Source of the DNA: an uncultured Eubacteriales bacterium
GTDB lineage: Bacteria; Bacillota; Clostridia; Christensenellales; CAG-138
Length of the DNA stretch: 64,000 nt
Direction: 5' to 3'
Assembly: GCA_900542615.1 (NCBI GenBank)
Contig: UQOG01000001.1
Coordinates: forward strand, 22,668-86,667
The position numbers and the translations under genes are program-made. Shown piece after piece: positions 1 through 64,000 of this stretch. The notes beneath the pieces are model-generated. The model was not told the origin of the DNA. It did no database searches and worked only from the letters and a program-made list of their open reading frames with translations. The stretch's first letter is position 1. Each line of letters starts with the position of its first letter.

Positions 1-712
1 GGCGGGCAAGTTCCTGATGATCGGCCAGAACCAGCGGCTGGCCAAGGCCCACGTCAAGGCCCGGGAGATCATCGAAAGCGGAGAGATGGGCAAGGTCATC
101 ACCTTTGAGACCCACTTCGCCCATCCCGGCCCGGAGGGCTGGACCGGGGTGCGGGATTCCTGGTTCTTCGACAAGAAGGTGGCTTCCTTCGGGGTCATGG
201 CGGATCTGGGCGTGCATAAGACGGACCTGATCCACTACCTGACCGGCAAGAAGATCGTCCGGACCAGCGCCGTGCTGGCCACCCTGAATAAGACCTTCTC
301 CGACGGCCGGCCCATCACCGTGGACGATAACGCCTACGCCATCTACACCATGGAGGACGGGGTGGTAGGCACCATGCACGTGAGCTGGACCAACTACGGC
401 AACGAGAACAACAGCACCAAGATGTATATGGAGGGCGGCGTGCTGCGGATGTACGACGACCCGAAGTATTCCCTGATCGTAGAAAAGCGGGATGGGGAAG
501 TGATCCCCTATGAGCTGGACCTGCTCACCTCCAACAAGGAGCAGACCAGCGGCGGCCGCACCTCCACCGGGGTGATCGACGCCTTTGTGGAGAGCATCGT
601 CACCAACACCCCGCCTGCCATCAGCGGCGAAAGCGCCATGCACGCCATGAAGGTGGTCTTTGCCAACGAGCAATCCGCCCAGCTGGGCAAGGCCGTGGAC
701 GTACAGCAATAA
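1..712 (+). CDS. Gfo/Idh/MocA-family oxidoreductase, C-terminal part (5' end outside window)
   Basis: Frame open from window edge to stop at 710-712; sequence GKFLMIGQNQR...HFAHPGPEGW resembles the C-terminal domain of Gfo/Idh/MocA dehydrogenases; G/C-rich third codon positions. Confidence 0.8.
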   Translation, partial: AGKFLMIGQNQRLAKAHVKAREIIESGEMGKVITFETHFAHPGPEGWTGVRDSWFFDKKVASFGVMADLGVHKTDLIHYLTGKKIVRTSAVLATLNKTFSDGRPITVDDNAYAIYTMEDGVVGTMHVSWTNYGNENNSTKMYMEGGVLRMYDDPKYSLIVEKRDGEVIPYELDLLTSNKEQTSGGRTSTGVIDAFVESIVTNTPPAISGESAMHAMKVVFANEQSAQLGKAVDVQQ

Positions 713-727
713 AAAGGAGGGATCATC

Positions 728-1717
728 TTGAAACGACCCATCACCATCACCACAGGGCAATTTGGGGACATATCCCTGGAGGACCTTTGCAAGCTAACCA
801 GCCAGATCGGCTATGATGGGCTGGAAATCGCCTGCCATGCCCATTTGGACGTACACCGGGTGCTGGCGGACGACGCCTATGTGGCCGCGTTTCAGGATAC
901 CCTTGCCCGGTATAACCTAAAATGCTGGGCCCTAGGCGCCCACCTGATCGGCCAGTGCGTGGGGGACAATTGGGACCCCCGGCTGGATAATTTCGCCCCC
1001 AGCGCCCTGGCGGGCAAGCCCGAGGAGATCCGCGCCTGGGCCATCGAGGAGATGAAGACCGTGGCCCGGGCGGCCAAGAAGCTGGGTATCCATGTGGTGA
1101 CCTGCTTCCTGGGCTCCCCCATCTGGCCCTATTGGTATTCCTTCCCCCAGACCTCCCAGGAAATGGTGGATGCGGGCTTTGCCCGGATCAAGGAACTGTG
1201 GACCCCCATCTTCGATGTGTTTGACGAATGCGACGTGAAGTTTGCCCTGGAGGTACACCCCACGGAGATCGCCTTCGATTACTACAGCACGGCCAAGCTG
1301 CTGGAGGTCTTTGACCGCCGTCCCACCCTGGGCCTCAACTTCGACCCCTCCCACCTGGTGTGGCAGGGGGTGAATCCCTGCGTGTTCCTGCGGGATTTTG
1401 CGGACCGGGTCTATCACGTGCACATGAAGGACGTGAAGGTGACCCTGGACGGCCGGGCAGGCATCCTGGGCAGCCATATCGAGTTTGGGGACACCCGGCG
1501 GGGCTGGAACTTCGTATCCCTGGGTCACGGCAACGTGGACTTCGACGGCATCATCCGGGAGCTGAACCAGATGGGCTATCACGGCCCCCTGTCCGTGGAA
1601 TGGGAGGACAGCGGCATGGAGCGGACCGCAGGCGCAACGGAAGCCTACGAATTCACCCGCCGCATCAATTTCGAGCCCTCGGACGTGGCCTTTGATTCCG
1701 CGCTGAAAAGCAAATAG
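728..1717 (+). CDS. sugar phosphate isomerase/epimerase (xylose-isomerase-like TIM barrel)
   Basis: 329-aa ORF, TTG start 7 nt after SD aaaaggaggg (711-720); motifs ALEVHPTE and HVHMKD typical of the AP-endonuclease-2/xylose isomerase-like TIM barrel family. Confidence 0.8.
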   Translation: MKRPITITTGQFGDISLEDLCKLTSQIGYDGLEIACHAHLDVHRVLADDAYVAAFQDTLARYNLKCWALGAHLIGQCVGDNWDPRLDNFAPSALAGKPEEIRAWAIEEMKTVARAAKKLGIHVVTCFLGSPIWPYWYSFPQTSQEMVDAGFARIKELWTPIFDVFDECDVKFALEVHPTEIAFDYYSTAKLLEVFDRRPTLGLNFDPSHLVWQGVNPCVFLRDFADRVYHVHMKDVKVTLDGRAGILGSHIEFGDTRRGWNFVSLGHGNVDFDGIIRELNQMGYHGPLSVEWEDSGMERTAGATEAYEFTRRINFEPSDVAFDSALKSK

Positions 1718-1760
1718 GGCAACGTTGGCAAGGGAGTAAGCAAGAACAGGATAATCCGAC

Positions 1761-1789
1761 GGAAAAAGTGGCGTTACGCCACTTTTTCC
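1761..1789 (+). terminator. perfect 13-bp stem-loop ggaaaaagtggcg-tta-cgccactttttcc after the isomerase gene
   Basis: Read directly; A-run and T-run form part of the stem (bidirectional-terminator style). A near-identical palindrome recurs at 51475-51504. Confidence 0.6.
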
Positions 1790-1836
1790 CGGTTTATGCC
1801 GGGGGCGCGACAGCCGTCCGGCCGCAGGAGGAAATC

Positions 1837-2811
1837 ATGCAGGATGTGATCTTAGCCGTTGACATCGGCGGCTCCAAATACATGGTGGGCCTGGTGGACG
1901 GCCAGGGGCGGATACTGGACGCGGCCCGCTATCCCTGGGGCAACGTGACCACGGGGGAAGCGGTGCTCGCCCATATCCGGCAGGCCGCCCAGGCCATGCT
2001 GGACGCCCACCCCGGCCTTAAGCCTCGGGCCATTGGGGCCACCATCCCCGGCCTGGCGGATCCCCGCACAGGCATGTGGGTGGAGGCCAGCTTTTCCGGG
2101 GTGGGGGACGTGGCCGTGGGGCCGGCCTTGCAGGCGGCCTTTGGCGCGCCCGCCTTCATCGACAACGACGGCCAGGCCTGCGCCCTGGCGGAAAAGCTCT
2201 ATGGGGCCTGCAAGGATGTGAAGGATTTCCTCTATCTCACCGTATCCAACGGCTGCGGGGGGGCCATCTTCATGGGGGACCTGCTCTATTATGGGGCCAG
2301 CGGCAACGCGGGGGAGATCGGCCACGTCTGCGTGGAGCCCCAGGGCCGCCCGTGCAACTGCGGGGCCCGGGGCTGCCTGGAAATGCACGCGGCAGGCCCC
2401 GCCCTGGTGAAGAATTACCTGGAGGCAGGGGGCCTTCCTAAGCTCCAGGGCCAGGCCCCCAACGCCAAGGCCATCGCGGATCTGGCCCGGGCGGGGGACC
2501 CGGCGGCTCGGGAGACCTATCGCCTGGAGGGGGTATACCTGGGCCGGGCCATCGCCGCGGCCTGCAACCTGCTCAACCCCAGCAAGGTGATCATCGGCGG
2601 AGGCATCAGCCTGGCCTTCGATCTGTTCGAGGGGTCCCTGTGGGATACCCTGCGGCAATATATCTATTGGAACGCCAACCGGCAGCTGACCATCCAGCCC
2701 ACCGCCCTGGGCTATAACGGGGGCCTGCTGGGGGCGGCGGCAGTGGCGGTATGCGGGCTGGAAAACCGGCACGGCTGGGGCATGGCGGTCCCCCGCCTAT
2801 CCGGGGAATAA
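1837..2811 (+). CDS. ROK-family sugar kinase/regulator
   Basis: Track ORF 1768-2811; preferred start ATG 1837 behind SD ggaggag; DIGGSK ATPase motif and ROK zinc signature CNCGARGCLE. Confidence 0.88.
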   Translation: MQDVILAVDIGGSKYMVGLVDGQGRILDAARYPWGNVTTGEAVLAHIRQAAQAMLDAHPGLKPRAIGATIPGLADPRTGMWVEASFSGVGDVAVGPALQAAFGAPAFIDNDGQACALAEKLYGACKDVKDFLYLTVSNGCGGAIFMGDLLYYGASGNAGEIGHVCVEPQGRPCNCGARGCLEMHAAGPALVKNYLEAGGLPKLQGQAPNAKAIADLARAGDPAARETYRLEGVYLGRAIAAACNLLNPSKVIIGGGISLAFDLFEGSLWDTLRQYIYWNANRQLTIQPTALGYNGGLLGAAAVAVCGLENRHGWGMAVPRLSGE

Positions 2812-2897
2812 AAGGCGGCCCGGCTGCGCAAAAGGGCCCTTGGGACAGGACGGCCCGTTGCCTGGCCGGGATGTAGGAATCTTTTCGTTAAAAACAG

Positions 2898-3386
2898 ATG
2901 ACCAAGCAAGAGGTGTATCGCTTTTTACAGGCGAAGGACATATGGCACGAGATCACCGAGCATCCCCCGGTCTACGATATGGCCGGGCTTGCCCGGATCC
3001 CCATCCCCTACCCGGAGGCGGACGCCAAGAACCTGTTTGTCCGGGAGGATAAAAAGCGGGCCTATTATCTGATCACCGTCAAAGGGGATAAGCGGGTGGA
3101 CCTGAAGGAATTCCGGCGGCGTAACCATACCCGGCCCTTGTCCTTTGCCTCCCCGGCGGAGCTGATGGCCCTGTTGGGGCTGCCCCCGGGCTCGGTCACC
3201 CCGCTGGGGGTGCTGAACGGCGGGGCGGCCAACGTCCACGTTTACCTGGACGCCGCCTTTTTGGAGCCCCCGGGCCTGATCGGCGTGCATCCCAACGACA
3301 ACACGGCCACCGTCTGGCTCAAGGCCGGGGACCTGATCCGCATCATCCAGGAGCAGGGGAACCCGGTGCATGTGGCGCCCCTGTAA
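2898..3386 (+). CDS. YbaK/prolyl-tRNA-synthetase-associated (aminoacyl-tRNA deacylase-like) protein
   Basis: 162-aa ORF; KNLFVRE...YLITV.GDKRVDLK...PGSVTPLGVLN pattern typical of YbaK/EbsC-type editing domains. Confidence 0.72.
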   Translation: MTKQEVYRFLQAKDIWHEITEHPPVYDMAGLARIPIPYPEADAKNLFVREDKKRAYYLITVKGDKRVDLKEFRRRNHTRPLSFASPAELMALLGLPPGSVTPLGVLNGGAANVHVYLDAAFLEPPGLIGVHPNDNTATVWLKAGDLIRIIQEQGNPVHVAPL

Positions 3387-3621
3387 AATTCCCTGGCGGG
3401 ATCGTTCCCGGGGAACGGGACAGAATAAAAGCATCCGGGCAGGACCCCCATAGCAGCGGCCCGCCCAAGCGATCCGCAGGGCAGGCCCCGCCGTGAAGGG
3501 GCAGCCCCTTCCAAGCCTGGCCGGGACAGCGGCAGGGCGCGATGGGCGGCCGCTTATGGGCCGCACCGTTCCGGGGGGCGATGAACGGATCCGATCCATT
3601 TGACAAAAGGAGGTAATTTCC

Positions 3622-4182
3622 ATGCGTAAAAACTTCGGGCCCAAGGCCTGGACCTATCCGCAACCGGTATTCATTGTAGCCGCCTATGGGGCGGATGGAA
3701 CCCCCAACGCCATGAACGCGGCTTGGGGCGGCATCAGCGAGGAAGCCCAACTATCCATGTGCATCAGCGCGGGGCACAAGACCACCGCCAACATCCTGGC
3801 CCGCAAGGCCTTTACCGTGAGCATGGCTACCGCAGAACAGGTGACAGCCTGCGACTATGTGGGGGTGGAATCCGGCAACCAGGCGGCCAACAAGCTGGAG
3901 AAGGCGGGCTGGCACACCACCCGGTCGGAATTTGTGGACGCGCCCCTGATCCAGGAGCTGCCCATGGCGGTGGAATGCCGGCTGGTAAGCTACGACCCGG
4001 AAACCTGCCGGATGGTGGGGGAGATCGTCAACGTAAGCGCAGACGAATCCGTGCTGGGGGCAGACGACATGATCGATCCGGAAAAATTGCAACCCATCGT
4101 CTTTGACCCCATCCACAGCGCCTATCGGAAGCTGGGGGAAAAGGTGGGCAACGCTTTCCGGGACGGGGCCCAGTTGAAATAG
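3622..4182 (+). CDS. flavin reductase-like (FMN-binding split-barrel) protein
   Basis: 186-aa ORF behind SD aaaggaggt; NAMNAAWGG motif; clear paralogue of 13813-14370. Confidence 0.8.
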   Translation: MRKNFGPKAWTYPQPVFIVAAYGADGTPNAMNAAWGGISEEAQLSMCISAGHKTTANILARKAFTVSMATAEQVTACDYVGVESGNQAANKLEKAGWHTTRSEFVDAPLIQELPMAVECRLVSYDPETCRMVGEIVNVSADESVLGADDMIDPEKLQPIVFDPIHSAYRKLGEKVGNAFRDGAQLK

Positions 4183-4314
4183 GACAGTCGCGCCTGGAAA
4201 ACGCGGGCAGGGAGCAGCCGCTTTTTGCCATCCCCGGGGCCTAGCGGGCCGGGCGCGCCGGGCACAGGGGTTCGCGTAGCGTATCCATTGCAAACCGCGC
4301 CTCCTAGAGGGCTA

Positions 4315-4356
4315 CAGGGAAAAGCCGGGCAAGCGCCTTTGACGCCTGCCCGGCTT
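4315..4356 (-). terminator. rho-independent terminator for gene 4362-4838
   Basis: 10-bp stem aagccgggca/tgcccggctt (4322-4331 / 4347-4356) followed on the minus strand by a T-run. Confidence 0.6.
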
Positions 4357-4361
4357 CATCT

Positions 4362-4838
4362 TTACAAATAGGCCTCCAGGATGGCGTTCAGCTGCTGCAG
4401 CTTGTCCAGCAAGGCGGTCAGGACGGCCGAACCATCGGAGAGTTCCGCCTCCACCGGCGCATAAAGGATGTAGTCGGTGCGCGCCGGCGTCTGCGAAGCC
4501 ATAAAAGGCGGCGCGCCTTCGCCCAGCTTTTCGGCCCAAGCGCATTGGGCCTTGCGGTTCACCCCGGAAAGCCATACCTCCAGCTGGAAGTCCCGGTGGA
4601 CAAAGGCGACCACGATCTTTAGCCCCGCCTCCCGCAGCCGGGGGCTGGTAAACTGGAAATAGGCATAATCCATGGCGTTTTCCGCGATACCCCCTTGGAA
4701 GGCGTAATCCGGCAACCGCTTTTCCAGCTGTACCCGCAAATAGCGAAACAACCGAACAAATTCCTGATAGGCCTTTTGCAGGTTCGTGCGCTGCAAAAGG
4801 GCCTTGTAGGATGCTAAAAGCTCCCGGTCAAAGGTCAT
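4362..4838 (-). CDS. conserved hypothetical protein (no function assigned)
   Basis: Track ORF 4362-4916; start moved to ATG 4838 (MTFDRELL...), which overlaps the stop of the upstream gene by 4 nt; good codon bias. Confidence 0.6.
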   Translation of the reverse strand: MTFDRELLASYKALLQRTNLQKAYQEFVRLFRYLRVQLEKRLPDYAFQGGIAENAMDYAYFQFTSPRLREAGLKIVVAFVHRDFQLEVWLSGVNRKAQCAWAEKLGEGAPPFMASQTPARTDYILYAPVEAELSDGSAVLTALLDKLQQLNAILEAYL

Positions 4839-5203
4839 GGCTGCTCGCCCTCCCCTGCAAGAAGTAGCGTTTGCCGGGGCCCGCAGCCCAACGCCTTGCA
4901 ATCCGAAAACAGGCATTCCATGCTGACCGGACGCACCCGGATCAGATGCATGGGCGTTTCCCGCCCTTTAAGAAAGTCCAAGGAAATGCCTTTATAGGCG
5001 GCGTGGGCCAGATAATCCGGAGAAAATGGCTCCACTACCTGGGCCGTGCCCATGATTTGCATTCCGTGCAGGTTCTGAAAGCCCGTATAGCCGTCGAAGA
5101 TGGCCAAACAAACGTTTGGATTTTCCGATAGGCCAATGAATTTTTTGCCGCCCTCGGAAAACATCCAGAAAAAGGAGCCTTCGTGCAGATGTGTGAAAGC
5201 AGA
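4835..5203 (-). pseudogene. pyridoxamine 5'-phosphate oxidase (PNPOx)-family gene, 5'-truncated
   Basis: Only the C-terminal ~120 codons remain (..EGSFFWMFSEGGKKFIGLSENPNVCLAIFDG..). The reading frame runs upstream straight into the stop codon of the IS remnant at 5204-5206, with no N-terminal part or SD. Confidence 0.6.
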
Positions 5204-5548
5204 TTAGCGTCCTGGTAAGCTTGGATGGACAGAGGAACACGACAGCATGATCATAGCAATCATGTTGTCCATGTTCCTGAAACCATAGGCTCTACGGATA
5301 ATCAGCTTAATCTTGTTGTTGGTAGCCTCGATACGAGCGTTAGAAAGCCCATGGGTCGCCGCCGCAACGATAGCCTTGAAGTGCCGCTTAATCTTGAGAC
5401 GGAGTTCACGGAAGGCAGGGATTCTGCACCGTTGCGCCCATCCCATCCACTTGGTCAAGGCCTCTGAGATTTCATCCGAACCCGCCTTGAGGGCCAGCCT
5501 CAGACCTTCCTTCAGCAGGTAGGCACGATAGAGCCGGGGGTTGGCTTT
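5204..5548 (-). mobile_element. ISL3-family transposase, C-terminal fragment only
   Basis: ..NPRLYRAYLLKEGLR...SNARIEATNNKIKLIIRRAYGFRNMDN.. is the characteristic ISL3 transposase C-terminus. The upstream part of the track ORF (to 5734) has no transposase character. Confidence 0.75.
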
Positions 5549-5567
5549 CGTCCCGACTGCACATTTC

Positions 5568-5597
5568 TTGACATTTCCACCATTACTATGGTAAAAT
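5568..5597 (+). promoter_or_regulatory. sigma-70-type promoter (TTGACA, extended -10 TGgTAAAAT)
   Basis: TTGACA 5568-5573, 18-nt spacer, TAAAAT 5592-5597 preceded by TG; about 100 nt upstream of the YgjV-like gene. Confidence 0.5.
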
Positions 5598-5697
5598 ATA
5601 ATTCCAAAATTTGTGTGGATTTTTCTGGAACATCGCATCCATTTTTCGCCACGCGCCCTTGCTGGGTGTGTGGCTTTTTTCATGGGAGGACAGACGA

Positions 5698-6201
5698 ATG
5701 AATGTGCTTTATCAGCTGATCGGCTTTGGTGCAATAATTACTATGGGACTCAGCTACTGGCAGAAGGACAAGCGCATGATCTTGCTGTGGCAGGTAGTTG
5801 CCAATTTGATTTTTGCCATCCATTATGCACTACTTCACGCCCAGTCTGGTGCAGTATGTAGCTTTTTTCAAATTATTGTGTTGATACTTTTCCTATTACA
5901 GGAGCGGTTTCGTTGGAACAAGGTCGCCACGGCGATGCCTATCGCAGCGGTGTTCCTGCTGATTGCTGTGTTAACCTACGAAACGCCAGTGACGCTGCTA
6001 CCTATTTTGGCATCGTTGGTGGCCCTGCTGCCCTTCTTCCAGTCCAACAAGCGGGTGATACAGGGCGCGGGCATTGTCAGCGGCCTTTCGTGGCTGGTGT
6101 ATGTCATTGTAGTGCGTTCCTATTCCGGCATGGTGACGGAGTCCGTGCTGACGGTGATCACGGCGGCGTCCCTGCTGAAAAAGGAACCGAAAAAAAGCTA
6201 A
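5698..6201 (+). CDS. YgjV-family inner-membrane protein
   Basis: Start ATG 5698 after SD gggagga; five or six hydrophobic helices; MNVLYQLIGFGA...SYWQKDK N-terminus typical of YgjV-like proteins. Confidence 0.65.
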   Translation: MNVLYQLIGFGAIITMGLSYWQKDKRMILLWQVVANLIFAIHYALLHAQSGAVCSFFQIIVLILFLLQERFRWNKVATAMPIAAVFLLIAVLTYETPVTLLPILASLVALLPFFQSNKRVIQGAGIVSGLSWLVYVIVVRSYSGMVTESVLTVITAASLLKKEPKKS

Positions 6202-6423
6202 ACGGACAGCCACCCCCAGTGCTTTGCCGAGGGTGGCTGTCGGAGGAGAGTGCCGTTTCAAGCGTAGTGCTTCAGACCCTGCGCCATAGACGCAGCCGTG
6301 CAGCGGCGGGGGGAATGAAGGCGTGTTAACAAACCGGGCGGAATTGGCGGCTTTGCTTGGTGGCCTTTTGTGGCGGGAGCCGGTATAATGATGGGCAAAC
6401 CAACAGATCAGGAGGGATGGGGA

Positions 6424-6552
6424 ATGGGTTTGGGAAGCGGATTGTTCCACGCCCGGAAAAAGAGCGGGCTTTCCCAGGAGAACGTGGCGGAAAAGCTGGG
6501 TGTCAGCCGGCAGACCATCTCCAAATGGGAAACCGGGGGTTCCCAAACTTAA
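6424..6552 (+). pseudogene. XRE-family HTH regulator, truncated to the HTH (42 codons)
   Basis: SGLSQENVAEKLGVSRQTISKWETG is a complete Cro/C1 HTH, but the ORF stops 5 codons later. Confidence 0.6.
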
Positions 6553-6617
6553 AGATACCACACTAAAACCCACGCTTACATTACTTCCAAACAATATAAT
6601 TTTGGAGGTAAAACCCT

Positions 6618-6863
6618 ATGAAACGCCTTGTATCTTGCGAATATAACTTCGATAACTGCTGTGTGGAACTGAAATTCACCGATGGCAGCATAATTGCGAT
6701 TGATACTATCGCCGTTGAGAACGAAGTAGCCGACAATATGTATCAGCGGTCGGAGTTGGATTGGCTGATTTACAACAAACCACTTGAATATGCACAGTTG
6801 ATATTCAGCGGCGAATTGGAAATGTACATCAAAGACAATTCAGAACATAGATTGATAGATTAA
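6618..6863 (+). CDS. small hypothetical protein (81 aa)
   Basis: SD ttggaggt 8 nt upstream of ATG; followed by a strong terminator; no family assigned. Confidence 0.5.
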   Translation: MKRLVSCEYNFDNCCVELKFTDGSIIAIDTIAVENEVADNMYQRSELDWLIYNKPLEYAQLIFSGELEMYIKDNSEHRLID

Positions 6864-6868
6864 CGTAA

Positions 6869-6912
6869 TGCCGCCCACCGGTCATCAGACCGATGGGCGG
6901 CACTTTTTCTTT
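6869..6912. terminator. bidirectional terminator between convergent genes
   Basis: 15-bp stem tgccgcccaccggtc/gaccgatgggcggca (1 mismatch), loop atca, then ctttttcttt. Confidence 0.75.
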
Positions 6913-6925
6913 CTAATGCTCAATA

Positions 6926-8830
6926 TTATTGCATTTGTTCTTCCCAAAAATTCACAGCAAGATCAAGCCACCCATCGGCAACCGTTCCTGTACCGAGACC
7001 AAAGCCGTGTCCGAGTCCGTCGTAGGCATGAAATTCAGTGGAAATACCGAGCGCAGCCATTGTGTCAATCCTCCGTTGCATGGTCTGCCAATTTGCAATA
7101 CCATCGCTCTTGCCGACACAAACAAAGGTTGGGGGATCTTCCTCGCTGTATTCGCTGTGTCCGGTATACTGCATAATCACCGCTCCGGGTTTCGGAAGAT
7201 CATCGCCGCCAAAGCCTGCAGGTCCGTATGTACCGAGATACGCCGCCATTCGTGCACCTGCCGAACCGCCCCAGACAGAATAGCAGTCAGTGCTGACGCC
7301 GAGTTTATCTGCATTCTCAAAAATAAAGCTGATGGCTCTTGCCAAGTCCTCACAGGCGGTTTGCGCTCCGGGACGGTAGATCAAAGCAAATGCGTTGTAC
7401 CCCTTCTTTGAAAGCTCCAGTGCGTGTGGAAAGCTATCGTGCATCGCACCAACGTAGGCAAAACCGCCGCCTGCATTACATACGGCAAAGGGCGCATCTT
7501 TGTCCCCCTTGAAGAAGAACAAGCCCGTATCCGCTTTGTCTGGATCGGCGGATTTTTCTGCATCGGTGTAGATGTCATAGAAGATCGCATTTCCGTTTTG
7601 CGCTTGACTTTTCATATAATTGACGATCTCCACAGTCTTATTTACGTCGATATTCGAGTACCATGTAAGGCGAAGGTCAGTAAGGGTTTCACCGCTGTAA
7701 TAGCCCTCGTCCACGGGAAAGATCAATCTTCCGTAGTCACCGAATACGGGATCGTTCACTACATCGGAAATTTTAGAGTCAGAAGTATAAGGATTGCTTG
7801 TATTCGGTGCATCGTTACCTTTGCTCCAAATGGAAAGAAGTCCGTTATAGGTATATTCCGCAGCGGCGATACCGCTGTGTGAATAGCCTTCTTTTACATA
7901 AAAGACGATATTCTCACCCTCCACAAAGTTTCCGCTTGGCTGAGCGAGCATTCCTTCGATCTGATTTGTAAAATTGTGATACTCAAAGTCATCGGTTCCC
8001 GTACAGGCAAAGATGAAGAAATCCTCGGGGCTGTGACCCGATGCCGTGACCGCCGCATCCACGTCATCTCCCTGATAATCCATCGCTCCGCTTGAAGGGA
8101 TAAAACAGCGGAACTGATCAAGGCAGTTAACGAAGGTGTACCACGTCGTGACTGAGCCCATGGAGAAGCCGCCGAAGGCTCTGTGATCACGGTCGGGGAT
8201 GGTAGCGTAGGTGCTGTCCACGGCAGGAATGAGGTCGTTTACAAGCTCGTTGTGATAATTGACGGTCAGCGTATAGAACGCGAGGGTGTAGTTTGCGCTG
8301 TCGTCTGGATTTTCGTTGTTGTAGGTGGGGCAGACCACGATTATCGGTTCGATCTCGCCGTTCTGAATGGCATGATCGATCACGTTTTTGAATCCCGACG
8401 GACGTTCGGGTGTGCCCATCTGCGTAGTCTCATTGCCCCAACCGCCATGCATATAGTAGAAGGTGTTGTATTCCTTGCTTTCATCGTAGCCGTACGGCAG
8501 ATAAACGATGGCACGCTTGGTCAGTTTGGTAGTTTTTTGCTCGTAGGTTTTGGATTCCCAAGTGTCATAGATCAACTCAACCAGTGTTCCTTGCTCGTCA
8601 GCGGCAGAAAAATACTCACTCGGGATTTCCATTAGCGCATCCGGAATGACAGGTTCGATTGCGTCCCCATCATTTGGCAGAGCCGGAGTATCTGTATCCG
8701 ATATGCTTGGCGTACTTGATGTTGATGGATTCGTGCTGTCTCCGGTTGACGTATCTTCTGCCACACAGGAGGAAAACAGCATACAAAACATTACTGCTGT
8801 CAGCAGAACAGCAAATATACGCCTTATCAT
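6926..8830 (-). CDS. exported two-domain esterase lipoprotein (putative-esterase domain + alpha/beta-hydrolase-fold-3-like domain)
   Basis: 634 aa; lipobox MLFSSC; S/T/P-rich linker. First half resembles the esterase/feruloyl-esterase family (GFSMGS nucleophile elbow). Second half has GGSAGA elbow and HGFG near the C-terminus. Confidence 0.75.
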   Translation of the reverse strand: MIRRIFAVLLTAVMFCMLFSSCVAEDTSTGDSTNPSTSSTPSISDTDTPALPNDGDAIEPVIPDALMEIPSEYFSAADEQGTLVELIYDTWESKTYEQKTTKLTKRAIVYLPYGYDESKEYNTFYYMHGGWGNETTQMGTPERPSGFKNVIDHAIQNGEIEPIIVVCPTYNNENPDDSANYTLAFYTLTVNYHNELVNDLIPAVDSTYATIPDRDHRAFGGFSMGSVTTWYTFVNCLDQFRCFIPSSGAMDYQGDDVDAAVTASGHSPEDFFIFACTGTDDFEYHNFTNQIEGMLAQPSGNFVEGENIVFYVKEGYSHSGIAAAEYTYNGLLSIWSKGNDAPNTSNPYTSDSKISDVVNDPVFGDYGRLIFPVDEGYYSGETLTDLRLTWYSNIDVNKTVEIVNYMKSQAQNGNAIFYDIYTDAEKSADPDKADTGLFFFKGDKDAPFAVCNAGGGFAYVGAMHDSFPHALELSKKGYNAFALIYRPGAQTACEDLARAISFIFENADKLGVSTDCYSVWGGSAGARMAAYLGTYGPAGFGGDDLPKPGAVIMQYTGHSEYSEEDPPTFVCVGKSDGIANWQTMQRRIDTMAALGISTEFHAYDGLGHGFGLGTGTVADGWLDLAVNFWEEQMQ

Positions 8831-9516
8831 TTCGTCAGCCCCAGACCCTCAAGCCATTCCTTTACTGCTTCTTCAGAGCCTTCGACACGATCTCCCCACA
8901 GAGAAAGGGCATCATCGCTTCTGACGGTAGAGTTGGGGCAAAGTTTTTCAATGGTATCAAGACTGGATGCGCCGCCGGTGCTGCCGTTGTGTGTAAAATA
9001 CGGAATAATCGTCTTGCCCGAAAGATCATATGCTTCAAGAAACGTCCATACGGGCATGGGCAGATCATACCACCAGATCGGAAAGCCGAGGAGAATGGTG
9101 TCATACTGTGCGATCACATCCGCTTCGGGCAGATCGGTAAGCTCGGGACGAATACCGTCATTCAGCTCGTCCTGCGCGCGCTCAAAGAGGTTTTCCCATT
9201 CGTAAGGGTCGGCAGGAGTAAGACGGAGTGTATCGGCTTCAAACTCTGCTGTAATCATTTCGGTGAGCTTATGTGTGTTGCCGGAGTTGGAGAAATAGAC
9301 GATCAAAACCTCTCCATTTCCATCTTCGCCCGCAGAGGGCGTGGAAGTATCTGCTGGATTTTCGGAATTGTCCGGTTGCTGTTCATTGTTGGTTGTGCTG
9401 TTGTTTTGTGTCGCACTGCCCTCCGTATTGCTGCTGTTGTCGGAACAACCGACACAGACGAGCAGAAGAAAACAGGCGAGCATAATAGTGAAAATTCTTT
9501 TTATCATTGATCTCAT
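8827..9516 (-). CDS. exported flavodoxin-like lipoprotein
   Basis: Lipobox LLLVCVGCS, low-complexity linker, then VLIVYFSNSGNT...LLGFPIWWYDLP (flavodoxin_4-type FMN-binding signature). The 4-nt overlap with the downstream gene suggests translational coupling. Confidence 0.75.
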   Translation of the reverse strand: MRSMIKRIFTIMLACFLLLVCVGCSDNSSNTEGSATQNNSTTNNEQQPDNSENPADTSTPSAGEDGNGEVLIVYFSNSGNTHKLTEMITAEFEADTLRLTPADPYEWENLFERAQDELNDGIRPELTDLPEADVIAQYDTILLGFPIWWYDLPMPVWTFLEAYDLSGKTIIPYFTHNGSTGGASSLDTIEKLCPNSTVRSDDALSLWGDRVEGSEEAVKEWLEGLGLTK

Positions 9517-9529
9517 TGACTCCTTATGA

Positions 9530-10438
9530 TCAGAATATGTTTACAACCCATCCGCACACAAGCGAGAATACGATGACAAACGCAATATACAGAAAGAATC
9601 GTTTTGCGCCGAGAACGATTTTCAGCGCACCTAAATTTGTAATTTTGGTGGACGGACCGGTAATCATAAAGGAAGTCGCCGCACCGACGCTCATCCCGTC
9701 CCAGAGCCATTGCTGAAGAAGCGGAATCGTACCGCCGCCGCAGACGTACAGTGGAACACCGATGGTTGCCGCCATCAGTACGCCAAAGCCCTCGTTTTCT
9801 CCGAACAGGCTGGCAAAGGCATCGGCGGGAACATACCGCTGAAACAGTGCGGACAACAGAATACCCAGCAGGAAGTACAGTCCCGTTGCCTTGATGTTGC
9901 GCCAGAGATTTTTCAGAAACCGCAGAAGCAGATTCGGATCGGTATCTTTGTTTTTCGGTGCAGAAAATCCGCTGAAATTGAAAAAGTCCTTGCCGCGATA
10001 GAAAAAGTGAACACAAAGTCCGGCGGCAATTCCACACAGAAAACAGGTAATGACTCTAATCAGCACAAGTTCCGTACCAAGCGCGGTGCTGTACATAATA
10101 AGCTGCGGATTGAGCAGGATGGACGCCATCATAAACGAGGCAAGCCAGTCCTGCCGCATCCCTTTTTCGGAAAACGATGCGGCAAGCGGAATCGTGCCGT
10201 ACATACACAGCGGTGATAAAATTCCGAGGATGCAGGCGGGGACGATGCCGAACAGTCCCCACCGTTTGTCCTTCATTCCGGCGAACAGATTATGGATGCG
10301 TTCCTTCGCAAAGACCGAAATCAGCGACCCGAGCACCATGCCCAGCACCCAGTACGAGAAAATCTGCCGCAGTTGGAGGTCAAAATAGTACCACAGGTAG
10401 ATGAACTCCCGCTGCAGAATTTCAAAAAGATTACTCAT
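9530..10438 (-). CDS. predicted permease (DUF318/ArsP-like, two-repeat membrane protein)
   Basis: 302 aa, about 8 hydrophobic helices, GTIPLAASF and CGGGTIPL repeated motifs typical of this permease family. Confidence 0.65.
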   Translation of the reverse strand: MSNLFEILQREFIYLWYYFDLQLRQIFSYWVLGMVLGSLISVFAKERIHNLFAGMKDKRWGLFGIVPACILGILSPLCMYGTIPLAASFSEKGMRQDWLASFMMASILLNPQLIMYSTALGTELVLIRVITCFLCGIAAGLCVHFFYRGKDFFNFSGFSAPKNKDTDPNLLLRFLKNLWRNIKATGLYFLLGILLSALFQRYVPADAFASLFGENEGFGVLMAATIGVPLYVCGGGTIPLLQQWLWDGMSVGAATSFMITGPSTKITNLGALKIVLGAKRFFLYIAFVIVFSLVCGWVVNIF

Positions 10439-11597
10439 TGACTACAACCAGCTTGTACGCACGGTTTCCAAGCCCGATTTCCTCTCCGTGCTCCAATGTG
10501 TCCTCACCGCCGACACCCTCAATTCTGCGGATCATGGATTCCGCACCTTCAGACTGGTAGATCAGATCGACACACGCCTGGTCAAGTGCGACAGGATCAG
10601 TGGAAGCCAGAATGCCGATGTCATGGATGTCGGGAGCGGAAGGACGCGCCGTGCAGTCGCAGTCCACGGACAGGTTATTCATAACGCTGATAAACAGAAT
10701 GTTTCCGTCCAGTGCATCCACAACAGACTTGCCTGCTTCTGCCATGGAGTCCATGAACGTGGGAGAATCACCGCCCCAGGGACTGGTGTTGCTCTTGCCG
10801 CCGGTGTGAATAAGGCACTTGCCCTCAGTAGATGCAATGCCGATAGAGATATTCTTGATCGCACCGCCGAAGCCGCCCATCATATGTCCCTTGAAATGGC
10901 TGAGCACGAGCATACCGTCAAATTCTGCAAATCGTGCGCCGACAAGGTTTTCCTTCAGCACACTTCCGCCTTCCACGGGAATGGAGAGCGAACCGGTTTC
11001 ATCCATGATGACCACATCCGCAATATCGGTAAAGCCGTGATCCTTGGCAAGCTGATAGTGCATAGCGGTCTGCGCACGGCTGCCGCCGTATGCGGTATTG
11101 CTTTCGACAATGGTGCCGTTTACGTGCTGCACAAGCTCCTTGATGAAATCGGGACGCAGGTGGTTGGACTGATCGGATTCACCGGTATGTACCTTTACTG
11201 CCGTATTCTCGCCGGTGATCTCAACGCCAAGAGCTTCATAGATTGCCATCAATGCTTCGGGTGTGATCTCAGAGGTGTAATAAACAACACTTTCCGCATC
11301 CGCATCATAATTTTTCAAATCTGCCGTCTTGATGGTGGCACCGCCGTTGGTAACAATTTCATCCACCGCTTCTACGGGCGTGTCGGGATTCTTGGAGGTG
11401 TCAGTTGTTCCGTTGGAATCAGATGTGCCCTCGGGTGCAGTCGTTGTGCCGTCCGTGGCAGTATCATTGTTACCCGATGTGTTTTCGGTGTTCGACGAAG
11501 TATCCGCAGGGTCGCTTGTGTTATTGCAAGCTGTGCAGGCAATCAGCACAACAAGTGCAAGCATAAGCGCCAAAACCTTTTTGATGTTATTTCGCAT
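10431..11597 (-). CDS. DUF362-domain lipoprotein
   Basis: Lipobox VVLIACTAC, T/S/N-rich linker, DUF362-like core (..SHFKGHMMGGFGGAIKNISIG..); overlaps both neighbours by 8 and 11 nt. Confidence 0.7.
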   Translation of the reverse strand: MRNNIKKVLALMLALVVLIACTACNNTSDPADTSSNTENTSGNNDTATDGTTTAPEGTSDSNGTTDTSKNPDTPVEAVDEIVTNGGATIKTADLKNYDADAESVVYYTSEITPEALMAIYEALGVEITGENTAVKVHTGESDQSNHLRPDFIKELVQHVNGTIVESNTAYGGSRAQTAMHYQLAKDHGFTDIADVVIMDETGSLSIPVEGGSVLKENLVGARFAEFDGMLVLSHFKGHMMGGFGGAIKNISIGIASTEGKCLIHTGGKSNTSPWGGDSPTFMDSMAEAGKSVVDALDGNILFISVMNNLSVDCDCTARPSAPDIHDIGILASTDPVALDQACVDLIYQSEGAESMIRRIEGVGGEDTLEHGEEIGLGNRAYKLVVVNE

Positions 11598-12243
11598 TTT
11601 TCTTTGACTCCTTTGTGATTAACAATATTTTTTTGATGATATGGGTAAGCATCACGAACAAAAGCGAGATGCACATCGTTTCAAAGAGATATTCAATCAA
11701 ATGCTTATCGTAATCAAACCATTTGAATTCGGTAAGCAGGAACAGTTCTTCATAGAAACGGCGGATGATAAAGTGGTAAACACCGTAAGCGGACGCTGCA
11801 CCCAATACGGCATAAAAGCCAACCTTTGCCGCTTTCTTTTTCGGAGTACGAATGTGCATACTGAGGTGCATACTCATGAACACAAAACACCACGCCGTGC
11901 TCGCCATGTGCAGCTTCCGCCCGAACATCATCATCCCGGGGATGCGGAAATCCTGAAATACCACGCCCGAGATCATCAGCGCGGACAACATACAGCCGAT
12001 GAAGCTGAGCATCAGCAGGAAGTTGATTGCCGTCTGTATGATTCTCTGCGGAGGATATTTCCCCTTAAACAGTGCTTTGTACCATCGATAGTTCAGAATG
12101 TTATGGGCAAGAAAGCAGACGAACAGTCCCACGCCGAGCCATTCGTGGAGTGCGCCCGAAGCAAGATGCTGCCCCATCAGCAGCAGAAACAGTACAAACA
12201 TGAAGATGTCAATGCAAATTTTCACGATTCTGATTGGTTTCAT
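11587..12243 (-). CDS. DUF4405-domain (cytochrome-b-like) membrane protein
   Basis: 218 aa, 4-5 TM helices, conserved His residues in helices (HEWLGVGLF..FLAHNILN). Confidence 0.65.
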   Translation of the reverse strand: MKPIRIVKICIDIFMFVLFLLLMGQHLASGALHEWLGVGLFVCFLAHNILNYRWYKALFKGKYPPQRIIQTAINFLLMLSFIGCMLSALMISGVVFQDFRIPGMMMFGRKLHMASTAWCFVFMSMHLSMHIRTPKKKAAKVGFYAVLGAASAYGVYHFIIRRFYEELFLLTEFKWFDYDKHLIEYLFETMCISLLFVMLTHIIKKILLITKESKKNAK

Positions 12244-12254
12244 GACACACTCCC

Positions 12255-13808
12255 TCAGTTGTTTTCATAAATATCCGTCAGCCAGCGGTCAAATTCGGGA
12301 ACCCAGTCAGAATTTTTATTGCCTGCGCCAAAACCGTGAGGCTGCCCCTCGTAGCAATGTTCCTCGACAGATACGCCTGCTTCACGCACGGCATCGGCGT
12401 TTGCCATGAACTGATGATAGAACGGATCTTCCGTACCGTAGGCGTAGAAAGTTGGCGGAAGATTGGACTGTCTGAACTTCTCAACATCGGTAGAGCCTAC
12501 GGAAAGTCTGCCATAGAAAGAATAAATATGCCCAATAGCAGCGGAATCTGCAGAAACAAGGTCAAGCGTGTCGGGAATATAGTTTTCATCCAGCGCAGCA
12601 GGAGTTACATCACCTTTCCAGTTGAGTACCTGCTCACCGCAGAGAATACCGCCTGCGGAATAACCGACCACGGCAATATCGTTCGGGTCAATGTCATACT
12701 CATCTGCATAGTAACGCACATACCGTACTGCACGGGCAAGGTCGAGTGCTCCTTCCTCCTGTGTGAACGGACGAAGCCGATACTGTACCACGAAACACTG
12801 ATACCCAAGCTCATTCAGTTTATCGGCAGTAGGATATGTGTCGCCCCAATTCCCACGAAATACGAACGCACCGCCTGCACAAAGCATGACAGCACCCTTG
12901 ACCTCAACGCCTTTCTTCACAGGACGGTATTCCATGTGCGGTTTGAAGTCCTCCGGATCGTTCCATGAGGACGAATACTCTCTCGGACAGGGCATTTTAC
13001 CTTCTTCCCACAGATAGATGGTCTGTGCTTCGCTCGGTGTAGGAACTGCCATATTGAATGCAGGAGTGTTTTCCGATTCCGAGGATGTATCGTCCACGGT
13101 ATTCGGATCGTGGTACAGTCCCAAATCCTTCACCCAATCAACAATGTCCTGTTCGGCATCCTGTATTACATCGCGGGAGATAGACAGACCTCGAATCACT
13201 TCGGCATTCGGCTCCAGTTCGGCAATGGTTTCGTTGGTACGGGAAAATCCGCTGCCGCCGTGAGTGTTAAAGGTGATGATCTTCTTGCCCGAAAAATCAT
13301 AGGTATCGAAAAAGGTGTACAGGATCATCGGCAGATCAGCCCACCAGTTGGGATAGCCGATAAACACGGTATTATATTCATCAAAGTTCTCAATGCTGTC
13401 CTTGATCGCCGGACGGGCATTCTCGCTTTTCTCCTGTTGGGCATACTCTACCAGCGCATCGTGATCGGTGGTATACGGCACTTCCGGTTCAATGCGGAAG
13501 ATGTCCGCACCGGTGTTCTCCGCGATCACATACGCCATGTACTGGGTGTTGCCAAGAGTTTCGCCGCCTATTACAACAGAACTGTTGTCCTTATTGTCCG
13601 GCATGGAAAAGTAAACAACAAGCGTTTTGCCTGTATCGACAGTTGCTGTATTGGAATTCATATTATCGGATGTCGTGTTGCTGCTTCCAGGATAATTTTC
13701 TGGGGAAGATGGATTTTTTGTATCAGCCCCACTATCGGTACAAGCTGCAAAGGACAGCAGACAAGCACCGCACAGCAGCAGACTGAGAAATTTTCTGAAT
13801 CTTCCCAT
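12255..13808 (-). CDS. exported flavodoxin-like / alpha/beta-hydrolase fusion lipoprotein
   Basis: Lipobox LLSFAAC; N-terminal half TLVVYFSMPDN...FIGYPNWWADLP (flavodoxin_4-like); C-terminal half with GYSAGG nucleophile elbow and HGFG. Confidence 0.75.
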   Translation of the reverse strand: MGRFRKFLSLLLCGACLLSFAACTDSGADTKNPSSPENYPGSSNTTSDNMNSNTATVDTGKTLVVYFSMPDNKDNSSVVIGGETLGNTQYMAYVIAENTGADIFRIEPEVPYTTDHDALVEYAQQEKSENARPAIKDSIENFDEYNTVFIGYPNWWADLPMILYTFFDTYDFSGKKIITFNTHGGSGFSRTNETIAELEPNAEVIRGLSISRDVIQDAEQDIVDWVKDLGLYHDPNTVDDTSSESENTPAFNMAVPTPSEAQTIYLWEEGKMPCPREYSSSWNDPEDFKPHMEYRPVKKGVEVKGAVMLCAGGAFVFRGNWGDTYPTADKLNELGYQCFVVQYRLRPFTQEEGALDLARAVRYVRYYADEYDIDPNDIAVVGYSAGGILCGEQVLNWKGDVTPAALDENYIPDTLDLVSADSAAIGHIYSFYGRLSVGSTDVEKFRQSNLPPTFYAYGTEDPFYHQFMANADAVREAGVSVEEHCYEGQPHGFGAGNKNSDWVPEFDRWLTDIYENN

Positions 13809-13812
13809 AGGC

Positions 13813-14370
13813 TTACTTCAAAGCCGCACCGTCACGGAAAGCGTTGCCGACCTTTTCTCCGATCACATGATATGCGGCGTTTGCTCCGTCAAAAATAACA
13901 GGACGCAGCTTTTCAACCGAAATGTTGCCGTTTTTGCCGAGGATGCTTTCATCTGCGCTCACATTTACGATCTCTCCGAACATATAATGGTTTTCGGAAT
14001 CGTAGCTGATGAGTTTACATTCCAGCGTCATGGGTAATTCTTCAATAACAGGTGCATCCACATATTCGCTTTTTACGGTGTGGAATCCCGATTTCTTCAT
14101 TTTTTCCGGCTCGTCTTTTGCGGAAACAAGTCCCACATAGTCGCAGGCAATGACCGTATCCGCGGTTCCCATGCTGACGGTAAACGCTTTTCGAGCCAGA
14201 ATGTTATCGGTGGATTTGTGGCTGCTGATGCACATGAAAATCTTGTTTCCGCCAGCCACACCGCCCCATGCTGCGTTCATGGCATCAGCATTACCTTTTT
14301 CATCGTAGCTCGCAATAATAAATACCGCCTGCGGATACAAAATCGGTTTCGCACCAAAATTCTTTCTCAT
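13813..14370 (-). CDS. flavin reductase-like protein (island copy)
   Basis: Track ORF to 14385; start set at MRKNFG (ATG 14370) behind ggagga. Collinear with 3622-4182 along the whole length but with AT-richer codons. Confidence 0.8.
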   Translation of the reverse strand: MRKNFGAKPILYPQAVFIIASYDEKGNADAMNAAWGGVAGGNKIFMCISSHKSTDNILARKAFTVSMGTADTVIACDYVGLVSAKDEPEKMKKSGFHTVKSEYVDAPVIEELPMTLECKLISYDSENHYMFGEIVNVSADESILGKNGNISVEKLRPVIFDGANAAYHVIGEKVGNAFRDGAALK

Positions 14371-14393
14371 AATTGGTTCCTCCATTTTATTGA

Positions 14394-15119
14394 TTACTTC
14401 TTGTTTTTCGGCTCATAACGAAGCCAGAGGGTATCACCATCCAAAACATCTGCGCCAAGCAGCTTGAATGCGATGGGGTCTGTCTGCGGATGGAACACAG
14501 CTTTATCAAACACCGTAGCCGAATCTGTACCGCCGTCCGTCAGCGGAGCGATAATCAGACTAAGCTCGTCAATCAGTCCTGCCTGCAGGAAGGTATAGTC
14601 CACGATCCCGCCGCCGCAGATCATCAGTTTTTCGATGTGAAACAGTCTGTACATCTTTTCCATCACCAGTTCGCAATCGAGGGTATCCTTTCCCGCGAAG
14701 ATATAGGAAATATCGAAGCTATGCAGATAAGCAATATAATCATCTGACACGTTTTCACACAGCACCGCAATCGGATGCACACGGGGACGACCTTTCTTTT
14801 CGATATACTTGCTCTCCCATGCGACAGTTCCGTTGACGTCGATGCAAATGAAATACCGCTCAACATCTGTTTCTGCAAGATAGTCGGTACGAGGGCATGT
14901 TTCACTTGTTTTCGGAAGTTCACCGACATAACCTCCTGCATAGGTTTCTGCCATTGTCGTTGCACCGTAAAGAGTTGCTTTGCAGTCATATTCTGTACGG
15001 ATACGATTGGACTCTGCAAGACAGGGACGCAGTTCGGGTGCGCCGAAGTATTCGCCGTCGATCTTACCGTCCACGGAACTGACGATATGACAGATTACAT
15101 AAGGTCTGTTCATAAGCAT
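14394..15119 (-). CDS. RibD_C / dihydrofolate-reductase-like reductase
   Basis: HIVSSVDGKI...LMICGGGIVDY..LIDELSLIIAP pattern of the RibD C-terminal/DHFR-like family; start ambiguous (15125 TTG, 15119 ATG or 15113 ATG). Confidence 0.7.
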   Translation of the reverse strand: MLMNRPYVICHIVSSVDGKIDGEYFGAPELRPCLAESNRIRTEYDCKATLYGATTMAETYAGGYVGELPKTSETCPRTDYLAETDVERYFICIDVNGTVAWESKYIEKKGRPRVHPIAVLCENVSDDYIAYLHSFDISYIFAGKDTLDCELVMEKMYRLFHIEKLMICGGGIVDYTFLQAGLIDELSLIIAPLTDGGTDSATVFDKAVFHPQTDPIAFKLLGADVLDGDTLWLRYEPKNKK

Positions 15120-15157
15120 CACCAATTCTTCTTTTCCTTGGAGCTGTCATGCTGCTT

Positions 15158-16006
15158 TTAACGTTCTTCCACCATCCGGCAGAACCATTCCACCATGTTC
15201 GGGTCGGTATGGGAGAAGAAAGAGGACTGCTTTTTGTCAAGCCCCGCGATGATTGCCATATCCTCGTCCGCCAGTGCGAAGTCGAATACGTTGAAGTTTT
15301 CCTCCATGCGTTCAATGTGTGTGGACTTGGGAATCACCACAACGCCGCGCTGAATGTGCCAGCGGAGCATGACCTGCGCAGACGTTTTGCCGTACTTTTC
15401 GCCGATTTCTTTCAGCTCGGGCAGCTCAAACATACCGCCACGTCCTTCGCCGAACGGTGCCCATGCTTCCACCTGCACACCGTACTTTTCGTGCCAGCTG
15501 AGATTTTCAGTCTGCTGATGATGCGGATGCACCTCGATCTGGTTGACCATCGGCTTGATGCGGGCGAAGTTGGCAATGTCGATCATGCGGTCGGTGTAGA
15601 AGTTGGAGATGCCGATAGCACGGATCACGCCTTCCGCATACAGATCCTCCAGCGCGCGATAGGCACCGTAAACATCGCTGAAGGGCTGATGGAGCAGGCA
15701 GAGGTCGAGATAGTTCGTCTGCAGCTTGCGCATGGATTCCAGCACGGACTTTTTGCATTCCTCGTAGCCGTAATGCTCGATCCAGACCTTGGTGGTGAGG
15801 AAGATTTCCTCACGTGGGATGCCGCTCTTTACAAGCGCACTGCCGACTTCTTCCTCGTTGAAATAGCTCTGTGCCGTGTCGATGGAGCGATAGCCGACCT
15901 TCAGAGCGTCAAGTACGCAGCGTTCGCATTCGTCCTTTCGTACCTGATACACGCCGTAGCCGAGAATGGGCATTTTTACGCCGTTGTGAAGGGTTACATA
16001 TTCCAT
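15158..16006 (-). CDS. aldo/keto reductase
   Basis: 282 aa behind SD ggaggt; GYRSIDTAQSY, LLHQP and IPKS motifs of the AKR superfamily. Confidence 0.88.
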   Translation of the reverse strand: MEYVTLHNGVKMPILGYGVYQVRKDECERCVLDALKVGYRSIDTAQSYFNEEEVGSALVKSGIPREEIFLTTKVWIEHYGYEECKKSVLESMRKLQTNYLDLCLLHQPFSDVYGAYRALEDLYAEGVIRAIGISNFYTDRMIDIANFARIKPMVNQIEVHPHHQQTENLSWHEKYGVQVEAWAPFGEGRGGMFELPELKEIGEKYGKTSAQVMLRWHIQRGVVVIPKSTHIERMEENFNVFDFALADEDMAIIAGLDKKQSSFFSHTDPNMVEWFCRMVEER

Positions 16007-16029
16007 ATTTTTTTACCTCCGAAGAAATT

Positions 16030-16143
16030 ATGATTGATCTGCTTCATCACCGCAGTTGGTGTGATATATAGTTTTTCCGCCGCTTTCGAAAAACTACCTT
16101 GCTCTGTAACTGCAATAAATGTATCAAGTTGTGGGTTGTGCAT
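16030..16143 (-). pseudogene. LysR-family regulator, N-terminal HTH remnant
   Basis: MHNPQLDTFIAVTEQGSFSKAAEKLYITPTAVMKQI is a LysR wHTH; the ORF then degenerates and runs into the AKR start. Confidence 0.65.
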
Positions 16144-16162
16144 GATTACTCTGTTCCGCCGC

Positions 16163-16193
16163 TTGACAAACAGCTCTTTCAGATACATAATAT
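16163..16193 (+). promoter_or_regulatory. candidate promoter of the merR-family gene
   Basis: TTGACA 16163-16168, N17, CATAAT 16186-16191 (alternatively N19 TAATAT); about 70 nt upstream of ATG 16263. Confidence 0.5.
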
Positions 16194-16194
16194 T

Positions 16195-16225
16195 GTTATA
16201 CAAGTTAAAGTCAACTTTAAGTCAA
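16195..16225 (-). promoter_or_regulatory. MerR-type promoter/operator facing the AKR operon
   Basis: On the minus strand: TTGACT (16225-16220), 19-nt spacer, TATAAC (16200-16195). The spacer contains the perfect dyad TTAAAGT-N2-ACTTTAA (16205-16220). Confidence 0.65.
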
Positions 16226-16262
16226 GGGATTTCACGAAAAATCCAAAATTTGGGAGATAAAA

Positions 16263-16709
16263 ATGTTTTATACAGTCGGAGAAATGGCAAAGCGTTTGGG
16301 TGTTGCACCGTCCACGCTTCGTTTTTATGATAAGGAAGGGTTGCTCCCGTTTGTAGAGCGTTCAGACGGAGGCATTCGTGTATTCAAGGATTCGGACTAC
16401 GAGTGGCTGATGATCATTGAATGTCTGAAGAAAACGGGGATGCCGCTGAAGGACATCCGGGAATTTATCGTGATGGCGATCAAAGGAGATGATACGATTG
16501 ACGGACGGCTTGCGCTGATTACGAAGCAGAAGGAATCGGTTGAGCAGCAGATTGCGGTACTTGAAGAAGTGCATCGCGTGCTGGAATTCAAGCAGTGGTA
16601 TTATGAAACGGCGAAAAAAGAAGGTACAACCGATGTGCCGAGACGTATGCCGCCGGAAGAGCTGCCGGAAGAGTTCAGAGAGATCAGACGGAAACTCCGT
16701 GGTGAATGA
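16263..16709 (+). CDS. MerR-family transcriptional regulator
   Basis: YTVGEMAKRLGVAPSTLRFYDKEGLL N-terminal HTH plus coiled-coil dimerisation region. Confidence 0.88.
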   Translation: MFYTVGEMAKRLGVAPSTLRFYDKEGLLPFVERSDGGIRVFKDSDYEWLMIIECLKKTGMPLKDIREFIVMAIKGDDTIDGRLALITKQKESVEQQIAVLEEVHRVLEFKQWYYETAKKEGTTDVPRRMPPEELPEEFREIRRKLRGE

Positions 16710-16729
16710 TGTAATCATTCTTGCATAAG

Positions 16730-16786
16730 AAAACCGCTGTACTTTTCATCCTCGCAAGGATGGAAAGTACAGCGGTTTTATATTTT
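16730..16786 (+). terminator. rho-independent terminator of merR-family gene
   Basis: About 21-bp stem aaaaccgctgtacttttcatcc / ggatggaaagtacagcggtttt followed by tatatttt. Confidence 0.8.
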
Positions 16787-17246
16787 CTGAAGAAAGGTGT
16801 CAAACTGCATTTTTACAGTTTGGGTATCATTTTCGAGGAAAATATACGGGTGTCCAGAGGGGGGGCGGGTCTCCGGTGGAGACCTCAAAATGCGAAGCGT
16901 TTTGAAACACTGACCGAGCCGGCAGGCGAGACGCATCCCCTTGGCTCTGGGTTTCCAATAGGGGCGAGAAGCACCCCTGTTGGCACACGATTTTGCTTGC
17001 AAAGTCTAGTGTGTTATACCTTTTGCGACCGCTGACGCTGGAAAGGGGCTGTCCCACGCCAGACAGACACTTTTCGGCGGCAGCAGAACAGGCGGATTTT
17101 GTGGGCTATAAGCTACAAAAGACAAGGAATTTGCAACGAGCAAAATCCGGCTGTTCGGGTGTAGTTGGCATAGGAAATCTTGAAGCTGTGCGGAAAGATT
17201 TTCTGTGCCAACGGGGGCGCAAGAGGTATATAAAAACCCGCCGCAG

Positions 17247-18777
17247 CGATCAGCTCCCGTATCTGTATCCCTACTATCAGCGGGATAAAGCGGAGGGACG
17301 CTTGGACGACGCCAAGGCGTTGGAATTGATTGAAGGGCTATTCATCAAGTTTAACCATATCGTCTACCTGCGCAGCTCCGGAAGCGCCAAGTATTTTGCC
17401 GGCTTTCCCATCGGCTTTAACGTGGCCGTTGGCGGCCAGGGCCCGGACGGGCAGGACGCCTCCAATGCATTGTCCTATCTATTTCTTACCGCCCAGGAGC
17501 AGCTGGGGCTGCCCCAGCCCAACCTTTCCGCCCGGGTGCATAGGAATTCCCCGGAACCGTTTTTGCGCCGCTGCGCCCAGGTGATCGGCAAAGGGAGCGG
17601 TATGCCCCAGCTGTTCAACGACGAGGCGGTGATCCCCGCCCTGATGGAAAAAGGCATTTCCCAAGAAGACGCCAGGAATTACGCCATTGTGGGGTGCGTG
17701 GAGCTATCCACCATGGGGAACAGCCTTGGGTGGAGCGATGCGGCCATGTTCAATTTGGTAAAAGCCCTGGAGCTGGCATTAAACGATGGGAAATGTATGC
17801 TGAGCGGGGTTCAGATGGGAGCGCATACCGGCACCCTGGCGGATCATGCCACCTATGGGGATGTGGAACGGGCTTTCGCCGCCCAGATCGATTATTTCTT
17901 TGACCGGATGCTGGCCTGCTGCGACGTGGTGGAAAAAGCCCATGGTATGCTGCTGCCCTCGTCCTTCCTGTCCGGCGTGATACGGGATTGCCTGGAAAAG
18001 GGGGTGGACGTTACCCTGGGCGGCGCCCATTATAACCTATCCGGCATCCAGGCGATTCAGTGCGCCAATGTGGCGGACAGCCTGGCTGCCTTAAAGGCCT
18101 TGGTGTACGATGAACAACGGGTGGATCGGAAGGCGCTCTATGAAGCCTTGCGCCGGGATTTTGCCGGCGAGGAACGGCTGCGCCAGACCCTGCTGAACCG
18201 GGCGCCGAAATATGGAAACGATGTGGCCTGGGTGGATGAGATCGCCCATACGTGGATCCGGTTTTTCGCAGACAAGCTAAAGGGCCATACCAATGCCCGG
18301 GGCGGCATTTATCACGCAGGATTATATACGGTTTCCGCCCACGTGCCCATGGGGCAAAATGTGGGCGCCACCCCGGATGGGCGTCATGCCAGAGCCCCCT
18401 TGGCGGACGGGGGTATGTCCGCGGTATACGGCCGGGACCTGCAAGGGCCTACCGCTTTGCTAAAATCCGTTTCCCGGGTGGATTCCAAGCTGGGAAGCAA
18501 CGGCACCCTCTTAAATATGAAGTTCCTGCCCCAGCTGTTTCAGAGCGAAACCGGCATTTGCAAATTCGTCGAATTCATACGGGCTTTTATTCGCCTGCGC
18601 ATCTCCCACGTGCAGTTCAACGTGGTCAACCGGGAGGCGCTGCTCTCCGCCCAGGCCAATCCGGAAGCCTTCCGGAGCCTAACCATACGGGTGGCAGGGT
18701 ATACCGCGTATTTTACGGAGCTGGCCCGGGACCTGCAAAATGAGATCATTGAAAGAACCAGCTACGGGGATGTATGA
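17247..18777 (+). pseudogene. glycyl-radical enzyme (PFL-like), 5'-truncated; roughly the C-terminal 510 codons retained
   Basis: Family similarity begins at ..DQLPYLYPYYQRDKAEGRL... Catalytic GCVE and glycyl-radical motif RVAGYTAYF are present. The about 85 upstream in-frame codons of track ORF 16993-18777 have no GRE character, and the expected ~250-300 N-terminal residues are absent. Confidence 0.75.
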
Positions 18778-19670
18778 TAAAAGCAAACATTTTTGATATC
18801 AAGCGATTTGGCATCCAGGATGGGGCGGGGATCCGGACGGTGGTCTTTCTAAAAGGATGCCCCCTGCGGTGTAAGTGGTGTCAAAATCCAGAGGGGCTCT
18901 CCAAGGACATTCGGATATGGGCCCGGGGCAATCGATGCATCGGATGCGACAGCTGCATACAAAGCTGCCCCAACCAGGCCATTCACAGGGATCGAAAAGG
19001 CTTGGCCATAGACCCGGCCCAATGCGATCTATGCGGAACGTGCGAGGCAATATGCCCCACCATGACCTTGCAGCGGGACGGACGCCCCATGGATGTGCAG
19101 GAAACCATGGAGCGGATCCTGGATGACCGCATGTTCTATGGGGCGGAAGGGGGGGTCACCCTTTCCGGCGGGGAATGCACCGCGTCGCCGGAATTTTCCC
19201 TGGCGCTGCTGGAAGCCTGCCGGCAAGCGGGGCTCCATACCGCCATCGAAACCTGTATGCACGCGCCGCCCTCCGTTATGGACGCCTTTTGCCAAGCGGC
19301 CGACGCCATCATCGGCGACATCAAGCTCCTGGACCCCCGCCGCCATAAAGGGGCGACGGGGGTAGATAACAGCCTGATTCTGCAAAATTTTGAACGGCTG
19401 GCCAGCCGGGCCCCCTCGCTGTTGATCCGGATCCCTTTGATCCCTGGGTATACGGCGGACGCGGAAAATGTGGCGGCCATCGCCGCGTATGTGGCCAAGG
19501 TGAACCGGTCGGTCCCCCTGGAGCTGATCAACTTCAACCCCTTGTGTATCAGCAAATATGAGACCCTGCGTCAGGACTATATCCCCACGGACGGCAAGCC
19601 CTTGCCGCCGGCGGAGATGGCCCGGTTCGCTGAAATTGTAAAAGCCCAAGGGCTATATGTAAAATATTGA
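18774..19670 (+). CDS. glycyl-radical enzyme activating protein (radical SAM)
   Basis: CPLRCKWCQNPE radical-SAM cluster motif plus two ferredoxin-like Cys clusters (CIGCDSCIQSCP, CDLCGTCEAICP); 4-nt overlap with GRE stop. Confidence 0.9.
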   Translation: MIKANIFDIKRFGIQDGAGIRTVVFLKGCPLRCKWCQNPEGLSKDIRIWARGNRCIGCDSCIQSCPNQAIHRDRKGLAIDPAQCDLCGTCEAICPTMTLQRDGRPMDVQETMERILDDRMFYGAEGGVTLSGGECTASPEFSLALLEACRQAGLHTAIETCMHAPPSVMDAFCQAADAIIGDIKLLDPRRHKGATGVDNSLILQNFERLASRAPSLLIRIPLIPGYTADAENVAAIAAYVAKVNRSVPLELINFNPLCISKYETLRQDYIPTDGKPLPPAEMARFAEIVKAQGLYVKY

Positions 19671-19682
19671 GCGGAGGAACCT

Positions 19683-21455
19683 ATGAACGATACCAGCGCG
19701 TTTTTGAATACGGCCACCCGGGGCAACAGCGTCTTTATGCATACGGTCCGTGCGGCTTATGATACGATCGGCGCCCCGTGCTACCTTTCCCTAGATATGG
19801 CCAACGGCCATACCCGGACGTTTCGGGTGTGCTTGCCCCAGCCGGGCTCCCGGGAGGAGGCGCAATTCATCCGGGACTATTTTTATGCCCGGATATATAA
19901 CATCCTCTCCATCCTGGGAGGCGTGCGCATGGGGATCTATCCTGGGGAAAGCGGGTTCGCCCGGGAATTGGCCGCCGCGCTGCCGGCGGCCTTTGGGATC
20001 GGGCAGGCGAGAGAAGCGCGCACAGGCTACGCCAAGTGCGTCAATGTGGCCGACCGGATGAACCGGGCTTTGGGAGCGCCGGCCTTCTCCTTTCAGATCG
20101 TGGAGGGGAAAGCGCCGGCCCTTAGCCCTGAACAGGACCGCGGGTCGGGGGACATTTTGCGGGACCTGCGGGCGGCGGCGGAAAAAGCCATGGACGGCCT
20201 GTTTTGCGGCATCGATATCGGCGGTACGGATATCAAGCTGGTGGGGGTGCGCAATGGAAGGATTCACCACATCAAGGAATACGATTGGAACCCTGCGGGG
20301 TTTGCCAGCATCGACCCCATCCTGCAAACCGTATGCCTTTTCGTCCGAGCCTCCCGGGCGCTGCTGTCCATGCCGGCGCATCCCAGCGAGGCGCAGCGCC
20401 TGCTTGCGGCACGGATCTTGGATAAGGAAACACCCATCCAGGCGCTGGAGGCGGCCCTTACCGCGCTGGAAGCCGGCCTTGCAGAGCTGACGCCGCTGCA
20501 AGGCATTGGGGTCAGCTTCCCGGATGTGGTGGTGCGCAATAGGATCGTGGGGGGCGAGACCCACAAAACCAAGGGCGTCCGGGAGCACGCGGCGGACTAT
20601 GAGCGGGAATTTGCCCGGCTTACCCGCCTGGATCTGGAGCTGGGCAAGCTATGCGCCCCAAACGGCAGGGTGCATATCACCAACGACGGCCATATTTCCG
20701 CCTATACCGCTGCGGTGGAGTTGGCCCATTCCCCCCAGTGGGAAATGGTGCGGGATGGGATGTTTGCCCACTCCCTGGGGACGGAGCTGGGAACCGGGTG
20801 GATCGATGCATCCGGCAAGGTTCCGGAATTCCCCCTGGAGGTATACAATTGCATCATAGACCTGGGGAATTTCCCGGCCAAGGCCTTGCCCGCCCAGGAT
20901 GTGCGCAGCATCAACAATTTTAACACCGGGCTTTCCGGCACCTTGCAGCGCTATGCAGGCCAAAGCGGCGCCTTTCGCCTGGCGGAAGCCTACTACCGCG
21001 CCCACGCGCCCCAAGCGTATCAGCGGCTATTGGAACTGGGGCTGATGCGGTGGGAAACCCCGGAACGGCTGGCGGCAGTGGTGGAGCCCAAGGATATGCG
21101 CAAAGCCTTTTTGGAGCATTTGATGGGCCAAGCGGAAGCCGGTATGCCCCAGGCGGAGGAGATCTTCCGCACGATTGGGGAATATTTGGCGGCGACCTGG
21201 CTGGAAACGGAAACGGTTTTGGCGCCGGCGGCTAAATCCCGGGTGCTGTTTGGCCGGTTTGTAAAAAGGAACCGTTGCTTTGAGCTGATGCGAGAGGGCG
21301 CAAAGCGGGTCTGCCCCCAGCTACAGCTGATCGCGGCGGATGACGAGCTGGCCTTTACCCCCCTTATGCAACAGCTGCGGGCCCATCCAAGCTACAGCGT
21401 GGCCCAGTTCGGCCAGGCAGTGGGCGCGGTGTATTTTGCGGCGGCAATTTTGTAA
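19683..21455 (+). CDS. ROK/ASKHA-fold protein with an unassigned ~170-aa N-terminal extension
   Basis: 590 aa; GIDIGGTDIK, ITNDGHISA and GTGWID motifs of the sugar-kinase/ROK fold in the C-terminal two thirds. Confidence 0.65.
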   Translation: MNDTSAFLNTATRGNSVFMHTVRAAYDTIGAPCYLSLDMANGHTRTFRVCLPQPGSREEAQFIRDYFYARIYNILSILGGVRMGIYPGESGFARELAAALPAAFGIGQAREARTGYAKCVNVADRMNRALGAPAFSFQIVEGKAPALSPEQDRGSGDILRDLRAAAEKAMDGLFCGIDIGGTDIKLVGVRNGRIHHIKEYDWNPAGFASIDPILQTVCLFVRASRALLSMPAHPSEAQRLLAARILDKETPIQALEAALTALEAGLAELTPLQGIGVSFPDVVVRNRIVGGETHKTKGVREHAADYEREFARLTRLDLELGKLCAPNGRVHITNDGHISAYTAAVELAHSPQWEMVRDGMFAHSLGTELGTGWIDASGKVPEFPLEVYNCIIDLGNFPAKALPAQDVRSINNFNTGLSGTLQRYAGQSGAFRLAEAYYRAHAPQAYQRLLELGLMRWETPERLAAVVEPKDMRKAFLEHLMGQAEAGMPQAEEIFRTIGEYLAATWLETETVLAPAAKSRVLFGRFVKRNRCFELMREGAKRVCPQLQLIAADDELAFTPLMQQLRAHPSYSVAQFGQAVGAVYFAAAIL

Positions 21456-21486
21456 GGGCTGGCACCAAAAAAGGCAAGGGTATTTC

Positions 21487-21511
21487 AAAGGCGGCTTGGG
21501 CCGCCTTTTTT
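21487..21511 (+). terminator. rho-independent terminator
   Basis: aaaggcggc-ttgg-gccgccttt followed by ttt. Confidence 0.75.
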
Positions 21512-21946
21512 AATTGGGCGGAGGAAAACGCCGGCAGGGCCTTTGGAAGACGGCCCTCGCCCACGGCCTTGGAAACCGTTGCCGTTCTCCCCAAAGGCGC
21601 GCGCCTCCTCAAAAAAATCGCGCGCATAAGGCTTGCCCGCGCCTATTCCCGGCAGGGGAAACTGGGGCTGATGAGAGCGGACGGAGAATTGGCAGGTCTG
21701 GGGATGGTAATATAGGTTCATCTTCACCTGCCCCATGCATACGTTGGAGGCCGGCCCGGGGCGGGGGCAAGCCCGGGACCCTCCGTTACATCCCCATGCC
21801 GCCCCTTTTTCGCCTGGAATATCCACCGATTGGGTTACCGTGCCGCTGGGAAGGGACTGGCAATGTATCCGCAGACGGCTGACCGGGACGCGGCTTTACA
21901 AACGGTAAAAAATGCCGTATGCTGGAAAAAAAGGGGGGGCTGCGCC

Positions 21947-23461
21947 ATGGAGAACCGGAAAACCGAAAAACGCCTGCGGATCCATGCCGGCGGCGTGTTT
22001 TTGCTGGTGCTGGCGGCAGCCCTGCTGCTGACCTGGTATATCGAGCGTACCGCCCTGGAGCAGGAGCGGGACCGGATGACCCATATCGCCCAGTCCGTGG
22101 GCTCCGAGACCTACGAGACCCTTTTGTCCGAGATGGGAAAGACCCGGGTGCTGGAAGCCTATTTGATCCAGACCGGCGGCTCCTACGCGGGCTTTGAGAG
22201 GGTGGCGCCCATCCTGCTGGAGGAGGCTTTCGTGCGCAACGTGCTGTTTGCCCCCGGAGGCGTGGTGGAGGCGGTATATCCCCTGGCGGGGAATGAAAAC
22301 GCCGTGGGCCTCAACATGAACGAGGAGGGGGCGGGCAACCTGGAGGCCCGGGCCGCCATGGAAAAGGGCGAACTGTATATGGCCGGCCCATTTCCTTTAA
22401 TCCAGGGAGGCATGGGCATCGCTGGCCGCCTGCCGGTATACCTGACGGATGCGGTGGGCCGGCGCAGCTTTTGGGGCATCGTTTCCGTGACGCTGGATTT
22501 TCCGGCGGTGCTTTCCGGCAGCCCGGTGGAGCGGGCTGCCAGCCAGGGCTTTGCCTGCGAGGTGTGGCGGATCAACCCGGATACCGGCCGACGCCAGACC
22601 ATCCTCATGTCGGAGACCGCACCCCGGTCCGGCTGGGAAACGGTCTCCTTCCAGCAGGAGATGTTCAACGCCGATTGGACCATTACCCTATCGCCCCTTC
22701 TGCCCTGGTATGCCCGGCCCAGCCTGTGGATCTATCTGACCATTGGGCTGCTGCTAAGCGGGCTGGCGGCGGCGGGCACCTATAACCTGGAACGGGTGCG
22801 GCTCATGCGGGCGGAGGCAGCCCGGCGGGCCATCCAACAGCTGCAGACCCAGCTGGAGCACGAGCAGACCGATATGCTCCTGAGCCAGATCCGCTCCCAT
22901 TTCTTTTACCATACCCTCAATTCCCTCCAGGCCCTCATCGTCCTGCGGCCGGAGGAGGCCTATAAGATGGCCGGGGATTTTTCCCGCTACCTGCGCTTTA
23001 GCCTGGACGCCTCCACGGCGGCCGGCGGCATGGGCTCCTTTAAGGAGGAGCTTAGGGCGGTGCGGGCCTATGCGGACATCAACCAGGCCCAGCTGGGGGA
23101 CCGGCTCACCATGGTCTACCATGTGCCGGATGTGGATTTCCCCCTGCCGGTGCTAACCATCCAACCGGTGGTGGAAAACGCCATCCTCCACGGCATCAAG
23201 CCAAAGGTGGGGGGCGGCACGGTGACCCTGTCCCTGGAGGAGACGGACACCCATTGGCAGGTCACGGTGCAAGACGATGGGGCGGGGTTCGATCCCGCAG
23301 CCGCTGCCGCGGCCGGCGCCATCGGCCTGGGCAACGTGCGCCGGCGGCTGCGCCGCTTCCCGGGCTGCGGCATCGCCATCTTCAGCGCCCCGGGACAGGG
23401 CGCCCGGGTGGTGCTCACCTATCGCAAGGAAGCCCCCCGGACAGAGGGGGCGGAGACATAG
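21947..23461 (+). CDS. sensor histidine kinase, LytS/YehU-type (His_kinase + HATPase_c) with extracytoplasmic sensor domain
   Basis: Start moved to ATG 21947 (MENRKTEKRL..., TM helix follows). Second TM around LWIYLTIGLLL. H-box region SQIRSHFFYHTLNSL; GLGNVRRRL in the ATPase domain. Confidence 0.85.
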   Translation: MENRKTEKRLRIHAGGVFLLVLAAALLLTWYIERTALEQERDRMTHIAQSVGSETYETLLSEMGKTRVLEAYLIQTGGSYAGFERVAPILLEEAFVRNVLFAPGGVVEAVYPLAGNENAVGLNMNEEGAGNLEARAAMEKGELYMAGPFPLIQGGMGIAGRLPVYLTDAVGRRSFWGIVSVTLDFPAVLSGSPVERAASQGFACEVWRINPDTGRRQTILMSETAPRSGWETVSFQQEMFNADWTITLSPLLPWYARPSLWIYLTIGLLLSGLAAAGTYNLERVRLMRAEAARRAIQQLQTQLEHEQTDMLLSQIRSHFFYHTLNSLQALIVLRPEEAYKMAGDFSRYLRFSLDASTAAGGMGSFKEELRAVRAYADINQAQLGDRLTMVYHVPDVDFPLPVLTIQPVVENAILHGIKPKVGGGTVTLSLEETDTHWQVTVQDDGAGFDPAAAAAAGAIGLGNVRRRLRRFPGCGIAIFSAPGQGARVVLTYRKEAPRTEGAET

Positions 23462-23603
23462 GCCCGGCTTTCCAAAATTTCCCCGGCATCCATGGATATT
23501 TGCGCCAAAAAAGGCCCATGGCGCCGGAAAAACCAGGGCGAAGCGTACGGTTTCCGTACGCTTCTGTTGCTATACTATATATATGAAAGAGAGGTAACGC
23601 GCC

Positions 23604-24431
23604 TTGAAGACCATTTTGGTGGACGACATGCTGTTGGACCTACAGCTGTTTGAGCTCAAATGCGCGGATATGCCAGATTTCGAGATCGTAGGAAAATTCA
23701 CAAATCCAGACCAGGCCATCGCCTATGCGGCAGGCCATGTGGTTGACTTCGCCCTGTTGGATATTGATATGCCAGGCATGAACGGCATGGAACTGGCCCA
23801 GCGCCTTAGACAGATCCGGCGGGATATCATCATCGTATTCGCCACAGCCCATCCCAAATTTGCTGTAGACGCCTTGCGCATGAAGGCGGATTATATGATC
23901 TTCAAGCCCTTTGACCGGGAAGACATCGCCGATGTGATGGAGCGCGCTAAGCTCCTGCGCCGGCGGCAGAACAAACGGTTTTTCTTCCGCACCTTCGGGG
24001 CCTTTGATATGCTGGTGGACGGGGAACCCGTCCGGTTCCGTTCCGCCAAGGCCAAGGAGCTGATGGCCCTGTGCCTGTACCGCCAGGGCTGCCCGGCTTC
24101 CATCCATGAAATCGTCGAATGCCTGTGGGGCGAGGAGACCGCCGGCGCAGATAGCACCGGCTACCGGCGTACCATCAAGGAGCTGACGGATACCCTGCGG
24201 GATTACGCCGCCGAGGAGCTGCTCCTGCGGGCCCGGGGCAGCTTGCAGCTGCGGCTGGAGCTGGTGGATTCGGATTATCAGCGGTTTTTAGACGGAGATC
24301 CAGACGCCATTTGCCAGTTTCAGGGCAGCTTCCTGCGCCAGTATTCCTGGGCGGAGCCCATGGTCTATACCCTGTTGGAGAAAAAGCAGCTGATGCTCGC
24401 CCGCCTATCCCGGCGGGGCGAAAGCCAATAA
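23604..24431 (+). CDS. response regulator: REC domain + winged-helix/SARP-BTAD-like output
   Basis: TTG start after SD gaaagagagg; REC motifs ILVDD..., LLDIDMPGMNG. The C-terminal half resembles OmpR/SARP-type wHTH followed by the beginning of a BTAD-like region. Confidence 0.8.
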   Translation: MKTILVDDMLLDLQLFELKCADMPDFEIVGKFTNPDQAIAYAAGHVVDFALLDIDMPGMNGMELAQRLRQIRRDIIIVFATAHPKFAVDALRMKADYMIFKPFDREDIADVMERAKLLRRRQNKRFFFRTFGAFDMLVDGEPVRFRSAKAKELMALCLYRQGCPASIHEIVECLWGEETAGADSTGYRRTIKELTDTLRDYAAEELLLRARGSLQLRLELVDSDYQRFLDGDPDAICQFQGSFLRQYSWAEPMVYTLLEKKQLMLARLSRRGESQ

Positions 24432-24445
24432 AGGAGGGTTGGAAG

Positions 24446-25954
24446 TTGGATGAATTTCTGAGAATGGAGCATGTCAGCAAACGCTTTGGCGACTTCTACG
24501 CCAACAAGGACATCGATTTCTCCGTGCGGCGGGGGGAGGTCCACACCCTGCTGGGGGAAAACGGCGCTGGCAAATCCACCCTGATGAACGTCCTGATCGG
24601 GCTGTACCAGCCTACGGAGGGCACCATTTACCTGGATGGGAAAAAGGTGCGCATCGATTCCCCGGCCCAGGCCGTGAAGCTGGGCATCGGCATGGTGCAT
24701 CAGCACTTCATGCTGGTGGAGGCCATGACGGTATTTGAAAACATCATCCTGGGGGATCGGAACACCAAGGGGGTCTTTATCGACCGGGAAGCCCGTAAAA
24801 AGGAGATCCAAGATCTATCCGCCCGGTATGGGTTGGATGTGGAACTGGATAAGCCCATTACGGAAATTTCCGTGGGCGCCCAGCAGCGCGTAGAAATTCT
24901 CAAGGCCTTATATCATGGGGCGGAGCTGTTGATCCTGGACGAACCCTCCGCCGCCTTGACGGACATAGAGGTGGAAGGCTTGTTTGCCATCATGCGCAAG
25001 CTCACCAGCGAGGGGAAGAGCATCATCTTCATCAGCCATAAGATGCGGGAGGTGTTGCGGATCTCCGACCGGATCACCATCCTGCGGGCAGGGCAAACGG
25101 TCCGAACGGTAAACCGGGAGGAGACCACCGGCGAGGAACTGGCCAACCTGATGATCGGCCGGGAGTTGACCCCCTCCCATTATGAAAAGATCACCGCCCC
25201 CGGGGAGCCGGTGGTATCCCTGGAAAAGGTGGATTACCATAAGGAATCCAAACACAACGGCCTTTCGGGGGTATCCCTGAGCGTAGGCCGGGGGGAGATC
25301 GTAGGCATTGCCGGGGTGGATGGCAATGGCCAGAGCCAGTTGGCCCAGGTGGTGACCGGGGTATTGACCCCGGATGCAGGGCGGGTGGATCTAAAAGGGT
25401 CCCGGGTGGCCCAGTTTACCCCCAATGGCTTTATTTTGGAGAGCGTCTCCCATATTCCAGAAGATCGAAATAAAATGGGCCTGATCGGCGACATGTCCGT
25501 GCAGGAGAACATCGTCCTCAAGTCGACCGATACCCCACAATTCTCTTCCGCCCGGGGCTTCCGGCTGAAAAAACGGGCCATTCGGGATTACGCAGAGCAA
25601 ATGCGAAAGAAATACGACATCCGCTGTACCTCTGTGGAGCAGGAGGCTAGGAACCTTTCCGGCGGCAACCAGCAAAAGGTGATTTTAGCCCGGGAGTTGG
25701 AGGGCCAGCCGGATCTGTTGGTGGCGGTGCATCCTACCCGGGGCCTGGATATCGGTGCGGCCCGGTTTGTCCACGATACCATGATCCAAGCCCGGGAAAA
25801 AGGCTGCGGGGTGTTGCTGATCTCCGCAGACTTTGACGAGATCCTGGAGGTTTCCGACCGGATCGTGGTGATGTTCGAAGGACAGGTGATGGGCGTATTT
25901 TCCGGCAAGGAGCCGCCGATCCAGGAAATCAGCCTGGCCATGGCCGGCAAGTAA
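24446..25954 (+). CDS. ABC transporter ATP-binding protein (duplicated ATPase, sugar/nucleoside BMP-type)
   Basis: Start TTG 24446 (7 nt after aaggaggg) or ATG 24464; Walker A GENGAGKST and GVDGNGQS, signature LSGGNQQK. Confidence 0.9.
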   Translation: MDEFLRMEHVSKRFGDFYANKDIDFSVRRGEVHTLLGENGAGKSTLMNVLIGLYQPTEGTIYLDGKKVRIDSPAQAVKLGIGMVHQHFMLVEAMTVFENIILGDRNTKGVFIDREARKKEIQDLSARYGLDVELDKPITEISVGAQQRVEILKALYHGAELLILDEPSAALTDIEVEGLFAIMRKLTSEGKSIIFISHKMREVLRISDRITILRAGQTVRTVNREETTGEELANLMIGRELTPSHYEKITAPGEPVVSLEKVDYHKESKHNGLSGVSLSVGRGEIVGIAGVDGNGQSQLAQVVTGVLTPDAGRVDLKGSRVAQFTPNGFILESVSHIPEDRNKMGLIGDMSVQENIVLKSTDTPQFSSARGFRLKKRAIRDYAEQMRKKYDIRCTSVEQEARNLSGGNQQKVILARELEGQPDLLVAVHPTRGLDIGAARFVHDTMIQAREKGCGVLLISADFDEILEVSDRIVVMFEGQVMGVFSGKEPPIQEISLAMAGK

Positions 25955-25970
25955 GGAGGGAGACGCGGAT

Positions 25971-27032
25971 ATGAAAGACAGCAATAAGCTCATCAGCGTG
26001 TTGGTACCGGTGGTCTCCGTGCTGCTGGCGTTCGCCATCGGCTGCGGGGTGATGGCGGCCCTGGGGGCCAATCCCCTGGTGGCCCTCCAGTCCCTGTGGA
26101 CCGGCGCCTTCGGCAACCTGCGCAACCTGGGCACCACCTTGGCCCGGGCCACACCCTTGATCTTTACAGGGCTTTGCGCCTGCTTCGCCTACCGGTGCGG
26201 GGTGTTCAACCTGGGGGGCGAGGGCCAGTTCATCATCGGGTCCGTGGCCTGCTGCTACGTGGCCACCCAGAGCGGCATCGAAGGCTTTCCCGCCATCGTG
26301 CTGTGCCTGCTGGCCGGGGTGCTGGCCGGCGGCCTTTGGGCCCTGATCCCCGGGGTTTTGAAGGTTTACAGGGGCCAGAACGAGATGATCATCTCCATTA
26401 TGCTCAACTATGTGGCCACCCTGTTCATGGGGGTGGTGTATACCAATTGGCTCCGGGAGGGCAGCGTGCCCCAGACCATGTCCGTGCCCGATGCAACCAA
26501 GCTGAGCCGCCTATTCGGCCTCAGGGCCACCACCGCCTTTGTGATTGCCATTGTGGTGGGGCTGCTGGTGTACTACTTCCTCTTCCACACCTCCAAGGGC
26601 TTCCAGCTCCGGGCGGTGGGCCTGAATATGACCGCGGCGGAGTTCAACGGCTTTGCGGTGAAAAAGTATATCCTCTTTAGCTTTGTGGTCTCGGGCGTGA
26701 TCGCGGGCCTGGGCGGCAGCGCGGAGCTGCTGGGCACCCAATACCGGCTGATCAACGGCTTTGCCTCCGGCTACGGCTTCGACGGCGTGGCCATGGCCCT
26801 GATCGCCCAGCTGCACCCCCTGGCAACCATTTTGGTGGCCATCTTCTTCGCGGCCTTGCGGGTGGGCTCCACCACCATGCAGGCCGCTACTGGCGTGCCC
26901 ACCAGCGTATCCGATATCATCCAGGCTCTGGTCATCGTGTTTACCGTGGCAGGCCTGGCCATGGTGAAGCTACCTCAGTTCAAGGCGGTTATCAACCGCC
27001 TCTTCGGCGGAAAGGAGGCCGTTGCGTCATGA
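25971..27032 (+). CDS. ABC transporter permease
   Basis: 353 aa, about 9 TM helices, BMP/ribose-type permease sequence pattern; follows the ATPase. Confidence 0.85.
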   Translation: MKDSNKLISVLVPVVSVLLAFAIGCGVMAALGANPLVALQSLWTGAFGNLRNLGTTLARATPLIFTGLCACFAYRCGVFNLGGEGQFIIGSVACCYVATQSGIEGFPAIVLCLLAGVLAGGLWALIPGVLKVYRGQNEMIISIMLNYVATLFMGVVYTNWLREGSVPQTMSVPDATKLSRLFGLRATTAFVIAIVVGLLVYYFLFHTSKGFQLRAVGLNMTAAEFNGFAVKKYILFSFVVSGVIAGLGGSAELLGTQYRLINGFASGYGFDGVAMALIAQLHPLATILVAIFFAALRVGSTTMQAATGVPTSVSDIIQALVIVFTVAGLAMVKLPQFKAVINRLFGGKEAVAS

Positions 27033-27961
27033 GTTGGGAATTCGTTTCGAACCTGCTGCTGGCCAGCATCCGTATGGCCACGCCCTTGATTTTCCTCTCC
27101 CTGGCGGAGCTGTATTCCCAGCGGGCGGGCTTGGTTCACATCGGCCTGGAGGGCCTGGCGGCCATCGGCTCCCTGGTGGGATTCATGGTGAGCCTGATCA
27201 CCGGCAGCCCCATGCTGGGGGTGCTGGCGGGCGCCCTGGTGGGCATTCTGGTGAATATGGTGTTCGCCTACGCCACCGTGTCCCTGTGCGCGGAGCAGAT
27301 CGTTTACGGCATGGCCATCAACATCTTCGCCCCGGCCCTGGCGGCTTTCATCTACCGGGTCTACTTCGGCGCGGGCAGCACCCTGGTCCAGGTGACCCTG
27401 ATGAACAACCTGTCCGCCACCCTGGGAATCACGGCGGATAACTTCCTTATGAAGCTCCTGCTGGACCAGACCCCCATGGTATACCTGGCCTATGCCCTGG
27501 TGATCTTCACGGCCATCTATTTCAACAAGACCAAGTCCGGCCTCAACTACAAGGCCGTAGGCGAATACCCTAAGGCGGCCGCCACCCTGGGCATCAACGT
27601 GATCGGGGTAAAATACGTGGCCTGCATCATCTGCGGCGCCCTGGCGGGCATGGGCGGGGCCTTCCTGACCACCTGCTATTCCAACACCTATGTGGACGGC
27701 AACGTGGCGGGCCGTGGCTTTATCGCCCTGGCGGCGGTGATCTTCGGCCGGTGGAGCGGCGGCGGCGTGCTGCTGGCGTGCCTGTTCTTCGGCTTCTGCG
27801 ACGCCCTGCAGATCCGGCTCCAGGTGGGCAGCTTCGGCGTACCCTACCAGTTCTTCCAGATGATCCCCTATATCGCCACGGTGGTGGTGCTGGCCCTGAT
27901 CGGCATGAAGAAGGCCGGGCCAAAGGGCGCGGGCAAGCCCTACCTCCGGGAGGAGCGTTAA
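27029..27961 (+). CDS. ABC transporter permease
   Basis: 310 aa, multi-TM; 4-nt overlap with the previous permease. Confidence 0.85.
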   Translation: MSWEFVSNLLLASIRMATPLIFLSLAELYSQRAGLVHIGLEGLAAIGSLVGFMVSLITGSPMLGVLAGALVGILVNMVFAYATVSLCAEQIVYGMAINIFAPALAAFIYRVYFGAGSTLVQVTLMNNLSATLGITADNFLMKLLLDQTPMVYLAYALVIFTAIYFNKTKSGLNYKAVGEYPKAAATLGINVIGVKYVACIICGALAGMGGAFLTTCYSNTYVDGNVAGRGFIALAAVIFGRWSGGGVLLACLFFGFCDALQIRLQVGSFGVPYQFFQMIPYIATVVVLALIGMKKAGPKGAGKPYLREER

Positions 27962-28049
27962 GGAATAACCGCCGCGTTTGCGGCTGTTAGAGATACATGC
28001 GACCCAAGGGACCCACAAACACGGACAACAAGAAATGGAGGAAAAAACG

Positions 28050-29135
28050 ATGAAAAAACTGTTGGCACTACTCCTGTCTCTGGTCATGATCCTGTCCCTG
28101 GCTGCTTGCAGCAGCGGCGCCGAAGAAGCGGTGGCCGAGGAGCCCGCCCAGACGGAAGCGTCCGGCGAAGAAGCCGCCGAACCCGCTGCCGAGCCTGCCG
28201 CGGAAGGAAAAACGTACAAAGTGGCCATGATCTGCGACTCCAGCATCTCCGACGGCGGATGGGGCATGTCCTGCTACAACGCCATGGTAGATGCCGCCGC
28301 GAAATATGGCTGGACCACCGAGGTCTCCGACATGATCGCCCAATCTGCCTATTATGAGACCATCGTCACCTATTGCGACCTGGGCTATGACCTGATCTAC
28401 GCCCCGGGCAACCAGTACACCGACGCGGTGCTGCAGGCTGCCGAGGAGTATCCGGAAGTGGCCTTTGCCCTGCTCAACGGCGGCACCGGCACCCCGGAGC
28501 AGGCCGTGAACGGCAACGTGACCTCCCTGCTGCCCGACGCCCAGCAGGTCGGCTGGATCGCCGGCGCGCTGGCGGGCCTGATGACCGAGAGCGGCACCAT
28601 CGCCTTCATCGGCGGCATGGAGCTGGATACCACCGTGGGCAAGTACAACGGCTATTCTGAAGCGGCTGCCTATGTGGGCGAGCAGGCCGGCAAGACGGTT
28701 TCCACCCTGGATATCGTATACTCCGGCGACTTCTCCGCCTCCGATAAGGGCATCGAGTTCGCCAAGGCCATGATCGACCAGGGGGCCGACGTGTTCTTTG
28801 GCGACGCGTCCGCCGTGGACTCCGGCGCCCGGCAGGCCATCGACGAGGCCAATGCCGCCAGCGGCTCCGTGAAGATCTACGACATCGCCCAGCCCTCCGA
28901 CCTGCTGGGCCAGAACGAGTGCATCATCTGCAGCCAGGTCACGGATAACGCTTCCCTGGTGGGCCTGTGCATGGAGGCCGTGGAGAACGGCACCTTCGGC
29001 GGCGAGGTCATTTACGGCACCCTGCAGAACGGGGTTCTGTCCGCCGGCGCCCTCAGCGACCTGGTACCTGCGGAGATCCAGGAGCAGTATCTGGCCTACA
29101 TCGACCAGATGACCCAGGGCACCTTCATGCAGTAA
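28050..29135 (+). CDS. BMP-family ABC substrate-binding lipoprotein
   Basis: Start ATG 28050 behind SD tggagga; lipobox ILSLAAC; E/A-rich linker; ..DSSISDGGWG.. pattern typical of Bmp/PnrA-like binding proteins. Confidence 0.85.
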   Translation: MKKLLALLLSLVMILSLAACSSGAEEAVAEEPAQTEASGEEAAEPAAEPAAEGKTYKVAMICDSSISDGGWGMSCYNAMVDAAAKYGWTTEVSDMIAQSAYYETIVTYCDLGYDLIYAPGNQYTDAVLQAAEEYPEVAFALLNGGTGTPEQAVNGNVTSLLPDAQQVGWIAGALAGLMTESGTIAFIGGMELDTTVGKYNGYSEAAAYVGEQAGKTVSTLDIVYSGDFSASDKGIEFAKAMIDQGADVFFGDASAVDSGARQAIDEANAASGSVKIYDIAQPSDLLGQNECIICSQVTDNASLVGLCMEAVENGTFGGEVIYGTLQNGVLSAGALSDLVPAEIQEQYLAYIDQMTQGTFMQ

Positions 29136-29452
29136 GCCCTGTCCTCGAACCCAAAACCGCCCGCCGGCCGGAAGGCCTGCGGGACAGCGGGCCGGCGGCA
29201 TTTTGCCGCCGGCCTTGGCGTATCCATCCGTTCCTCCGGGGCGGGGCCGGGGCGGCGAAGCCGGGCCCGGGCTTCCAAGGGGCGGCATGGGTAACCCCGC
29301 CCGAAAAAGGCATATGCCCCGTGGCCAAGGCAGGACGCGGGCGCGCTTGTTTCACCCCTTTGCCGCAGGCCGTCCCGCCCCTTTACGAAGGGGATTTCCC
29401 TGTGATATGATAAAAAAATCACCAAGCAATCTGCGTCTGGAGAAAACCGTAC

Positions 29453-31036
29453 ATGAGCGTTACCGTTTCCCAATTGATGGAGCTGCCCTGCCTGCGCAAG
29501 GCAAAGGTGCTGGCCGGGCACAAGAGCCTGGACCGGATCGTGACCAGCGTCACGGTGCTGGAATACGCCACGCCTACGGCCATGCAGCAGAAGCTGTATA
29601 AAAGCATTGAGTTTTGGGGCAGCGAGATTATCCTAACCGGCTTTTGCAACATCGCGGAGGATGTGGAGGCCCAATGCCACAATATCCGCATATTGGCCGA
29701 GGCCGGCGAGGTGGGGATCATCCTGTATTATGTGGGGCTCATCCTTCCCCGGGTGGACCCCAGGCTGATCCAGCTGGCGAACGAGCTGGACTTCGTGCTG
29801 ATCTGTATGCCGGAAAACGAACCGAACCTTCGTTATGGGGAGGTGATCCGGGAAGCCATGGACGCCATTGTCCGGGATGAACTCAACAACCCCACCTTTA
29901 CCATCGACCTGCTGGATCAGATGACAAAGGTCCCCCAAGGGCAGCAGAGCGTAAAAACCATCTTACGGATCACCAGCGACCGGCTTCGGGCGTCGGCGGT
30001 CATCACGGATGCCGAATATCGGGTGCTGAGCCAGGCTTCCTGGCCCAGGAACCAGGACCTGGCATGGGGGGATATGATCCAGCAGGCGGCCAGGCACCCG
30101 GGGAGCGATTGCTCCTGGGAGATCGACGGGAGAAAGAACCTTTGGGCCTACAAGGCGGAAATCCATCCCAACAATTGCAGCCGGATGTTTCTGTTTGTGT
30201 TTTCGGAGCGGGGAAATCTGGATCAGGTCCTTTGGAAGCAGGTGGTGGAGGGCATTCGGGTGAGCATGGGGGTTTGGGGAAAAACCCACGACCAAATGGA
30301 CCTTTCGGAGCTGACCCGCGCCATCATCCTGGATGAGCCCATCAAGATGCGGCGGCTGGGGGATCTATATCATATCGATGTTGCATCCATGAGCGATATG
30401 TGGATCCTGCGAAGCTTGAAGGGGGATAACCTTTCCCCCTGGACCAAGGAGGTGGCGGAGCTATCCTCCCTGTATACCAGGGTTGGGCTGTGCGAACATT
30501 ATGAGAACGATATCCTGATCTTCCCGGTGGGGAACCGGACCCTCCACGAGATGGACGAGTGGACCAACGCCCTGGTGGCGTTCTGCCAGGAGAAGGGCCT
30601 GTGCGCGAAAATCACCCGCTGCCCCCTGCTCCAATATACGTCCCATGCCAAATATGCGTATGAAATCAACCGGGCCTATCTGGAAACCAGCATAAAGGTC
30701 TTTCCCATGCGGCCCTTTTTCAACATCTCCGAAATAGAGTTCGTGAAGGAATGCTGCGAGATCGCCGACCAGGGCAAGGAGGCGGTACGGCGGTATCTCT
30801 CCCTGCTGGACCCCATCCTTTCCGGGAAGGACGGGCCGGAGATCATCCATACCCTGACGGCCTTTCTCCTGGATAAAAATGCAAACATTACGGAAACGGC
30901 TGCCCATCTCTTTGTCCATAAGAACACCGTAAAGTACCGCTTGCAGAAGGCCGGCAACCTGCTGGGCTTCCATGTGGGGGACATCCCCCAATCGAAAAAC
31001 CTGTTATATGCCCTGGCTTTACAGCGGATCCTGTAG
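29453..31036 (+). CDS. PucR-family transcriptional regulator
   Basis: N-terminal VSQLMELPCLRKAKVLAG (PucR purine-catabolism-regulator-like domain) and C-terminal HTH (TAAHLFVHKNTVKYRLQK). Confidence 0.8.
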   Translation: MSVTVSQLMELPCLRKAKVLAGHKSLDRIVTSVTVLEYATPTAMQQKLYKSIEFWGSEIILTGFCNIAEDVEAQCHNIRILAEAGEVGIILYYVGLILPRVDPRLIQLANELDFVLICMPENEPNLRYGEVIREAMDAIVRDELNNPTFTIDLLDQMTKVPQGQQSVKTILRITSDRLRASAVITDAEYRVLSQASWPRNQDLAWGDMIQQAARHPGSDCSWEIDGRKNLWAYKAEIHPNNCSRMFLFVFSERGNLDQVLWKQVVEGIRVSMGVWGKTHDQMDLSELTRAIILDEPIKMRRLGDLYHIDVASMSDMWILRSLKGDNLSPWTKEVAELSSLYTRVGLCEHYENDILIFPVGNRTLHEMDEWTNALVAFCQEKGLCAKITRCPLLQYTSHAKYAYEINRAYLETSIKVFPMRPFFNISEIEFVKECCEIADQGKEAVRRYLSLLDPILSGKDGPEIIHTLTAFLLDKNANITETAAHLFVHKNTVKYRLQKAGNLLGFHVGDIPQSKNLLYALALQRIL

Positions 31037-31068
31037 GTTTTGCGGGGAAGGCGGAGCTGGGTTTCGTG

Positions 31069-31100
31069 GCCGATCATTGTCCTTTAAGACAATGATCGGC
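31069..31100. promoter_or_regulatory. perfect 13-bp inverted repeat gccgatcattgtc-N6-gacaatgatcggc
   Basis: Read directly; lies between pucR-like stop and a TATAAT box (31147-31152) upstream of the permease gene. No T-run, so a protein operator is as likely as a terminator. Confidence 0.45.
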
Positions 31101-31205
31101 AGAAAACTTTATCCAATGAAACAATGTTTTCTCCCCGTCGGTTTACTATAATCTAAAAATGGATCGGGCAAAGGCCGGATCCAAGAAAATTGGGGAGAAA
31201 ATAAC

Positions 31206-32498
31206 ATGAAACAGACAACGGCTTTTGCAATCAAAGCAGAAGAAAGACAAAGTTGGGTATCTATCACAATGGTGTGGATCGGGGCCATGATTTGCGTTCC
31301 GGCCCTGATGATCGGCGGTATGATCGGCGCCGGCCTGTCCCTTGGCGCCGCCGCCCTGGCCATCATAATCGGCTATGCGCTTATTTGCGTGTTTATGAGC
31401 TTTATGGGCATGCATGCCTGCGACACGGGCTTGCCCACCGCGGTGATGGCGGGCGGCGCATTGGGCGAAAAGGGCGCCAAGTACATTATCAGCACCATCC
31501 TGGCCATCTCCTGCGTGGGCTGGTTCGGCATCCAGGCCGCCGTTTGCGGCTCCTCCTTCTCCTCCATGGTGGCGGGCATGTCCGGGCTAAATATTCCCGT
31601 GTGGCTTTCCTCCGTGGTATGGGGCATCATCATGCTGCTGACCGCCTGCTTCCGCTTCAGCGGACTCAAGTGGCTGAATAAGATCGCCGTCCCCCTGCTG
31701 GGCATTGTGCTGGTCTATTCCCTCATCTATAACCTGGCTTCCGGCAACGGCGCCGCGCTGATCGGCTACCAGCCCAGCGCGCCCATGAGCTTTGTAACCG
31801 GCATCAGCCTGACCGTAGGCTCTTTCGTGGTGGCCGCCGCCATTTCCGGAGACTATTGCCGCTTTGCCAAGAACCGCAAGGATGTGGTGAAGTCCTCCAT
31901 TCTCGGCGTGTTGCCCGCAGGTTTGGTGGTGCTCATGCTGGGCGGCATCCTTGCCATCTGCACCGGCTCCTATGATATCAGCACCTTCCTCACCACCGCC
32001 GGCCTGCCCCTGGTGGGCCTGATCGCCCTGATCCTGGCCACCTGGACCACCAACGTTTCCAACGCCTATTCCGGCGGCTTGGCCCTGTCCGTGCTGCTGG
32101 GTCAGGACGAAAAGAAAAGCCAGGTGACCACCGCGGTTGCCGGCGTGATCGGCACCGTCCTGGCGGCTGTGGGCATCCTGAACTCCATCCAGGGCTTCCT
32201 GTCCCTGCTTTCCGCCATCGTGCCCGCCCTGATGGGCGTCATGATTGCGGACTACTGGCTGATCGACAAGGGAGAGATCGAAAAGTTTGAGATCCGTCCG
32301 GGCTTTTACGCCCCCGGCATCATCGCCTTTGTTGCGGGCGCCCTGATCGCCTGCATGACCGGCGGAACCTTTGCCGCCATCCCCGCCCTGGCCTTCCTGG
32401 ATATGCCGTTCTTTATCGGCTCCATCAACGGCATCGTGGTGGCCTTGGTCCTCTACGTCATCCTGGCAAAGGCGACCGGCAATAAGAAGAATTCGTAA
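31206..32498 (+). CDS. NCS1-family (cytosine/purine/hydantoin-type) permease
   Basis: 430 aa, 12 predicted TM helices, CodB-like sequence pattern. Confidence 0.8.
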   Translation: MKQTTAFAIKAEERQSWVSITMVWIGAMICVPALMIGGMIGAGLSLGAAALAIIIGYALICVFMSFMGMHACDTGLPTAVMAGGALGEKGAKYIISTILAISCVGWFGIQAAVCGSSFSSMVAGMSGLNIPVWLSSVVWGIIMLLTACFRFSGLKWLNKIAVPLLGIVLVYSLIYNLASGNGAALIGYQPSAPMSFVTGISLTVGSFVVAAAISGDYCRFAKNRKDVVKSSILGVLPAGLVVLMLGGILAICTGSYDISTFLTTAGLPLVGLIALILATWTTNVSNAYSGGLALSVLLGQDEKKSQVTTAVAGVIGTVLAAVGILNSIQGFLSLLSAIVPALMGVMIADYWLIDKGEIEKFEIRPGFYAPGIIAFVAGALIACMTGGTFAAIPALAFLDMPFFIGSINGIVVALVLYVILAKATGNKKNS

Positions 32499-32581
32499 AC
32501 CAAATATGGATTGCCATGCAGGGCACAGAGAAGAAAGCTGTGCCCTGTATGCCATCTTTTATAAGAAAAGGAGTGTTTGTA

Positions 32582-33673
32582 TTGCGCAAGATTGGTATCC
32601 CCGAAATTGAAGATATCGCCTTGGGCGCCGCGCTGCTGGGCGCCGGCGGCGGCGGCGACCCCTATGTGGGGAAGCTGGTGGCCATCGGCGCCGTGCAGGA
32701 ATGCGGGCCTGTGACCATGCTGGACCCCGACGAGGTCCCCGACGACGCCCTGGTGGTTCCCATCGCCATGATGGGCGCCCCTACCGTCCTTTGCGAAAAG
32801 GCCATCGGCGGCGAGGAGTATAAGACCCTATATGACACCGTTTCCACCTTTTACGGCAAGCCCATCTACGCGTTCATGCCCATCGAGGCGGGCGGGGTAA
32901 ACTCCATGCTCCCCATCGCCGCGGCCGCGCGCCTGGGGTTGCCCCTGGTGGATTGCGACGGCATGGGCCGTGCCTTCCCGGAATTGCAGATGGTGACCTT
33001 TACCATTGGCGGCGGCTCCGCCACCCCCATGGCCATGGTGGATGAAAAGGGGAATTCCTGCATCTTCCGCACGGTCACCAACAAGTGGACGGAGGAAATG
33101 GCCCGGGCGGTCACCATGGCCTGCGGCGGTTCGGTATCCGTATCCCTATATGCCATGGACGGCAAGTTCATGAAGGAATACGGCGTGCGGGGCATCGTGA
33201 CCCGAAGCGAAACCCTGGGCTCCGCCATACGCAAGGTGAAGGAGGTTACCGACAAAACCCCGGAGGAGGCCTTCCTTGCGATCACGGAAGGGTACAAGCT
33301 TTTCAAGGGCAAGATCTGCGACGTGCTGCGGGAGGTGCGCAGCGGCTTCAACTTCGGCAAGGTGGTGCTGGACGGCATCGGGGACGACAAGGGGCGGACC
33401 GCCTATGTGGAGTTCCAGAACGAAAATCTCACCGCCGTGGTGGACGGCAAGCTGTTGGCCACCACCCCGGACCTGATCTGCCTGGTGGATACGGAAACCT
33501 TTACCCCGGTCCCCACGGACGCCCTCAAATACGGCAAGCGGGTCATGGTAGTCGGGCTCAAGTGCTTCCCCCTGTGGAGAACGGAGGAGGGGCTTAAGCT
33601 GGTAGGCCCGCGGTATTTCGGGGTTGATACGGATTATATCCCGCTGGAAGAGCGCTGCAAAGGAGGCTGCTGA
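32582..33673 (+). CDS. DUF917-domain protein
   Basis: Start TTG 32582 behind SD aaaggag; GAALLGAGGGGDP motif characteristic of DUF917; typical partner of hydantoinase-A-like genes. Confidence 0.8.
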   Translation: MRKIGIPEIEDIALGAALLGAGGGGDPYVGKLVAIGAVQECGPVTMLDPDEVPDDALVVPIAMMGAPTVLCEKAIGGEEYKTLYDTVSTFYGKPIYAFMPIEAGGVNSMLPIAAAARLGLPLVDCDGMGRAFPELQMVTFTIGGGSATPMAMVDEKGNSCIFRTVTNKWTEEMARAVTMACGGSVSVSLYAMDGKFMKEYGVRGIVTRSETLGSAIRKVKEVTDKTPEEAFLAITEGYKLFKGKICDVLREVRSGFNFGKVVLDGIGDDKGRTAYVEFQNENLTAVVDGKLLATTPDLICLVDTETFTPVPTDALKYGKRVMVVGLKCFPLWRTEEGLKLVGPRYFGVDTDYIPLEERCKGGC

Positions 33674-33675
33674 GC

Positions 33676-35229
33676 ATGTATAAATTGGGCATTGATGTGG
33701 GCGGCACCAATACGGATGCTGTTTTGATCGATGAAAATTTGCAGGTTGTGGCGTCCGTCAAGCAGCACACCACCGCAAATATCTATGACGGCATTCTCAA
33801 TGCCGTACGGGCTGTGCTGGAGCAATCCGGCGTAAAGCGCAGCGAGATCCGCCAGGCCATGCTGGGCACCACCCAGTGTACCAACGCCATCGTGGCCCGA
33901 AAGGGCCTGGCCCCCATCGGCGTTTTGCGGATCGGCGCGCCGGCGTCCCGGGGCATCCCCTTGATGGTGGATTGGGCGGAGGATCTGAAAACGATCGCGG
34001 TAAAAACCGCCATTGTGGGCGGCGGCTTCGAATACGACGGCAAGGAGATCGCTCCCTTTGACGCAGAGGCCGCGCGGGCGTTCTTTGCGGAGCTCAAGGC
34101 CAAGGCGGTAAAGTCCGTGGCCATCTCCTGCGTATTTTCCACCGTGCGCAACGACCATGAGCTGGAGGCGGCGAAGCTGTGCAGGGAAGTGATGGGGGAG
34201 GACGTGCATGTGTCCATTTCCAGCGAAATCGGCTCCATGGGCCTGATCGAGCGGGAAAACGCCACCATCCTGAACGCGGCGCTGTATCAGGTGGCGGAAT
34301 CCTTTACCGAAGGCTTTGCCCAGTCCCTGGCGGACGAGGGGGTGACCAACGCCCAAGTGTATCTCTCCCAGAACGACGGCACCCTGATGACCATGGACTA
34401 TGCCCGCCGCTACCCCATTTTGACCATTGCCTGCGGCCCCACCAATTCCATTCGGGGCGCCTGCTACCTGAGCCAGCTGAAGAACGCAGTGGTTATCGAC
34501 GTGGGCGGCACCACCACGGACCTGGGCGTGATCCAGAACGGCTTCCCCAGGGAATCCGGCGTTGCGGTCACCATCGGCGGCGTGCGCACCAATTTCCGTA
34601 TGCCGGACGTGGTATCCATCGGCCTTGGGGGCGGCTCCATCGTCCGCCAGCGGGCGGACGGCGCCGTCACCGTGGGCCCGGATTCCGTGGGCTATCAAAT
34701 CACAGAAAAAGCCCTGTGCTTCGGCGGGGACGTGTGCACCGCCACGGATATCGCCGTGCGCCTGGGTATGACGGAGCTGGGGGATAAGCGCCTGGTGGCC
34801 CATTTGGACGAGGCCTTTGCCCAGAAAGCCATGGACGCCATCCGTACCCTGTGCGAGGATTCCATCGACGCCATGAAGGTTTCCTCTGAGGATGTGGATG
34901 TGATCCTGGTGGGCGGCGGTTCCATCATCCTGCCCGGGGATCTGGCGGGGGCCAGGAGCGTGACCCAGCATGAATTCGGCGGGGTGGCCAATGCCATCGG
35001 CTCCGCCATCTCCAAGGTGAGCGGCACCTACGAGCAGCTCATCGATTACGACAAGATCCCGCGGGATCAGGCCCTGGCCCAAGCCCGCGCCGACGCCATT
35101 GAGTTGGCTGTGGCGGCAGGGGCCATTCGGGAGACGGTGGAGATCATCGACGCGGAAGACGTCCCCCTGCAATACTATCCCGGCAACACAGCCCGGGTGA
35201 AAATCAAAGCGGCGGGGGATTTAGCCTAA
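33676..35229 (+). CDS. hydantoinase/oxoprolinase (HyuA-like) family protein
   Basis: MYKLGIDVGGTNTDAVL N-terminus, second ASKHA motif VIDVGGTTTD. Confidence 0.85.
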   Translation: MYKLGIDVGGTNTDAVLIDENLQVVASVKQHTTANIYDGILNAVRAVLEQSGVKRSEIRQAMLGTTQCTNAIVARKGLAPIGVLRIGAPASRGIPLMVDWAEDLKTIAVKTAIVGGGFEYDGKEIAPFDAEAARAFFAELKAKAVKSVAISCVFSTVRNDHELEAAKLCREVMGEDVHVSISSEIGSMGLIERENATILNAALYQVAESFTEGFAQSLADEGVTNAQVYLSQNDGTLMTMDYARRYPILTIACGPTNSIRGACYLSQLKNAVVIDVGGTTTDLGVIQNGFPRESGVAVTIGGVRTNFRMPDVVSIGLGGGSIVRQRADGAVTVGPDSVGYQITEKALCFGGDVCTATDIAVRLGMTELGDKRLVAHLDEAFAQKAMDAIRTLCEDSIDAMKVSSEDVDVILVGGGSIILPGDLAGARSVTQHEFGGVANAIGSAISKVSGTYEQLIDYDKIPRDQALAQARADAIELAVAAGAIRETVEIIDAEDVPLQYYPGNTARVKIKAAGDLA

Positions 35230-35259
35230 CGATAAACCGGGACGGCGTTTTCCTATGGC

Positions 35260-35327
35260 GCCGCCCGAAATAGAGGCGGCTTTTTGCGGGAACCGGCATA
35301 GCGCAGGCTATGCCGGTTCTTTGTTGT
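35260..35327 (+). terminator. tandem terminators
   Basis: gccgcc..ggcggc + ttttt (35260-35285), then perfect 13-bp stem gaaccggcatagc-gcag-gctatgccggttc + tttgttgtt (35290-35327). Confidence 0.8.
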
Positions 35328-35672
35328 TGGCCGAGATGAAGGGGGCGGGTCAAATTGAAAAGCGAAAACAGCTAAGTCTCCGCCCCCGCCAAAGGCGCCG
35401 GCCTCCGGCCGCTGGGCCTCGCCCCTGGCTGCGCCGATGAATACAAGTTACGGCGTTCCAGCGCGAGGGATCAAATTTTAGCAGGACGTTAAAATTTTTC
35501 TCTATAAGCAGAACGAATAACGGTATTTTCTACAATTCCTGTAACCTTCTTCCCCCTGGAATCGTCTATATAGTAAAAGCCGGCATCCAGGATGCCCGGA
35601 TCCAGGCCGGCGCGACCGGCGAAGGCGCGATCTGGGGGTTGGCCCATACCAGGGCGCAAAGGAGGTGCAAAC

Positions 35673-36320
35673 ATGAAACACAACGGATCCCTGCTCCTGC
35701 TGTTGGGGGCGTTGGCGGCGGCGGGCCTGCTGCTATGCCGCCCTTCCCCCAGCCAGGACGCCATAACCATTTCCCCTTCCGTATCCCTGCCGACGGGGGA
35801 TGCGGAGCTGTCCGCCCTGGAGGATATGGTACAGGCCCAGATGCTCCTGTCCCAGCAGTCCGGGCTACAGGAGCCTTACAGCGGCTACTATAAGACCTAT
35901 GTGGACTATTTCGGCGGCACAGCCTTTGTGGACAGCAAGCTCACCGTCTATGTGACGGATACCAGCCCGGCGGCGGTCCAGGAGTTGGCCCAGGAGCCAA
36001 AGGTGGTGATTGAAAAGGTGGACTATTCCCTCAACCAGCTCAACCAGCTGGCCCTGCAAATCGTGGAACTGGGGGACGCGGGGAAGATCAACGGCTATGG
36101 GGGCCCGCCGGCGGTGCTGCCCCGGCACAACCGGGTGGATCTGACCATCTGGACGGATCGGGACCAGGCGCAGGGAGGCCTGTCCCCATCGGCGCTGTTG
36201 GAGGCACTGGGGGTTTCCAGCGCCATGCTCAACATCGTTGAGGTGGCGGATTATCCCCAGGACGCCACCGGAGCGTATATCCTACCCCATCCCGGCGTCC
36301 CGCCTAAGACCGGCGGCTAA
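35673..36320 (+). CDS. secreted/lipoprotein paralogue A; ends directly after a PPKTGG motif
   Basis: ATG 35673 behind ggaggt; signal peptide with LLLC lipobox. The C-terminal 166 aa are identical to paralogue B apart from one synonymous nt difference (500-bp repeat); stop codon immediately follows PPKTGG. Confidence 0.75.
   Translation: MKHNGSLLLLLGALAAAGLLLCRPSPSQDAITISPSVSLPTGDAELSALEDMVQAQMLLSQQSGLQEPYSGYYKTYVDYFGGTAFVDSKLTVYVTDTSPAAVQELAQEPKVVIEKVDYSLNQLNQLALQIVELGDAGKINGYGGPPAVLPRHNRVDLTIWTDRDQAQGGLSPSALLEALGVSSAMLNIVEVADYPQDATGAYILPHPGVPPKTGG
35817..36316 (+). repeat. 500-bp direct repeat, copy 1
   Basis: Aligned by eye with 36770-37269 at a constant offset of 953 nt; only one mismatch noticed (36284 a vs 37237 g). 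Confidence 0.9.
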
Positions 36321-36457
36321 GGCTACCCTTCCGTATTTGCGCGGGCCACCGGCGCGGCAAATTTCCTCGATGTATCTGCGAACCGATTTCCAACCAAGTA
36401 TTTATCAGGCTGTCCGGCTGTCGCTGCGGCCGAAAGCAAAAAGGAGGTATGCATACT

Positions 36458-37354
36458 ATGAAGCGAAAACGATTTATAAGTATCCTGTTCGCACTGTGCT
36501 TTTTTATCGTAGCGGTTCCTGCCTATGCGGCAAAAATTCGTTATTCTGACCTGAATGAATACCGGCATATCATACAAAACGAGGTGCTAACGAGCTATGA
36601 AGGCCGCGTTTTCTATGCGGTGGATGTGGATGCGCAAGCCGTTCGCATATATGTTGAAGCCCAAGACAGGGATGCCGTTACCAATGCGCTGAAACGATAC
36701 GGCATCCATATGGACATGGTTATCATAGAAGAGCAGGCAAAGGGGCGCTCTTCCATCAGCCTGGGGGAGCTGGAGGATATGGTACAGGCCCAGATGCTCC
36801 TGTCCCAGCAGTCCGGGCTACAGGAGCCTTACAGCGGCTACTATAAGACCTATGTGGACTATTTCGGCGGCACAGCCTTTGTGGACAGCAAGCTCACCGT
36901 CTATGTGACGGATACCAGCCCGGCGGCGGTCCAGGAGTTGGCCCAGGAGCCAAAGGTGGTGATTGAAAAGGTGGACTATTCCCTCAACCAGCTCAACCAG
37001 CTGGCCCTGCAAATCGTGGAACTGGGGGACGCGGGGAAGATCAACGGCTATGGGGGCCCGCCGGCGGTGCTGCCCCGGCACAACCGGGTGGATCTGACCA
37101 TCTGGACGGATCGGGACCAGGCGCAGGGAGGCCTGTCCCCATCGGCGCTGTTGGAGGCACTGGGGGTTTCCAGCGCCATGCTCAACATCGTTGAGGTGGC
37201 GGATTATCCCCAGGACGCCACCGGAGCGTATATCCTGCCCCATCCCGGCGTCCCGCCTAAGACCGGCGGAGCGTCCAACTGGGCGGGCTTGGGCATATTG
37301 GCGGTGGCGGCCCTGTTTATGGGGCTGGGGCTGTACCGGCTGTATCGGGGTTGA
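36458..37354 (+). CDS. cell-wall-sorted surface protein paralogue B (PPKTG sorting signal)
   Basis: ATG 36458 (10 nt after aaggagg); SPase-I-type signal peptide ..VPAYA; C-terminus PPKTGG + hydrophobic helix + RLYRG = sortase tripartite signal. Confidence 0.78.
   Translation: MKRKRFISILFALCFFIVAVPAYAAKIRYSDLNEYRHIIQNEVLTSYEGRVFYAVDVDAQAVRIYVEAQDRDAVTNALKRYGIHMDMVIIEEQAKGRSSISLGELEDMVQAQMLLSQQSGLQEPYSGYYKTYVDYFGGTAFVDSKLTVYVTDTSPAAVQELAQEPKVVIEKVDYSLNQLNQLALQIVELGDAGKINGYGGPPAVLPRHNRVDLTIWTDRDQAQGGLSPSALLEALGVSSAMLNIVEVADYPQDATGAYILPHPGVPPKTGGASNWAGLGILAVAALFMGLGLYRLYRG
36770..37269 (+). repeat. 500-bp direct repeat, copy 2
   Basis: See copy 1. Confidence 0.9.
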
Positions 37355-37672
37355 AGGGGTGGGCGCCCCTCTGAAAGCGCCGGCTTTGCGGTTGAAGCAG
37401 CTTATCACAGGACGGAAATCCCCGGTTACATTCATATATTATTTACACTTTCAACGGTAAAAACTGTGTATACTTGAATTATATAGAAGAACCTCCCCGA
37501 TCTGGGACCGGTAAAAGGGCGGCGGAGGAAGGGCTCATGCTTTCGTTTAGGAAAAGATCGCGGACTTGCATCCCGGTTTGGATGCTGTGCGCTGGCTTTT
37601 GGAAACGTACATGAGAAACGCCCTTTGTTCCTGCCCATTCGCTATTCGTGCATGGAGAGGAGTGAAACGACC

Positions 37673-38611
37673 ATGATCAAGAAAAACCTGTCGCTCGTAT
37701 TCGCGTTGCTGCTCGTCCTAACTGTGCTGCCCGGCCATGCGCTGGCGGAAACCCGGTTCCAAACGTATCAGGAAGCGGTGCTGCAAGAGACCAACGCCTA
37801 CCATGCGGGGAATAAGCTCACCCTGGACCCCTGGCTGTGCGCCTTGGCGGGCGTGCTGGCGGTGGAGCATGGCGGGGAAGGCAGCGTGGGGGCTTACCGC
37901 CCCAATGGGGAAAAATGGGCTACGATTTTCCAGGAATACGGCTATCAGGCGGCGCCGGCTTCCTCGGGCTGCAATTGGCTGCGAACCAAGGAAAAACCCA
38001 CGGCGCAGACCATTGTGGCGTATTGGATGCAGACGCCGGGCTTCCAGGAAAACGTGCGCTCCTCCATGTATACCCATACCGGGGTGTTTGTGTATCAGCC
38101 TGCCCGCTCCCGCTATTATTATGTGGTGCAGCTGTTCACCGTGCCCCAGAAGGGACAAACGGCCACGCTGCCGGAAGCGCCCTTGGCCATCGTCGCGGGG
38201 AGCGGGGTCAATATTCGCTCCGGGCCGGGAACGGGCTATCGCCGCCTGGGGAAATTATCCCGGGGCCAGCTCCTCGCCTTACAGGAGATCCAGGGGGATT
38301 GGGCGGCCTTTACCCTGGAGGACGGCCAAAAGGCCTATGCTCATATGGACTATCTGGCCCTGGCGACGGAGCCGGTGGAAACCACTTTGGATGTTCCCTC
38401 CACGGATCCAGGGTCCATGGGCGAGGCCCAGGCCACCGGCCGGGTAAACGTCCGCTCCGGGCCGGGCATGTCCTATGAAACGCTGGGCCAGCTCAAGCGG
38501 GGCCAACGGGTGGCGGTCTGGGATATCCAGGGGAAATGGGCGCAGATCACCTGGACCGGCAGCCAACGCGGCTACGTATATCTGGATTACCTGCGGTTTG
38601 CAGGCCGCTAA
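37673..38611 (+). CDS. secreted CAP (SCP/PR-1-like) domain protein with two SH3b domains
   Basis: ATG 37673 after ggagaggag; signal peptide ..GHALA; CAP-like N-terminal domain; two repeats of the VN(I/V)RSGPG..Y..LG.L.RGQ SH3_3 pattern. Confidence 0.72.
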   Translation: MIKKNLSLVFALLLVLTVLPGHALAETRFQTYQEAVLQETNAYHAGNKLTLDPWLCALAGVLAVEHGGEGSVGAYRPNGEKWATIFQEYGYQAAPASSGCNWLRTKEKPTAQTIVAYWMQTPGFQENVRSSMYTHTGVFVYQPARSRYYYVVQLFTVPQKGQTATLPEAPLAIVAGSGVNIRSGPGTGYRRLGKLSRGQLLALQEIQGDWAAFTLEDGQKAYAHMDYLALATEPVETTLDVPSTDPGSMGEAQATGRVNVRSGPGMSYETLGQLKRGQRVAVWDIQGKWAQITWTGSQRGYVYLDYLRFAGR

Positions 38612-38886
38612 CGCCACGCCGGACGCGCAAACCGCGTCCGGCGCTCTGCTATCACAAAAGCCATTCTTTGGGCAGGGCCAGGTGAAAAGGAGACGGCGGG
38701 GAAGCCCCTTTTTTTCAAGCATTATTTTCATCTTTAACGGAAGAAATTGTGTATATATAAATTGCGTGGAGGCCCTTCAGGCCGGAATGGCGGCGGGGCC
38801 ATGGCAGAGCCGAGGAAGGCCCTGCGAGAATGCTGGCCATAGGGCAGGGGGCTGCGGCCTCCAAACGGGGGAGGGGAGGACGGATC

Positions 38887-40020
38887 TTGAAAAGGCGTAT
38901 TCTAATCGTTTCGATCCTTGGGGGTATTGCGGTGCTTGCCCTTGCCGGCCTGTTCGGCGCGGGGCGGATGAAGGAAACACGCCGGGGCGCGTCGGAAGCG
39001 GAAGCGGCGACCGTCGGCCCGGGCACGGCCTATGCGGATTGCGCCAACGCGGCCATGGTAATCGTGCCGGAGGGCGCGCTGGACGCCGCAAAGGCATACG
39101 CCAGGCGATGGGTGGACGATGGGAAGCTCCTGTATATCCAGGATGCCGCCTGGAGCAAGGAAGCCCTTGGGGAAGCCCTTTCCATTCCCCTTGCCCAAAG
39201 CTCCGTCTACAGCCCTATGCCCCATATCGCAACCGCCATATTTCAGGCCGGAGGCCGCTATGTGTTCAGCTACATCTATGTGCAGGCGGGCCCGGCTGTG
39301 GCGGGCAATTCGGACAGCGCGCCCTTCGCGGCGACGCCGGAGCAAATCGAAGCGCTACAGGCGCTGGTTCCCCTGGAGGAGGGGTTGGAAAGCGCCCGCA
39401 CCCTCTGGACGGAGGCAAGCCTGGCCCCGTCCCTGCTTGACGGGGCGGAGGGGCGGCCCGCCCAGGCCGATGCGCTCTATGCGGACCTTGTAAAAATGTA
39501 TGACCCGGTGGGCGTTCATCTTGGGGACGGCCTCGCCTTGCAATATGTATATGAACGGGGCCAAGGGCTCGTAAACGGCCGGCAGATGGAGCTGTTTGAC
39601 GTGGTTACCCGCTTCAAGGTCCTCCCGAGGCCCGGCAATGCCCTGCAGACCTATCAGGGCAGGCTGCGTTGCGATCTGGCGGGCCAGCAGCTGCTGGATT
39701 TCGCCATCCTGCCGCCAGACGCCGGGGAAGGGGCCGTCCTTCAGCTGGGCGGCGGCAAGCTGCCCGGCGGCGCCTGGTGGAACTATACCCCCGACGGCCA
39801 GGCCGTGACCACAAACGGCGCGCCCAGCTGGGGCTATGTGGATTATTGCGCCAGCCCCCGGGCGCTGCGGCACGGCGACGCCTGGGAGCTACAGCCCGGC
39901 ATCCGCGTGGCAGCCGGCGAGGCCGGGCAACGGGGCGCGTTTTCCAGGCTGACCATCCCCGCGCTGGGGATCTTCGGACAGGGTGGCGCCTATACCCTGG
40001 AAGTGGGCGGATGGTTTTAA
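38887..40020 (+). CDS. membrane-anchored hypothetical protein
   Basis: TTG 38887 after gggaggggagga; N-terminal TM helix (ILIVSILGGIAVLALAGLF); no family recognised. Confidence 0.55.
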   Translation: MKRRILIVSILGGIAVLALAGLFGAGRMKETRRGASEAEAATVGPGTAYADCANAAMVIVPEGALDAAKAYARRWVDDGKLLYIQDAAWSKEALGEALSIPLAQSSVYSPMPHIATAIFQAGGRYVFSYIYVQAGPAVAGNSDSAPFAATPEQIEALQALVPLEEGLESARTLWTEASLAPSLLDGAEGRPAQADALYADLVKMYDPVGVHLGDGLALQYVYERGQGLVNGRQMELFDVVTRFKVLPRPGNALQTYQGRLRCDLAGQQLLDFAILPPDAGEGAVLQLGGGKLPGGAWWNYTPDGQAVTTNGAPSWGYVDYCASPRALRHGDAWELQPGIRVAAGEAGQRGAFSRLTIPALGIFGQGGAYTLEVGGWF

Positions 40021-40109
40021 GAAGAAGCCATCAACAGGCCCGGCGGCGGGATAAAGGACGATCGGCTGCCGCCCTACAAGTAGGATTTCACGACCCCGGG
40101 AGGTGGAGC

Positions 40110-42273
40110 ATGAAACAAACCCTGGCGATGCTGGCGGCCGTCCTATGCCTTCTGAGCGCCTGCCAGCCAACCCCTGCCGCCGAGCCCGTGCCATACCAGG
40201 GCCATGACCCGGTGGACAACGCGCCTTCAGCGGCGGCATTTGAAGCAATCGATGCGCCGCCCCGGGTGGAAACCAGCTTTACAGACGAGGCCACCGGCCT
40301 TACGGTAATCTTTGACTGTGAAGTGAAGACGCCGGAAGTATCCGGCTATTCCATCCTGGCAGCAAAGGCGGCGCAGCTTTCCGCCGGGGACTTCGCCGCC
40401 GCCATAGAAGCCCTGTGCCCCGGTAAACCGCTGCTGCAAGCGCCGGTGCGCACCCAGGCGGAATGGGGGGCGTACATCACCCGCTGCAAACAGAACCTGG
40501 GGGAAAGCGACCCTGCGTATATCCAATACTTGACGGAGCAAATGATGAACGCGCCGCAAACCTATGCGCCCGCGCCCTTCCATCTGGAAGATATAGGCGC
40601 CGGGGGATCCTTTGAAGCCTACTTTTCCAACGAAGAAGGCGCTTATGGCATCGTGAGCGGGGCCCTGGGGGGCAGCTGGTTCTACTATTCCCGGGATCAG
40701 GAAGCGGGCTGTATCGGCGAGGACGATCTGGAGCCCGGTCTGGACGACGCCATGCTGGCGGATTACCAGGGGGAATTCTCCCTCTCCGCCCAGGCGGCGC
40801 TGCCCTATGCCCGGGCGGCCCTTGCGGCCCTGGGGCAGGCGGACGCAGAGCAGGCCTATGTGGGCAAAATGTGCGCCTACGCCTATGGCGGGCTATACGC
40901 AAAGGGCTGGAAATTCGTATTCACCCACGGGGCCAATGGCCTGCCCAGCCCCTATGCTGCGGAAACGGTCACCTTCGGCGGCGACGGGCTTCCCCTGCCG
41001 ACCCTGTGCTCTCCCTGGGGGACTGGAGCTGATATCCATCTTTGTGGATGACCAGGGGGTGCTGATGATTAACGCCGTCAATATGATAGACCCCGGGGAA
41101 ACGATCGTAGAGAATGTGGCGCTATTGCCGTTTTCGCAGCGCTTTTGCTCGGCACTTATAGGTATTATTTCCAAACGAAGAAAGGTGGATTAGCCGTGAG
41201 AATCGAAGAAAGCAGAAATAAATTAAAATCCAATATAATGATGTTTGTTGTAGCCTTTTTCGTTGCATTGGCTCTATATTGTACGCCGCGAATGCTTATA
41301 GAATTTTACTGGAATGGTGCGTTTGTTCCTTTTATACGAATAATGAAAACTGCAGTTTTCGTTTTTGCACCGTTATTTTTGGCCGCATACATACTTTATA
41401 TATCCGATATTAAGAAGCACATCAAATGGACATCGCTAAATGTAGTATGGTATTTCAGCTTCGCATTGTATATTACAATTTTGATTTTTGTTTTATTCGG
41501 TGGAGGGAGGCGAGATTATGACTATTCCGCTATTCATCCTAATTTTACCCCATTGGTATCAACTATCAAAGCAATAGAGATTAGTATCGCAACGCATGAC
41601 TTGTATTTTTTTAGGAGTATGATTTTTAATGTTTTGCTATTCGCACCGTTTTCATTCTTTTTATCTTGGAAAATAAAAAAAAGGAGGGCTATTATCGGCA
41701 TAGCTTTTTTAGCTATATGTGCTGCCGAACTTGCGCAGCAGTTGCTTAATGTTGGAGTTTTCGATATTGATGATATTTTGTTGAATCTTGTTGGCGTAGT
41801 TTTAGGCTTTGTTTCGTATATGTGTATTTCCAAGTTAATCAAAGTGAGCTCTGGATAACTGTGAATTTTACGAAGAAGATCTAGCTGAACGAATAATATA
41901 TCATTGGCAGTATTATTAGTAAAAAAGTGGTAAAATGTTTTGGAAATCATAGTGGTAAATAAGGTGCTTCGTGTAGGCATAGTGAGATGATTTACAACTA
42001 ACAGACGGCATCCGGCAGCATCTTGTGCGGACGTTCTTCTATTTGCCGGAGCGGGTGGAGCGGGCCGCGATCAAGGTGACCGGCATGGAGCTATGCGCCG
42101 CCACGGTCACCGCAAAGAACGACCCGGAAGCGGGCCGGATGATCCCTGCCTGGAAGGTGTCCTTCCAAACCATGGGGGACGCGCAGGATGGGATCGAGGC
42201 TTACAGCCGGTATTTCAGCGCCATCGACGGCAGCTATATCGAGCCGCGGATCACGTCGGCATATTTGGGGTGA
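40110..42273 (+). pseudogene. lipoprotein of the local paralogue family, disrupted by a poly-G frameshift and a ~0.86-kb low-GC insertion
   Basis: ATG 40110 after ggaggtgga; lipobox LLSAC. The frame breaks at the G5 run 41017-41021; removing one G restores ..SPWGLELISIFVDDQGVL.., collinear with 43457-44848. Homology stops about 41140 and resumes about 42005 (..IRQHLVRTFFYLPERVE..SYIEPRITSAYLG), matching the C-terminus of the intact paralogue. Confidence 0.7.
41196..41858 (+). CDS. VanZ-like family membrane protein (inside the insertion)
   Basis: GTG 41196 after gaaaggtgga; 5-6 TM helices; C-terminal DIDDILLNLVGVVLGF motif typical of VanZ-like proteins; strongly AT-rich versus flanks. Confidence 0.7.
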   Translation: MRIEESRNKLKSNIMMFVVAFFVALALYCTPRMLIEFYWNGAFVPFIRIMKTAVFVFAPLFLAAYILYISDIKKHIKWTSLNVVWYFSFALYITILIFVLFGGGRRDYDYSAIHPNFTPLVSTIKAIEISIATHDLYFFRSMIFNVLLFAPFSFFLSWKIKKRRAIIGIAFLAICAAELAQQLLNVGVFDIDDILLNLVGVVLGFVSYMCISKLIKVSSG

Positions 42274-42348
42274 GATAGAAGCGCTCCGGTAGCCGAAACC
42301 TTTTGCGGGATTTTATTTGCAGCCGCCAAGACCCGAAGGGAGGTTAGA

Positions 42349-43319
42349 ATGAAAGCAACGCCCAAGAAATCGACCATGTTGGCGCTGGGGATCGCGCTCT
42401 TCTTGTGCATCCTGTTGGGGACGGCGTGCCAGGCTATCCCATATGGTAGGCAAATGCCCCATCAAAGCCCCTAAACGGGCCCTGTGGAAGAAGCCATCCG
42501 GGACAAGATCCATGCCTACGGCCTATCCTCCGGCGAGGCAGCCTATTTGTATACCGATACCAATTATTATGGGGAGCGGCAAGTCGCCTGTTCCGATGAA
42601 CGATACACCTATACCTTTGACGGGGAGAACAACTTGGTTTCCCTGAAGCCGAACAGCGAATTGCGGGATGGCGATACTGCCAGGGCGACCCTGCCAAAGG
42701 ATGCGTATATCGCCTGGGCGGAAGCCTGCATGAAAACCTGCCTTCCCTTTTTTCAGGGGGAAACCACCACAATTGCCTGTACGTATGATGCATCCGATTA
42801 TTCCGTCTATTTGACCCTTGCGGATCAGCGGGGAGATTGCCTTGTGAACACGGGGACGGTCATTCTCACGGGGGACGGGGCCCTGCAGTTTTTAAGCGGC
42901 ACAAGCAATACCCTGGAGGATTTTCATGGCACGGATGGATGGAGCAAGGCGGATATAGAAGAAATCGTTTACCAAAACCTGCTGGCCGATAAAGACCAAT
43001 TGCAGCAAACGCGGCCCGCCGCCGGGGCGGAGCAGCCCCTTGCCCCCGGGGGGAGGCGCCCGCCGGGGCAGGCGGCGCCGGCTTTTCCGTGGAGACGATC
43101 GAGTTACCGGAGCTGGACATCTTCCTGGCGGAAAAAGCCGATCTTTCCTTTGGTGAAATATACAAAGAAAAGGCCGGGGATTCCGTCCTATGGCGGGCCC
43201 ACGCAACGGTGCATACCAATTGGGAGGCCATAGATCCGGCCCTGAATTTCACCTTTGTTTATACCATCGACGCGAAAACCGGCGACATCCTTGCCATGGA
43301 AACCCTTTCCGGGGCGTAA
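42349..43319 (+). pseudogene. PepSY-like lipoprotein gene with in-frame TAA and a poly-G frameshift
   Basis: ATG 42349 after gggagg; lipobox LLGTAC. In-frame TAA at 42472-42474. Frame shift at the C5G6 run (G-run 43048-43053); one extra G would join ..LAPGG to EAPAGAGGAGFSVETIELPELD.. (track ORF 43089-43319). Confidence 0.65.
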
Positions 43320-43456
43320 AATAAGCAGCTGCTACAGCAAATCAAGCGGTTGATCGAAAAGGAGTGCCCCTTGGTTACGAAAGCAAAGGAAACAGGATCC
43401 CTTGCCGGTGAAAGCCGATGGAGGCTGCGGCCTGGGGCCTTTCGGAGGTGAGCTGT

Positions 43457-44848
43457 ATGAAATTATGGATATGGTTGCTGCTATCGATGCTGATGCTATC
43501 CTTTGCCGGCTGTCAGCCCACCCCGGCCAAGCCTGCCGTTGTAAAGAAAGCTGCGGGCGTTGCAGAATCGCAGGATAACGAGGGCGCCGCTTATGCGTTT
43601 CCCGCTACCTGGTCAGAAACAATCCAGTACGCAAATTTTGAAGTGGACATTGACGCCGCGATCCGGGCGGATGGCAATGCGCCTTATTCGATATGGGAAG
43701 CGGAGGCCCGGGATTTTACCGAGAAGGACGTCTATGATTTTGTGGAAAGGGTATTGCCGGGGAAACAGCTTTACGAATATTCCAATGAACCGACGAAGGA
43801 AGAATATGAGCGGACGATCCAGGAAATCGGGCGGATGCTTACCGAAACAAAGGAACGCGACCCTGAAACATATAACGATATTGCCGGCGAATGGCTGGAT
43901 TATGCCGGGCAGCTGGCCGTGGAAATGGAGAATGCCGGCCCCGACAGGGAAACCGCCATGGAAAGCTGCCGCTTCCGGCAGGATGATGGGATGTTGGGCA
44001 GCTGCCTGAAAATCAAGGCGGACAATGGCAAGAATATGCTATCCAGCATCGTCGTCCGCAACAGCGAATACGAGACTTCTTTTACCTTTAACAACTATGA
44101 CTATGCACAAGAGCCGTTTCAATACGCTATCCCATGCCCGGATGAAGCAAAGGGTGCGGCATACGATACAGCCGTTGCCGCAGGCGATTCCTTTCTGCAC
44201 AGCCTGGGGTTAACGGAGTACGGCCTGTTCGACGTGGCTCTGACCCCCCACGGGACAAAAAGCTGGGTATTTGCAACGCAGGAAAGCCCGTCTGGGGAAC
44301 TGGGATATTATTATACCCTCTACTATACCCGCACCATAGACGGGGTACCGGTCACCTATGTGGATGACGAAAGCATTATGGGGGAGAAGCCTTTGAAGGA
44401 AGTCTATGCCGCCCCTATTTCCAATGAGAGCATTCTTTTGCAGATAGACGATACCGGCGTGGTGCAGTTTATCTGGGAGCATCCGATCACCATCGGCGCA
44501 CAGGAAACCAGGGCGGCCCTGCTTCCATGGGAAGCCATACAGGAAACCATGCAAAAACAGATGCGATACGAAAAAGAGGCCGACCCCCGTTTCGGCATTC
44601 TTACAAGAAGGTATTTCATCGACAGGATTACCTTGGGCTATGCCCTGACCCGTAACCCAAAGGGCGGCTATTGGTTGCTTCCCGTATGGGACTTCTTTGG
44701 CACATTGCAGCAGCAATTCGAAAAGGGAGCGGGCGACCCCGCAAACATGGACGCAAACAACGTTGCCACCGTGGATACATATGGCCTCAGTTTTCTTACC
44801 ATCAACGGGATGGATGGCAGCATAATCGACCGGCGGGTGGGATATTAG
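43457..44848 (+). CDS. lipoprotein, intact member of the local paralogue family
   Basis: ATG 43457 after ggaggtg; lipobox LSFAGC; collinear with fragments 40110.. and 45140... Confidence 0.75.
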   Translation: MKLWIWLLLSMLMLSFAGCQPTPAKPAVVKKAAGVAESQDNEGAAYAFPATWSETIQYANFEVDIDAAIRADGNAPYSIWEAEARDFTEKDVYDFVERVLPGKQLYEYSNEPTKEEYERTIQEIGRMLTETKERDPETYNDIAGEWLDYAGQLAVEMENAGPDRETAMESCRFRQDDGMLGSCLKIKADNGKNMLSSIVVRNSEYETSFTFNNYDYAQEPFQYAIPCPDEAKGAAYDTAVAAGDSFLHSLGLTEYGLFDVALTPHGTKSWVFATQESPSGELGYYYTLYYTRTIDGVPVTYVDDESIMGEKPLKEVYAAPISNESILLQIDDTGVVQFIWEHPITIGAQETRAALLPWEAIQETMQKQMRYEKEADPRFGILTRRYFIDRITLGYALTRNPKGGYWLLPVWDFFGTLQQQFEKGAGDPANMDANNVATVDTYGLSFLTINGMDGSIIDRRVGY

Positions 44849-45139
44849 CGCTTGGCTGGGATGCGGCATAGCCTGTTCCCCGGCAATGCCGTATTTCCCG
44901 CCTTGCCCGGCGGCTTTGCAGCGCTGCCTTTTCGGCCCTGCCCCTTTGCAGTTGGGCCGGGCGGACACAGCCTGTCTAGCCGGGGCCCTGCCCCTTCGTT
45001 GCCGCAGCCAAGCGGGAATATCCCTTCCCCCAGCATAAGCCCCCGCCGTCCAAATGCTAACAATTTATTTACACACCGGCAACAAATTCCCATGCAAAAT
45101 ATGCAACAATAAAAGAAACGGCGAAAGGAGGGCGCGCCC

Positions 45140-45736
45140 ATGAAACGGATCCTAGCAGGGCTGCTGGGCTTGCTTGTGAGCTTTGGCGGGATGGGATGTC
45201 AGAAAACGCCGGAAAAAAGCCTGGTAGGAAATAAGGGGGAAGACGCCCTTTCCCAGGCCATTGCCGCAACGCCCGGGGCGCAGCTCCCGCTGGAGGCCCC
45301 GGCAACCTGGACGCATACGTTCGGCAGCAGCGACGGCGCTTTTTCCATCGTTATTGACGCTGCGGTGGAATTGCCGGACGCCGGCAGTTATCCCGTTGCC
45401 AAGGTTAAAAAGATAGACCTTACGGAAGCCTGGTTAAAAAACTTCCTTCAGCGACTAAGCAATGGAGGAAAGGTATACCAATTTAAAGACGAAACCGTAT
45501 ATACCAAATCGGAGATCGAAGAGATTTTAATCAACCTTAGGCGAGAGCTGTCCGATCCAAGCTCTGACTTGAATAGCGCGAATTTAACGGAAGAAGCGCG
45601 GGCTGCACGCGCGCAAGAAATCGAAGAAGATCTCCGGCTATGGCTGGAAGCCTACGAAGCTGCACCGGAAACCTATGCGCTCGTGGAGCAACCAATAGAA
45701 TATAGTGAAGACAATGCTGGGGGGGCAGCAGTTTAG
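45140..45736 (+). pseudogene. lipoprotein paralogue, 3'-truncated (198 codons)
   Basis: Lipobox-like FGGMGC; N-terminal part collinear with 43457-44848 (..ATW..F..D..I...). The ORF ends where AT-rich degraded DNA begins. Confidence 0.6.
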
Positions 45737-46036
45737 CTGTAGCTTGGATCTTGGCAAAGATACATTGGCCTATATATGGGTTTTTATATGATGCGCAGCA
45801 GGATGGATTTATTTTCCCAATGGGACAACCGCTTGTATATCACCGTCTGAACTGCAATAAGTCTACAGAATAATACCTTTTCGCTGTTACCAGATACAAG
45901 GGAATGTCTACCGAAAATGTGATTACCGTAAGACTTGTTTTGATACGGTCGGTATGCGTAGAAGAATTTTGGTCAGTAGCTGCTATCCTGCGTTTACAAA
46001 GGGCATTTAAGAGTAAATACTTTGGAATAGCTGTAC

Positions 46037-46228
46037 GTGATGAGAAAAGGGAAAATATGGGCTGAAGGTAGCTTTGCTCCTATGACAAGAGAGCATAATT
46101 TTTTAAGAATTCGGGAACGAGGCATTCTTGCAGCAACTGAGGAATGCCTCCTGTCTGCCATGGCATTAAACCTCATGAGAATGGCTAAGGCCATCTTTTC
46201 TGCAATATATGGATATAATGTGGGCTAA
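46037..46228 (+). mobile_element. IS1182/IS5-like DDE transposase, C-terminal remnant
   Basis: ..WAEGSFAPMTREHNFLRIRERGILAATEECLLSAMALNLMRMAKA.. is the conserved C-terminus of this transposase group. Possible further frame-shifted remnants lie upstream to about 45880. Confidence 0.65.
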
Positions 46229-47261
46229 GGATATGATTTCTCGGCCCATATTTCATCTTTGACAACTGCTTCGCAGTTTTACATGATCCCTTTGACGATA
46301 TTCTTTCGCAAAGACTCTGACCTTCAATTATGTAGCGCTATTATGTTGTAAGGGACGGGGAGATTCTGTCACATATTGACACAATACAGGCCTACAGCGT
46401 CGACAGTCAAAGTACTTCAGCTGGTTCCTAGTAGCCTATGGCATTCGAACATAATTGGGAATTGACGTGCTACCAGGTATCCGGATGGTAGTCTGTAACG
46501 ACGCGGATAGCAAAGACGCATTTTTTAGTTGACACTACCCAGCGATAGGAATATTAAAAAAAGAATTTTTACGACATCGAAGTAGGCGAATAATTTTATG
46601 GCGCAAGCCACTTAGAGAGATGTGATTATGAAGGGGATGATTCATGACTAACCTGGATGCTGCCCGTGCGGCAATGCCTGCCTATAGCCCGTGTACCCGA
46701 TCCAGGTAGCCTGCCTAGGTTGTTAGAGCTTTCAAAACGGTTGCCTGTACCATTTCTAGCAATGCTTGGAGAAGGCCTCCTTTGCAAATCCTTCTGTTCG
46801 TCTGCCATTCTAGCGCCATGCCAAAGCCATTTCCGGGGTTTTTTGCAAAATCGCCTATATACCTACATAAAAAAACGCTTGTAAGGGGCGGCGGCATAGG
46901 ACCCCATCGGTCCCTTTTGGCCCCATTCGCCCCGGCGCTGCGTTGGCCGGCTTTGGAAGGGGGCCTACCCTGCTTGCGGCTGCCCGCTTTGCGCTGGAAC
47001 AAATGGGACCGAAATGGGCGCTGCGCTCCGGAAAGGGGCAGATCTGCGGCAGATGCGCGAAAGAGAAGGGAGGCATACCCGCTGTGGTATACCTGCCGGC
47101 GATGACCATGCAGCTGCCCCAATATGCCCCCTTCCGGGCGATGGGCTCCCATGCCGCCGCCCCGAATGGCGCCGCCTTCATTCTGCGGGTTACAGGCGTG
47201 GTTTTTTCCGGGGCATCCCGGAAAGGGAATATGGCCTCGGCGCAGGGCTGCCCGAATTGCC

Positions 47262-47510
47262 CTACGCCTGCTTCTGCACCCCGTTCACATCCACAATGGT
47301 ATCGCCCTGCAGCAGCAGCTCGCTCACCGTGACGAATTCATACCCCTGGGCCTGGGCGGTCTCCAGAAGGGTGGGCAGGTATTCCTTGATCTTGTAGCCG
47401 TTGTTGTGGCACAGGATGATGCAGCCTGGATGCAGCTTTGGCAGCACCGTATCCAATATGGTTTGGGCGCTGCGCTCCTCCTTCCAGTCGATGGTATCCA
47501 CCTTCGACAC
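47262..47510 (-). pseudogene. polysaccharide deacetylase (NodB-domain) gene, 3' fragment only
   Basis: ..VDTIDWK...PGCIILCHNNG...GYEFVTVSELL is the C-terminal ~80 aa of a NodB-type deacetylase; similarity is lost upstream of about 47515. Confidence 0.7.
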
Positions 47511-47525
47511 GGAATGGATGACAGG

Positions 47526-47592
47526 AAAAACCCAAGGAAATAAGCCAATTTCATCGTTACAAAGGCTATGCCAAGAGGCATGGTCTTTCTAT
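47526..47592 (+). repeat. ~67-bp imperfect direct repeat, copy 1 (contains hairpin aaaggctatgcc-aaga-ggcatggtcttt)
   Basis: Aligned by eye with 49483-49550: aaaaacccaagg..caatttcatc..aaaggctatgccaagaggcatgg.cttt shared. Confidence 0.75.
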
Positions 47593-48037
47593 TTTGAATA
47601 AGGCGCGTCAAGAGGCGGTGCAACCAGCGGAAGAGATCGGTGCGGCAACAAGGGCCGTAGGCCCCAGAGGCAAGCATGGCTTCATCCGGGCCCAGCCGGG
47701 CCGCTGGCCGGTGTCATAGATCCTATACCGCGCGCTTGCGTATCAGCCAACAGGGTTACTGCCGCACTATCCGGCGGTCTGCCGCCGCTGATATGCAGGA
47801 GCAACTTTTTACCGCACGTTCACACGGGGCGGCATGACATGTCCTTGCCTTCCTGCGTGAAATCCTTGCAGTTCCGGACTAAACCATTCTTGACAACGGC
47901 ATATCGTGCAAATCTGCATATTGGAAAAACGTGATTTTTTTGGTTGTTTCAGTCGGAAAAGTGTGCATGAACGCCGTTGAAAAAATAGGAAAAATGTGCT
48001 ACACTATGTACAGTCTAAAATATAGGCGGTGAGGTGC

Positions 48038-49330
48038 ATGAAACGAAGCGCATTTTCGCAGCTCATGAAATGGAAGGACAACCCGGAACGGAAACCGCTG
48101 GTCATTCGCGGCGCTCGCCAGGTAGGAAAGACCTGGCTTATGAAAGCGTTCGGGGAGAGCTGCTATGAGAGCTATGCCTACTTCAACTTCGACGAGGAAG
48201 ACGAGCTGAAATCCGTTTTTGAGACGAACAAGAATCCGCAGCGGATTATCGAGCTGCTTTCCATGATTGCCGGAGAGAAGATACTGCCCGGGGAAACCCT
48301 ACTGATCTTCGATGAGGTACAGGAATGCCCGCAGGCGCTGAATGCGCTCAAATACTTCAAAGAGAGGGCGAATGATTACCATGTTGTGGCGGCCGGAAGT
48401 TTGCTTGGGACACTGCTTGCCCAGCCGAAATCCTATCCGGTAGGCATGGTCAATCTGCTCGACCTTTACCCGCTCTGCTTCGATGAATTTCTCGAAGCGA
48501 CCGATCCTGCGCTCTTTGCTTATTATGAAAGCATCCGAAAAGATCAAACGATCGAAGAAATCTTTCACAACCGTCTGCTTGATGCCTACAACAACTACCT
48601 GATCATCGGCGGGATGCCGGAATGCGTCGTTTCTTGGGTGAATCACAAAGACCCGGCGGCAATATCACGGATTCAGCGAGAGCTGGTGGAAATCTATGAA
48701 AATGACTTTGGAAAGCACAACGGAAAAGTAAACAGCGGGCGCATCCTGATGGTATTCCGCAGTATTGTTTCCCAACTTGCAAAGTCCAATGAGAAGTTTA
48801 TCTACGGCGCTGTCCGGCAGGGTGGCAGAGCGCGAGACTTTGAAGAGGCAATCGAATGGCTTGTTTCAGCCGGTATGCTCAACCGCATCTACAATGTCTC
48901 CAAGATTGAGCACCCGCTTTCCGCCTTTGATAAGCGTGACCAATTCAAGCTTTTCCTCTTTGATACCGGGCTGCTTAAGCATATGGCGGGTATCGACAAC
49001 AGCGCCATTCTGCTGAAAGCAGATTACCAATTCAAGGGACCGTTGACGGAAAACTATATATTGCAGCAGCTTCGCGGTCAGTTTGAGGTGGAACCTCGCT
49101 ATTATTCGGACAAAGCCGGTGAGATCGACTTTGTGCTGCAAAGCGGCACGGAGATTATCCCGATCGAGGCAAAAGGCGGCGAAGATAAGTCCGCGCCTTC
49201 CTTTAAGCGGTATATCACAGAGCGCCATCCCCAGCACGCCATCCGTTTTTCAAAGCGAGGGTACCGGAAGGATGGTGAAATCACGAACATCCCCCTTTAC
49301 CTTGCAAGAAAGACAAAAGAGCTGCTCTGA
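48038..49330 (+). CDS. AAA-family ATPase with DUF4143-type C-terminal domain
   Basis: ATG 48038 after ggtgaggtg; Walker A GARQVGKT, Walker B LLIFDEVQ; AAA_14/DUF4143 architecture. Confidence 0.82.
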   Translation: MKRSAFSQLMKWKDNPERKPLVIRGARQVGKTWLMKAFGESCYESYAYFNFDEEDELKSVFETNKNPQRIIELLSMIAGEKILPGETLLIFDEVQECPQALNALKYFKERANDYHVVAAGSLLGTLLAQPKSYPVGMVNLLDLYPLCFDEFLEATDPALFAYYESIRKDQTIEEIFHNRLLDAYNNYLIIGGMPECVVSWVNHKDPAAISRIQRELVEIYENDFGKHNGKVNSGRILMVFRSIVSQLAKSNEKFIYGAVRQGGRARDFEEAIEWLVSAGMLNRIYNVSKIEHPLSAFDKRDQFKLFLFDTGLLKHMAGIDNSAILLKADYQFKGPLTENYILQQLRGQFEVEPRYYSDKAGEIDFVLQSGTEIIPIEAKGGEDKSAPSFKRYITERHPQHAIRFSKRGYRKDGEITNIPLYLARKTKELL

Positions 49331-49334
49331 CACA

Positions 49335-49367
49335 AAGCCCCTCACATCCCGCGAGGGGCTTATTTTG
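49335..49367 (+). terminator. terminator of the ATPase gene
   Basis: aagcccctc-N9-gaggggctt followed by attttgg. Confidence 0.65.
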
Positions 49368-49482
49368 GCTATCAGCCCTGAGATTGCTCTATGATATACT
49401 ATCCTCACCGCCATCATCGATGTCCGGTGCCGGATGCGGTCGCGGCTACAGTGGATGAAGGGAAACCGGCGAGATTGCCTAA

Positions 49483-49550
49483 AAACCCAAGGGAATCCGG
49501 CAATTTCATCATTATAAAGGCTATGCCAAGAGGCATGGCCTTTTTGTTTG
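49483..49550 (+). repeat. ~67-bp imperfect direct repeat, copy 2 (hairpin + tttttgtttg)
   Basis: See copy 1; here the hairpin is followed by a T-run, so it looks like a plus-strand intrinsic terminator. Confidence 0.75.
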
Positions 49551-49691
49551 CTTTCGAAGAACACCGGCGAAACAATCGGAAAGATGGGGGAGGGAAGCCA
49601 TAGCCTGTTGAGCCGATTCCAAGGCGGCCAGAAACGACGCAATTTGTAGCAAAGATGCAAGCCATGCAAAAAATCAAAGGAGGAACCCACC

Positions 49692-50531
49692 ATGACCAAA
49701 GTCATCGCCATCGCCCATGAAAAAGGGGGCGTAGGCAAAACCACTACCACCATCAACCTAGGCATCGGCTTGGCCCGGCAAGGAAAAAACGTCTTGCTCT
49801 TGGACGCCGATCCCCAGGGCGATCTGACCAAATGCCTTGGCGTGAAAGAACCCAAGGCTCTGCGCCATACCATCGCCTCCTGTATGGATTATCTCATCGC
49901 CCATGGCGAGGAGGACTATCTTCCCGATTTTGTTTACGCCGACGCCATCCGGCAGCATGACGAAGGCGTGGATTTCATCCCCGCCAACGCCAGCCTTGCG
50001 GCCACGGAGGTGACCCTGGTAAACAGCATAAGCCGGGAAACCGTTCTGCGGCAGTATCTGAACGTTGTAAAGCAGCAATATGATTACGTCCTCATCGACT
50101 GCCGCCCCTCCCTTGGCCTTACGGTCATCAATGCCTTGACCGCCGCCGACAGCGTGATCATCCCGGTACAAGCCCATATCTTGGCCGCACAGGATATGGA
50201 CGCCCTGTTCAAAACCATCGGCCGGGTACGGCGGCAGCTGAATCCGCACCTACAGGTGGACGGTATCTGCATGACCATGGTAGATGCCCGTACCAATCTG
50301 GCCCGGACTACCGCAAAGTCCATTCGGGAGAACTACGGCTCCCTGGTACGGGTGTTTCAAAGCGAGATCCCCTTTGCCATCCGGGCGGCCGAGGTGCCGG
50401 AGAAAGGCCAGAGCATCTATGCCTACGACCCCAACGGGCGGGTGGCAAAAGCATATGAAGCATTGACCAAGGAGGTGATGGCGCTTGGAAACCGGGAATA
50501 CGAAAAAGCCCAGGATTACCACGCTAGATGA
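49692..50531 (+). CDS. parA: ParA-family partition ATPase
   Basis: SD aaaggagga; deviant Walker A HEKGGVGKTTTT; DADPQGDLT. Confidence 0.9.
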   Translation: MTKVIAIAHEKGGVGKTTTTINLGIGLARQGKNVLLLDADPQGDLTKCLGVKEPKALRHTIASCMDYLIAHGEEDYLPDFVYADAIRQHDEGVDFIPANASLAATEVTLVNSISRETVLRQYLNVVKQQYDYVLIDCRPSLGLTVINALTAADSVIIPVQAHILAAQDMDALFKTIGRVRRQLNPHLQVDGICMTMVDARTNLARTTAKSIRENYGSLVRVFQSEIPFAIRAAEVPEKGQSIYAYDPNGRVAKAYEALTKEVMALGNREYEKAQDYHAR

Positions 50532-51444
50532 CCTGTTCGGCATCCCCTCAGCCCCGGATGCCGGCGGGGCGCAAATACAGCAGATCGAATTGCGTAAGCT
50601 TCACGAATTTGAGGGGCATCCCTTCAAGGTGTTGGAGGATCAGGCCCTGTTGGACATGGCGAAAAGCATCCAGGAAATCGGCCAGCTTACCCCTGCCATT
50701 GCAAGGCCATTGGAGGATAGGCCCGGCGAATATGAATTGGTCTCCGGCAACCGCCGGCATCGGGCCTGCCTGCTGGCGGGCCTTACCCATATGCGGGTGA
50801 TCGTCAAGGAAATGACCCGGGATGAAGCCATCATCCAGATGGTGGACGCCAATTTGCAAAGGGAACACATCCTGCCCAGCGAACGGGCTATGGCATATAA
50901 AATGAAGCTGGAAGCGATACGAAGGAGGGCCGGAAGACCTACTAAAGAAAATTCGGGCCAAGTTGGCCCGAATTTTGATAATCGCCGTTCTAACGCCATT
51001 GTTGCAGAACAGGCTGGCGAAAGCATTAAGCAAGTGCAGCGCTTCATCCGCCTAACCGCCCTCATCCCGCCCCTTTTGGACATGGTGGACAATCGAAAAA
51101 TCGCCTTCAATCCAGCCGTGGAATTGTCCTATCTATCCGAGCAACAGCAATACGACCTTTGCGAAGCCATGGAGCTGTACGACTGCACCCCTTCCCTATC
51201 CCAGTCCCAGCGGCTCAAGGAGGCCGCGCGGGCCGGGAAGCTGGATAAAAACGGCATGGAGTTGGTCATGCAGGAGGAAAAGCCCAACCAAAAGGAGGTG
51301 GTCAAATTGTCCAGAGAGCGGCTGAACAAATATTTTCCCCCGGACATGCCGCCCCAGAAGATCGAAGAAACCATTGTGAAAGCCCTGGACCTGTACTACA
51401 AGCGGCTGGAACGGCATAGGCAGGAGCAGGAATACACGAGATAG
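50485..51444 (+). CDS. parB: ParB/Srx-domain partition/nuclease-like protein
   Basis: TTG 50485, 7 nt after ggaggtg, overlapping the parA 3' end; ParB-N motifs HPFKV and VSGNRRHRA. Confidence 0.85.
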   Translation: METGNTKKPRITTLDDLFGIPSAPDAGGAQIQQIELRKLHEFEGHPFKVLEDQALLDMAKSIQEIGQLTPAIARPLEDRPGEYELVSGNRRHRACLLAGLTHMRVIVKEMTRDEAIIQMVDANLQREHILPSERAMAYKMKLEAIRRRAGRPTKENSGQVGPNFDNRRSNAIVAEQAGESIKQVQRFIRLTALIPPLLDMVDNRKIAFNPAVELSYLSEQQQYDLCEAMELYDCTPSLSQSQRLKEAARAGKLDKNGMELVMQEEKPNQKEVVKLSRERLNKYFPPDMPPQKIEETIVKALDLYYKRLERHRQEQEYTR

Positions 51445-51467
51445 CGCCCATGTGAAGCATGGGCGCT
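51443..51467 (+). terminator. hairpin agcgcccatg-tgaag-catgggcgct, copy 1
   Basis: Starts in the parB stop codon; the same hairpin recurs at 51667-51690. Confidence 0.55.
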
Positions 51468-51474
51468 CAGGTTG

Positions 51475-51504
51475 TCGAAAAAGTGGCTTGCGCCACTTTT
51501 TCGA
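51475..51504 (+). terminator. perfect 13-bp palindrome tcgaaaaagtggc-ttgc-gccactttttcga
   Basis: Read directly; core almost identical to the palindrome at 1761-1789. Confidence 0.55.
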
Positions 51505-51666
51505 GGTTTTCATAGCTCCCTTGCGCCTACGGCGCGGCCAGGGAGCTATGCAGGGAAACCCTTGCTACGCAAGGCTTTTTGCGGATTTGCCGTACATGCC
51601 GCCAAATCCGATGAAAGCCTAAAATGACTGCGATCTTCCATTCTCCAAAGGTTTCTCGACAAGTTG

Positions 51667-51696
51667 AGCGCCCATGTGAAGCATGGGCGTTTTTTC
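51667..51696 (+). terminator. hairpin agcgcccatg-tgaag-catgggcgt + tttttc, copy 2
   Basis: Same stem-loop as 51443-51467, here followed by a T-run. Confidence 0.65.
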
Positions 51697-51713
51697 GTCC
51701 CCAGGAGGCGAAT

Positions 51714-52118
51714 ATGCAGGAAACAACCATGTTTGACCAGCCGGAAACCTCCCCTTGGGGAGAAATTCAACGCTGTGTGCCCATCTGCCATGGCGTATAC
51801 CAGGTGTCCACCGCAAGCCATGGCGGCGTCATGCTAACGGTTCGCCTGGCCCGGGCGCTGCTTTCATCTGAAGCGCGCGCCTGCGGGTTCCGAGACGGCC
51901 GCTATCTCTGCTTTGAGGAGGATTGCCAGGCAGCGGCCGTATTGCTGGAACTCTTGAATAAGGGGCTGCACAAGTCTCCCCAATGGTTTGCGCCAGATCA
52001 ATACCGGGCAGCTTTGGAATCGACCGTAAAACGGTATTTTCCCCAATACTGGCGATCCCGTAAGGGGCTGGCCGAAGCCGAACAGGCAAAACAAATCCAC
52101 ATGTGGGAAGGGAGGTGA
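51714..52118 (+). CDS. conserved conjugative-element hypothetical protein
   Basis: ATG 51714 after aggagg; ..SPWGEIQ....GVYQVSTASHGGVML.. motif that I associate with plasmid/ICE accessory proteins; no function known. Confidence 0.6.
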   Translation: MQETTMFDQPETSPWGEIQRCVPICHGVYQVSTASHGGVMLTVRLARALLSSEARACGFRDGRYLCFEEDCQAAAVLLELLNKGLHKSPQWFAPDQYRAALESTVKRYFPQYWRSRKGLAEAEQAKQIHMWEGR

Positions 52119-52122
52119 TCCA

Positions 52123-52305
52123 TTGCACTTTACAGAAGGCAAAGACCTGGAATATGAGCGGCTCATGCAGCAAAAGCCCGGCTTTGACAGGAAGCCCAAC
52201 AAGCTTGTCGCGCCGAGGGGGAAACGGGGATGCCCCCGCTGCCTGCATTGGGATGCACAGGCGGAAAAATGCGGCATTGCAACCTGCTTGTATTTCCCCA
52301 GATAG
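52123..52305 (+). CDS. small cysteine-rich protein (60 aa)
   Basis: TTG 52123 after gggaggtga; CPRC...C....C pattern. Position and size resemble the small Cys-rich proteins of Firmicutes conjugative elements; tentative. Confidence 0.45.
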   Translation: MHFTEGKDLEYERLMQQKPGFDRKPNKLVAPRGKRGCPRCLHWDAQAEKCGIATCLYFPR

Positions 52306-52463
52306 CCCGCGCCAAGGGGGACGTATGCCCTTTATTCCTTCCCAACGGTCGATGTGACTTCCCCCTTCCCCCGTAACCCCTAACCCTTGATTACCAGCCG
52401 AGAAAAACAAATACCAGCCGGAAAACGAAAAACTTCACGTCCAAGCAAGCCTTGGAGGTGTTT

Positions 52464-52514
52464 AGGGGCCGCCATCCTGACCCAAGCCCAGGATCAGCGG
52501 CCCTGTTTTTGTTT
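52464..52514 (+). terminator. strong hairpin + T-run in the adhesin leader
   Basis: aggggccgccatcctg...caggatcagcggccct followed by gtttttgttt; ends about 17 nt before the adhesin SD. Confidence 0.6.
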
Positions 52515-52544
52515 CCGGCAGGTAAAAAGCAAAGGAGAAGCAAC

Positions 52545-55500
52545 ATGCAACGATATCGGAAAATCGTTTGTCTGGCGTTGGCCGTTCTCATGCTGCTGGG
52601 CCTTATGTCCCCGGCATTGGCGGCCAGCACGGTTATTACCAACCAGGACAACAGCTATGACTACTTCGAGTACTATGGCTCCAACGGCGAATGGAACGAT
52701 CTGAACACCCCCTATCACTACGATAGCGCAGGCAACCTCGCCTACTGTATCGAGCACAAGAAGGACCCCCCTTCCTCCGGGGGCACCAGCTATTCGGATT
52801 TCGATCCCTCCGCCATCTTCTCAGGTTCCACCATCACCGGCATCCAGGCCATCCTGGATCATGGTTACCCGGTCTCTTCCGGCGGGTTAAGCAGTGCCGA
52901 AGCGCACTACGCCACCGCCAACGCCTTGCGGGCCTGGATCTACGAGAGCGCAGGCCAGGGCTATAACTTCATGGACGTAAGCCGGGGCTATGTCCGGGCC
53001 AAGGAGGGCGCGGAACAAGTGTGGAATCTATTCATGCGCCTGCTTGCCTACGGCCGCAGCGGGCAGACCACCGGCGGGGGGAGCGGCGGCGGGGAAATCA
53101 TCGTATCCGCCCCTAACTTCCGGCTCACCTGGCAGCTGGTGGACGGCCGGCTCCAAACCAGCCTCACCGTCCAGGCTCCCAACGGATATACCATCCAGCC
53201 CAGCCACAGCGACGTAACCATCCAGGGCTATACCGGCGGCACGCATGATGAATTGACCATCACCGCCCCCGTAAGCCTGGGGGGCACGGACGTTTCCTTG
53301 TTCATCCAGGGCAAGGGCGGGTCAACGGGCAAAAGCGCCCTGCTGTACTGGTATGAACCGGAATCCTCCAGCAGCAGGCAGCGGGTCGTTGCGGTGGAGA
53401 TGGCCGCAGGCGGTGCGCCGGATAGCGGCTATGTGTACATCACCGGCGGGTTTTTCGACCTGACGGTAAGAAAGACGGACAATTATACCAACGCGGCCCT
53501 GGATGGCGCGGTGTTCCAGCTTTCCCAGGGCGGCAACCCCATCTGCCTTACCGAGACCGGCCCAGGGCAATATACCCCCGGCGGCAGCGCCAACACCTTT
53601 ACCACCAGCGGCGGCAGGGCATATATCAGCGGCCTGCCCGGGGGCAGCTATACCTTGACCGAGGTCTCCCCGCCCCATGGGGGATATGTGGGCATGCGCC
53701 CCACCAACATAGATTTGACGGGGAACGGCACGGTGGACATAGAAAACGCACCCACCCAGGTAAACGTGGTAAAGACCAACGGCTTGACCCAAGCGCCCAT
53801 GCCTGGCGTGACCTTTACGCTCACGAATGAACAGGGCGAGCCGGTGCTCCTTTCCAAACACCAGGACGGCACCTACCGGCCGGACAGCGAAGGCGCGGAC
53901 GGATTCACCGTGGACGCGGACGGCAAAGCCACCATCCTCTATCTGCCGGCGGGTACATATACCATCCACGAACCCAATGCCGAAGGATTCGCCCAATTGG
54001 GCAGCGATACCTTCACCCTTTCCGAGATCACCAACATCCAGGCGGTGAACGAACCCCTTTGCATGATCGTAACCAAGGTGGACAGCTTCACCGGGGAATC
54101 CCTCCCGGGCGTCCCCTTCACCCTGCTGGATGAAGCCGGCAAGGCGCTGCAATTCACCAAGCAGGCGGATGGTGTTTATCACTACGACCCGGCGGGCACG
54201 GCAGGCTTTGAGACCGGCGCGGAGGGTACCGCCACCCTCTACTATGTTCCCGCAGGCGCCTATACCTTGCGGGAAACGGGGGACATGGGCTTAGGATATG
54301 CGAAGCCCCAGGATGTTTCCATCACCATTACAAGGGAAAACGGCGTGCGCAACCCGCTGGCGGTGCGCTTCCAGAACAACCCGACCACCCTGGAATTCAC
54401 CAAAGCGGACGCGGTCACCAAAGAACCGCTGGATGGCGGCGTCTTCCGGCTGCTGGACGAAGGCGGCGAGGCGGTTCTGCTCAAGGAGCTGGAGCCGGGC
54501 AGCTACCGGCCGGACGAGGAGGGGCAGAGCACCTTCACCACCCAGGATGGCGAAGCGGTATTCCGGTACTTACCGCCCCAGGCATATACCATTGAGGAGG
54601 TGGAAGCGCCTGCGGGGTATACCAAGGATACCCCCAAATCCGTAACCGTCACGGCGCAAAACGATGTATCAAACGCAGCAAAGCTCAGTATGCAGGACTA
54701 CGCCCTGACCCTAACCTTCGATAAAACGGACGGGCTGACGGACAAACCCCTGGACGGCTGTACCTTCGTCCTCAAGGACAGCGAAGGGGAGACCGTGCCC
54801 TTAATCAAAGTAAAAAACGGCGTATATAAGCCGGATGCAGATGGGGAGGCCGCCTTCACCACCTATGAAGGCAGCGCATCCATCACCCAGATCCAGCCGG
54901 GCCAATATACCATCTGCGAAGAGACCCCGGCGGAGGGTTACACCAAGGCGGCGGATATCGCCGTTACGGTTTCCCAAACCCACATCGCCGCCAGCCCCGC
55001 CGCTGCCGGCATGAAAAACGGGGTCACCGCCATTTCGCTAAACAAGGTAGACGCACAAAGCGGCAGCCCTATCGGCGGGGCGGTGTTCCGGCTGTTGGAC
55101 GAGGCAGGCGAACCGGTAACGCTCTCCACCATAGCGGGCAAGCCTGGCTGGATGCGGCCGGACCGGGGCGGCAGCGAAACCTTTACCATCCCGGAAACCG
55201 GCCTGACCCTTGCCTACCTGCCCCGGGGGGAATATGAATTGGCGGAGGCAAGCCCCGCCCCCGGCTATGCGCCGCCAGCAGAAAACGTTTCCCTATCCGT
55301 GACGGACAGCACCACAACGGCAGCCCCCGGCGAAGCCACGCTGTCCAACGAGCCGCTGGCCGTAGAGGTGACGAAAACCGACGCCTTAAACGGAGCCCCG
55401 CTTCCCGGCGTACAGTTCAAGGTGCTGGATGAAACCGGCGAAGCGCTGCTGTTTACAAAAACAGCGGAGGGGGTATACCGGGTGGATCCGGACGGCGCAG

Positions 55501-57224
55501 CCCTGTTTCAAACCGGGCCGGATGGCAAGGCAATGCTGCTTGCTGTTCCTGCAGGGGACTATACCCTGGTGGAAACAGGGAATGCCGGCTTTGGCAAGGT
55601 GGAGCCGGTGCCCTTTACGGTAACGAATGCGAATACCCACGAGACGCCCGTGGCAATCGGCGTAGAAAACCAGCCTCTTGCTTTGGAAGTCTATAAGGTG
55701 GATAAAGAGAGCCAGGTCCCCCTTGGAGGGGTCCCCTTTAAGCTATTCAATGGCGAGGGTGCGCCTCTTTGCTTTGCGCTAGGCGACGACGGTATCTATC
55801 GGGTTTCCGCAGAGGGGGATGCAATTTTTCTGACGGACGATATGGGCAAGGCAACGTTGCTGTATGTACCAGAGGGCATACTTACGCTGGAGGAGCAGCC
55901 CCATTCCGGATATGGTGTAGCCTCCCCGGTGAGCGTTACCATCTCCGAGGAAAATATCCTGGCGCTGCCCAAGGCTGTGACCGTAGAGAATGAACCTCTT
56001 GCGGTGGAGATCTATAAGGAGGATGCTTTTACCGGAGCGCCCATGGCCGCCTCCTTTACGCTGCTGGACGGGACGGGCAAGACCATACCGCTGGCCCGCA
56101 TGTCGGATGGCGCTTACCGCCCGGCGGATACGGTATCGGAGGCCGCAAAGGCCGAGGAAAGGGCGGAAGCAGACGGAACCCAGGCTGCGCCCACCCTTGT
56201 AGAAAAGGTAAACGCCTTGACCCTGGACGCCAAGACCGGCAAGGCCCGCATCGAGTATCTTACGGAGGGCACTTATCAGCTGGTGGAGGACCCGGTTTCT
56301 GGCTATATGGCCCTGTCCGGGATTGAATTCACCTTGCAGAACCAGCACACCAAGACCTTGCCCCTGCAATGCACCGTGTCCAATCTCCCTACCCGTTTCT
56401 TGCTGGAAAAGCAGGATGGGGCAACCAAGCAGCCCCTACAAAGCGCCAAATTCAAGCTGACGGATGAAAATGGGAAGGCGATAAAGCTGATGCAGCAGGA
56501 AGATGGCACCTACCGGCCTGCCCAGGAAGGGGAAACCGGCATTGAGATTTTGGAGCTTACCAATGAGAATGCCCAGGCCATAATCTGTTATTTACCTGCC
56601 GGGAAGGTGACGGTAACAGAGGTGGAAGGGCCCGTTGGCTACAGTATAGCCCCGCCCATCACCACGGAGGTGGGAACGGAAATTGTACTGCATACCGCCG
56701 TCCAGGCGCAAAAGGAAGATGCAACGGCACCTCCTCTCGCGGAAACTTCCCTGGCGGTGGTGGACTTACCCCTTGCGTTGAAGATCAGCAAGGTACACAG
56801 CAAGACGCACAAGCCCCTTCCCGGAGCAGGCTTCCAGCTGAAATCGGAGTCCGCTCTTTCCACGCCGCTGACCTTCACCCTGCGGGACGGCGTCTATTGG
56901 TATGACCCAGATGGCAGCGTCACCACCATAGAGGCGGCTGGGGATACCTGCGAAGCCCTTCTATACGGCCTCCCTGTCGGGAAATACCAGCTGGAGGAGA
57001 CCGTGGTTCCCGAGCATTTCTTCCCTGCGCCCCCGGTGGCGGTGGAGATCACCCTGGAAACCACCAGCGAAACCCCAAGGGAAGTGGTGGTCACCAACAC
57101 CCCCCAGGTGAAGCTGGGCATTGACGCCGATAAATTCAACGTGGTGATCGCCATGGCCCTGACCCTGCTCATTGGCGGCGGCGTGGGAATTGCTGTTCTG
57201 GTGCGGTATAGAAGGAAGCGGTAA
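52545..57224 (+). CDS. giant surface adhesin: N-terminal adhesin/thioester-like domain + many SpaA/Cna-B (prealbumin-fold) repeats + C-terminal TM anchor
   Basis: ATG 52545 after aaaggaga; signal peptide ..SPALAAS; N-domain with AYCIEHKKDPP. At least 12 divergent repeats of the pattern F.L.DE.G..........G.Y....G...F.T...G.A....LP.G.YT..E..AP.GY. C-terminus is a hydrophobic helix + RYRRKR with no recognisable LPXTG. Confidence 0.82.
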   Translation: MQRYRKIVCLALAVLMLLGLMSPALAASTVITNQDNSYDYFEYYGSNGEWNDLNTPYHYDSAGNLAYCIEHKKDPPSSGGTSYSDFDPSAIFSGSTITGIQAILDHGYPVSSGGLSSAEAHYATANALRAWIYESAGQGYNFMDVSRGYVRAKEGAEQVWNLFMRLLAYGRSGQTTGGGSGGGEIIVSAPNFRLTWQLVDGRLQTSLTVQAPNGYTIQPSHSDVTIQGYTGGTHDELTITAPVSLGGTDVSLFIQGKGGSTGKSALLYWYEPESSSSRQRVVAVEMAAGGAPDSGYVYITGGFFDLTVRKTDNYTNAALDGAVFQLSQGGNPICLTETGPGQYTPGGSANTFTTSGGRAYISGLPGGSYTLTEVSPPHGGYVGMRPTNIDLTGNGTVDIENAPTQVNVVKTNGLTQAPMPGVTFTLTNEQGEPVLLSKHQDGTYRPDSEGADGFTVDADGKATILYLPAGTYTIHEPNAEGFAQLGSDTFTLSEITNIQAVNEPLCMIVTKVDSFTGESLPGVPFTLLDEAGKALQFTKQADGVYHYDPAGTAGFETGAEGTATLYYVPAGAYTLRETGDMGLGYAKPQDVSITITRENGVRNPLAVRFQNNPTTLEFTKADAVTKEPLDGGVFRLLDEGGEAVLLKELEPGSYRPDEEGQSTFTTQDGEAVFRYLPPQAYTIEEVEAPAGYTKDTPKSVTVTAQNDVSNAAKLSMQDYALTLTFDKTDGLTDKPLDGCTFVLKDSEGETVPLIKVKNGVYKPDADGEAAFTTYEGSASITQIQPGQYTICEETPAEGYTKAADIAVTVSQTHIAASPAAAGMKNGVTAISLNKVDAQSGSPIGGAVFRLLDEAGEPVTLSTIAGKPGWMRPDRGGSETFTIPETGLTLAYLPRGEYELAEASPAPGYAPPAENVSLSVTDSTTTAAPGEATLSNEPLAVEVTKTDALNGAPLPGVQFKVLDETGEALLFTKTAEGVYRVDPDGAALFQTGPDGKAMLLAVPAGDYTLVETGNAGFGKVEPVPFTVTNANTHETPVAIGVENQPLALEVYKVDKESQVPLGGVPFKLFNGEGAPLCFALGDDGIYRVSAEGDAIFLTDDMGKATLLYVPEGILTLEEQPHSGYGVASPVSVTISEENILALPKAVTVENEPLAVEIYKEDAFTGAPMAASFTLLDGTGKTIPLARMSDGAYRPADTVSEAAKAEERAEADGTQAAPTLVEKVNALTLDAKTGKARIEYLTEGTYQLVEDPVSGYMALSGIEFTLQNQHTKTLPLQCTVSNLPTRFLLEKQDGATKQPLQSAKFKLTDENGKAIKLMQQEDGTYRPAQEGETGIEILELTNENAQAIICYLPAGKVTVTEVEGPVGYSIAPPITTEVGTEIVLHTAVQAQKEDATAPPLAETSLAVVDLPLALKISKVHSKTHKPLPGAGFQLKSESALSTPLTFTLRDGVYWYDPDGSVTTIEAAGDTCEALLYGLPVGKYQLEETVVPEHFFPAPPVAVEITLETTSETPREVVVTNTPQVKLGIDADKFNVVIAMALTLLIGGGVGIAVLVRYRRKR

Positions 57225-57254
57225 CGCGCCTGGGGGTTGAAGGAGTCCCTATAT

Positions 57255-57304
57255 CCCAGCGGAATCTTCATAACCTTTGCCTAAGGTTATCCGCTGGGTT
57301 TTAT
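57255..57304 (+). terminator. terminator of adhesin gene
   Basis: cccagcgga...tccgctggg with inner stem ataacctt/aaggttat, followed by ttttat. Confidence 0.75.
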
Positions 57305-57354
57305 ATCGCCTCGCAAATTCGGTTTGCATTTTTATGTGGCTTACCATGGTTCTT

Positions 57355-57383
57355 TTGAAACCGCGGTATAATTATGATATAAT
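57355..57383 (+). promoter_or_regulatory. promoter of first antitoxin gene
   Basis: TTGAAA 57355-57360, N17, TATAAT 57378-57383; the spacer contains AATTATGATA, shared with the operator at 57912-57940. Confidence 0.6.
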
Positions 57384-57405
57384 AAGGCCACAAGGAGGTG
57401 TAGCT

Positions 57406-57666
57406 ATGCCGCGCATTATTCCGATCCGGGATTTAAAGAATACCGCCGCCATCTACGAGATGTGCAGCTCGTCCAAAGAGCCGATTTTTATTACCAAAAA
57501 CGGATATGGCAAGATGGTCCTTATGAGCATGGAGGCATATGAGGAACGGCTGCTCATGCAGGATGTATATGCAAAGCTTGCCGAAGCTGAGGGCGAGGTC
57601 CATGCAGGCAAAACGATAGATGCCCGAGCGGCTTTACAGGAATTGAGGGCCAAGCATGGGGTATAA
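57406..57666 (+). CDS. Phd/YefM-family antitoxin (now orphan)
   Basis: ATG 57406 after aggaggtg; IIPIRDLKN....EPIFITKNGYGKMVLMS pattern of Phd/YefM antitoxins. Confidence 0.8.
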   Translation: MPRIIPIRDLKNTAAIYEMCSSSKEPIFITKNGYGKMVLMSMEAYEERLLMQDVYAKLAEAEGEVHAGKTIDARAALQELRAKHGV

Positions 57667-57778
57667 GATTAGGGTGACGCCCCTAGGGGCCAAAGACCTA
57701 GAGGAAATCGTGACGTACATGGCCCAGGAACTGGATAGCGCCGATGGAGCAATGGAAGCCGAGCATAGATTCCGATAA
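57656..57778 (+). pseudogene. RelE/ParE-family toxin, only the first ~35 codons
   Basis: ATG 57656 overlaps the antitoxin stop; YKIRVTPLGAKDLEEIVTYMAQEL is a ParE/RelE N-terminus. The ORF ends at 57778, where similarity to the adhesin 3' end begins. Confidence 0.65.
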
Positions 57779-57870
57779 ATTCAATATGGTGATCACCATG
57801 GCCCTGACCTTGTGCCCTTGACAGCGGCATGGGCATTGCTGTGCTGGTGCGGCACAGAAGGAAGCGGTAA
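57772..57870 (+). repeat. degenerate second copy of the adhesin 3' end (compare 57127-57224)
   Basis: ccgataaattcaa..gtgatc.ccatggccctgacc...gcggtaa aligns with the last 98 nt of the adhesin gene with about 20 substitutions plus a 1-nt indel (my hand count); frame broken. Confidence 0.75.
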
Positions 57871-57902
57871 GGGTGCTGGGTGTTATTCTAAAGCTATTAG
57901 CA

Positions 57903-57940
57903 TTGAAAAACTATCATAATTATGATAAAATTATGATAGC
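57903..57940 (+). promoter_or_regulatory. promoter + palindromic operator of second TA module
   Basis: TTGAAA 57903-57908, N17, TGaTAAAAT (57923-57931). Perfect 16-bp palindrome tatcataattatgata 57912-57927 plus an extra half-site attatgata. Confidence 0.65.
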
Positions 57941-57961
57941 CTAAAAATGGAGGTGATCTAT

Positions 57962-58243
57962 GTGCCGCTGATTCGACCGGTTTCGGACTTAAGAAACCAT
58001 TTTTCAGAAATCTCAAATCAAGTACACGAAACCCAGCGACCTGTTTTCTTGACCAAAAACGGATATGCCGACATGGTGGTGATGAGCTGCGAAGCCTATG
58101 AACAGATGCAGTTTGAAAGCGAGGTGTATTGCAAGCTGCGAGAGGCTGAAATGGAAGCTGGTTCTACCGGACGGCGATTCTCCCATAAGGAGGTTTTTTC
58201 CGAATTGAGAAAGCAGCTTGAAGGCGCGTCTGCTTATGAATAA
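57962..58243 (+). CDS. Phd/YefM-family antitoxin
   Basis: Track ORF 57947-58243; GTG 57962 sits 7 nt after ggaggtga (ATG 57947 is also possible); IRPVSDLRN....RPVFLTKNGYADMVVMS. Confidence 0.8.
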   Translation: MPLIRPVSDLRNHFSEISNQVHETQRPVFLTKNGYADMVVMSCEAYEQMQFESEVYCKLREAEMEAGSTGRRFSHKEVFSELRKQLEGASAYE

Positions 58244-58553
58244 GCCATATCGGCTGCTGTATTTGCCAGCAGCACGAAAAGATATTTACGACCTTATGCT
58301 GTATATTGCAAACCAGCTCCATGCTCCTGCGTCCGCGTTGCGAATCCTTGCGGCCATGGAAACAGCCATCCAACGCCTCGGCGAATTTCCCTATGCGTTT
58401 CCCGTATACCGAACCATGAAACCTTTGGCGACGGAATATCGTATGCTACCAGTGGAAGGGTACAATGTGTTCTATACCGTGTTGGAAAAAGAAAGGGTTG
58501 TTGAAATTCATAGGGTTGTGTATGCAAAACGGAACTTGACCAAACAGCTTTAA
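58236..58553 (+). CDS. RelE/ParE-family toxin
   Basis: ATG 58236 overlapping the antitoxin 3' end; YRLLYLPAARKDIYDLMLYI...VVEIHRVVYAKRN pattern. Confidence 0.8.
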   Translation: MNKPYRLLYLPAARKDIYDLMLYIANQLHAPASALRILAAMETAIQRLGEFPYAFPVYRTMKPLATEYRMLPVEGYNVFYTVLEKERVVEIHRVVYAKRNLTKQL

Positions 58554-58567
58554 ACAAAACTCTTTAA

Positions 58568-58600
58568 GAAAACGCCGGAAAAACCGGCGTTTTCTGTTTG
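58568..58600. terminator. bidirectional terminator between toxin and nucleotidyltransferase genes
   Basis: gaaaacgccgg-aaaaa-ccggcgttttc flanked by A- and T-runs. Confidence 0.8.
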
Positions 58601-58623
58601 CAAAAAATATCTGCTGATTCCGC

Positions 58624-58917
58624 TCATTCATATAAGGGGACCACCTTTCCGGGATGGATCATGGCCTCCTGCGGAAGCGGCGCATGGAGCACGTCTACGG
58701 CAACGCCAAGCTGTGCTTCCAAGTCCTGCTGCAATGCGGCCAAGGTAAGCAATGATACTGCCGGTTCTCTGAACTCCACCAGTAGATCAATATCGCTGGC
58801 AGCGGTTTGCCGTCCCTCCGCATAGGAGCCAAAAAGGGATACTTTTTTTATGGAATAGCGGGGCGCTACCGCTAAAATTCCGCAGCGGATATCTTCCAAT
58901 CCCGGCACGTCCATCAC
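58624..58917 (-). CDS. MNT-type nucleotidyltransferase-domain protein (solitary)
   Basis: LFGSYAEG....SDIDLLV = GS-X10-DXD minimal nucleotidyltransferase motif; no HepT/DUF86 partner adjacent. Confidence 0.78.
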   Translation of the reverse strand: MMDVPGLEDIRCGILAVAPRYSIKKVSLFGSYAEGRQTAASDIDLLVEFREPAVSLLTLAALQQDLEAQLGVAVDVLHAPLPQEAMIHPGKVVPLYE

Positions 58918-58987
58918 CTCCCTATACCTTGATTATACCCTGCTTCTTAAGAAACAGAAACCATTTTCGCTTAGAAAGGATTATCCT

Positions 58988-61255
58988 ATGGATCAATTAG
59001 ACAGACGCACAAAATTGCTGATCGTGGGCGGGGTTTGCCTGCTGCTGGTGATCGGGATCATCGTGCTGGCAGTATCCTGCAATGCAGCCCGGCAAAAGGA
59101 GCCGGAACCCACGCCTGTGGTAGATATTAACCCAATACCGGAAAGCACGCCTGCGCCAACCCAAAGCCTTGCCCCCACCGTTACACCCAGCCCTACGCCG
59201 GAGGCGGTAGCGGCTCCGGCGCTTCCCACAGCCTCCCCTGCCCCCACGCCGGAAGCAGCTGCGCCCACAGCTAAACCCGCCGTGACAACCCCGAAGCTGC
59301 CAAACAGCAGCAGTGGGTCAAACACCGCGGCTACAAACAGCACCAAGCCCAACAGCACCGCCCCTTCGGAGCAAACCAAAGCGCCTGCCACCCCTGTATT
59401 CGACTTCGGCCTGCCCGCCGCAGCCAGCGTGGGGGCCCAGGTGGTGGTGAATCCAGCCTCCCGCAATGTGACCCAGGTAAGCTGGACCGTTGGCAAGACC
59501 GGGCTTTTCGGCATCCCCACCGGCGGGACTTATCAGGGAACCCTAAACGCCAACGGCGGCAGCATTGTCTTTGACGCCCCGGGAACCTATACCCTCACCG
59601 CCACGGCAAAGAGCAGCGCCGGGGAAACCGTCACCGTATCCCAGGATATTGAGATCCTGCCGGTGGGAAAATTCGGCTTTGGCCTGCCCAAGACCGCTTA
59701 CACGGATACCGTGGTAGATGTGGAAGTGCTGGGCGGTATAGAGGGCAGCGTCACATGGCGCGTTCAGAAGGATGGTCAAGAAATGCCCCTTGCGGAAGCC
59801 TTTGCCGGAACGCTGACGGACACAGGCGGTTTTATCACCTTCCGGGAGGAAGGAATCTACACCCTGACAGGCCAAATCGACGGCGGGAAATCCTATGGGG
59901 CGGATATCGCCGTATATCCCCTTATGGAAATCCCCTTCACCGTGCCTGCCACCACCTACCGGAATACCGAAATATCGGTGGAAATGGGCGAAGCCGATCT
60001 CCAGGGACAATCCATCCAATGGAGCGTGAAGCAGAATGGCAGGGATGCGGAATACGCCGGAACTCTAACGGATGCAGGCGGCTCGATCTCCTTTGCCAGC
60101 CTGGGGGACTATCAGATCACCGCCAGCGCAGCGGATACCTATACCGGCCGGGTATTTTCCCAAACCAGGCAGATCCGGGTTGTCAACCGGCGGCCCAATG
60201 CGCCAGAGGGTACAGCCGTCGTTACCGCGCAGCGCAGCAACGGCAAGGTGCTGGTGGAATTTGCAGCCACGGCCACCGACCCGGACAGGGATGAAGTGAC
60301 GCTGGAATGGATGGGCCGGGGAGATGATTACTTCGGCGTGGGCGTTCATACCGTTCGCGTCCGGGCCCGGGACAGCGTGGGCGACGATTCTGCCTGGACG
60401 CCCGTAGCCTTTGAGGTGCCCAACGCGCCCCCGGACGCCCCCGTAGGCACTGCCACCATTCACCGGGATCAGGTGGCAAACCGAAAAGCCTTTGTCACCT
60501 TTACGGCCACCGCCACCGACCCGGACAACGATCCGGTGACATATGAATGGGATGGCCGGACGGCAGATGATTATTATCCCCTTGGCAGCCATACCGTCCG
60601 GGTTCGGGCCAGGGATAGCTTCGGCGCATACAGCCCCTGGACACAGGTGCCTTTTACCATCTCCAACCAGCCCCCAGAACGGCCTACCATCCTTCGCACG
60701 CCTTCCGCGCCCTTCATCCTACCGGGGAATACCGTCACCATCACCGCCAACGCCCTTGACCCAGATGGGGATGCGGTGGAATACGTTTGGGAAAACCGGC
60801 CCAGTGAAACCTACGCCTATCCCGAGGGTAGGCAAATCGTAAAGGTATATGCGGTAGATGCATTCGGCGCGCAAAGCCCGGCCAAGCGCATCATGTTCCT
60901 CATGGGCGATCCCAACCGGGCGGGCAACCTAATGCTCACCGGGCCGGACAGCAGCCTGTTTGAGCCGGGCATTGAGGATGCCACCCTCATTTACTATAAA
61001 TTTGTAGTGCCGCCCGTATCCGGCCATTATGGCCAGGACTTTGGCCGGGTGCGAGGATACAACCGCTTGACGGGGCAATGGGATCAGCTGGACTATGGAA
61101 CCACCAGCAACGGCATCTCCTTTGAACGAAACCTGGAGGCGGGGGTGTATACAAAGCTAGACCTGTATTACTATACCAATCACGATTGCATGTATAACAA
61201 GAGCAACATCACCTACATCGCCCTCTTCGAGTTTGACGAGCTGGAGGAGGAATGA
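58988..61255 (+). CDS. membrane-anchored surface protein with P/T/A-rich stalk, Ig-like region, three PKD-like repeats and a C-terminal beta-rich domain
   Basis: N-terminal TM (LLIVGGVCLLLVIGIIVLAV); low-complexity stalk. Three repeats contain A(T/N)A(T/L)DPD.D.V.YEW...... and HTV.VRARDS.G..S.W. Confidence 0.65.
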   Translation: MDQLDRRTKLLIVGGVCLLLVIGIIVLAVSCNAARQKEPEPTPVVDINPIPESTPAPTQSLAPTVTPSPTPEAVAAPALPTASPAPTPEAAAPTAKPAVTTPKLPNSSSGSNTAATNSTKPNSTAPSEQTKAPATPVFDFGLPAAASVGAQVVVNPASRNVTQVSWTVGKTGLFGIPTGGTYQGTLNANGGSIVFDAPGTYTLTATAKSSAGETVTVSQDIEILPVGKFGFGLPKTAYTDTVVDVEVLGGIEGSVTWRVQKDGQEMPLAEAFAGTLTDTGGFITFREEGIYTLTGQIDGGKSYGADIAVYPLMEIPFTVPATTYRNTEISVEMGEADLQGQSIQWSVKQNGRDAEYAGTLTDAGGSISFASLGDYQITASAADTYTGRVFSQTRQIRVVNRRPNAPEGTAVVTAQRSNGKVLVEFAATATDPDRDEVTLEWMGRGDDYFGVGVHTVRVRARDSVGDDSAWTPVAFEVPNAPPDAPVGTATIHRDQVANRKAFVTFTATATDPDNDPVTYEWDGRTADDYYPLGSHTVRVRARDSFGAYSPWTQVPFTISNQPPERPTILRTPSAPFILPGNTVTITANALDPDGDAVEYVWENRPSETYAYPEGRQIVKVYAVDAFGAQSPAKRIMFLMGDPNRAGNLMLTGPDSSLFEPGIEDATLIYYKFVVPPVSGHYGQDFGRVRGYNRLTGQWDQLDYGTTSNGISFERNLEAGVYTKLDLYYYTNHDCMYNKSNITYIALFEFDELEEE

Positions 61256-61314
61256 CGCACCGGGGAAAGGGCGCTGTGCCGCCCTTTCCTCTAACCAGAA
61301 AACAGGAGAAACAT

Positions 61315-61854
61315 ATGCAAATCAATCAAGGATACAGAATTATAGAGCGCTTCCCCATAGGGGGAAAGGGCTTTGGTCTGGGGTATAATCCGGACGCCCC
61401 CAATCCATATGTGACATGGCAATATCGGGCAGATGACCCAGAGCATTATTTCTGGGGGCATTATTACAATGAAAAAGAAGCGGCGTATCAAGACTATCTG
61501 GATCGCATTGAGCAGGAAGCAGAACAATACCAAACCATAACGGGCAGTCCCTTCCCGCTCCCCAAGCTGTGCCTTACCATCCAGCCCAGCACCGGCGATA
61601 TAGTAAATATCACCCGTGGGATCAAAGGCTATTATCCCTCCGACTGGAACCAACCGGGGAACAGAACGTATAATCGTGAAGCCGCCGAAAATGCAAATCA
61701 GCAGCTGGGCGTAACCAAGGCGCAGGAAGCTGCCATGCTGGCAGGCAGTATGTTTGGCTGGGATTGTCCGGCAGCGCATCCGCAGCTATATGACGCCCAG
61801 GGGAAATTGCGCGTTCCCAATGGAAAAGAGCACCCACAGGAAAGGGGGCGCTGA
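61315..61854 (+). CDS. conserved conjugative-element hypothetical protein
   Basis: ATG 61315 after acaggaga; ..AAMLAGSMFGW.. motif; no function assigned. Confidence 0.6.
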   Translation: MQINQGYRIIERFPIGGKGFGLGYNPDAPNPYVTWQYRADDPEHYFWGHYYNEKEAAYQDYLDRIEQEAEQYQTITGSPFPLPKLCLTIQPSTGDIVNITRGIKGYYPSDWNQPGNRTYNREAAENANQQLGVTKAQEAAMLAGSMFGWDCPAAHPQLYDAQGKLRVPNGKEHPQERGR

Positions 61855-61930
61855 TGGATAAAAGATCGTTTCTGCGGCCAGGGAACGGCGTATGGATGTT
61901 GCGCGACGAGATAAACAGTAGGAGGCCCAA

Positions 61931-64000
61931 ATGACCAGGAAAGCAAACGCCATATCCACATTGGCCCGGGAGACCATGGCGCGGATCGTGGGCAGCCCGG
62001 CAGAATGGGAATCGTTCCTTCGATCCGCCGCGCGGATGTACAAATACGCCTTCCCAGAACAGGTTCTCATCTATGCCCAGCGCCCAAACGCCACCGCCTG
62101 CGCCACGCTGGAGCAGTGGAACCGGTGCCGCTACCGCCGCTGGGTCAAGCCGGGGGCCGTGGGCATCGCCCTCCTGGAGGATACAGGCCCGCAGCTTGGG
62201 CTGAAATATGTATTCGACCTTTCCGATACCCGGCAAACCCCATACAGCCAGCCCTTTTTCACCTGGGCATACCGGCCGGAATATGAAGAAGCGGTGCTGG
62301 AGAGCCTGGAAAACCACTTTGGCGAAGTGGAGGGGACAGGGTTTTCGCGCCGGCTCCATGCCATCGTCGGGAACCTGGTGGAAGATAACGCGGCGGAATA
62401 CGCCGCAGCCCTCCAGGGGATTGCAGCGGACAGCCACCTGGGGGATACCGATCCGCCGGTTCTCTTGGAGCTGCTAAAGCTGGCCGCAGCTCCCAGCGTG
62501 GAATATATGATCCTTTGCCGTCTGGGCCTTCCCGCAGCGCCTATCGGGGAAGGGGACATGCAGGCGGTTACCTTATTTAATACGCAGGAAACAGCCGCCC
62601 AACTGGGCGCGGTTGTAAGCGATATAGCAAAGATGGCCCTTGGCCAGATCGAGCGGACGGTGAAGTCCATAGAAAAAGAGGCCGGCACATTTGCAAAATC
62701 CGAACGGGTAACGGAAAATGAACTGGAAGAAGAAATCAAAAGGAGTGTGGGATATGGAACTGACATACCGGCAGGAGGCCAATTACCGGATTCCCGACTT
62801 GACGTTGGAACAGGAGCAGGAAGCGCCGGGCAAGTACGGGATGCTGCGCAAGCGGTACCTGAAGGAGCACCGGAAGGGGACATACGCAGGGTTATTGCTG
62901 AACGGGACGCTGCAAGCCCATCTCTTGGAGGTGGATCGGGCAGTCCGGGCCCAGGTGGAACAGACCATGCAGGAGCTGGCCAAGGCCGAGGGGGTGCGCG
63001 AGGAACAGAAAGCCCAAGACCCGCTGGCATGGACCGCCCGGATGAACAACATCCGCCAGCGGGCCGAGGAGCTGGCCATGGAGCTGATCTACAGCTAGAA
63101 GAAACCAATGAAAGGCCGGAGGCTTTGAAAAGCCCCGGCCTTTCTCTTTCCGCCCTGGCAGGGGTAGAGGAACAGATGGCCAACATCCTGGCAGCGGAGC
63201 ACCCCGGCCCCTTTGCCATCCATCAAGGGGAGATCGATCATGTGCTGCGCCGGGGCAGCGGATTCCAAAATGGCAAGCTCCGCATTTTCCTATACTACCA
63301 GCAAACGCATCCCTTGCAGGAGCGGGCTGCGTTTCTTAAAAAGGAATACGGCATAGGGGGCGGCTCCCACGTCTTTACCAATGGCCGAAAGGGGAATATC
63401 TGGTACGACGGCAAGGGCCTATGCATCAGCCAGGACAGCGGCAGCGCCTTTTCCAACCCGGATTGGCGCATATCCTGGCGCAAGGCCGCCCAGCGGATCG
63501 GGGAACTGATCGCCCAGGGCCAATATCTGACGGAAGGGGAACAGGCCCAGCTTGCGCAATATCAGGAGGCGCAACCCATAGACCGGCCCCAAACTTCACT
63601 GGAAACCATGGTCCTTGCGCAGGAGGAGCGCAGCCGTCAGCCGGGAGAATACCGGCTTTCCTTGGGGGATACGGTATTCCTCCATGGGCAGGCGCACGTC
63701 ATTCTTTCCATGGCGGGGGAGCTGGTAGAACTGACGGACCCTCAATATCCTCTCTTAACCGTGTCCTATCCGCAGGAACAGTTTATTCGCCTGGTGGGGC
63801 AGGACAAGCGAAATGACCGCCTGCTTGCGCCGGAACAGCGAAATGACCTCGGCATTCGTCCCGACGCCCTTTCTCCAGAACAGGTTTCCCCGGCTTTAGA
63901 CGGCCCGGCGCCGGATTCCAAGCAGAAACGCACCCCGAAAACAACGGCCGCGCGGAATTTTGATAGGCTCATGGCCCTTGCGCCCGAGCTTCTCACCGGG
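61931..64000 (+). CDS. large conjugative-element ORF (ArdC-N-like N-terminus, low-complexity linker, polyvalent-protein-like continuation); 3' end outside window
   Basis: Not in the supplied track because it has no stop in the window. I translated it by hand: ATG 61931, 5 nt after aggagg, then 690 sense codons to position 64000. N-terminus ..YKYAFPEQVLIYAQRPNATACATLEQWN..WVKPGAVGIALL.. resembles ArdC/DUF1738-type ssDNA-binding domains (tentative). Whether it is one protein or several cistrons is unresolved (see findings). Confidence 0.55.
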   Translation, partial: MTRKANAISTLARETMARIVGSPAEWESFLRSAARMYKYAFPEQVLIYAQRPNATACATLEQWNRCRYRRWVKPGAVGIALLEDTGPQLGLKYVFDLSDTRQTPYSQPFFTWAYRPEYEEAVLESLENHFGEVEGTGFSRRLHAIVGNLVEDNAAEYAAALQGIAADSHLGDTDPPVLLELLKLAAAPSVEYMILCRLGLPAAPIGEGDMQAVTLFNTQETAAQLGAVVSDIAKMALGQIERTVKSIEKEAGTFAKSERVTENELEEEIKRSVGYGTDIPAGGQLPDSRLDVGTGAGSAGQVRDAAQAVPEGAPEGDIRRVIAERDAASPSLGGGSGSPGPGGTDHAGAGQGRGGARGTESPRPAGMDRPDEQHPPAGRGAGHGADLQLEETNERPEALKSPGLSLSALAGVEEQMANILAAEHPGPFAIHQGEIDHVLRRGSGFQNGKLRIFLYYQQTHPLQERAAFLKKEYGIGGGSHVFTNGRKGNIWYDGKGLCISQDSGSAFSNPDWRISWRKAAQRIGELIAQGQYLTEGEQAQLAQYQEAQPIDRPQTSLETMVLAQEERSRQPGEYRLSLGDTVFLHGQAHVILSMAGELVELTDPQYPLLTVSYPQEQFIRLVGQDKRNDRLLAPEQRNDLGIRPDALSPEQVSPALDGPAPDSKQKRTPKTTAARNFDRLMALAPELLTG
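62754..63098 (+). CDS. tnpV: TnpV-family protein, nested in the +1 frame of ORF 61931->
   Basis: ATG 62754, 6 nt after aaggag (62742-62747); MELTYRQE.NYRIPDLTL...YGMLRKRYLKEHR...AWTARMNNIRQRAEE...ELIYS is the TnpV signature; G/C-rich third positions in this frame. Confidence 0.8.
   Translation: MELTYRQEANYRIPDLTLEQEQEAPGKYGMLRKRYLKEHRKGTYAGLLLNGTLQAHLLEVDRAVRAQVEQTMQELAKAEGVREEQKAQDPLAWTARMNNIRQRAEELAMELIYS
63110..63150 (+). terminator. hairpin + T-rich tail immediately after tnpV stop (inside ORF 61931->)
   Basis: gaaaggccgg (63110-63119) pairs with ccggcctttc (63135-63144), with an inner stem ggcttt/aaagcc, then tctctttcc. Confidence 0.5.

Follow-up and report, generated by a model that had tools for sequence, protein, structure and literature searches.

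Nine co-oriented minus-strand ORFs, with coordinates read from the window (the whole stretch of 64,000 nucleotides that was analysed), lie tightly packed at 6926–16006, and a MerR-family gene diverges from them. The features of the locus are listed below from the regulator to the 3' end of the operon.

16263..16709, plus strand: MerR-family regulator, 148 aa, NmlR/AdhR-like (Pfam MerR_1/MerR/MerR-DNA-bind)
16195..16225, minus strand: MerR-type promoter, TTGACT (16225-16220), 19-nt spacer, TATAAC (16200-16195)
15949..16143, minus strand: LysR-type HTH remnant, about 64 aa, in the operon leader, overlapping the start of the aldo/keto reductase (AKR) gene
15158..16006, minus strand: cytoplasmic AKR, 282 aa, DkgA-like (PF00248, E 3e-51)
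14394..15125, minus strand: RibD_C / DHFR-like NADPH reductase, about 239–243 aa (PF01872, E 7e-13)
13813..14385, minus strand: Flavin_Reduct-fold, flavoredoxin-like FMN protein, 185–190 aa (PF01613)
12255..13808, minus strand: Flavodoxin_4 + Abhydrolase_3/BD-FAE lipoprotein, 517 aa (Pfam, NCBIfam)
11587..12243, minus strand: DUF4405 membrane protein, 218 aa, about 6 TM helices (PF14358)
10431..11597, minus strand: DUF362 lipoprotein, 388 aa (PF04015, E 6e-44)
9530..10438, minus strand: ArsP_1 (formerly DUF318) permease, 302 aa (PF03773, E 6e-40)
8827..9516, minus strand: Flavodoxin_4 lipoprotein, 226–229 aa (PF12682, E 2e-25)
6926..8830, minus strand: two-domain esterase lipoprotein, Esterase (CE1) + BD-FAE, 634 aa (Pfam)
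6866..6903, minus strand: GC-rich hairpin 3' of the last stop codon (read from the sequence)

The junctions between the genes are overlaps of 4–11 nt (11, 8 and 4 nt) or gaps of 4–32 nt (32, 8, 4, 11 and 13 nt), in agreement with the tight packing described in the first-pass annotation. The nine-gene composition given there also holds, with every ORF in place and the claimed domains returned by Pfam and NCBIfam. The AKR, whose start is preceded by a good SD sequence (GGAGG), scores 258 bits against the NCBIfam DkgA model, under its 425-bit cut-off, and the RibD_C reductase is also encoded at loci L013, L014, L045 and L047. The hairpin, which lacks a long U tract and is not called by the scanner, is the probable end of the operon.

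The best NCBIfam match of the MerR protein is NmlR, and its only cysteine is located at position 54, the position of the AdhR/NmlR sensing cysteine. A divergent MerR gene is also present at loci L010, L015–L019, L033 and L046. Direct reading of the promoter spacer reveals the dyad TTAAAGT-TG-ACTTTAA. The consensus promoter scanner reports 16–18-nt spacers only and thus cannot report a site with a 19-nt spacer; its match at 16214–16187 is another hexamer pair. The regulator probably switches the operon on in response to electrophiles. The ORF of the LysR remnant is called as PF00126 (HTH_1) at loci L005–L007, and intact LysR genes adjoin DUF362-ArsP_1 at L046 and L047.

Four operon products begin with a signal peptide ending in cysteine, and the signal peptide, cysteine and low-complexity linker are retained in homologues down to 30% identity. 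The earlier wording of four unambiguous lipoboxes is nevertheless too strong: FAAC in the flavodoxin–hydrolase fusion, LIAC in the DUF362 protein and FSSC in the double esterase are acceptable lipobox-like sequences, but in the small flavodoxin the two candidates, VCVGC and an early MLAC, are both non-canonical. Automatic calls on public contigs start the fusion protein at Met50, losing its signal peptide; translational coupling and the retention of the signal peptide in homologues support the long form.

The DUF4405 protein is predicted from its sequence to be a di-haem b cytochrome. Besides PF14358, it gives a weak match to Ni_hydr_CYTB, and H33, H47, H112, H126 and H130 are invariant across 19 homologues of 35–89% identity. 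Four of these histidines show a 14-residue spacing on each of two helices, H130 being additional. An Oscillospiraceae DUF4405 protein has been purified and proved to be a haem-b cytochrome, and DUF4405 structurally resembles MsrQ-like cytochromes (Huang, Meheust, Barquera and Light 2024, mSystems, PMC11334425). Neither ALAD nor ferrochelatase was found in the host genome (96.7% complete); consequently, haem b would need to be scavenged, or the cytochrome would be inactive here.

The FMN-site motifs expected of the exported flavodoxins are present in both Flavodoxin_4 domains. The small flavodoxin, which matches PDB 4ICI (E 5e-21), has a short beta1-alpha1 loop (YFSNSGNT) and retains Y17, S19, G22, N23, R66, P67, P89, W91, W92 and the T/G/S loop, all of which vary little or not at all across the aligned family. 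The fusion protein scores 185 bits with the NCBIfam flavodoxin model PRK06934, above its cut-off; the Foldseek matches of its flavodoxin domain are 4J8P, 4ICI and 3KLB, and the modelled domain superposes on 4J8P (TM 0.87) and on FMN-holding 3KLB. Neither flavodoxin contains the beta1-alpha1 insertion bearing the [S/T][G/S]A[S/T] flavinylation site, which is present in relatives from C. difficile, L023, L026 and L029, and the small flavodoxin sequence has no [ST][SG]A[ST] motif. The cluster contains no apbE or flavin transporter gene, and the sole ApbE of the genome is encoded on another contig. Under non-covalent FMN use, a Sec-exported apoprotein would have to acquire and retain FMN extracellularly, a behaviour not known for this class. 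As for the cytoplasmic flavin protein (PF01613), labelled "flavin reductase" earlier, its closest match is flavoredoxin (PDB 2D5M, E 3e-28), and the protein is the candidate cytoplasmic electron donor. A Flavin_Reduct homologue directly adjoins DUF4405 in L014 and others occur in L011 and L047, while FMN_red, another cytoplasmic flavin protein, is found in clusters L019 and L027.

In the fusion protein, the signal peptide (FAAC) and a linker are followed by Flavodoxin_4, a disordered linker and an alpha/beta-hydrolase with a GYSAG nucleophile motif, for which Foldseek gives the acetyl esterase 6A6O as the nearest fold. The AF2 model, whose numbering begins at protein residue 55, has a pLDDT of 88 and a pTM of 0.64. 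The inter-domain linker (model residues 182–192, pLDDT below 50) is predicted to be disordered, so that no joint active site is evident. P0205, P0206 and P0210 show this fusion as well, whereas flavodoxin and hydrolase are adjacent separate genes in L014 and L015, a Rosetta-stone link. The 634-aa lipoprotein combines a CE1 feruloyl-esterase-like domain (GFSMG) with a BD-FAE-like domain (GGSAG). The suggestion that hydroxycinnamate esters are hydrolysed gains strength from its residues 104–331, which match the feruloyl esterase module of C. thermocellum XynY (PDB 1GKK/1GKL, E 2e-42). The domains of both lipoproteins share the alpha/beta-hydrolase fold, the GxSxG nucleophile and an extracellular location with the CE1 module of this xylanase Y and with BD-FAE/acetyl esterases such as 6A6O. 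However, they are predicted to be lipoprotein-anchored, are joined to a second esterase or a flavodoxin, and are not accompanied by a xylanase, CBM or dockerin module.

The DUF362 protein, which had been placed among the redox components, is unsupported in that role, as its model has the fold of LarA (lactate racemase) and no recognised electron-transfer fold. Its LIAC lipobox is followed by a long T/S/N-rich linker and a LarA-like two-domain fold. A PDB sequence search gave no match; the only significant PDB fold relatives of the AF2 model (pLDDT 89, pTM 0.91) are LarA-type racemases (E 8e-7). The two-domain fold is shared with the LarA superfamily (Pfam clan CL0471; nickel-pincer nucleotide enzymes) at a Foldseek probability of 1.0, but identity is only 12–14%, the TM-score is about 0.45, the conserved motifs are different and the protein is predicted to be Sec-exported and lipid-anchored. 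A signal peptide with a terminal cysteine is present in each of the 31 homologues aligned; HFKGH, DCDC and C273 are invariant and C192 nearly so (at least 90% of sequences). The permease ORF overlaps the DUF362 ORF by 8 nt. The permease scores far under the cut-offs of the SO_0444 and SaoE models and has no CSC motif in its sequence. In all 11 loci where the DUF362 lipoprotein is seen (L010, L021, L023, L034–L037, L044–L047), it is found together with ArsP_1, and the pair is a separate conserved two-gene module accompanying exported flavodoxins.

The gene set recurs outside the source genome, as the first-pass annotation had proposed to check. An exported Flavodoxin_4 with a signal peptide lies within 3 kb of DUF4405 in 18–19 of 24 species loci, that is, in every sufficiently long locus bar two or three, and the two are adjacent in many taxa, with DUF4405 30–89% identical. 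At L034–L037 and L045, exported Flavodoxin_4 and DUF362-ArsP_1 occur without DUF4405 within 7–8 kb, so this module can do without the cytochrome. Recurrent neighbours are AKR, Fe-ADH, SDR, nitroreductase, hexapeptide acetyltransferase and MBL, enzymes of carbonyl/quinone-type detoxification. GH3 genes adjoin related modules. In this gut Clostridia genome, the operon is horizontally acquired and not native sequence: it is located on a low-GC island (0.49 versus 0.60–0.65) that contains an ISL3 fragment, and the cluster is missing from seven congeners. All nine genes are under purifying selection (dN/dS 0.02–0.17 against L010). Their dS is very uneven (0.018–0.53), which identifies the island as a recombinant mosaic.

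The interpretation adopted with moderate confidence is that of a MerR-switched, acquired operon built around a known outward electron conduit, from DUF4405 to surface flavodoxins, with added esterases. We infer in which direction electrons flow, which protein donates them, what the terminal substrate is and what acts as inducer. Ultimately, the electrons would come from NAD(P)H or reduced ferredoxin, and the flavoredoxin-like FMN protein would pass electrons in the cytoplasm to the inner haem of DUF4405. Electrons would then traverse the membrane via two bis-His haems (H47/H126 inside, H33/H112 outside) to reduce FMN bound non-covalently in both Flavodoxin_4 domains, which would be anchored as lipoproteins on the external side of the membrane. 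The surface esterases, namely the CE1 feruloyl-esterase-like domain, two BD-FAE/acetyl-esterase-like domains and one hydrolase fused to flavodoxin, may cleave plant-derived esters to yield phenolic acids or acetate. The reduced flavodoxins could intercept oxidised, electrophilic phenolics such as quinones and reduce them before cell entry, and carbonyl compounds that get in would be left to two cytoplasmic enzymes, the AKR and the RibD_C-type reductase. The trans-membrane relay proposed earlier agrees with the invariant histidines, FMN motifs, signal peptides and conserved neighbourhood, but it is not new in principle.

It is unlikely that the locus is an island built by accretion from detoxification genes that share a promoter but act independently, without any relay, with the exported flavodoxin folds as non-redox ligand binders (of flavins or phenolics) or esterase scaffolds and DUF4405 in an unrelated role. 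Such an origin would fit the mosaic island with its dS range, ISL3 fragment and LysR remnant, the differing composition between loci, the flavodoxins known without nearby DUF4405 and a host unable to make haem. It is at odds with the adjacency of DUF4405 and exported Flavodoxin_4 across many taxa at 30–89% DUF4405 identity, the strictly kept FMN-site motifs, and the published evidence that a DUF4405 contains haem and that such flavodoxins contain flavin (PMC11334425).

Two further readings are considered quite improbable. By analogy with MsrQ/Fre-MsrP, the surface flavodoxins might protect or repair the envelope by reducing oxidised thiols or methionines, reactive oxygen species or Fe(III), with the esterases as unrelated cargo. 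The MsrQ-like structure of DUF4405 (PMC11334425) and the cytoplasmic flavin protein encoded beside it are compatible with this role, but no exported MsrP-like, thioredoxin-like or peroxidase partner is present in the cluster, and the module is repeatedly accompanied by esterases, to the point of fusion. Alternatively, a respiratory module, to which a similarly low probability is assigned, would use esterase-released hydroxycinnamates or another extracellular acceptor as terminal electron acceptors and restore NAD+ in the manner of flavin-based extracellular electron transfer. Both types of surface esterase, the GH3 genes flanking related modules and the published context of extracytosolic electron transfer for DUF4405 / Flavodoxin_4 (PMC11334425) point in this direction. 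However, Pfam detects no terminal reductase domain in the cluster, which lacks both a FAD_binding_2 / urocanate-reductase-like enzyme and a quinone-linked dehydrogenase, and MerR/NmlR-type control with AKR, Fe-ADH and SDR neighbours is typical of stress regulons. Moreover, ene-reduction is not known to be catalysed by flavodoxins.

Several known systems come close to the operon. The AdhR/NmlR regulons of Firmicutes, which respond to carbonyl electrophiles, share the MerR activator with a single conserved cysteine, the long-spacer promoter and the aldehyde-reducing target genes; here the regulator falls below the NmlR equivalog cut-off (74 versus 175 bits), and the operon adds exported proteins and a cytochrome. 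In E. coli MsrQ-Fre, a haem-b membrane protein is supplied by a cytosolic flavin reductase, and the arrangement of cytosolic flavin protein, di-haem b membrane protein and extracytoplasmic acceptor is shared. There is no sequence kinship (DUF4405 versus the FRD-like MsrQ, Flavin_Reduct/flavoredoxin versus the FNR-like Fre), and the proposed acceptor is a flavodoxin lipoprotein instead of the molybdoenzyme MsrP. The earlier view that such a system had yet to be characterised is not supported, given the "flavinylation-associated cytochrome" clusters published in 2024, in which DUF4405 is encoded with apbE, an ApbE-flavinylated exported Flavodoxin_4, whose flavinylation was demonstrated, and a flavin transporter (Huang et al. 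2024, mSystems 9:e00375-24, PMC11334425). Shared with these clusters are the approximately 6-TM DUF4405 with four conserved histidines, the adjacent exported Flavodoxin_4, the Firmicutes host and the implied outward electron transfer. In contrast, the present cluster has neither apbE nor an ECF-type flavin transporter, both of its flavodoxins lack the flavinylation insertion, and it adds the esterase fusion and partners, DUF362-ArsP_1, AKR, RibD_C, flavoredoxin and MerR control. The core relay design was therefore already published in 2024, and the operon is a version of it without covalent flavin attachment and with extra parts.

The nine minus-strand ORFs and every domain named for them in the first-pass annotation were recovered between 6926 and 16006 by Pfam and NCBIfam searches. 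Neighboring ORFs are separated by gaps of 32, 8, 4, 11, and 13 nt or overlap by 11, 8, and 4 nt.

Features of the operon and its surroundings (window coordinates)
5204-5734, minus strand: C-terminal fragment of an ISL3 transposase, left part of the island
5611-6201, plus strand: Imp-YgjV-family membrane protein, left part of the island
6618-6863, plus strand: DUF6061 protein, left part of the island
6926-16006, minus strand: nine ORFs whose domains are, in operon order, Aldo_ket_red (AKR); RibD_C; Flavin_Reduct; Flavodoxin_4 with Abhydrolase_3/BD-FAE; DUF4405; DUF362; ArsP_1; Flavodoxin_4; Esterase with BD-FAE
16263-16709, plus strand: MerR-family gene, divergent from the operon
16993-18777, plus strand: glycyl-radical enzyme, right edge of the island

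The DUF4405 gene product matches PF14358 and, more weakly, cytochrome b561, while ArsP_1 is the new name of DUF318. MerR-type promoters are recognized by a -35/-10 spacer of 19-20 bp and a dyad operator within that spacer. The minus-strand promoter of the operon shows both, with TTGACT (16225-16220) and TATAAC (16200-16195) separated by 19 nt that contain the perfect dyad TTAAAGT-TG-ACTTTAA. Judged by sequence, this layout is the classical MerR-activated architecture. The regulator itself could not be placed in the NmlR/AdhR subfamily, since it scores 74 bits against the NCBIfam model, under the equivalog cut-off of 175 bits, and shares only a conserved single cysteine, which we take to occupy the position of the AdhR/NmlR sensor cysteine. 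A 64-aa remnant of a LysR HTH lies in the operon leader and overlaps the AKR start, and a GC-rich hairpin is found 3' of the last stop codon.

The operon region is an island and not native sequence. The G+C content is 0.46-0.53 at 5-17 kb, compared with 0.60-0.67 on either side. The ISL3 transposase fragment covers profile positions 139-240 of 240. At the right edge, the PFL-like match of the glycyl-radical enzyme begins only at profile position 281 of 647; consequently, its N-terminal third was lost to the insertion. This truncated junction also occurs in a metagenome contig (L004). The island holds both Flavodoxin_4 genes of the host and its sole DUF4405 gene. No full-length match to this DUF4405 was found in seven genomes of the same genus, among which a weak partial match in one congener (E 5e-6, residues 110-206) was the only one. 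Near-identical copies were found in one Clostridiales MAG (L010) and in six or more metagenome contigs. Comparison of the window with L010 gave dN/dS values of 0.02-0.17 for all nine genes, which indicates purifying selection. The corresponding dS values range from 0.018 to 0.53 (RibD_C 0.018, fusion protein 0.03, AKR and permease 0.28-0.30, DUF4405 0.53). Such unevenness along one operon points to recombination between island variants, so that the island is best described as a recombining mosaic. Island variants also differ in layout: in L010 about 575 bp (7356-7932) separate DUF362 and the permease, compared with an 8-nt overlap in the window, and in L004 (9847-11391) only 131 aa of DUF362 remain, after which a 399-aa gene on the reverse strand has probably been inserted.

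The gene set clearly recurs outside the host genome, a point on which the first-pass annotation had staked its reading. A search with 10 closer DUF4405 sequences, keeping one genome per species, yielded 24 loci. A Flavodoxin_4 protein with a signal peptide is encoded within 3 kb of DUF4405 in 18-19 of them; the lipobox of L033 was missed by a cruder filter. Among the remaining loci, three or four lie on contigs whose length does not allow a judgment, and two belong to distant MAGs labeled 'Rickettsiales'. Neighboring genes at these loci are distributed as follows.

Neighbors of DUF4405 in related loci
Divergent MerR: L010, L015-L019; in L033, MerR nearby on the same strand
AKR: L010, L014, L015, L031
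Flavin_Reduct: L010, L011, L014
FMN_red: L019, L027
RibD_C: L010, L013, L014
Esterase lipoproteins: L010, L011, L014, L015, L021
DUF362 with ArsP_1: L010, L021, L023

Further neighbors include Fe-ADH, SDR, Cyclophil_like2, MBL, and hexapeptide acetyltransferase proteins. One of the carriers, Brotonthovivens ammoniilytica (L018), is culturable. The flavodoxin-hydrolase fusion was also found in three 50%-identity protein clusters (P0205, P0206, and P0210). In L014 and L015 its two parts are encoded by separate adjacent genes, which argues for a functional link between them.

Both flavodoxin domains of the operon retain the invariant positions of the family, namely the YFS...GNT phosphate loop, ARP, P-x-WW, and the T-x-G-S loop. 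They align to three FMN-binding proteins from Bacteroides (4ICI, 4J8P, and 3KLB), and fold matches of the modeled domain reach TM scores of 0.74-0.87, the best being 4J8P at 0.87. The S-x-x-G-N-T, P-x-W-W, and T-x-G-S loops correspond to those of the FMN complex 3KLB, and FMN binding by both domains is predicted. The beta1-alpha1 loop is short in the small flavodoxin (YFSNSGNT) and reads YFSMPDNKDNSSVVIGGETLGNT in the fused one, resembling YYSRKGENYWNGSIKNLKKGNT of cytoplasmic long-loop members. A flavinylation-like insertion (...DAVTSASIN... or ...EAVSSASVN...) is found in relatives from C. difficile, L023, L026, and L029. Flavinylation of the two window flavodoxins was rejected, as motif and insertion are absent from both domains; the SSAS of L033 and the TGAT of L013 are not part of the insertion and were dismissed as chance matches. 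A blastp search for ApbE found none in the window cluster or in the 24 related loci. Together with the missing insertion, this makes the window operon an ApbE-independent variant, presumably with non-covalent FMN. The sole ApbE of the host lies on another contig (G000:C6) among unrelated genes.

A related cluster is present in Clostridioides difficile chromosomes (L027, L028, and L030), where it comprises Fe-ADH, an exported Flavodoxin_4 with the EAVSSAS insertion, FMN_red, an exported cyclophilin-like protein, DUF4405, and a metallo-beta-lactamase-fold protein. The 395-aa ORF 5' of this flavodoxin was considered as an ApbE and rejected because it is the Fe-ADH. The C. difficile cluster offers a genetically tractable model of the flavinylated form.

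The N-termini of the four putative lipoproteins are MGRFRKFLSLLLCGACLLSFAAC (517-aa fusion), MRNNIKKVLALMLALVVLIACTAC (DUF362), MIRRIFAVLLTAVMFCMLFSSC (634-aa esterase), and M(RSM)IKRIFTIMLACFLLLVCVGC (small flavodoxin). Under the rule [LVI][ASTVI][GAS]C, the lipobox-like motifs FAAC, LIAC, and FSSC are acceptable in three products; in the small flavodoxin the candidates are limited to VCVGC and MLAC. Of the four lipobox exports previously proposed, three thus fit the usual rules and the small flavodoxin does not strictly do so, having a cysteine at -3. All four products carry a low-complexity S/T/N/P/D linker after the signal region, and homologues keep the signal peptide-Cys-linker layout down to about 30% identity. 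As this layout is conserved, the predicted export of the four products is well supported, and lipidation is predicted. Public gene calls place the start of the fusion protein at Met50, which removes its signal peptide. The long form was accepted because its upstream ATG lies 4 nt past the preceding stop codon and homologues keep the signal peptide.

In the membrane protein, H33, H47, H112, H126, and H130 are invariant among 19 DUF4405 homologues (35-89% identity). H33 and H47 lie 14 residues apart on one predicted helix, as do H112 and H126 on another, and the positive-inside rule would make H33/H112 the outer pair and H47/H126 the inner pair. Neither ALAD (HemB) nor ferrochelatase was found in the host genome, which is 96.7% complete. 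The host therefore apparently cannot make tetrapyrroles, despite having acquired a predicted haem-b protein, and haem would need to be scavenged.

The N-proximal of the two domains in the 634-aa lipoprotein (residues 104-331) is homologous to 1GKK/1GKL (E 2e-42), the module of xylanase Y from C. thermocellum that acts as a feruloyl esterase, and contains the nucleophile motif GFSMG (GxSxG); by this homology it is a predicted CE1 feruloyl esterase. The second domain and the hydrolase fused to the flavodoxin are of the BD-FAE/Abhydrolase_3 types, the nearest structure to the latter being the acetyl-ester hydrolase 6A6O. GxSxG and C-terminal His motifs are present in all three hydrolase domains. 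In the model of the fusion protein (pLDDT 88, pTM 0.64), a disordered linker separates two domains of high confidence, and no composite flavodoxin-hydrolase active site is predicted. The best match of the cytoplasmic 'flavin reductase' is flavoredoxin from Desulfovibrio (2D5M, E 3e-28).

The DUF362 lipoprotein has no relative in a PDB sequence search. Its confident model (pLDDT 89, pTM 0.91) matched only LarA-type racemases in Foldseek (2YJG, 5HUQ, 9EID, and 7S91; E 8e-7 to 1e-3), and a LarA fold is predicted from this model, in agreement with Pfam clan CL0471 (PMC11770544). The lipoprotein subfamily is very large, with at least 8,000 close homologues. A signal peptide that ends in Cys is shared by the 31 members aligned, among which HFKGH, DCDC, and C273 are invariant and C192 is nearly so (at least 90% of sequences). 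Lignocellulose enrichments have yielded exported DUF362-CBM9-dockerin proteins (PMC5742341). Another DUF362 protein of the host is cytoplasmic and has a 4Fe-4S dicluster domain inserted into it (G000:C52; L050, 4468-5751). LarB-like (AIRC) and LarC (Ni_insertion) genes lie side by side on contig G000:C69 (L049, 4354-6422), and a genuine LarA homologue is found on G000:C14 (L051). Consequently, the presence of LarB-LarC does not discriminate for a nickel-pincer cofactor in DUF362.

Each of the 11 DUF362 loci examined also encodes an ArsP_1 permease, in most cases with an 8-nt overlap between the two genes. The surrounding genes (Flavodoxin_4, BD-FAE, RibD_C, AKR, Flavin_Reduct, Cyclophil_like2, Fe-ADH, MerR/LysR, and GH3) come from the same pool as at DUF4405 loci, and DUF4405 itself is often absent within 7-8 kb. 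The permease contains the Cys motifs SPLCMYGTIP and PLYVCGGGTIP. Membership in the ArsP, SO_0444, or SaoE metal(loid) efflux groups was rejected, since the scores against the SO_0444 and SaoE models lie far below the cut-offs (118 vs 300 and 77 vs 325 bits) and the vicinal-Cys motif CSC is absent. In one locus (L044, 8100-9234), inserted genes for an ECF-type S-component and for a small nucleoside/nucleotide-kinase-like protein separate DUF362 from the permease, and a COesterase/BD-FAE gene comes next. NCBIfam did not identify this S-component as RibU-like, and a link to flavin traffic through it is speculative. As a long shot, DUF362 and the Cys-motif permease to which it is translationally coupled may make up an extracytoplasmic enzyme system not described before. 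The permease would export a nucleotide-type or organometallic cofactor, with a nickel-pincer-like cofactor or flavin as candidates, to the surface enzyme. DUF362 would then either serve as the terminal catalyst, with the acids freed by the esterases as its substrates, or load the non-flavinylated surface flavodoxins and so functionally replace ApbE and the flavin transporter of the published system.

Gut Clostridia face abundant plant phenolic esters, quinones, and other electrophiles. The most likely reading of the operon as a whole, held with slightly better than even confidence, is an electrophile-inducible system for reduction and hydrolysis at the cell surface. The single-Cys MerR would activate the long-spacer promoter. 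For the steps from electron donation onwards, we infer that flavoredoxin, or another reduced flavin protein, would pass electrons to the inner haem of DUF4405, from whose outer haem they would go on to reduce the FMN of both anchored flavodoxins. The reduced flavodoxins may in turn reduce quinones or oxidized phenolics generated or released near the surface esterases, while AKR and RibD_C would deal with carbonyls in the cytoplasm.

Several points weigh against surface reduction. It requires a host lacking ALAD and ferrochelatase to scavenge haem, and a Sec-exported, non-flavinylated flavodoxin would need a way to obtain and keep FMN. No terminal reductase is present in the window cluster, and DUF4405 is not always part of loci that carry the DUF362/ArsP_1/flavodoxin module. 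A detoxification mosaic whose genes are functionally unlinked is an unlikely alternative. Respiratory use of the hydroxycinnamates that the predicted feruloyl esterase would release is improbable, as is envelope repair in the manner of MsrQ, to which we give a similarly small chance. If the surface-reduction model holds, the operon supplies candidates for quinone and phenolic reduction at cell surfaces in the gut and raises the problem of how a non-covalent flavoprotein matures outside the cell.

The extramembrane redox chemistry of monoderm anaerobes is only starting to be described. The closest known system is that of Huang, Meheust, Barquera, and Light (2024; bioRxiv 10.1101/2024.03.13.584918; mSystems, PMC11334425), in which DUF4405 co-localizes with apbE in Firmicutes and Proteobacteria, often together with flavinylated Flavodoxin_4 and a flavin transporter. 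Their DUF4405 models resemble MsrQ and PepSY-like cytochromes in having six TM helices with four His at the center, and haem b was found in a purified DUF4405 from Oscillospiraceae, a protein other than that of the window (PMC11334425). ApbE flavinylates Flavodoxin_4 in the beta1-alpha1 insertion, on Ser/Thr of a [S/T]GA[S/T]-like motif (PMC11334425). The window DUF4405 likewise has four conserved, centrally placed His and adjoins exported Flavodoxin_4, with the gene for the 517-aa lipoprotein 11 nt upstream and that for a 229-aa lipoprotein 2 kb downstream. Unlike the published clusters, it has no apbE, its sole transporter is the ArsP_1 permease in place of an ECF-type flavin transporter, and its flavodoxins lack both the beta1-alpha1 insertion and the flavinylation motif. 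The trans-membrane relay to extracytoplasmic flavoproteins suggested in the first-pass annotation therefore coincides with the model of Huang et al., so that its principle had already been published (PMC11334425), as had the three-part core. The window locus and its relatives show that the conduit of DUF4405 and surface flavodoxin has a common form independent of ApbE, which is mobile, stress-regulated, and physically linked, even by fusion, to feruloyl-type and acetyl-type esterases. The locus also points to a very widespread and never-studied pair, the exported LarA-fold DUF362 and the ArsP_1 permease. What is new relative to the known system is thus an ApbE-independent, MerR-regulated, island-borne variant that is linked and fused to esterases and carries this uncharacterized pair.

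Follow-up and report, generated by a model that had tools for sequence, protein, structure and literature searches.

Gene conversion between two tandem surface-protein genes with a shared 500-bp core in an uncultured gut bacterium of the Clostridia type

Introduction

In an uncultured human-gut bacterium of the Clostridia type, two adjacent genes for predicted surface proteins, here called gene A and gene B, carry almost the same 500 bp in otherwise unrelated surroundings, and the question is how this near-identity arose and how it is kept. Conversion between paralogues is a well-known and fairly ordinary route by which bacteria reshuffle their surface proteins, and a young duplication, a programmed switching system or the assembly procedure itself are the alternatives to be weighed here. 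An earlier note on the window (the whole stretch of 64,000 nucleotides that was analysed) had offered two readings, a very recent duplication or ongoing gene conversion, and had expected recombination between the repeats to delete or amplify a 953-bp unit and to swap the N-terminal module attached to an anchored C-terminus.

Results and discussion

Two adjacent genes share a core of 500 bp

A repeat search followed by a position-by-position comparison at an offset of 953 bp bore out the direct repeat described in the earlier note: 35817-36316 equals 36770-37269 over exactly 500 bp, apart from one mismatch (36284 versus 37237). The elements concerned are:

35673 to 36320, plus strand: gene A, 215 amino acids, with a signal peptide beginning MKHNGSLLLLLGALAAAGLLLC, a linker, the core, and PPKTGG followed by the stop codon (open reading frame and translation)
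35817 to 36316, plus strand: repeat copy 1, the core of gene A (repeat search, offset comparison and whole-genome copy count)
36284, plus strand: the sole mismatch, A here and G at 37237 (CTA/CTG, synonymous leucine)
36458 to 37354, plus strand: gene B, 298 amino acids, with a signal peptide (..AVPAYA/A), a domain of about 80 residues, the core, PPKTGG, a hydrophobic segment and YRLYRG (open reading frame and translation)
36770 to 37269, plus strand: repeat copy 2, the core of gene B (repeat search, offset comparison and whole-genome copy count)

Both edges of the identity are sharp, with C at 35816 facing G on the left and the sequence from 36317 onward being unrelated to that from 37270 onward on the right. 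Such a match is far beyond chance, and the 2.14-Mb MAG (182 contigs) holds the block in two copies, with no third. Each core spans about 167 codons, and the two lie 453 bp apart. The remaining 453 bp of the 953-bp period (36317-36769 against 37270-37722) are unrelated to one another, so the doubling covers 500 bp and does not have the pattern of a head-to-tail duplication. The mismatch sits close to the right edge, at a distance of 32 nt; its A is a standing allele of the A copy that is also found in L020, L018 and L042 (four assemblies with the window).

Gene B carries a predicted complete sorting signal

The C-terminal ends of the two genes differ in what follows the shared pentapeptide:

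36300 to 36320, plus strand: PPKTG of gene A (36300-36314), then Gly and TAA; the homology between A and B stops within the last Gly codon
37253 to 37354, plus strand: sorting signal of gene B, consisting of PPKTG (37253-37267), the hydrophobic segment WAGLGILAVAALFMGLGL, the tail YRLYRG and the stop codon (inspection of the C-terminus)

Gene B has the layout of a sortase substrate, with an N-terminal signal peptide (MKRKRF...AVPAYA/A), a C-terminal pentapeptide, a hydrophobic segment and a positively charged tail. Beyond PPKTGG the protein reads ASNWAGLGILAVAALFMGLGLYRLYRG, so that the whole signal is arranged as PPKTG-GASN-WAGLGILAVAALFMGLGL-YRLYRG. The genome encodes a sortase (PF04203, 68.5 bits on C92), and about 9 further open reading frames end in xP[KRSP]TG-D followed by a transmembrane segment and a basic tail. 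In C. difficile, PPKTG has been established experimentally as an SrtB motif, and the SrtB substrates with (S/P)PXTG signals there include CD2831 and CD3246 (PMC4155245, PMC4591827, PMC5118464). Gene B resembles these substrates in having PPKTG, a hydrophobic stretch and basic residues in a genome with a sortase; unlike them, it has no sequence similarity outside the signal, only two arginines in its tail, and a sub-threshold score with the curated LPXTG-anchor model TIGR01167 (12.5 bits, E = 0.19; cut-off 15.9 bits). From the genome sortase, the similar reading frames and the C. difficile motif, gene B looks like a sortase substrate, and the genome's own sortase most likely attaches its product to peptidoglycan.

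The catalogue entry P0001 is 98% identical to gene B and belongs to a cluster of 49 members. The additional N-terminal region is AT-richer, as the earlier note had remarked, with a GC content of 49-53% compared to about 62%. The possibility that the domain of about 80 residues is an internal repeat of the core was considered and rejected (BLASTP E = 2).

Gene A ends one residue after the pentapeptide

Gene A is preceded by an aggagg ribosome-binding site 7 nt upstream, and at least 17 variants of the intact 215-residue form occur in other assemblies. Its C-terminal end reads ...GVPPKTGG-stop. On its right side the repeat ends within the codon for the last Gly (GGC TAA in gene A, GGA GCG in gene B), and consequently gene A retains the pentapeptide while lacking the hydrophobic segment and the tail; downstream of its stop codon, one residue after PPKTG, anchor-like coding sequence was found in none of the reading frames. 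The claim that both genes end in an identical anchored module thus had to be given up: the anchor is present on gene B only, and the block is therefore C-terminal in A and internal in B. A second claim, that gene A begins with a lipobox signal peptide, fared little better. A lipobox closes the signal peptide and follows the rule [LVI][ASTVI][GAS]-C (PROSITE PS51257), and GLLLC of gene A, with Leu at -1, does not fit the rule; the motif is non-canonical and doubtful. As gene A has no retention signal, its product would probably be released or held only transiently at the membrane.

The two genes are assembled from parts of different origin

Two further elements bear on the origin of the locus:

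36317 to 36457, plus strand: the spacer 'x' between A and B, matching at about 69% of nucleotides the upstream region of an SH3-repeat protein gene of another species
36458 to 36729, plus strand: the N-terminal module of gene B, signal peptide and domain of about 80 residues (protein and contig comparison)

The sequence between the two cores (36317-36769, 453 bp, spacer S) is over its nt 4-413 69.5% identical to the 5' part of SH3-repeat genes from another species (L026-L041, P0043-P0048), and the match takes in the signal peptide and the domain of about 80 residues as well as 138 bp of upstream non-coding DNA. In other species the N-terminal module leads into SH3_3 repeats (P0043-P0048; G001 L010 6258-7190). 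The alignment places a GGCGG microhomology exactly at the junction between core and spacer. Together, the match of S and the GGCGG junction indicate that gene B is a chimera and that gene A was truncated at an illegitimate junction. Gene B would then consist of the promoter-proximal region, signal peptide and domain of about 80 residues of an SH3-repeat wall-protein gene, joined to the mature core of the family with its complete PPKTG/hydrophobic/basic sorting signal, while gene A would combine the other signal peptide of the family with the core, cut at the GGCGG microhomology directly after PPKTGG.

Single genes of the family occur in genomes and contigs of the same genus and of other close relatives, namely 226-residue genes with signal peptide, core and anchor (G007, L022-L025) and 238-residue genes in which an A-like signal peptide precedes the core and a full anchor (P0031/L045). 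In one sister species both paralogues are present at the same locus, flanking a conserved gene of 373-411 residues, 1.7 kb apart and 88.6% identical over 580 bp; the paralogue pair hence predates the source species. We infer the order of the historical events, and candidates for the origin of the tandem are a homology-facilitated illegitimate insertion or a larger tandem duplication that was subsequently trimmed. Between genes A and B, neither a terminator nor a promoter belonging to this interval stood out over background.

The cores exchange sequence in both directions

Loci from other strains were retrieved by exact-protein look-up in independent human-gut metagenome assemblies. The A-B layout with identical edges of the 500-bp block was found in eight assemblies (window, L011, L012, L013, L014, L017, L020 and L042), and the identity extends beyond the block by 0 nt in 7/7 assemblies checked. 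The tandem layout is therefore old and species-wide. The number of nucleotide differences between the two cores varies greatly from one assembly to the next: 0 in L011, L013 and L017, 1 in the window and 2 in L042, as opposed to 22 in L014, 28 in L012 and 30 in L020. L014, a contig of 238 kb, is the only long-read-like one. The same gene differs between strains by up to 33 nt, compared to 0-2 nt between the two genes within five strains, so that paralogues within a genome are closer than orthologues between genomes and the tree groups copies by strain, a pattern to which bulge collapse during assembly may have contributed.

From the unconverted pairs two kinds of core can be told apart, an A type and a B type. 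The former carries a derived patch at nt 160-210 encoding AQEPKVVIEK, the latter reads AKYPGVNIKK, as in sister species. The A patch is found in both genes of the window and of L013, the only places where B copies with the A patch were seen, and the B patch in both genes of L011, L017 and L042; the A genes of L018 and L019 also have the B patch. The maximum-likelihood tree puts the B copies from the window and L013 inside the A-type clade with 100/100 support, and the A copies from L011, L017, L042, L018 and L019 among the B types. The cores are mosaic: three segments (10-60, 160-252 and 338-468) assort independently, with internal breakpoints.

To be independent of the assembler, we considered separately those positions that lie within 51 nt of unique sequence, where bulges cannot form. 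A haplotype of five SNPs at core nt 41-51 (ATGCA or GCCTG), linked to the flank within 55 nt, occurs in all four combinations of A and B: ATGCA in both genes in 7 assemblies, GCCTG in A with ATGCA in B in 2, ATGCA in A with GCCTG in B in 1, and GCCTG in both in 2. Both versions are also found among the catalogue B proteins (P0062 versus P0001). These flank-linked combinations mean that the exchange between paralogues is real whatever the assembler did. Gene conversion between A and B is thus a well-supported reading of the sequences, and of the two proposals in the earlier note it is this one that held, given 0-2 differences in some strains against 22-30 in others and the four haplotype combinations. 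The cores would recombine by homologous, non-reciprocal exchange in both directions, presumably dependent on RecA, and blocks of haplotype would thereby spread between A and B. In some strains, apparently including the source, homogenisation would have taken in the whole block, stopping a few tens of bases short of where the homology ends. In the nearly homogenised assemblies that retain differences (window and L042), these lie within about 32 nt of the block edge; true conversion and bulge collapse alike predict such edge-bound residual differences.

Single-gene and deletion alleles coexist with the tandem

The cluster of gene B at 90% identity (49 members) includes open reading frames of 242, 240 and 274 residues. 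The 242-residue form joins the N-terminus of A to the core and the anchor and corresponds to the window minus exactly 953 bp. This form falls into more than one class. L049 and L050 (MEGAHIT contigs of 52 and 64 kb) combine it with a pure A-type core and an anchor distinguished by a 10-nt patch (GRPGW instead of GASNW), and are best read as an ancestral allele from before the insertion. P0067, with the A patch and the anchor of B, and P0061, P0066, P0070 and L021, with the B patch and the anchor of B, look like pop-out products of recombination from repeat to repeat, although the short SPAdes contigs of the 242-residue form may represent a loop skipped by the assembler. Homology of the cores would allow the 953-bp unit to pop out, leaving a single gene with the N-terminus of A on the anchored C-terminus.

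The expectation that recombination deletes or amplifies the 953-bp unit was accordingly borne out in part. Alleles without the unit exist and do place the N-terminus of A on the anchored C-terminus, with at least one class among them looking ancestral rather than derived, whereas no three-copy amplification form was seen among the alleles retrieved.

A third structural haplotype is defined by the following segment:

35373 to 36649, no strand assigned: segment missing in the 240- and 274-residue open reading frames, junction aacagc/tatgttgaag

At the junction these reading frames read ..KLKSENS/YVEAQDRD.., and the deletion takes out gene A together with the signal peptide of gene B. Contig L021 departs from the synteny of the window at 35373. 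An apparent 234-bp deletion in L018 was discarded, being a scaffold gap of 100 N.

Alternative explanations of the near-identity

The anatomy of the locus, the pattern across the population and the existence of the different alleles can be read directly from the assemblies; how much of the near-identity in the source strain is genuine requires a closer look. The interiors of the two cores could truly differ by about 4-5%, as in L014, with the bulges collapsed to one consensus that was used twice. metaSPAdes collapses bulges of equal coverage aggressively, and interior differences flanked by at least k shared bases could thereby be erased. The MAG (182 contigs, N50 15 kb) is apparently short-read, yet its contigs cross exact dispersed repeats of 200 bp as well as the 500-bp repeat, which points to repeats being resolved by read pairs, as in SPAdes-type assembly. 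The mismatch that survives is 32 nt away from unique sequence, too close for a bulge to form, several contigs stop 55 nt after entering the second copy, in L018 the core of B is interrupted by a scaffold gap of 100 N, and the assemblies with 0-2 differences are all SPAdes-like scaffolds or contigs ('-scaffold_' names), while the long contig L014 keeps 22. Against an assembly-made identity, in the window core the A patch goes together with the 'AA' alleles 41 nt further on (251-252), so that a recombinant haplotype must exist in the reads. Moreover, single-gene alleles with a B-type core on the N-terminus of A exist and, if real, require exchange of the whole core, and L012 and L020, which judging by contig naming apparently come from the same pipeline, kept 28-30 differences. 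Taking these points together, we regard an assembler-made identity as unlikely, if still deserving of attention, and homogenisation of the whole core in the source strain as probable. Even if the assembler was responsible, conversion of part of the core, at its left end, would stand.

A very recent tandem duplication in the source strain, with copies that are alike because they are young and have undergone no conversion, was the other proposal of the earlier note and would account for near-identity amid an unrelated neighbourhood. The repeat covers just 500 bp of the 953-bp period, though, and both paralogue types were already present in the sister species. The block edges shared by eight assemblies with up to 30 differences, the fact that the copies of some strains have diverged by 4-6%, and the different source of S exclude such a duplication, to which we give practically no credence; the comparison of strains of the same species, which backs exchange, decides against it. 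Hardly more plausible is a programmed system, either a DGR template/variable pair or a site-specific cassette switch, in place of general homologous recombination. The single mismatch, where copy 1 has A and copy 2 has G, might recall a DGR, and a switch might be suggested by two different rearrangements that break at 35372/35373 and by loosely similar 10-11-mers, CTAAG(T/G)CT(C/A)C, at 35372 and 36317. Yet no reverse transcriptase was found in the genome (no RVT_1 match), the mismatch is a standing synonymous polymorphism, and the differences between unconverted copies involve all bases rather than adenine specifically. Within 34000-39500 there is no inverted repeat longer than 29 nt or above 77% complementarity, and the CTAAGKCTMCC similarity is weak (one exact match, chance expectation 0.06). 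The account that we consider likely is that a chimeric gene B and a truncated gene A form an old tandem pair whose cores convert each other in both directions and from which the 953-bp unit can pop out.

Comparison with known systems

Mechanistically this is ordinary homologous recombination acting on tandem paralogues, and no new mechanism is revealed; a dedicated recombinase acting on the A/B locus was not identified. Well-studied duplicates show the same principle in other settings. The tufA/tufB genes of Salmonella and the rRNA operons undergo concerted evolution by RecA-dependent conversion, are essential housekeeping genes and are homogenised in essentially all strains. As in these duplicates, homologous non-reciprocal exchange keeps the cores of A and B nearly identical between unrelated flanks, but at the A/B locus homogenisation is patchy by strain and occurs alongside deletion and ancestral single-gene alleles. 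In Neisseria, the pilS loci are silent, promoterless donors and conversion has a dedicated, G4-dependent initiation. The likeness to pilE/pilS is that conversion moves sequence between a partial copy and an expressed surface-protein gene; the difference is that genes A and B each have a start codon, a ribosome-binding site and a signal peptide, and that exchange goes both ways. No dedicated initiation element of the pilE/pilS kind was found at the A/B locus.

Comparable, too, are the babA/babB(/babC) adhesin genes of H. pylori, which undergo intragenomic recombination and gene conversion (PMC3444412, PMC4552749). In both cases the surface-protein genes are paralogues that have one block in common and differ elsewhere; non-reciprocal exchange between them yields chimeras and strain diversity, and the shared segments are kept alike within one genome. 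The bab genes, on the other hand, encode outer-membrane proteins of known function at distant loci of a Gram-negative pathogen, while A and B lie in tandem, 453 bp apart, in a gut commensal of the Gram-positive type, with one copy lacking the anchor.

The difference in anchoring invites the idea of a matched pair of anchored form and released decoy, in which the core displayed on the wall by gene B would also be supplied, in soluble form, by gene A. We hold this to be quite improbable. If it were true, selection would favour conversion, as this would keep the decoy antigenically identical to the displayed form, the decoy could, for example, soak up IgA or phage receptor-binding proteins, and pop-out and re-acquisition of the 953-bp unit would switch the displayed N-terminal module between that of A and that of B.

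Quite apart from this idea, the locus is a clean natural case of surface-protein remodelling in an uncultured human-gut bacterium of the Clostridia type: a 5' module fused to core and anchor, a neighbour truncated after the sortase motif, and sequence exchange between the two. Tandem, single-gene and deleted alleles coexist in the population, and strain-level population genetics of the microbiome can make use of such a locus. At the same time it cautions that short-read MAGs may over-homogenise paralogues of this kind.

A small family and its neighbours

Neither gene A nor gene B nor the neighbour of 396 residues matched a Pfam or NCBIfam family, and a PDB profile search with the three returned only spurious short matches to designed 'Pizza' proteins. 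The AlphaFold2 model of gene B is of too low quality for a fold search (mean pLDDT 52.7). An exhaustive HMMER search found 12 relatives among 1.84 billion protein representatives, too few to allow a deeper alignment; the core family is tiny and confined to the source genus and its close relatives. A scan of genome contigs yielded a single distant locus, which carries the N-terminal module alone. Two genes follow downstream:

37625 to 38611, plus strand: secreted protein with a CAP-like domain and two SH3_3 repeats (domain search)
38830 to 40020, plus strand: conserved partner gene of 373-411 residues without a known domain (locus comparison)

The partner gene at 38830-40020 travels with genes of the core family in the source species and in sister species. 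The SH3 part of the gene at 37625-38611 resembles that of proteins sharing the N-terminal module of gene B.

Variable surroundings of the two surface-protein genes

In some strains (L049/L050/L017 7471-8729, contigs from other assemblies), a SpaA-type LPXTG pilin gene and a sortase gene lie 3' of the conserved downstream partner gene, which encodes 373-396 amino acids, while the window carries a lipoprotein/VanZ cluster in their place from about 40565 onwards. Synteny between the window and L049 stops at 40565, and therefore the whole neighbourhood is a strain-variable surface-protein island.

Upstream, window position 35372-35373 (L021 2208/2209) is the common breakpoint of two unrelated rearrangements. 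One is seen in L021, a contig from another assembly, where the 2.2 kb left of the breakpoint are foreign and encode a 652-aa protein with an HExxH motif, not found in the own genome; the other is the deletion of 35373-36649 in the 240/274-aa haplotype, which starts here. A 10-11-mer, CTAAG(T/G)CT(C/A)C, is present at 35372 and again, with loose similarity, at the core/spacer junction at 36317.

Modules and motifs of the encoded proteins

The ~80-aa N-terminal domain of B, which is without a Pfam family, is a module that moves between wall-associated proteins. It occurs at both ends of a 310-aa protein of a same-genus genome (L010 6258-7190), with two SH3 repeats between the copies. At the C-terminus of B (window 37238-37267), the sorting motifs of distant family members, VPKTG and LPKSG, align opposite LPHPG, which is directly followed by a functional-looking PPKTG; judging from this alignment, this clade appears to have duplicated its sorting motif or exchanged it for another.

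A second sortase-like ORF of the own genome, split over two frames (C44:11992-12281; PF04203, 25.8 and 24.8 bits), might be a pseudogene with a frameshift. On contig L025 (645-1300), a frameshift interrupts the sister species' A-type (238-aa) paralogue; either this gene may be a pseudogene or the assembly is wrong at this point.

The own genome also contains a dispersed family of ~200-bp repeats, perhaps MITE/REP-like, whose numerous copies are 97-100% identical, for example:

C4:24677-24884, repeat copy
C12:22869-23076, repeat copy
C143:2271-2473, repeat copy
C119:4982-5184, repeat copy

As these copies lie inside contigs, the assembler can resolve exact repeats that exceed the usual k-mer length.

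Follow-up and report, generated by a model that had tools for sequence, protein, structure and literature searches.

Introduction

Among the closest described systems is comS of Bacillus subtilis, a gene of a narrow group that encodes a 46-aa protein out of frame within srfAB, where it overlaps an enzymatic domain. Embedded genes are also known from phages, as Rz1 in Rz of phage lambda and B in A and E in D of phiX174, and in these pairs both products are functional. To our knowledge, well-supported long nested genes in bacteria are rare. Attenuators and terminators occur in Gram-positive conjugative operons, upstream of tet(M) in Tn916 and as IRS1 of pCF10. Conjugative elements of Firmicutes encode polyvalent proteins, giant proteins built from ArdC-N, YodL, methylase-helicase and LPD modules (Iyer et al., 2017; PMC5512222); the words TnpV, overlapping and frameshift are absent from that paper, and a nested gene is not part of its description. 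TnpV has been postulated to be excisionase-like from its similarity to lambda Xis (PMC3158075), and the titles and abstracts of most papers that mention TnpV give no sign of an overlap with a larger gene.

Here we analyze a window of 64,000 nucleotides from an uncultured Eubacteriales bacterium (GCA_900542615.1, UQOG01000001.1:22668-86667), the end of which very probably holds an overprinted gene pair, both genes on the same strand of a putative conjugative element and tnpV nested in the open reading frame (ORF) of a giant protein. We found no published description of this pair. As with comS in srfAB, a small same-strand protein in an alternative frame lies wholly inside a very large multi-domain ORF and has an internal start; unlike ComS, it is a 114-aa, predicted folded member of a widespread family, it lies over a disordered linker, it occurs in many Bacillota genera and it is followed by its own terminator-like hairpin. 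The likeness to Rz1/Rz and the phiX174 pairs is that of a fully embedded, +1-frame, same-strand gene with its own Shine-Dalgarno (SD) sequence, but those belong to compact phages in which both products are sequence-constrained, whereas here one reading is apparently only kept open.

Results

A tnpV gene inside a giant open reading frame

The features of the locus, counted from the first nucleotide of the window, are as follows.

61920-61925, + strand: SD sequence AGGAGG of the giant ORF, 5 nt before ATG 61931, read directly
61931-64000, + strand: giant frame-0 ORF (polyvalent-type protein), 690 codons visible, running past the window end
61931-62689, + strand: predicted folded N-terminal domain, residues 1-253 of the giant protein (AF2 pLDDT 80-95)
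62737-62745, + strand: internal SD of tnpV, CAAAAGGAG, 8 nt before ATG 62754
62744-63163, + strand: frame-0 linker, residues 272-411, low-complexity and predicted disordered (AF2 pLDDT 28-40)
62754-63098, + strand: tnpV, 114 codons plus TAG (63096-63098), +1 frame, wholly inside the giant ORF
63110-63151, + strand: terminator-like hairpin (63110-63144) with a T-rich tail (63145-63151), inside the giant ORF and 12 nt past the tnpV stop
63218-63580, + strand: next predicted folded domain, residues about 430-550 (pLDDT 75-90), conserved by tblastn and in frame 0 in 80 loci

An initial reading made from the sequence alone (hereafter the sequence-only reading) held that the frame of ATG 61931 has a good SD and no stop codon up to 64000. 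Both points stand: frame 0 contains no stop over this interval, compared with 20 and 16 in the other two + frames, and the closest frame-0 stop upstream lies at 61919. We found 114 homologues of the giant protein, whose family comprises 555 representatives at E ≤ 1e-30 and 3011 at E ≤ 1e-3. Relatives 94-98% identical to it carry DUF6908, N6_Mtase and Eco57I domains, and SNF2, ResIII, Helicase_C and LPD16 are found in full-length homologues at greater distance. LPD25, methylase, MutS_I and DUF3849 domains also occur among homologues of 2000-2971 aa. Much of this repertoire (SNF2, ResIII, Helicase_C, LPD16, LPD25, N6_Mtase, Eco57I) is that of the polyvalent proteins (PMC5512222). The assignment to this class, defined by very large size and several unrelated effector domains, is made through the homologues and a 96%-identical cluster representative of 2577 aa (P0247), the window copy being 690 aa.

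The N-terminal domain may be ArdC-N-like. Its best fold match in the PDB is ArdC of R388 (6sna; Foldseek E 0.05-0.07, probability 0.91-0.97, TM 0.37-0.43 on the target), and one of 28 homologues (P0102) matches Pfam ArdcN at E 1.1e-8; the window protein itself has no ArdC-N match in Pfam, NCBIfam or, by sequence profile, the PDB. The earlier label "ArdC-like" is thus weakly borne out by fold and by one homologue, and not by any Pfam or PDB sequence match of the window protein. The domain at 63218-63580 carries the motif GSGF..GK.RI...FLKKEYGIGG and matches phrog_38613, with no match in a Pfam search; we take it to resemble the YodL-type domain of Iyer et al. Between these two confidently folded domains in the AF2 model sits the frame-0 linker, which in the lineage of the window contains DAAQAVPEGAPEGDIR and whose sequence is the out-of-frame reading of the tnpV cassette.

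The proposal that 62754-63098 encodes a full TnpV in the +1 frame was confirmed. The 114-aa product, ending at a TAG, matches Pfam PF14198 (E 5.5e-32; 110.5 bits against a cut-off of 27), with residues 4-109 aligned to profile positions 1-107 of 111. We collected 764 homologues, and PF14198 was found in all of the 120 matches listed. The predicted structure is confident (AF2 pLDDT 88.4), a fold search against the PDB returned no match, and a PHROG search returned a family without assigned function. In being a full-length PF14198 member, the gene resembles tnpV of Tn4451/Tn4453 and stand-alone tnpV, and stand-alone copies have the same layout of SD, ORF and terminator-like hairpin. It has an SD of its own, as proposed, although AAGGAG lies at 62740-62745 and not at 62742-62747. 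The consensus of this SD in relatives is GAAAGGAG; frame 0 reads it as K-R-S in the window and as E-R-S in relatives.

Upstream in the window lie genes for ParA, a ParB-like protein, and SpaA-repeat and PKD surface proteins (adhesins), and no type IV secretion system (T4SS) gene was identified within the window. A homologous locus, L177, directly follows PrgI-, TraG-P-loop- and NlpC/P60-type genes.

Both frames are kept in related loci

We then compared homologous loci at 28-40% identity, 80 in all, taken from Clostridia and further Bacillota and spanning 26-64% G+C. Cultivable carriers among the loci are [Clostridium] asparagiforme DSM 15981 (L037), Roseburia inulinivorans DSM 16841 (L040), Agathobaculum butyriciproducens DSM 100391 (L039) and Schaedlerella arabinosiphila DSM 106076 (L018). 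TnpV lies in the +1 frame of the N-domain ORF in 80 of 80, and in 79 the host frame continues past tnpV until it reaches 2000-2971 aa or the contig runs out. No embedded copy examined (81 loci; 108 distinct embedded sequences) has a frame-0 stop within tnpV, and the N-domain, tnpV and the downstream domain keep their phase through 26 different upstream and 39 different downstream spacings. The nested arrangement also holds for the genes of P0102, the homologue with the Pfam ArdcN match, and of P0044, which adjoins T4SS genes. An SD of the GAAAGGAG type with an in-frame ATG a few nucleotides downstream is present in nearly all of about 70 distinct loci, and the tnpV SD region is identical in close relatives. 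Broken copies are few: L007 has an early stop, and L095 and L179 have 1-nt frameshifts. These 80 loci share ancestry and are not independent trials, a concern lessened by how many indels they contain, by how widely their G+C varies and by the stand-alone copies used as controls below.

The sequence-only reading had pointed to linker strings in database proteins, and such strings (GQVR.., DEQHP..G.G, DLQL) indeed recur in homologues at 27-37% identity. By alignment, the motifs conserved in the linkers of the giant proteins shadow the C-terminus of TnpV and the SD. It had also named frame-0 stops near or within tnpV in homologous loci, low-G+C hosts included, as the sign of separate genes; such stops are not routine, as the host frame is open in 79 of 80. 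Judged from these comparisons, the nested arrangement is conserved across related elements, well over a hundred of them, and did not arise from an accidental loss of a stop: two intact same-strand ORFs, one nested in the other, are both kept in divergent relatives beyond chance.

The open frame exceeds chance expectation

Codon usage marks the two frames in turn. Third-position G+C (GC3) of frame 0 is 0.56-0.86 before about 62700, 0.34-0.38 in windows across 62741-63071 and 0.66-0.82 after 63100, whereas that of the tnpV frame inside the overlap is 0.80-0.86, in agreement with the switch noted at the outset. As a null model we used synonymous shuffles of tnpV that hold the TnpV protein and local codon usage. 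For the window copy, 3.0 frame-0 stops are expected and frame 0 stays open in only 2.4% of shuffles, which supports the earlier judgment that its openness is not expected by chance. Across loci, 2.4-11 stops are expected per locus and none is observed; the probability of an open frame is 0.024 in the window and at most 0.01 in most loci, and at 26% G+C more than nine frame-0 stops are expected in tnpV.

A second control sample was anchored on TnpV and compared embedded with stand-alone copies. The 28 embedded copies, and one with a shorter downstream ORF, contain no frame-0 stop, and the N-domain is upstream and in phase wherever the contig extends that far. By contrast, 46 stand-alone tnpV copies have 1-23 stops in the corresponding frame and lack the N-domain. 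Embedded copies never place a T-ending tnpV codon before AA, AG or GA (0 of 3755 codon pairs, compared with 12.7% in harmless contexts), which is where such a codon would create a frame-0 stop; in stand-alone tnpV the T-ending fraction is 0.156 before AA, AG or GA and 0.238 in harmless contexts.

A conserved hairpin lies inside the giant open reading frame

The sequence-only reading had placed a strong hairpin with a T-rich tail directly after tnpV. The hairpin is indeed strong, the fold of 63096-63160 having an energy of -27.9 kcal/mol (z -3.2 against dinucleotide shuffles), and its tail, TCTTTCC (4 T in 8), is weakly T-rich. In the window its stability exceeds that of sequences that recode the frame-0 peptide synonymously (p 0.004). 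When the same null of synonymous recodings was applied across loci in a protein-anchored window, the hairpin was more stable in 39 of 64 loci at p ≤ 0.05, and control windows were without effect. The hairpin is invariant in nine relatives of 85-99% nucleotide identity, and a terminator-like hairpin lies 3′ of tnpV in 93 of 108 embedded copies and in 34 of 40 stand-alone ones.

Alignment cells are paired in the hairpin at 90.5%, compared with 82.4% in shuffles (0 of 500 reach 90.5%) and with 36-68% when the 3′ partner is slid by 1-3 columns as a control. Cells changed on both sides number 45, against 14.7 expected. At one pair of two third-codon positions, 22 of 40 sequences have GC, 16 AU and 2 GU, and none is unpaired. 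On the evidence of this wobble-wobble covariation, the hairpin structure is conserved. Many relatives have textbook terminator forms (for example, GCGGAGGACGAAAAATCCTCCGCTTTTTCTATT). A consensus terminator scan did not return the window hairpin, presumably because of its bulged stem and a tail with 4 T in 8, and an Rfam search of 61000-64000 gave one chance-level match only, on the minus strand.

A conserved, covarying, terminator-like hairpin inside an ORF, together with a linker peptide that shows no sequence constraint of its own, could mean that nearly all transcripts stop at the hairpin. TnpV and the downstream protein would then be the real products, the fusion of N-domain and linker would rarely or never be completed, and frame-0 openness would be kept for another reason, such as holding ribosomes on the mRNA. 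We consider this very unlikely. Homologous loci have no conserved start codon or SD ahead of the downstream domain, and that domain is always in phase with the N-domain across 39 spacings, a regularity left unexplained unless the same ribosomes read both.

Selection acts on TnpV

Among relatives 85-99% identical, the overlap has a dN/dS of 0.12-0.20 when read in the tnpV frame and of 1.3-2.5 when read in frame 0. Variable sites shift there from the third to the first position of frame-0 codons, the latter being the third position of tnpV codons. The synonymous-constraint test proposed for an overlap of this kind gave a divided answer: T-ending codons are avoided in stop-making contexts, but overall dS in tnpV is not lowered and the frame-0 peptide is unconstrained. 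Constraint at the level of amino acids, as these substitution patterns indicate, is on TnpV only, with frame 0 held just to stay stop-free and in phase. A host-frame peptide that is both unconstrained and predicted to be disordered points to a linker that must only remain open and in phase.

These rates also bear on whether the giant protein alone is made and the tnpV frame is the silent, untranslated relic of a captured gene. At medium G+C, the tnpV frame stays open in 10-60% of recodings that preserve the frame-0 peptide, so openness there is compatible with a relic. The same test gives P < 0.001 in loci of 26-28% G+C, however, and the low tnpV-frame dN/dS indicates ongoing selection on a protein where frame 0 shows none. 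The SD, ATG and stop position of tnpV are conserved, and its full-length HMM matches are to a family also found as stand-alone genes. A silent relic is therefore hard to credit.

Frameshifting and separate genes

Strong SD sequences stimulate frameshifting in prfB and dnaX, and the internal SD of tnpV could in principle do the same, with programmed +1 frameshifting near it yielding a functional N-domain-TnpV fusion such as the database protein P0112, in which the two are joined in one frame. This appears highly improbable. By eye, alignment of the start regions revealed neither an obvious slippery sequence common to the loci nor a frame-0 stop or rare codon at a constant distance from the SD, and frameshifting would leave the openness of frame 0 unaccounted for. 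We rejected P0112 as a natural fusion: it is encoded on one metagenome contig only, where a 1-nt shift interrupts tnpV about 15 codons from its start and the other frame retains the canonical SD, the ATG and the N-terminus of TnpV, so that a mutation or sequencing error explains it.

That the locus consists of three separate cistrons (an N-domain gene, tnpV and a polyvalent gene near ATG 63176), with a lost stop and a frame left open by high G+C, can be practically dismissed. At 57% G+C and a tnpV GC3 of 0.80-0.86 one open alternative frame is not wildly improbable (P 0.024), an in-frame ATG (63176, Met 416) does follow a weak GAGG, and N-domain-only database proteins exist (P0341, P0387). Yet 79 of 80 loci keep the frame open and in phase, even at 26% G+C with its expectation of more than nine stops, the phase survives 26 and 39 distinct spacings, and Met 416 is not conserved in relatives. 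The sequence-only reading had weighed this arrangement against a giant protein whose inter-domain linker is tnpV read in another frame. The former falls on the unbroken passage of frame 0 through every embedded copy, as does its separate polyvalent gene, assigned to an ATG near 63175 (correctly 63176), on the lack of conservation of that Met as a start; the latter is upheld by the open frame and phase conserved in homologous loci. As three-gene examples, P0341 and P0387 were rejected, since one lies on a 1.1-kb contig that ends just past the gene and a 1-nt frameshift interrupts the other, whose linker is open. The N-domain-only calls trace to loci L178 (the short contig) and L179 (the 1-nt frameshift, with the linker frame open).

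Discussion

We favor an overprinted pair in which ribosomes starting at ATG 61931 would make a giant polyvalent protein composed of an N-domain (maybe ArdC-N-like), a linker and a further domain, with methylase and helicase modules presumably encoded past the window end. The linker of about 140 residues would be the frame-0 reading of the whole tnpV cassette. Within it, the internal SD and ATG 62754 would start a folded, 114-aa TnpV in the +1 frame. Selection would act on the amino acids of TnpV; if the host frame is only kept stop-free and in phase, the linker peptide would be a disordered passenger. We infer from the conserved signals and frames that both products are expressed. Some of the transcripts probably terminate at the hairpin, and TnpV would then be made in a different amount from the giant protein. 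As in Tn916 and pCF10, a hairpin and T-run ahead of element genes could set the level of read-through; unlike those terminators, which lie between genes or in leaders, this one is inside a continuous ORF and encodes part of it. A terminator in this position would strand the ribosomes of frame 0 on mRNA that lacks a stop codon, which is awkward for the model. As to origin, a stand-alone SD-tnpV-terminator cassette probably lay between two genes that were then fused by read-through in its -1 frame. The comparisons show that both frames are intact and conserved, how selection acts and that the signals are kept; that both ORFs are translated, that the hairpin terminates transcripts and that evolution ran in this direction are inferences.

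It is possible, though we think it rather unlikely, that the cassette is a built-in expression switch for the giant protein and not merely a frozen fusion scar. Most transcripts would then end after tnpV, giving TnpV and a stop-less N-domain product that is destroyed, and full-length polyvalent protein would appear only if something, perhaps TnpV itself or ribosomes trailing closely, overrode termination. If so, the output of an anti-restriction or establishment factor would be tied to the state of the element. A second reading, likewise rather unlikely, is that genes can be fused by translation across the entire gene between them in an alternative frame, which would be an undescribed route to multi-domain proteins.

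Under the overprinted pair that we favor, the locus suggests that a complete gene cassette, with SD, ORF, stop and terminator, can be used as an inter-domain linker. The nested tnpV spans 345 nt, in hosts of 26-64% G+C and in a family of at least several hundred protein clusters, and stand-alone tnpV offers a natural control, which makes for a clean system in which to study frame sharing between a folded protein and a frame that is merely open. There is also a possible annotation problem: metagenome gene callers mostly call just one member of the pair, and two plasmid records list tnpV and omit the surrounding ORFs of 2086 and 2193 aa. Elements with a nested tnpV are abundant in human-gut Clostridia, and the locus bears on how conjugative elements become established in new hosts.

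A complete tnpV gene lies in the +1 frame of a giant ORF

The sequence-only reading had described a frame that opens at ATG 61931 and never closes, with a full TnpV-family protein encoded in its +1 frame, and both observations hold. Frame 0, the frame of this ATG, contains no stop over 61931-64000, versus 20 and 16 stops in the remaining two forward frames; a stop at 61919 lies upstream of the ATG. The nested ORF is a TnpV family member, matching Pfam TnpV (PF14198) over its whole length (E 5.5e-32).

Features of the giant ORF and of the genes upstream of it
49692-50531: ParA
50485-51444: ParB-like protein
52452-57224: SpaA-repeat surface protein, 1590 aa
58988-61255: PKD/Ig-like surface protein, 755 aa
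61252-61854: ORF without a family, 200 aa
61920-61925, plus strand: Shine-Dalgarno of the giant ORF, AGGAGG, upstream of ATG 61931
61931-64000 (window end), plus strand: giant frame-0 ORF, stop-free over this stretch
62754-63098, plus strand, one base out of phase with frame 0: tnpV, 114 residues, ending in TAG
63110-63144, plus strand: hairpin, z -3.2 against dinucleotide shuffles

The AAGGAG before tnpV and the in-frame ATG downstream were also correctly recognized, at 62740-62745 and 63176 rather than 62742-62747 and 63175, as was the strong hairpin after tnpV. Third-position G+C switches frame as reported: it tracks frame 0 on both flanks, and in the overlap falls to 0.34-0.38 in frame 0 and rises to 0.80-0.86 in the tnpV frame. 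On the minus strand, a 362-codon ORF (62131-63219) overlaps the N-domain end, tnpV and hairpin in antisense; we suspect a by-product of G+C-rich coding on the opposite strand. An Rfam search of the region returned no family match; a weak Virus_CITE_1 hit (62194-62259, minus strand; 24.5 bits, gathering score 80; E 0.068) was taken as chance.

Frame and phase are conserved across homologous loci

The frame-0 protein has 114 database homologues. Even at 27-37% identity, N-domain, linker and following domain form one polypeptide, and the linkers retain GQ[IV]R, DEQHP..GGG and DLQL, bearing out the recurrence of linker strings proposed in the sequence-only reading. A giant-protein search without a word index gave 3011 cluster representatives, 555 of them at E <= 1e-30. 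Of the best 150, nearly all align as one stretch up to the linker end, and one representative, 96% identical to the window protein, has 2577 residues.

Scanning one genome per species yielded about 600 matching stretches, of which the best 80 were analysed; these represent Clostridia along with other Bacillota and span 0.26-0.64 G+C. At all 80 loci, the +1 frame relative to that of the N-domain encodes a full-length TnpV homologue (tblastn E 1e-16 to 1e-37). Low-G+C hosts included, 79 of them keep frame 0 open through tnpV, for 2000-2971 codons or as far as the contig reaches, and in these 79 the next conserved domain is back in frame 0. The sole exception, L007 (6001-6079), has a stop at N-domain codon 26. 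Between the N-domain start and tnpV there are 26 different distances, every one equal to 1 modulo 3; between the tnpV stop and the next domain there are 39, all in phase. Many indels must therefore have occurred, and all survivors kept both frames. TnpV also occupies the +1 frame of two more distant genes (E 5.5e-37 and 3e-48). One of these, alone among the homologues, matches Pfam ArdcN directly, and the other lies directly 3' of type-IV-secretion genes.

This conservation supports the arrangement favoured in the sequence-only reading, a tnpV nested in the linker of a giant protein. Near-complete termination followed by an independent downstream start cannot explain the phase, since the downstream domain is always in phase. 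The other arrangement considered earlier, three cistrons with a stop loss in the first, fails on the conserved frame and phase; apparent N-domain-only genes reflect a short contig ending just past the gene, or a 1-nt frameshift. A functional frameshift fusion of N-domain and TnpV is unlikely, as the sole contig joining the two (L095, ~3990-4010; database protein P0112) has a 1-nt indel. At another locus, L179 (~4600-4716), a 1-nt shift ends the N-domain early and the linker frame is still open. The broken copies L095, L179 and L007 could be sequencing errors or recent decay.

Close relatives lose modules without frame breakage. L091 has an in-frame 597-nt deletion (window 63164-63760) that removes the domain after the linker, apparently the same deletion as in database protein P0016, which lacks this segment; L089 has an in-frame 291-nt deletion within the N-domain (window 61982-62272). 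Both loci carry a 6-nt in-frame insertion immediately before the hairpin.

Embedded tnpV copies avoid frame-0 stops

The window on its own makes the open frame no more than a moderate surprise: when tnpV was synonymously re-coded with local codon usage, frame 0 remained open in 2.4% of trials (3.0 stops expected). The earlier claim that it exceeds chance stands across loci, where per-locus synonymous reshuffling predicts 2.4 to 11 frame-0 stops and none occurs in any of 79 (probability <=0.01 in most loci, <1/2000 in A+T-rich ones).

A second sample, anchored on TnpV and not on the host protein, fell cleanly into two groups. The 28 embedded copies, and one more with a shorter downstream ORF, have 0 frame-0 stops, with the N-domain upstream and in phase wherever the contig extends so far; the 46 stand-alone copies lack the N-domain and have 1-23 stops each. 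Five partial IMG/VR matches (L145, L149, L150, L159 and L166; query residues 29-114), left unclassified as embedded or stand-alone, have no stops in either alternative frame over this short stretch.

A frame-0 stop can arise only where a tnpV codon ends in T and the next one begins with AA, AG or GA. In embedded copies, T-ending codons occur in 0 of 3755 codon pairs in such contexts, against 12.7% in harmless ones; stand-alone copies have 15.6% and 23.8%. Synonymous variation is therefore suppressed, as had been anticipated, at stop-forming positions; among close relatives, synonymous divergence in tnpV shows no general reduction.

A neighbour-joining tree built from 139 TnpV sequences places 137 nearest to a sequence of the same class (embedded or stand-alone), and about four state switches suffice. 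Plasmid pSGG1 (L083, 2989-3339) carries a stand-alone tnpV with 3 stops in the host-equivalent frame, upstream of tet(O/W/32/O), beside IS1216 and with a terminator directly after it; other stand-alone plasmid copies (matches H7-H26) come from Campylobacter, Enterococcus, Streptococcus, Salmonella and Klebsiella. Therefore, tnpV also moves with resistance cassettes far outside Clostridia.

Selection acts on TnpV, and the frame-0 linker varies freely

Ten close relatives from gut metagenomes (74-99% nucleotide identity) vary mostly at frame-0 third positions in the flanks. In the overlap the variation shifts to frame-0 first positions, equivalent to third positions of tnpV codons. There the tnpV frame has a dN/dS of 0.12-0.20, against 1.3-2.5 for frame 0; the giant-ORF flanks give 0.15-0.45. 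TnpV is therefore under ordinary protein-level selection, and the frame-0 peptide varies freely provided that it stays stop-free. Structure models agree with a folded TnpV and an unconstrained linker: TnpV is predicted as a beta-hairpin plus helices (pLDDT 88.4), and frame-0 residues 272-411 score 28-40 between confidently modelled regions, the N-domain (1-253) and the following domain (about 430-550). The "conserved linker motifs" mirror, out of frame, the C-terminal sequence of TnpV (W..RMNNIR..AEE...ELIY) and the ribosome-binding site of its gene, read as E-R-S in frame 0.

A GAAAGGAG-type Shine-Dalgarno, with an in-frame ATG a few nucleotides on, is found in nearly all distinct loci, and both are identical in close relatives. 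That tnpV is a silent relic is contradicted by the dN/dS of its frame and by its conserved start signals.

Compared over 61931-64000, the window differs from L086 with a dS of 0.50 in the N-domain and 0.145 in tnpV, and from L087 with 0.115 and 0.476; this mosaic suggests recombination breakpoints around the tnpV cassette.

A terminator-like hairpin is retained after tnpV

Of 108 embedded copies, 93 are followed by a terminator-like hairpin and T-rich tail (median 57 nt past the stop; shuffled expectation 0.16), as are 34 of 40 among the stand-alone copies (median 9 nt; shuffled expectation 0.33). In most embedded copies the hairpin sequence also codes for the frame-0 motif AE.EK..SAFSISQ, and 39 of 64 loci form a more stable hairpin than synonymous recodings of this peptide do (p <= 0.05), with a median z of -2.1 versus -0.13 for control windows in the same ORFs. 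In an alignment of 40 sequences, 90.5% of cells are paired, compared with 82.4% in shuffles (0 of 500 as high) and 36-68% when the 3' partner is slid by 1-3 columns; one third-codon/third-codon pair is G-C in 22, A-U in 16, G-U in 2 and never unpaired.

The canonical hairpin is missing from the window's lineage, where 63176-63230 encodes AAEHPGPFAIHQ and forms no stem. The different hairpin at 63110-63144, 60 nt upstream of the canonical site, is invariant in nine relatives and more stable than recodings (p 0.004). The structure looks replaced, not lost. Given the conserved Shine-Dalgarno and hairpin, the whole Shine-Dalgarno-ORF-stop-hairpin cassette is thus maintained inside a continuous ORF.

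Expression, origin and host element

Both frames are intact and conserved, with the patterns of selection given above, and the signals of the nested gene are conserved too. We infer with high confidence that two proteins are made from the same DNA: the giant protein would be translated from ATG 61931, and TnpV would start internally at 62754. We are moderately confident that the hairpin terminates a share of transcripts; this would yield more TnpV relative to the giant protein, at the cost of frame-0 ribosomes stalling on transcripts that lack a stop codon.

As the simplest history, a tnpV cassette probably lay between an N-domain gene and a downstream gene, and read-through in its -1 frame fused the neighbours, because stand-alone tnpV shares the cassette layout and the host-frame reading is disordered and unconstrained. 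Alternatively, tnpV may have escaped from the linker.

The architecture of its homologues (SNF2, ResIII, Helicase_C, LPD16, LPD25, N6 methylase and Eco57I domains) suggests that the host belongs to the polyvalent proteins of conjugative elements. For the N-domain, earlier called ArdC-like, a weak fold match and a Pfam match in a single homologue hint at an ArdC-N-like domain. The surroundings fit a mobile element, and the genes at 49692-61854 would be in keeping with the accessory end of a conjugative element from Gram-positive bacteria; no secretion or transfer gene was identified within the window.

The words TnpV, overlapping and frameshift are absent from the polyvalent-protein paper (PMC5512222). 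Titles and abstracts of most papers that mention TnpV gave no sign of overlap, in a coverage that leaves out most subscription journals, so an earlier description is possible; further literature searches for such nesting found nothing.

comS within srfAB and Rz1 within Rz are nested-gene arrangements that work alike. Unlike in those, the embedded gene here encodes a folded 114-aa protein whose family also has stand-alone members, the host reading serves only as a linker, the nested gene keeps a terminator-like element, and the arrangement has a wide taxonomic and compositional range.

In the PLSDB gene table, which leaves out pseudogenes, a "TnpV protein" is annotated on the Cohnella herbarum plasmid NZ_CP051681.1 (L081, 5115-11375) and in Monoglobus pectinilyticus NZ_OY725736.1 (L082, 5307-11888), and the enclosing ORFs of 2086 and 2193 aa are absent; in the former, an antisense "hypothetical protein" (5439-6002) is annotated over the N-domain. 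Giant genes may be lost systematically by annotation pipelines. The finding is real: it adds a new and well-controlled case, with unusual features, to the nested genes of bacteria, and both products are probably expressed.
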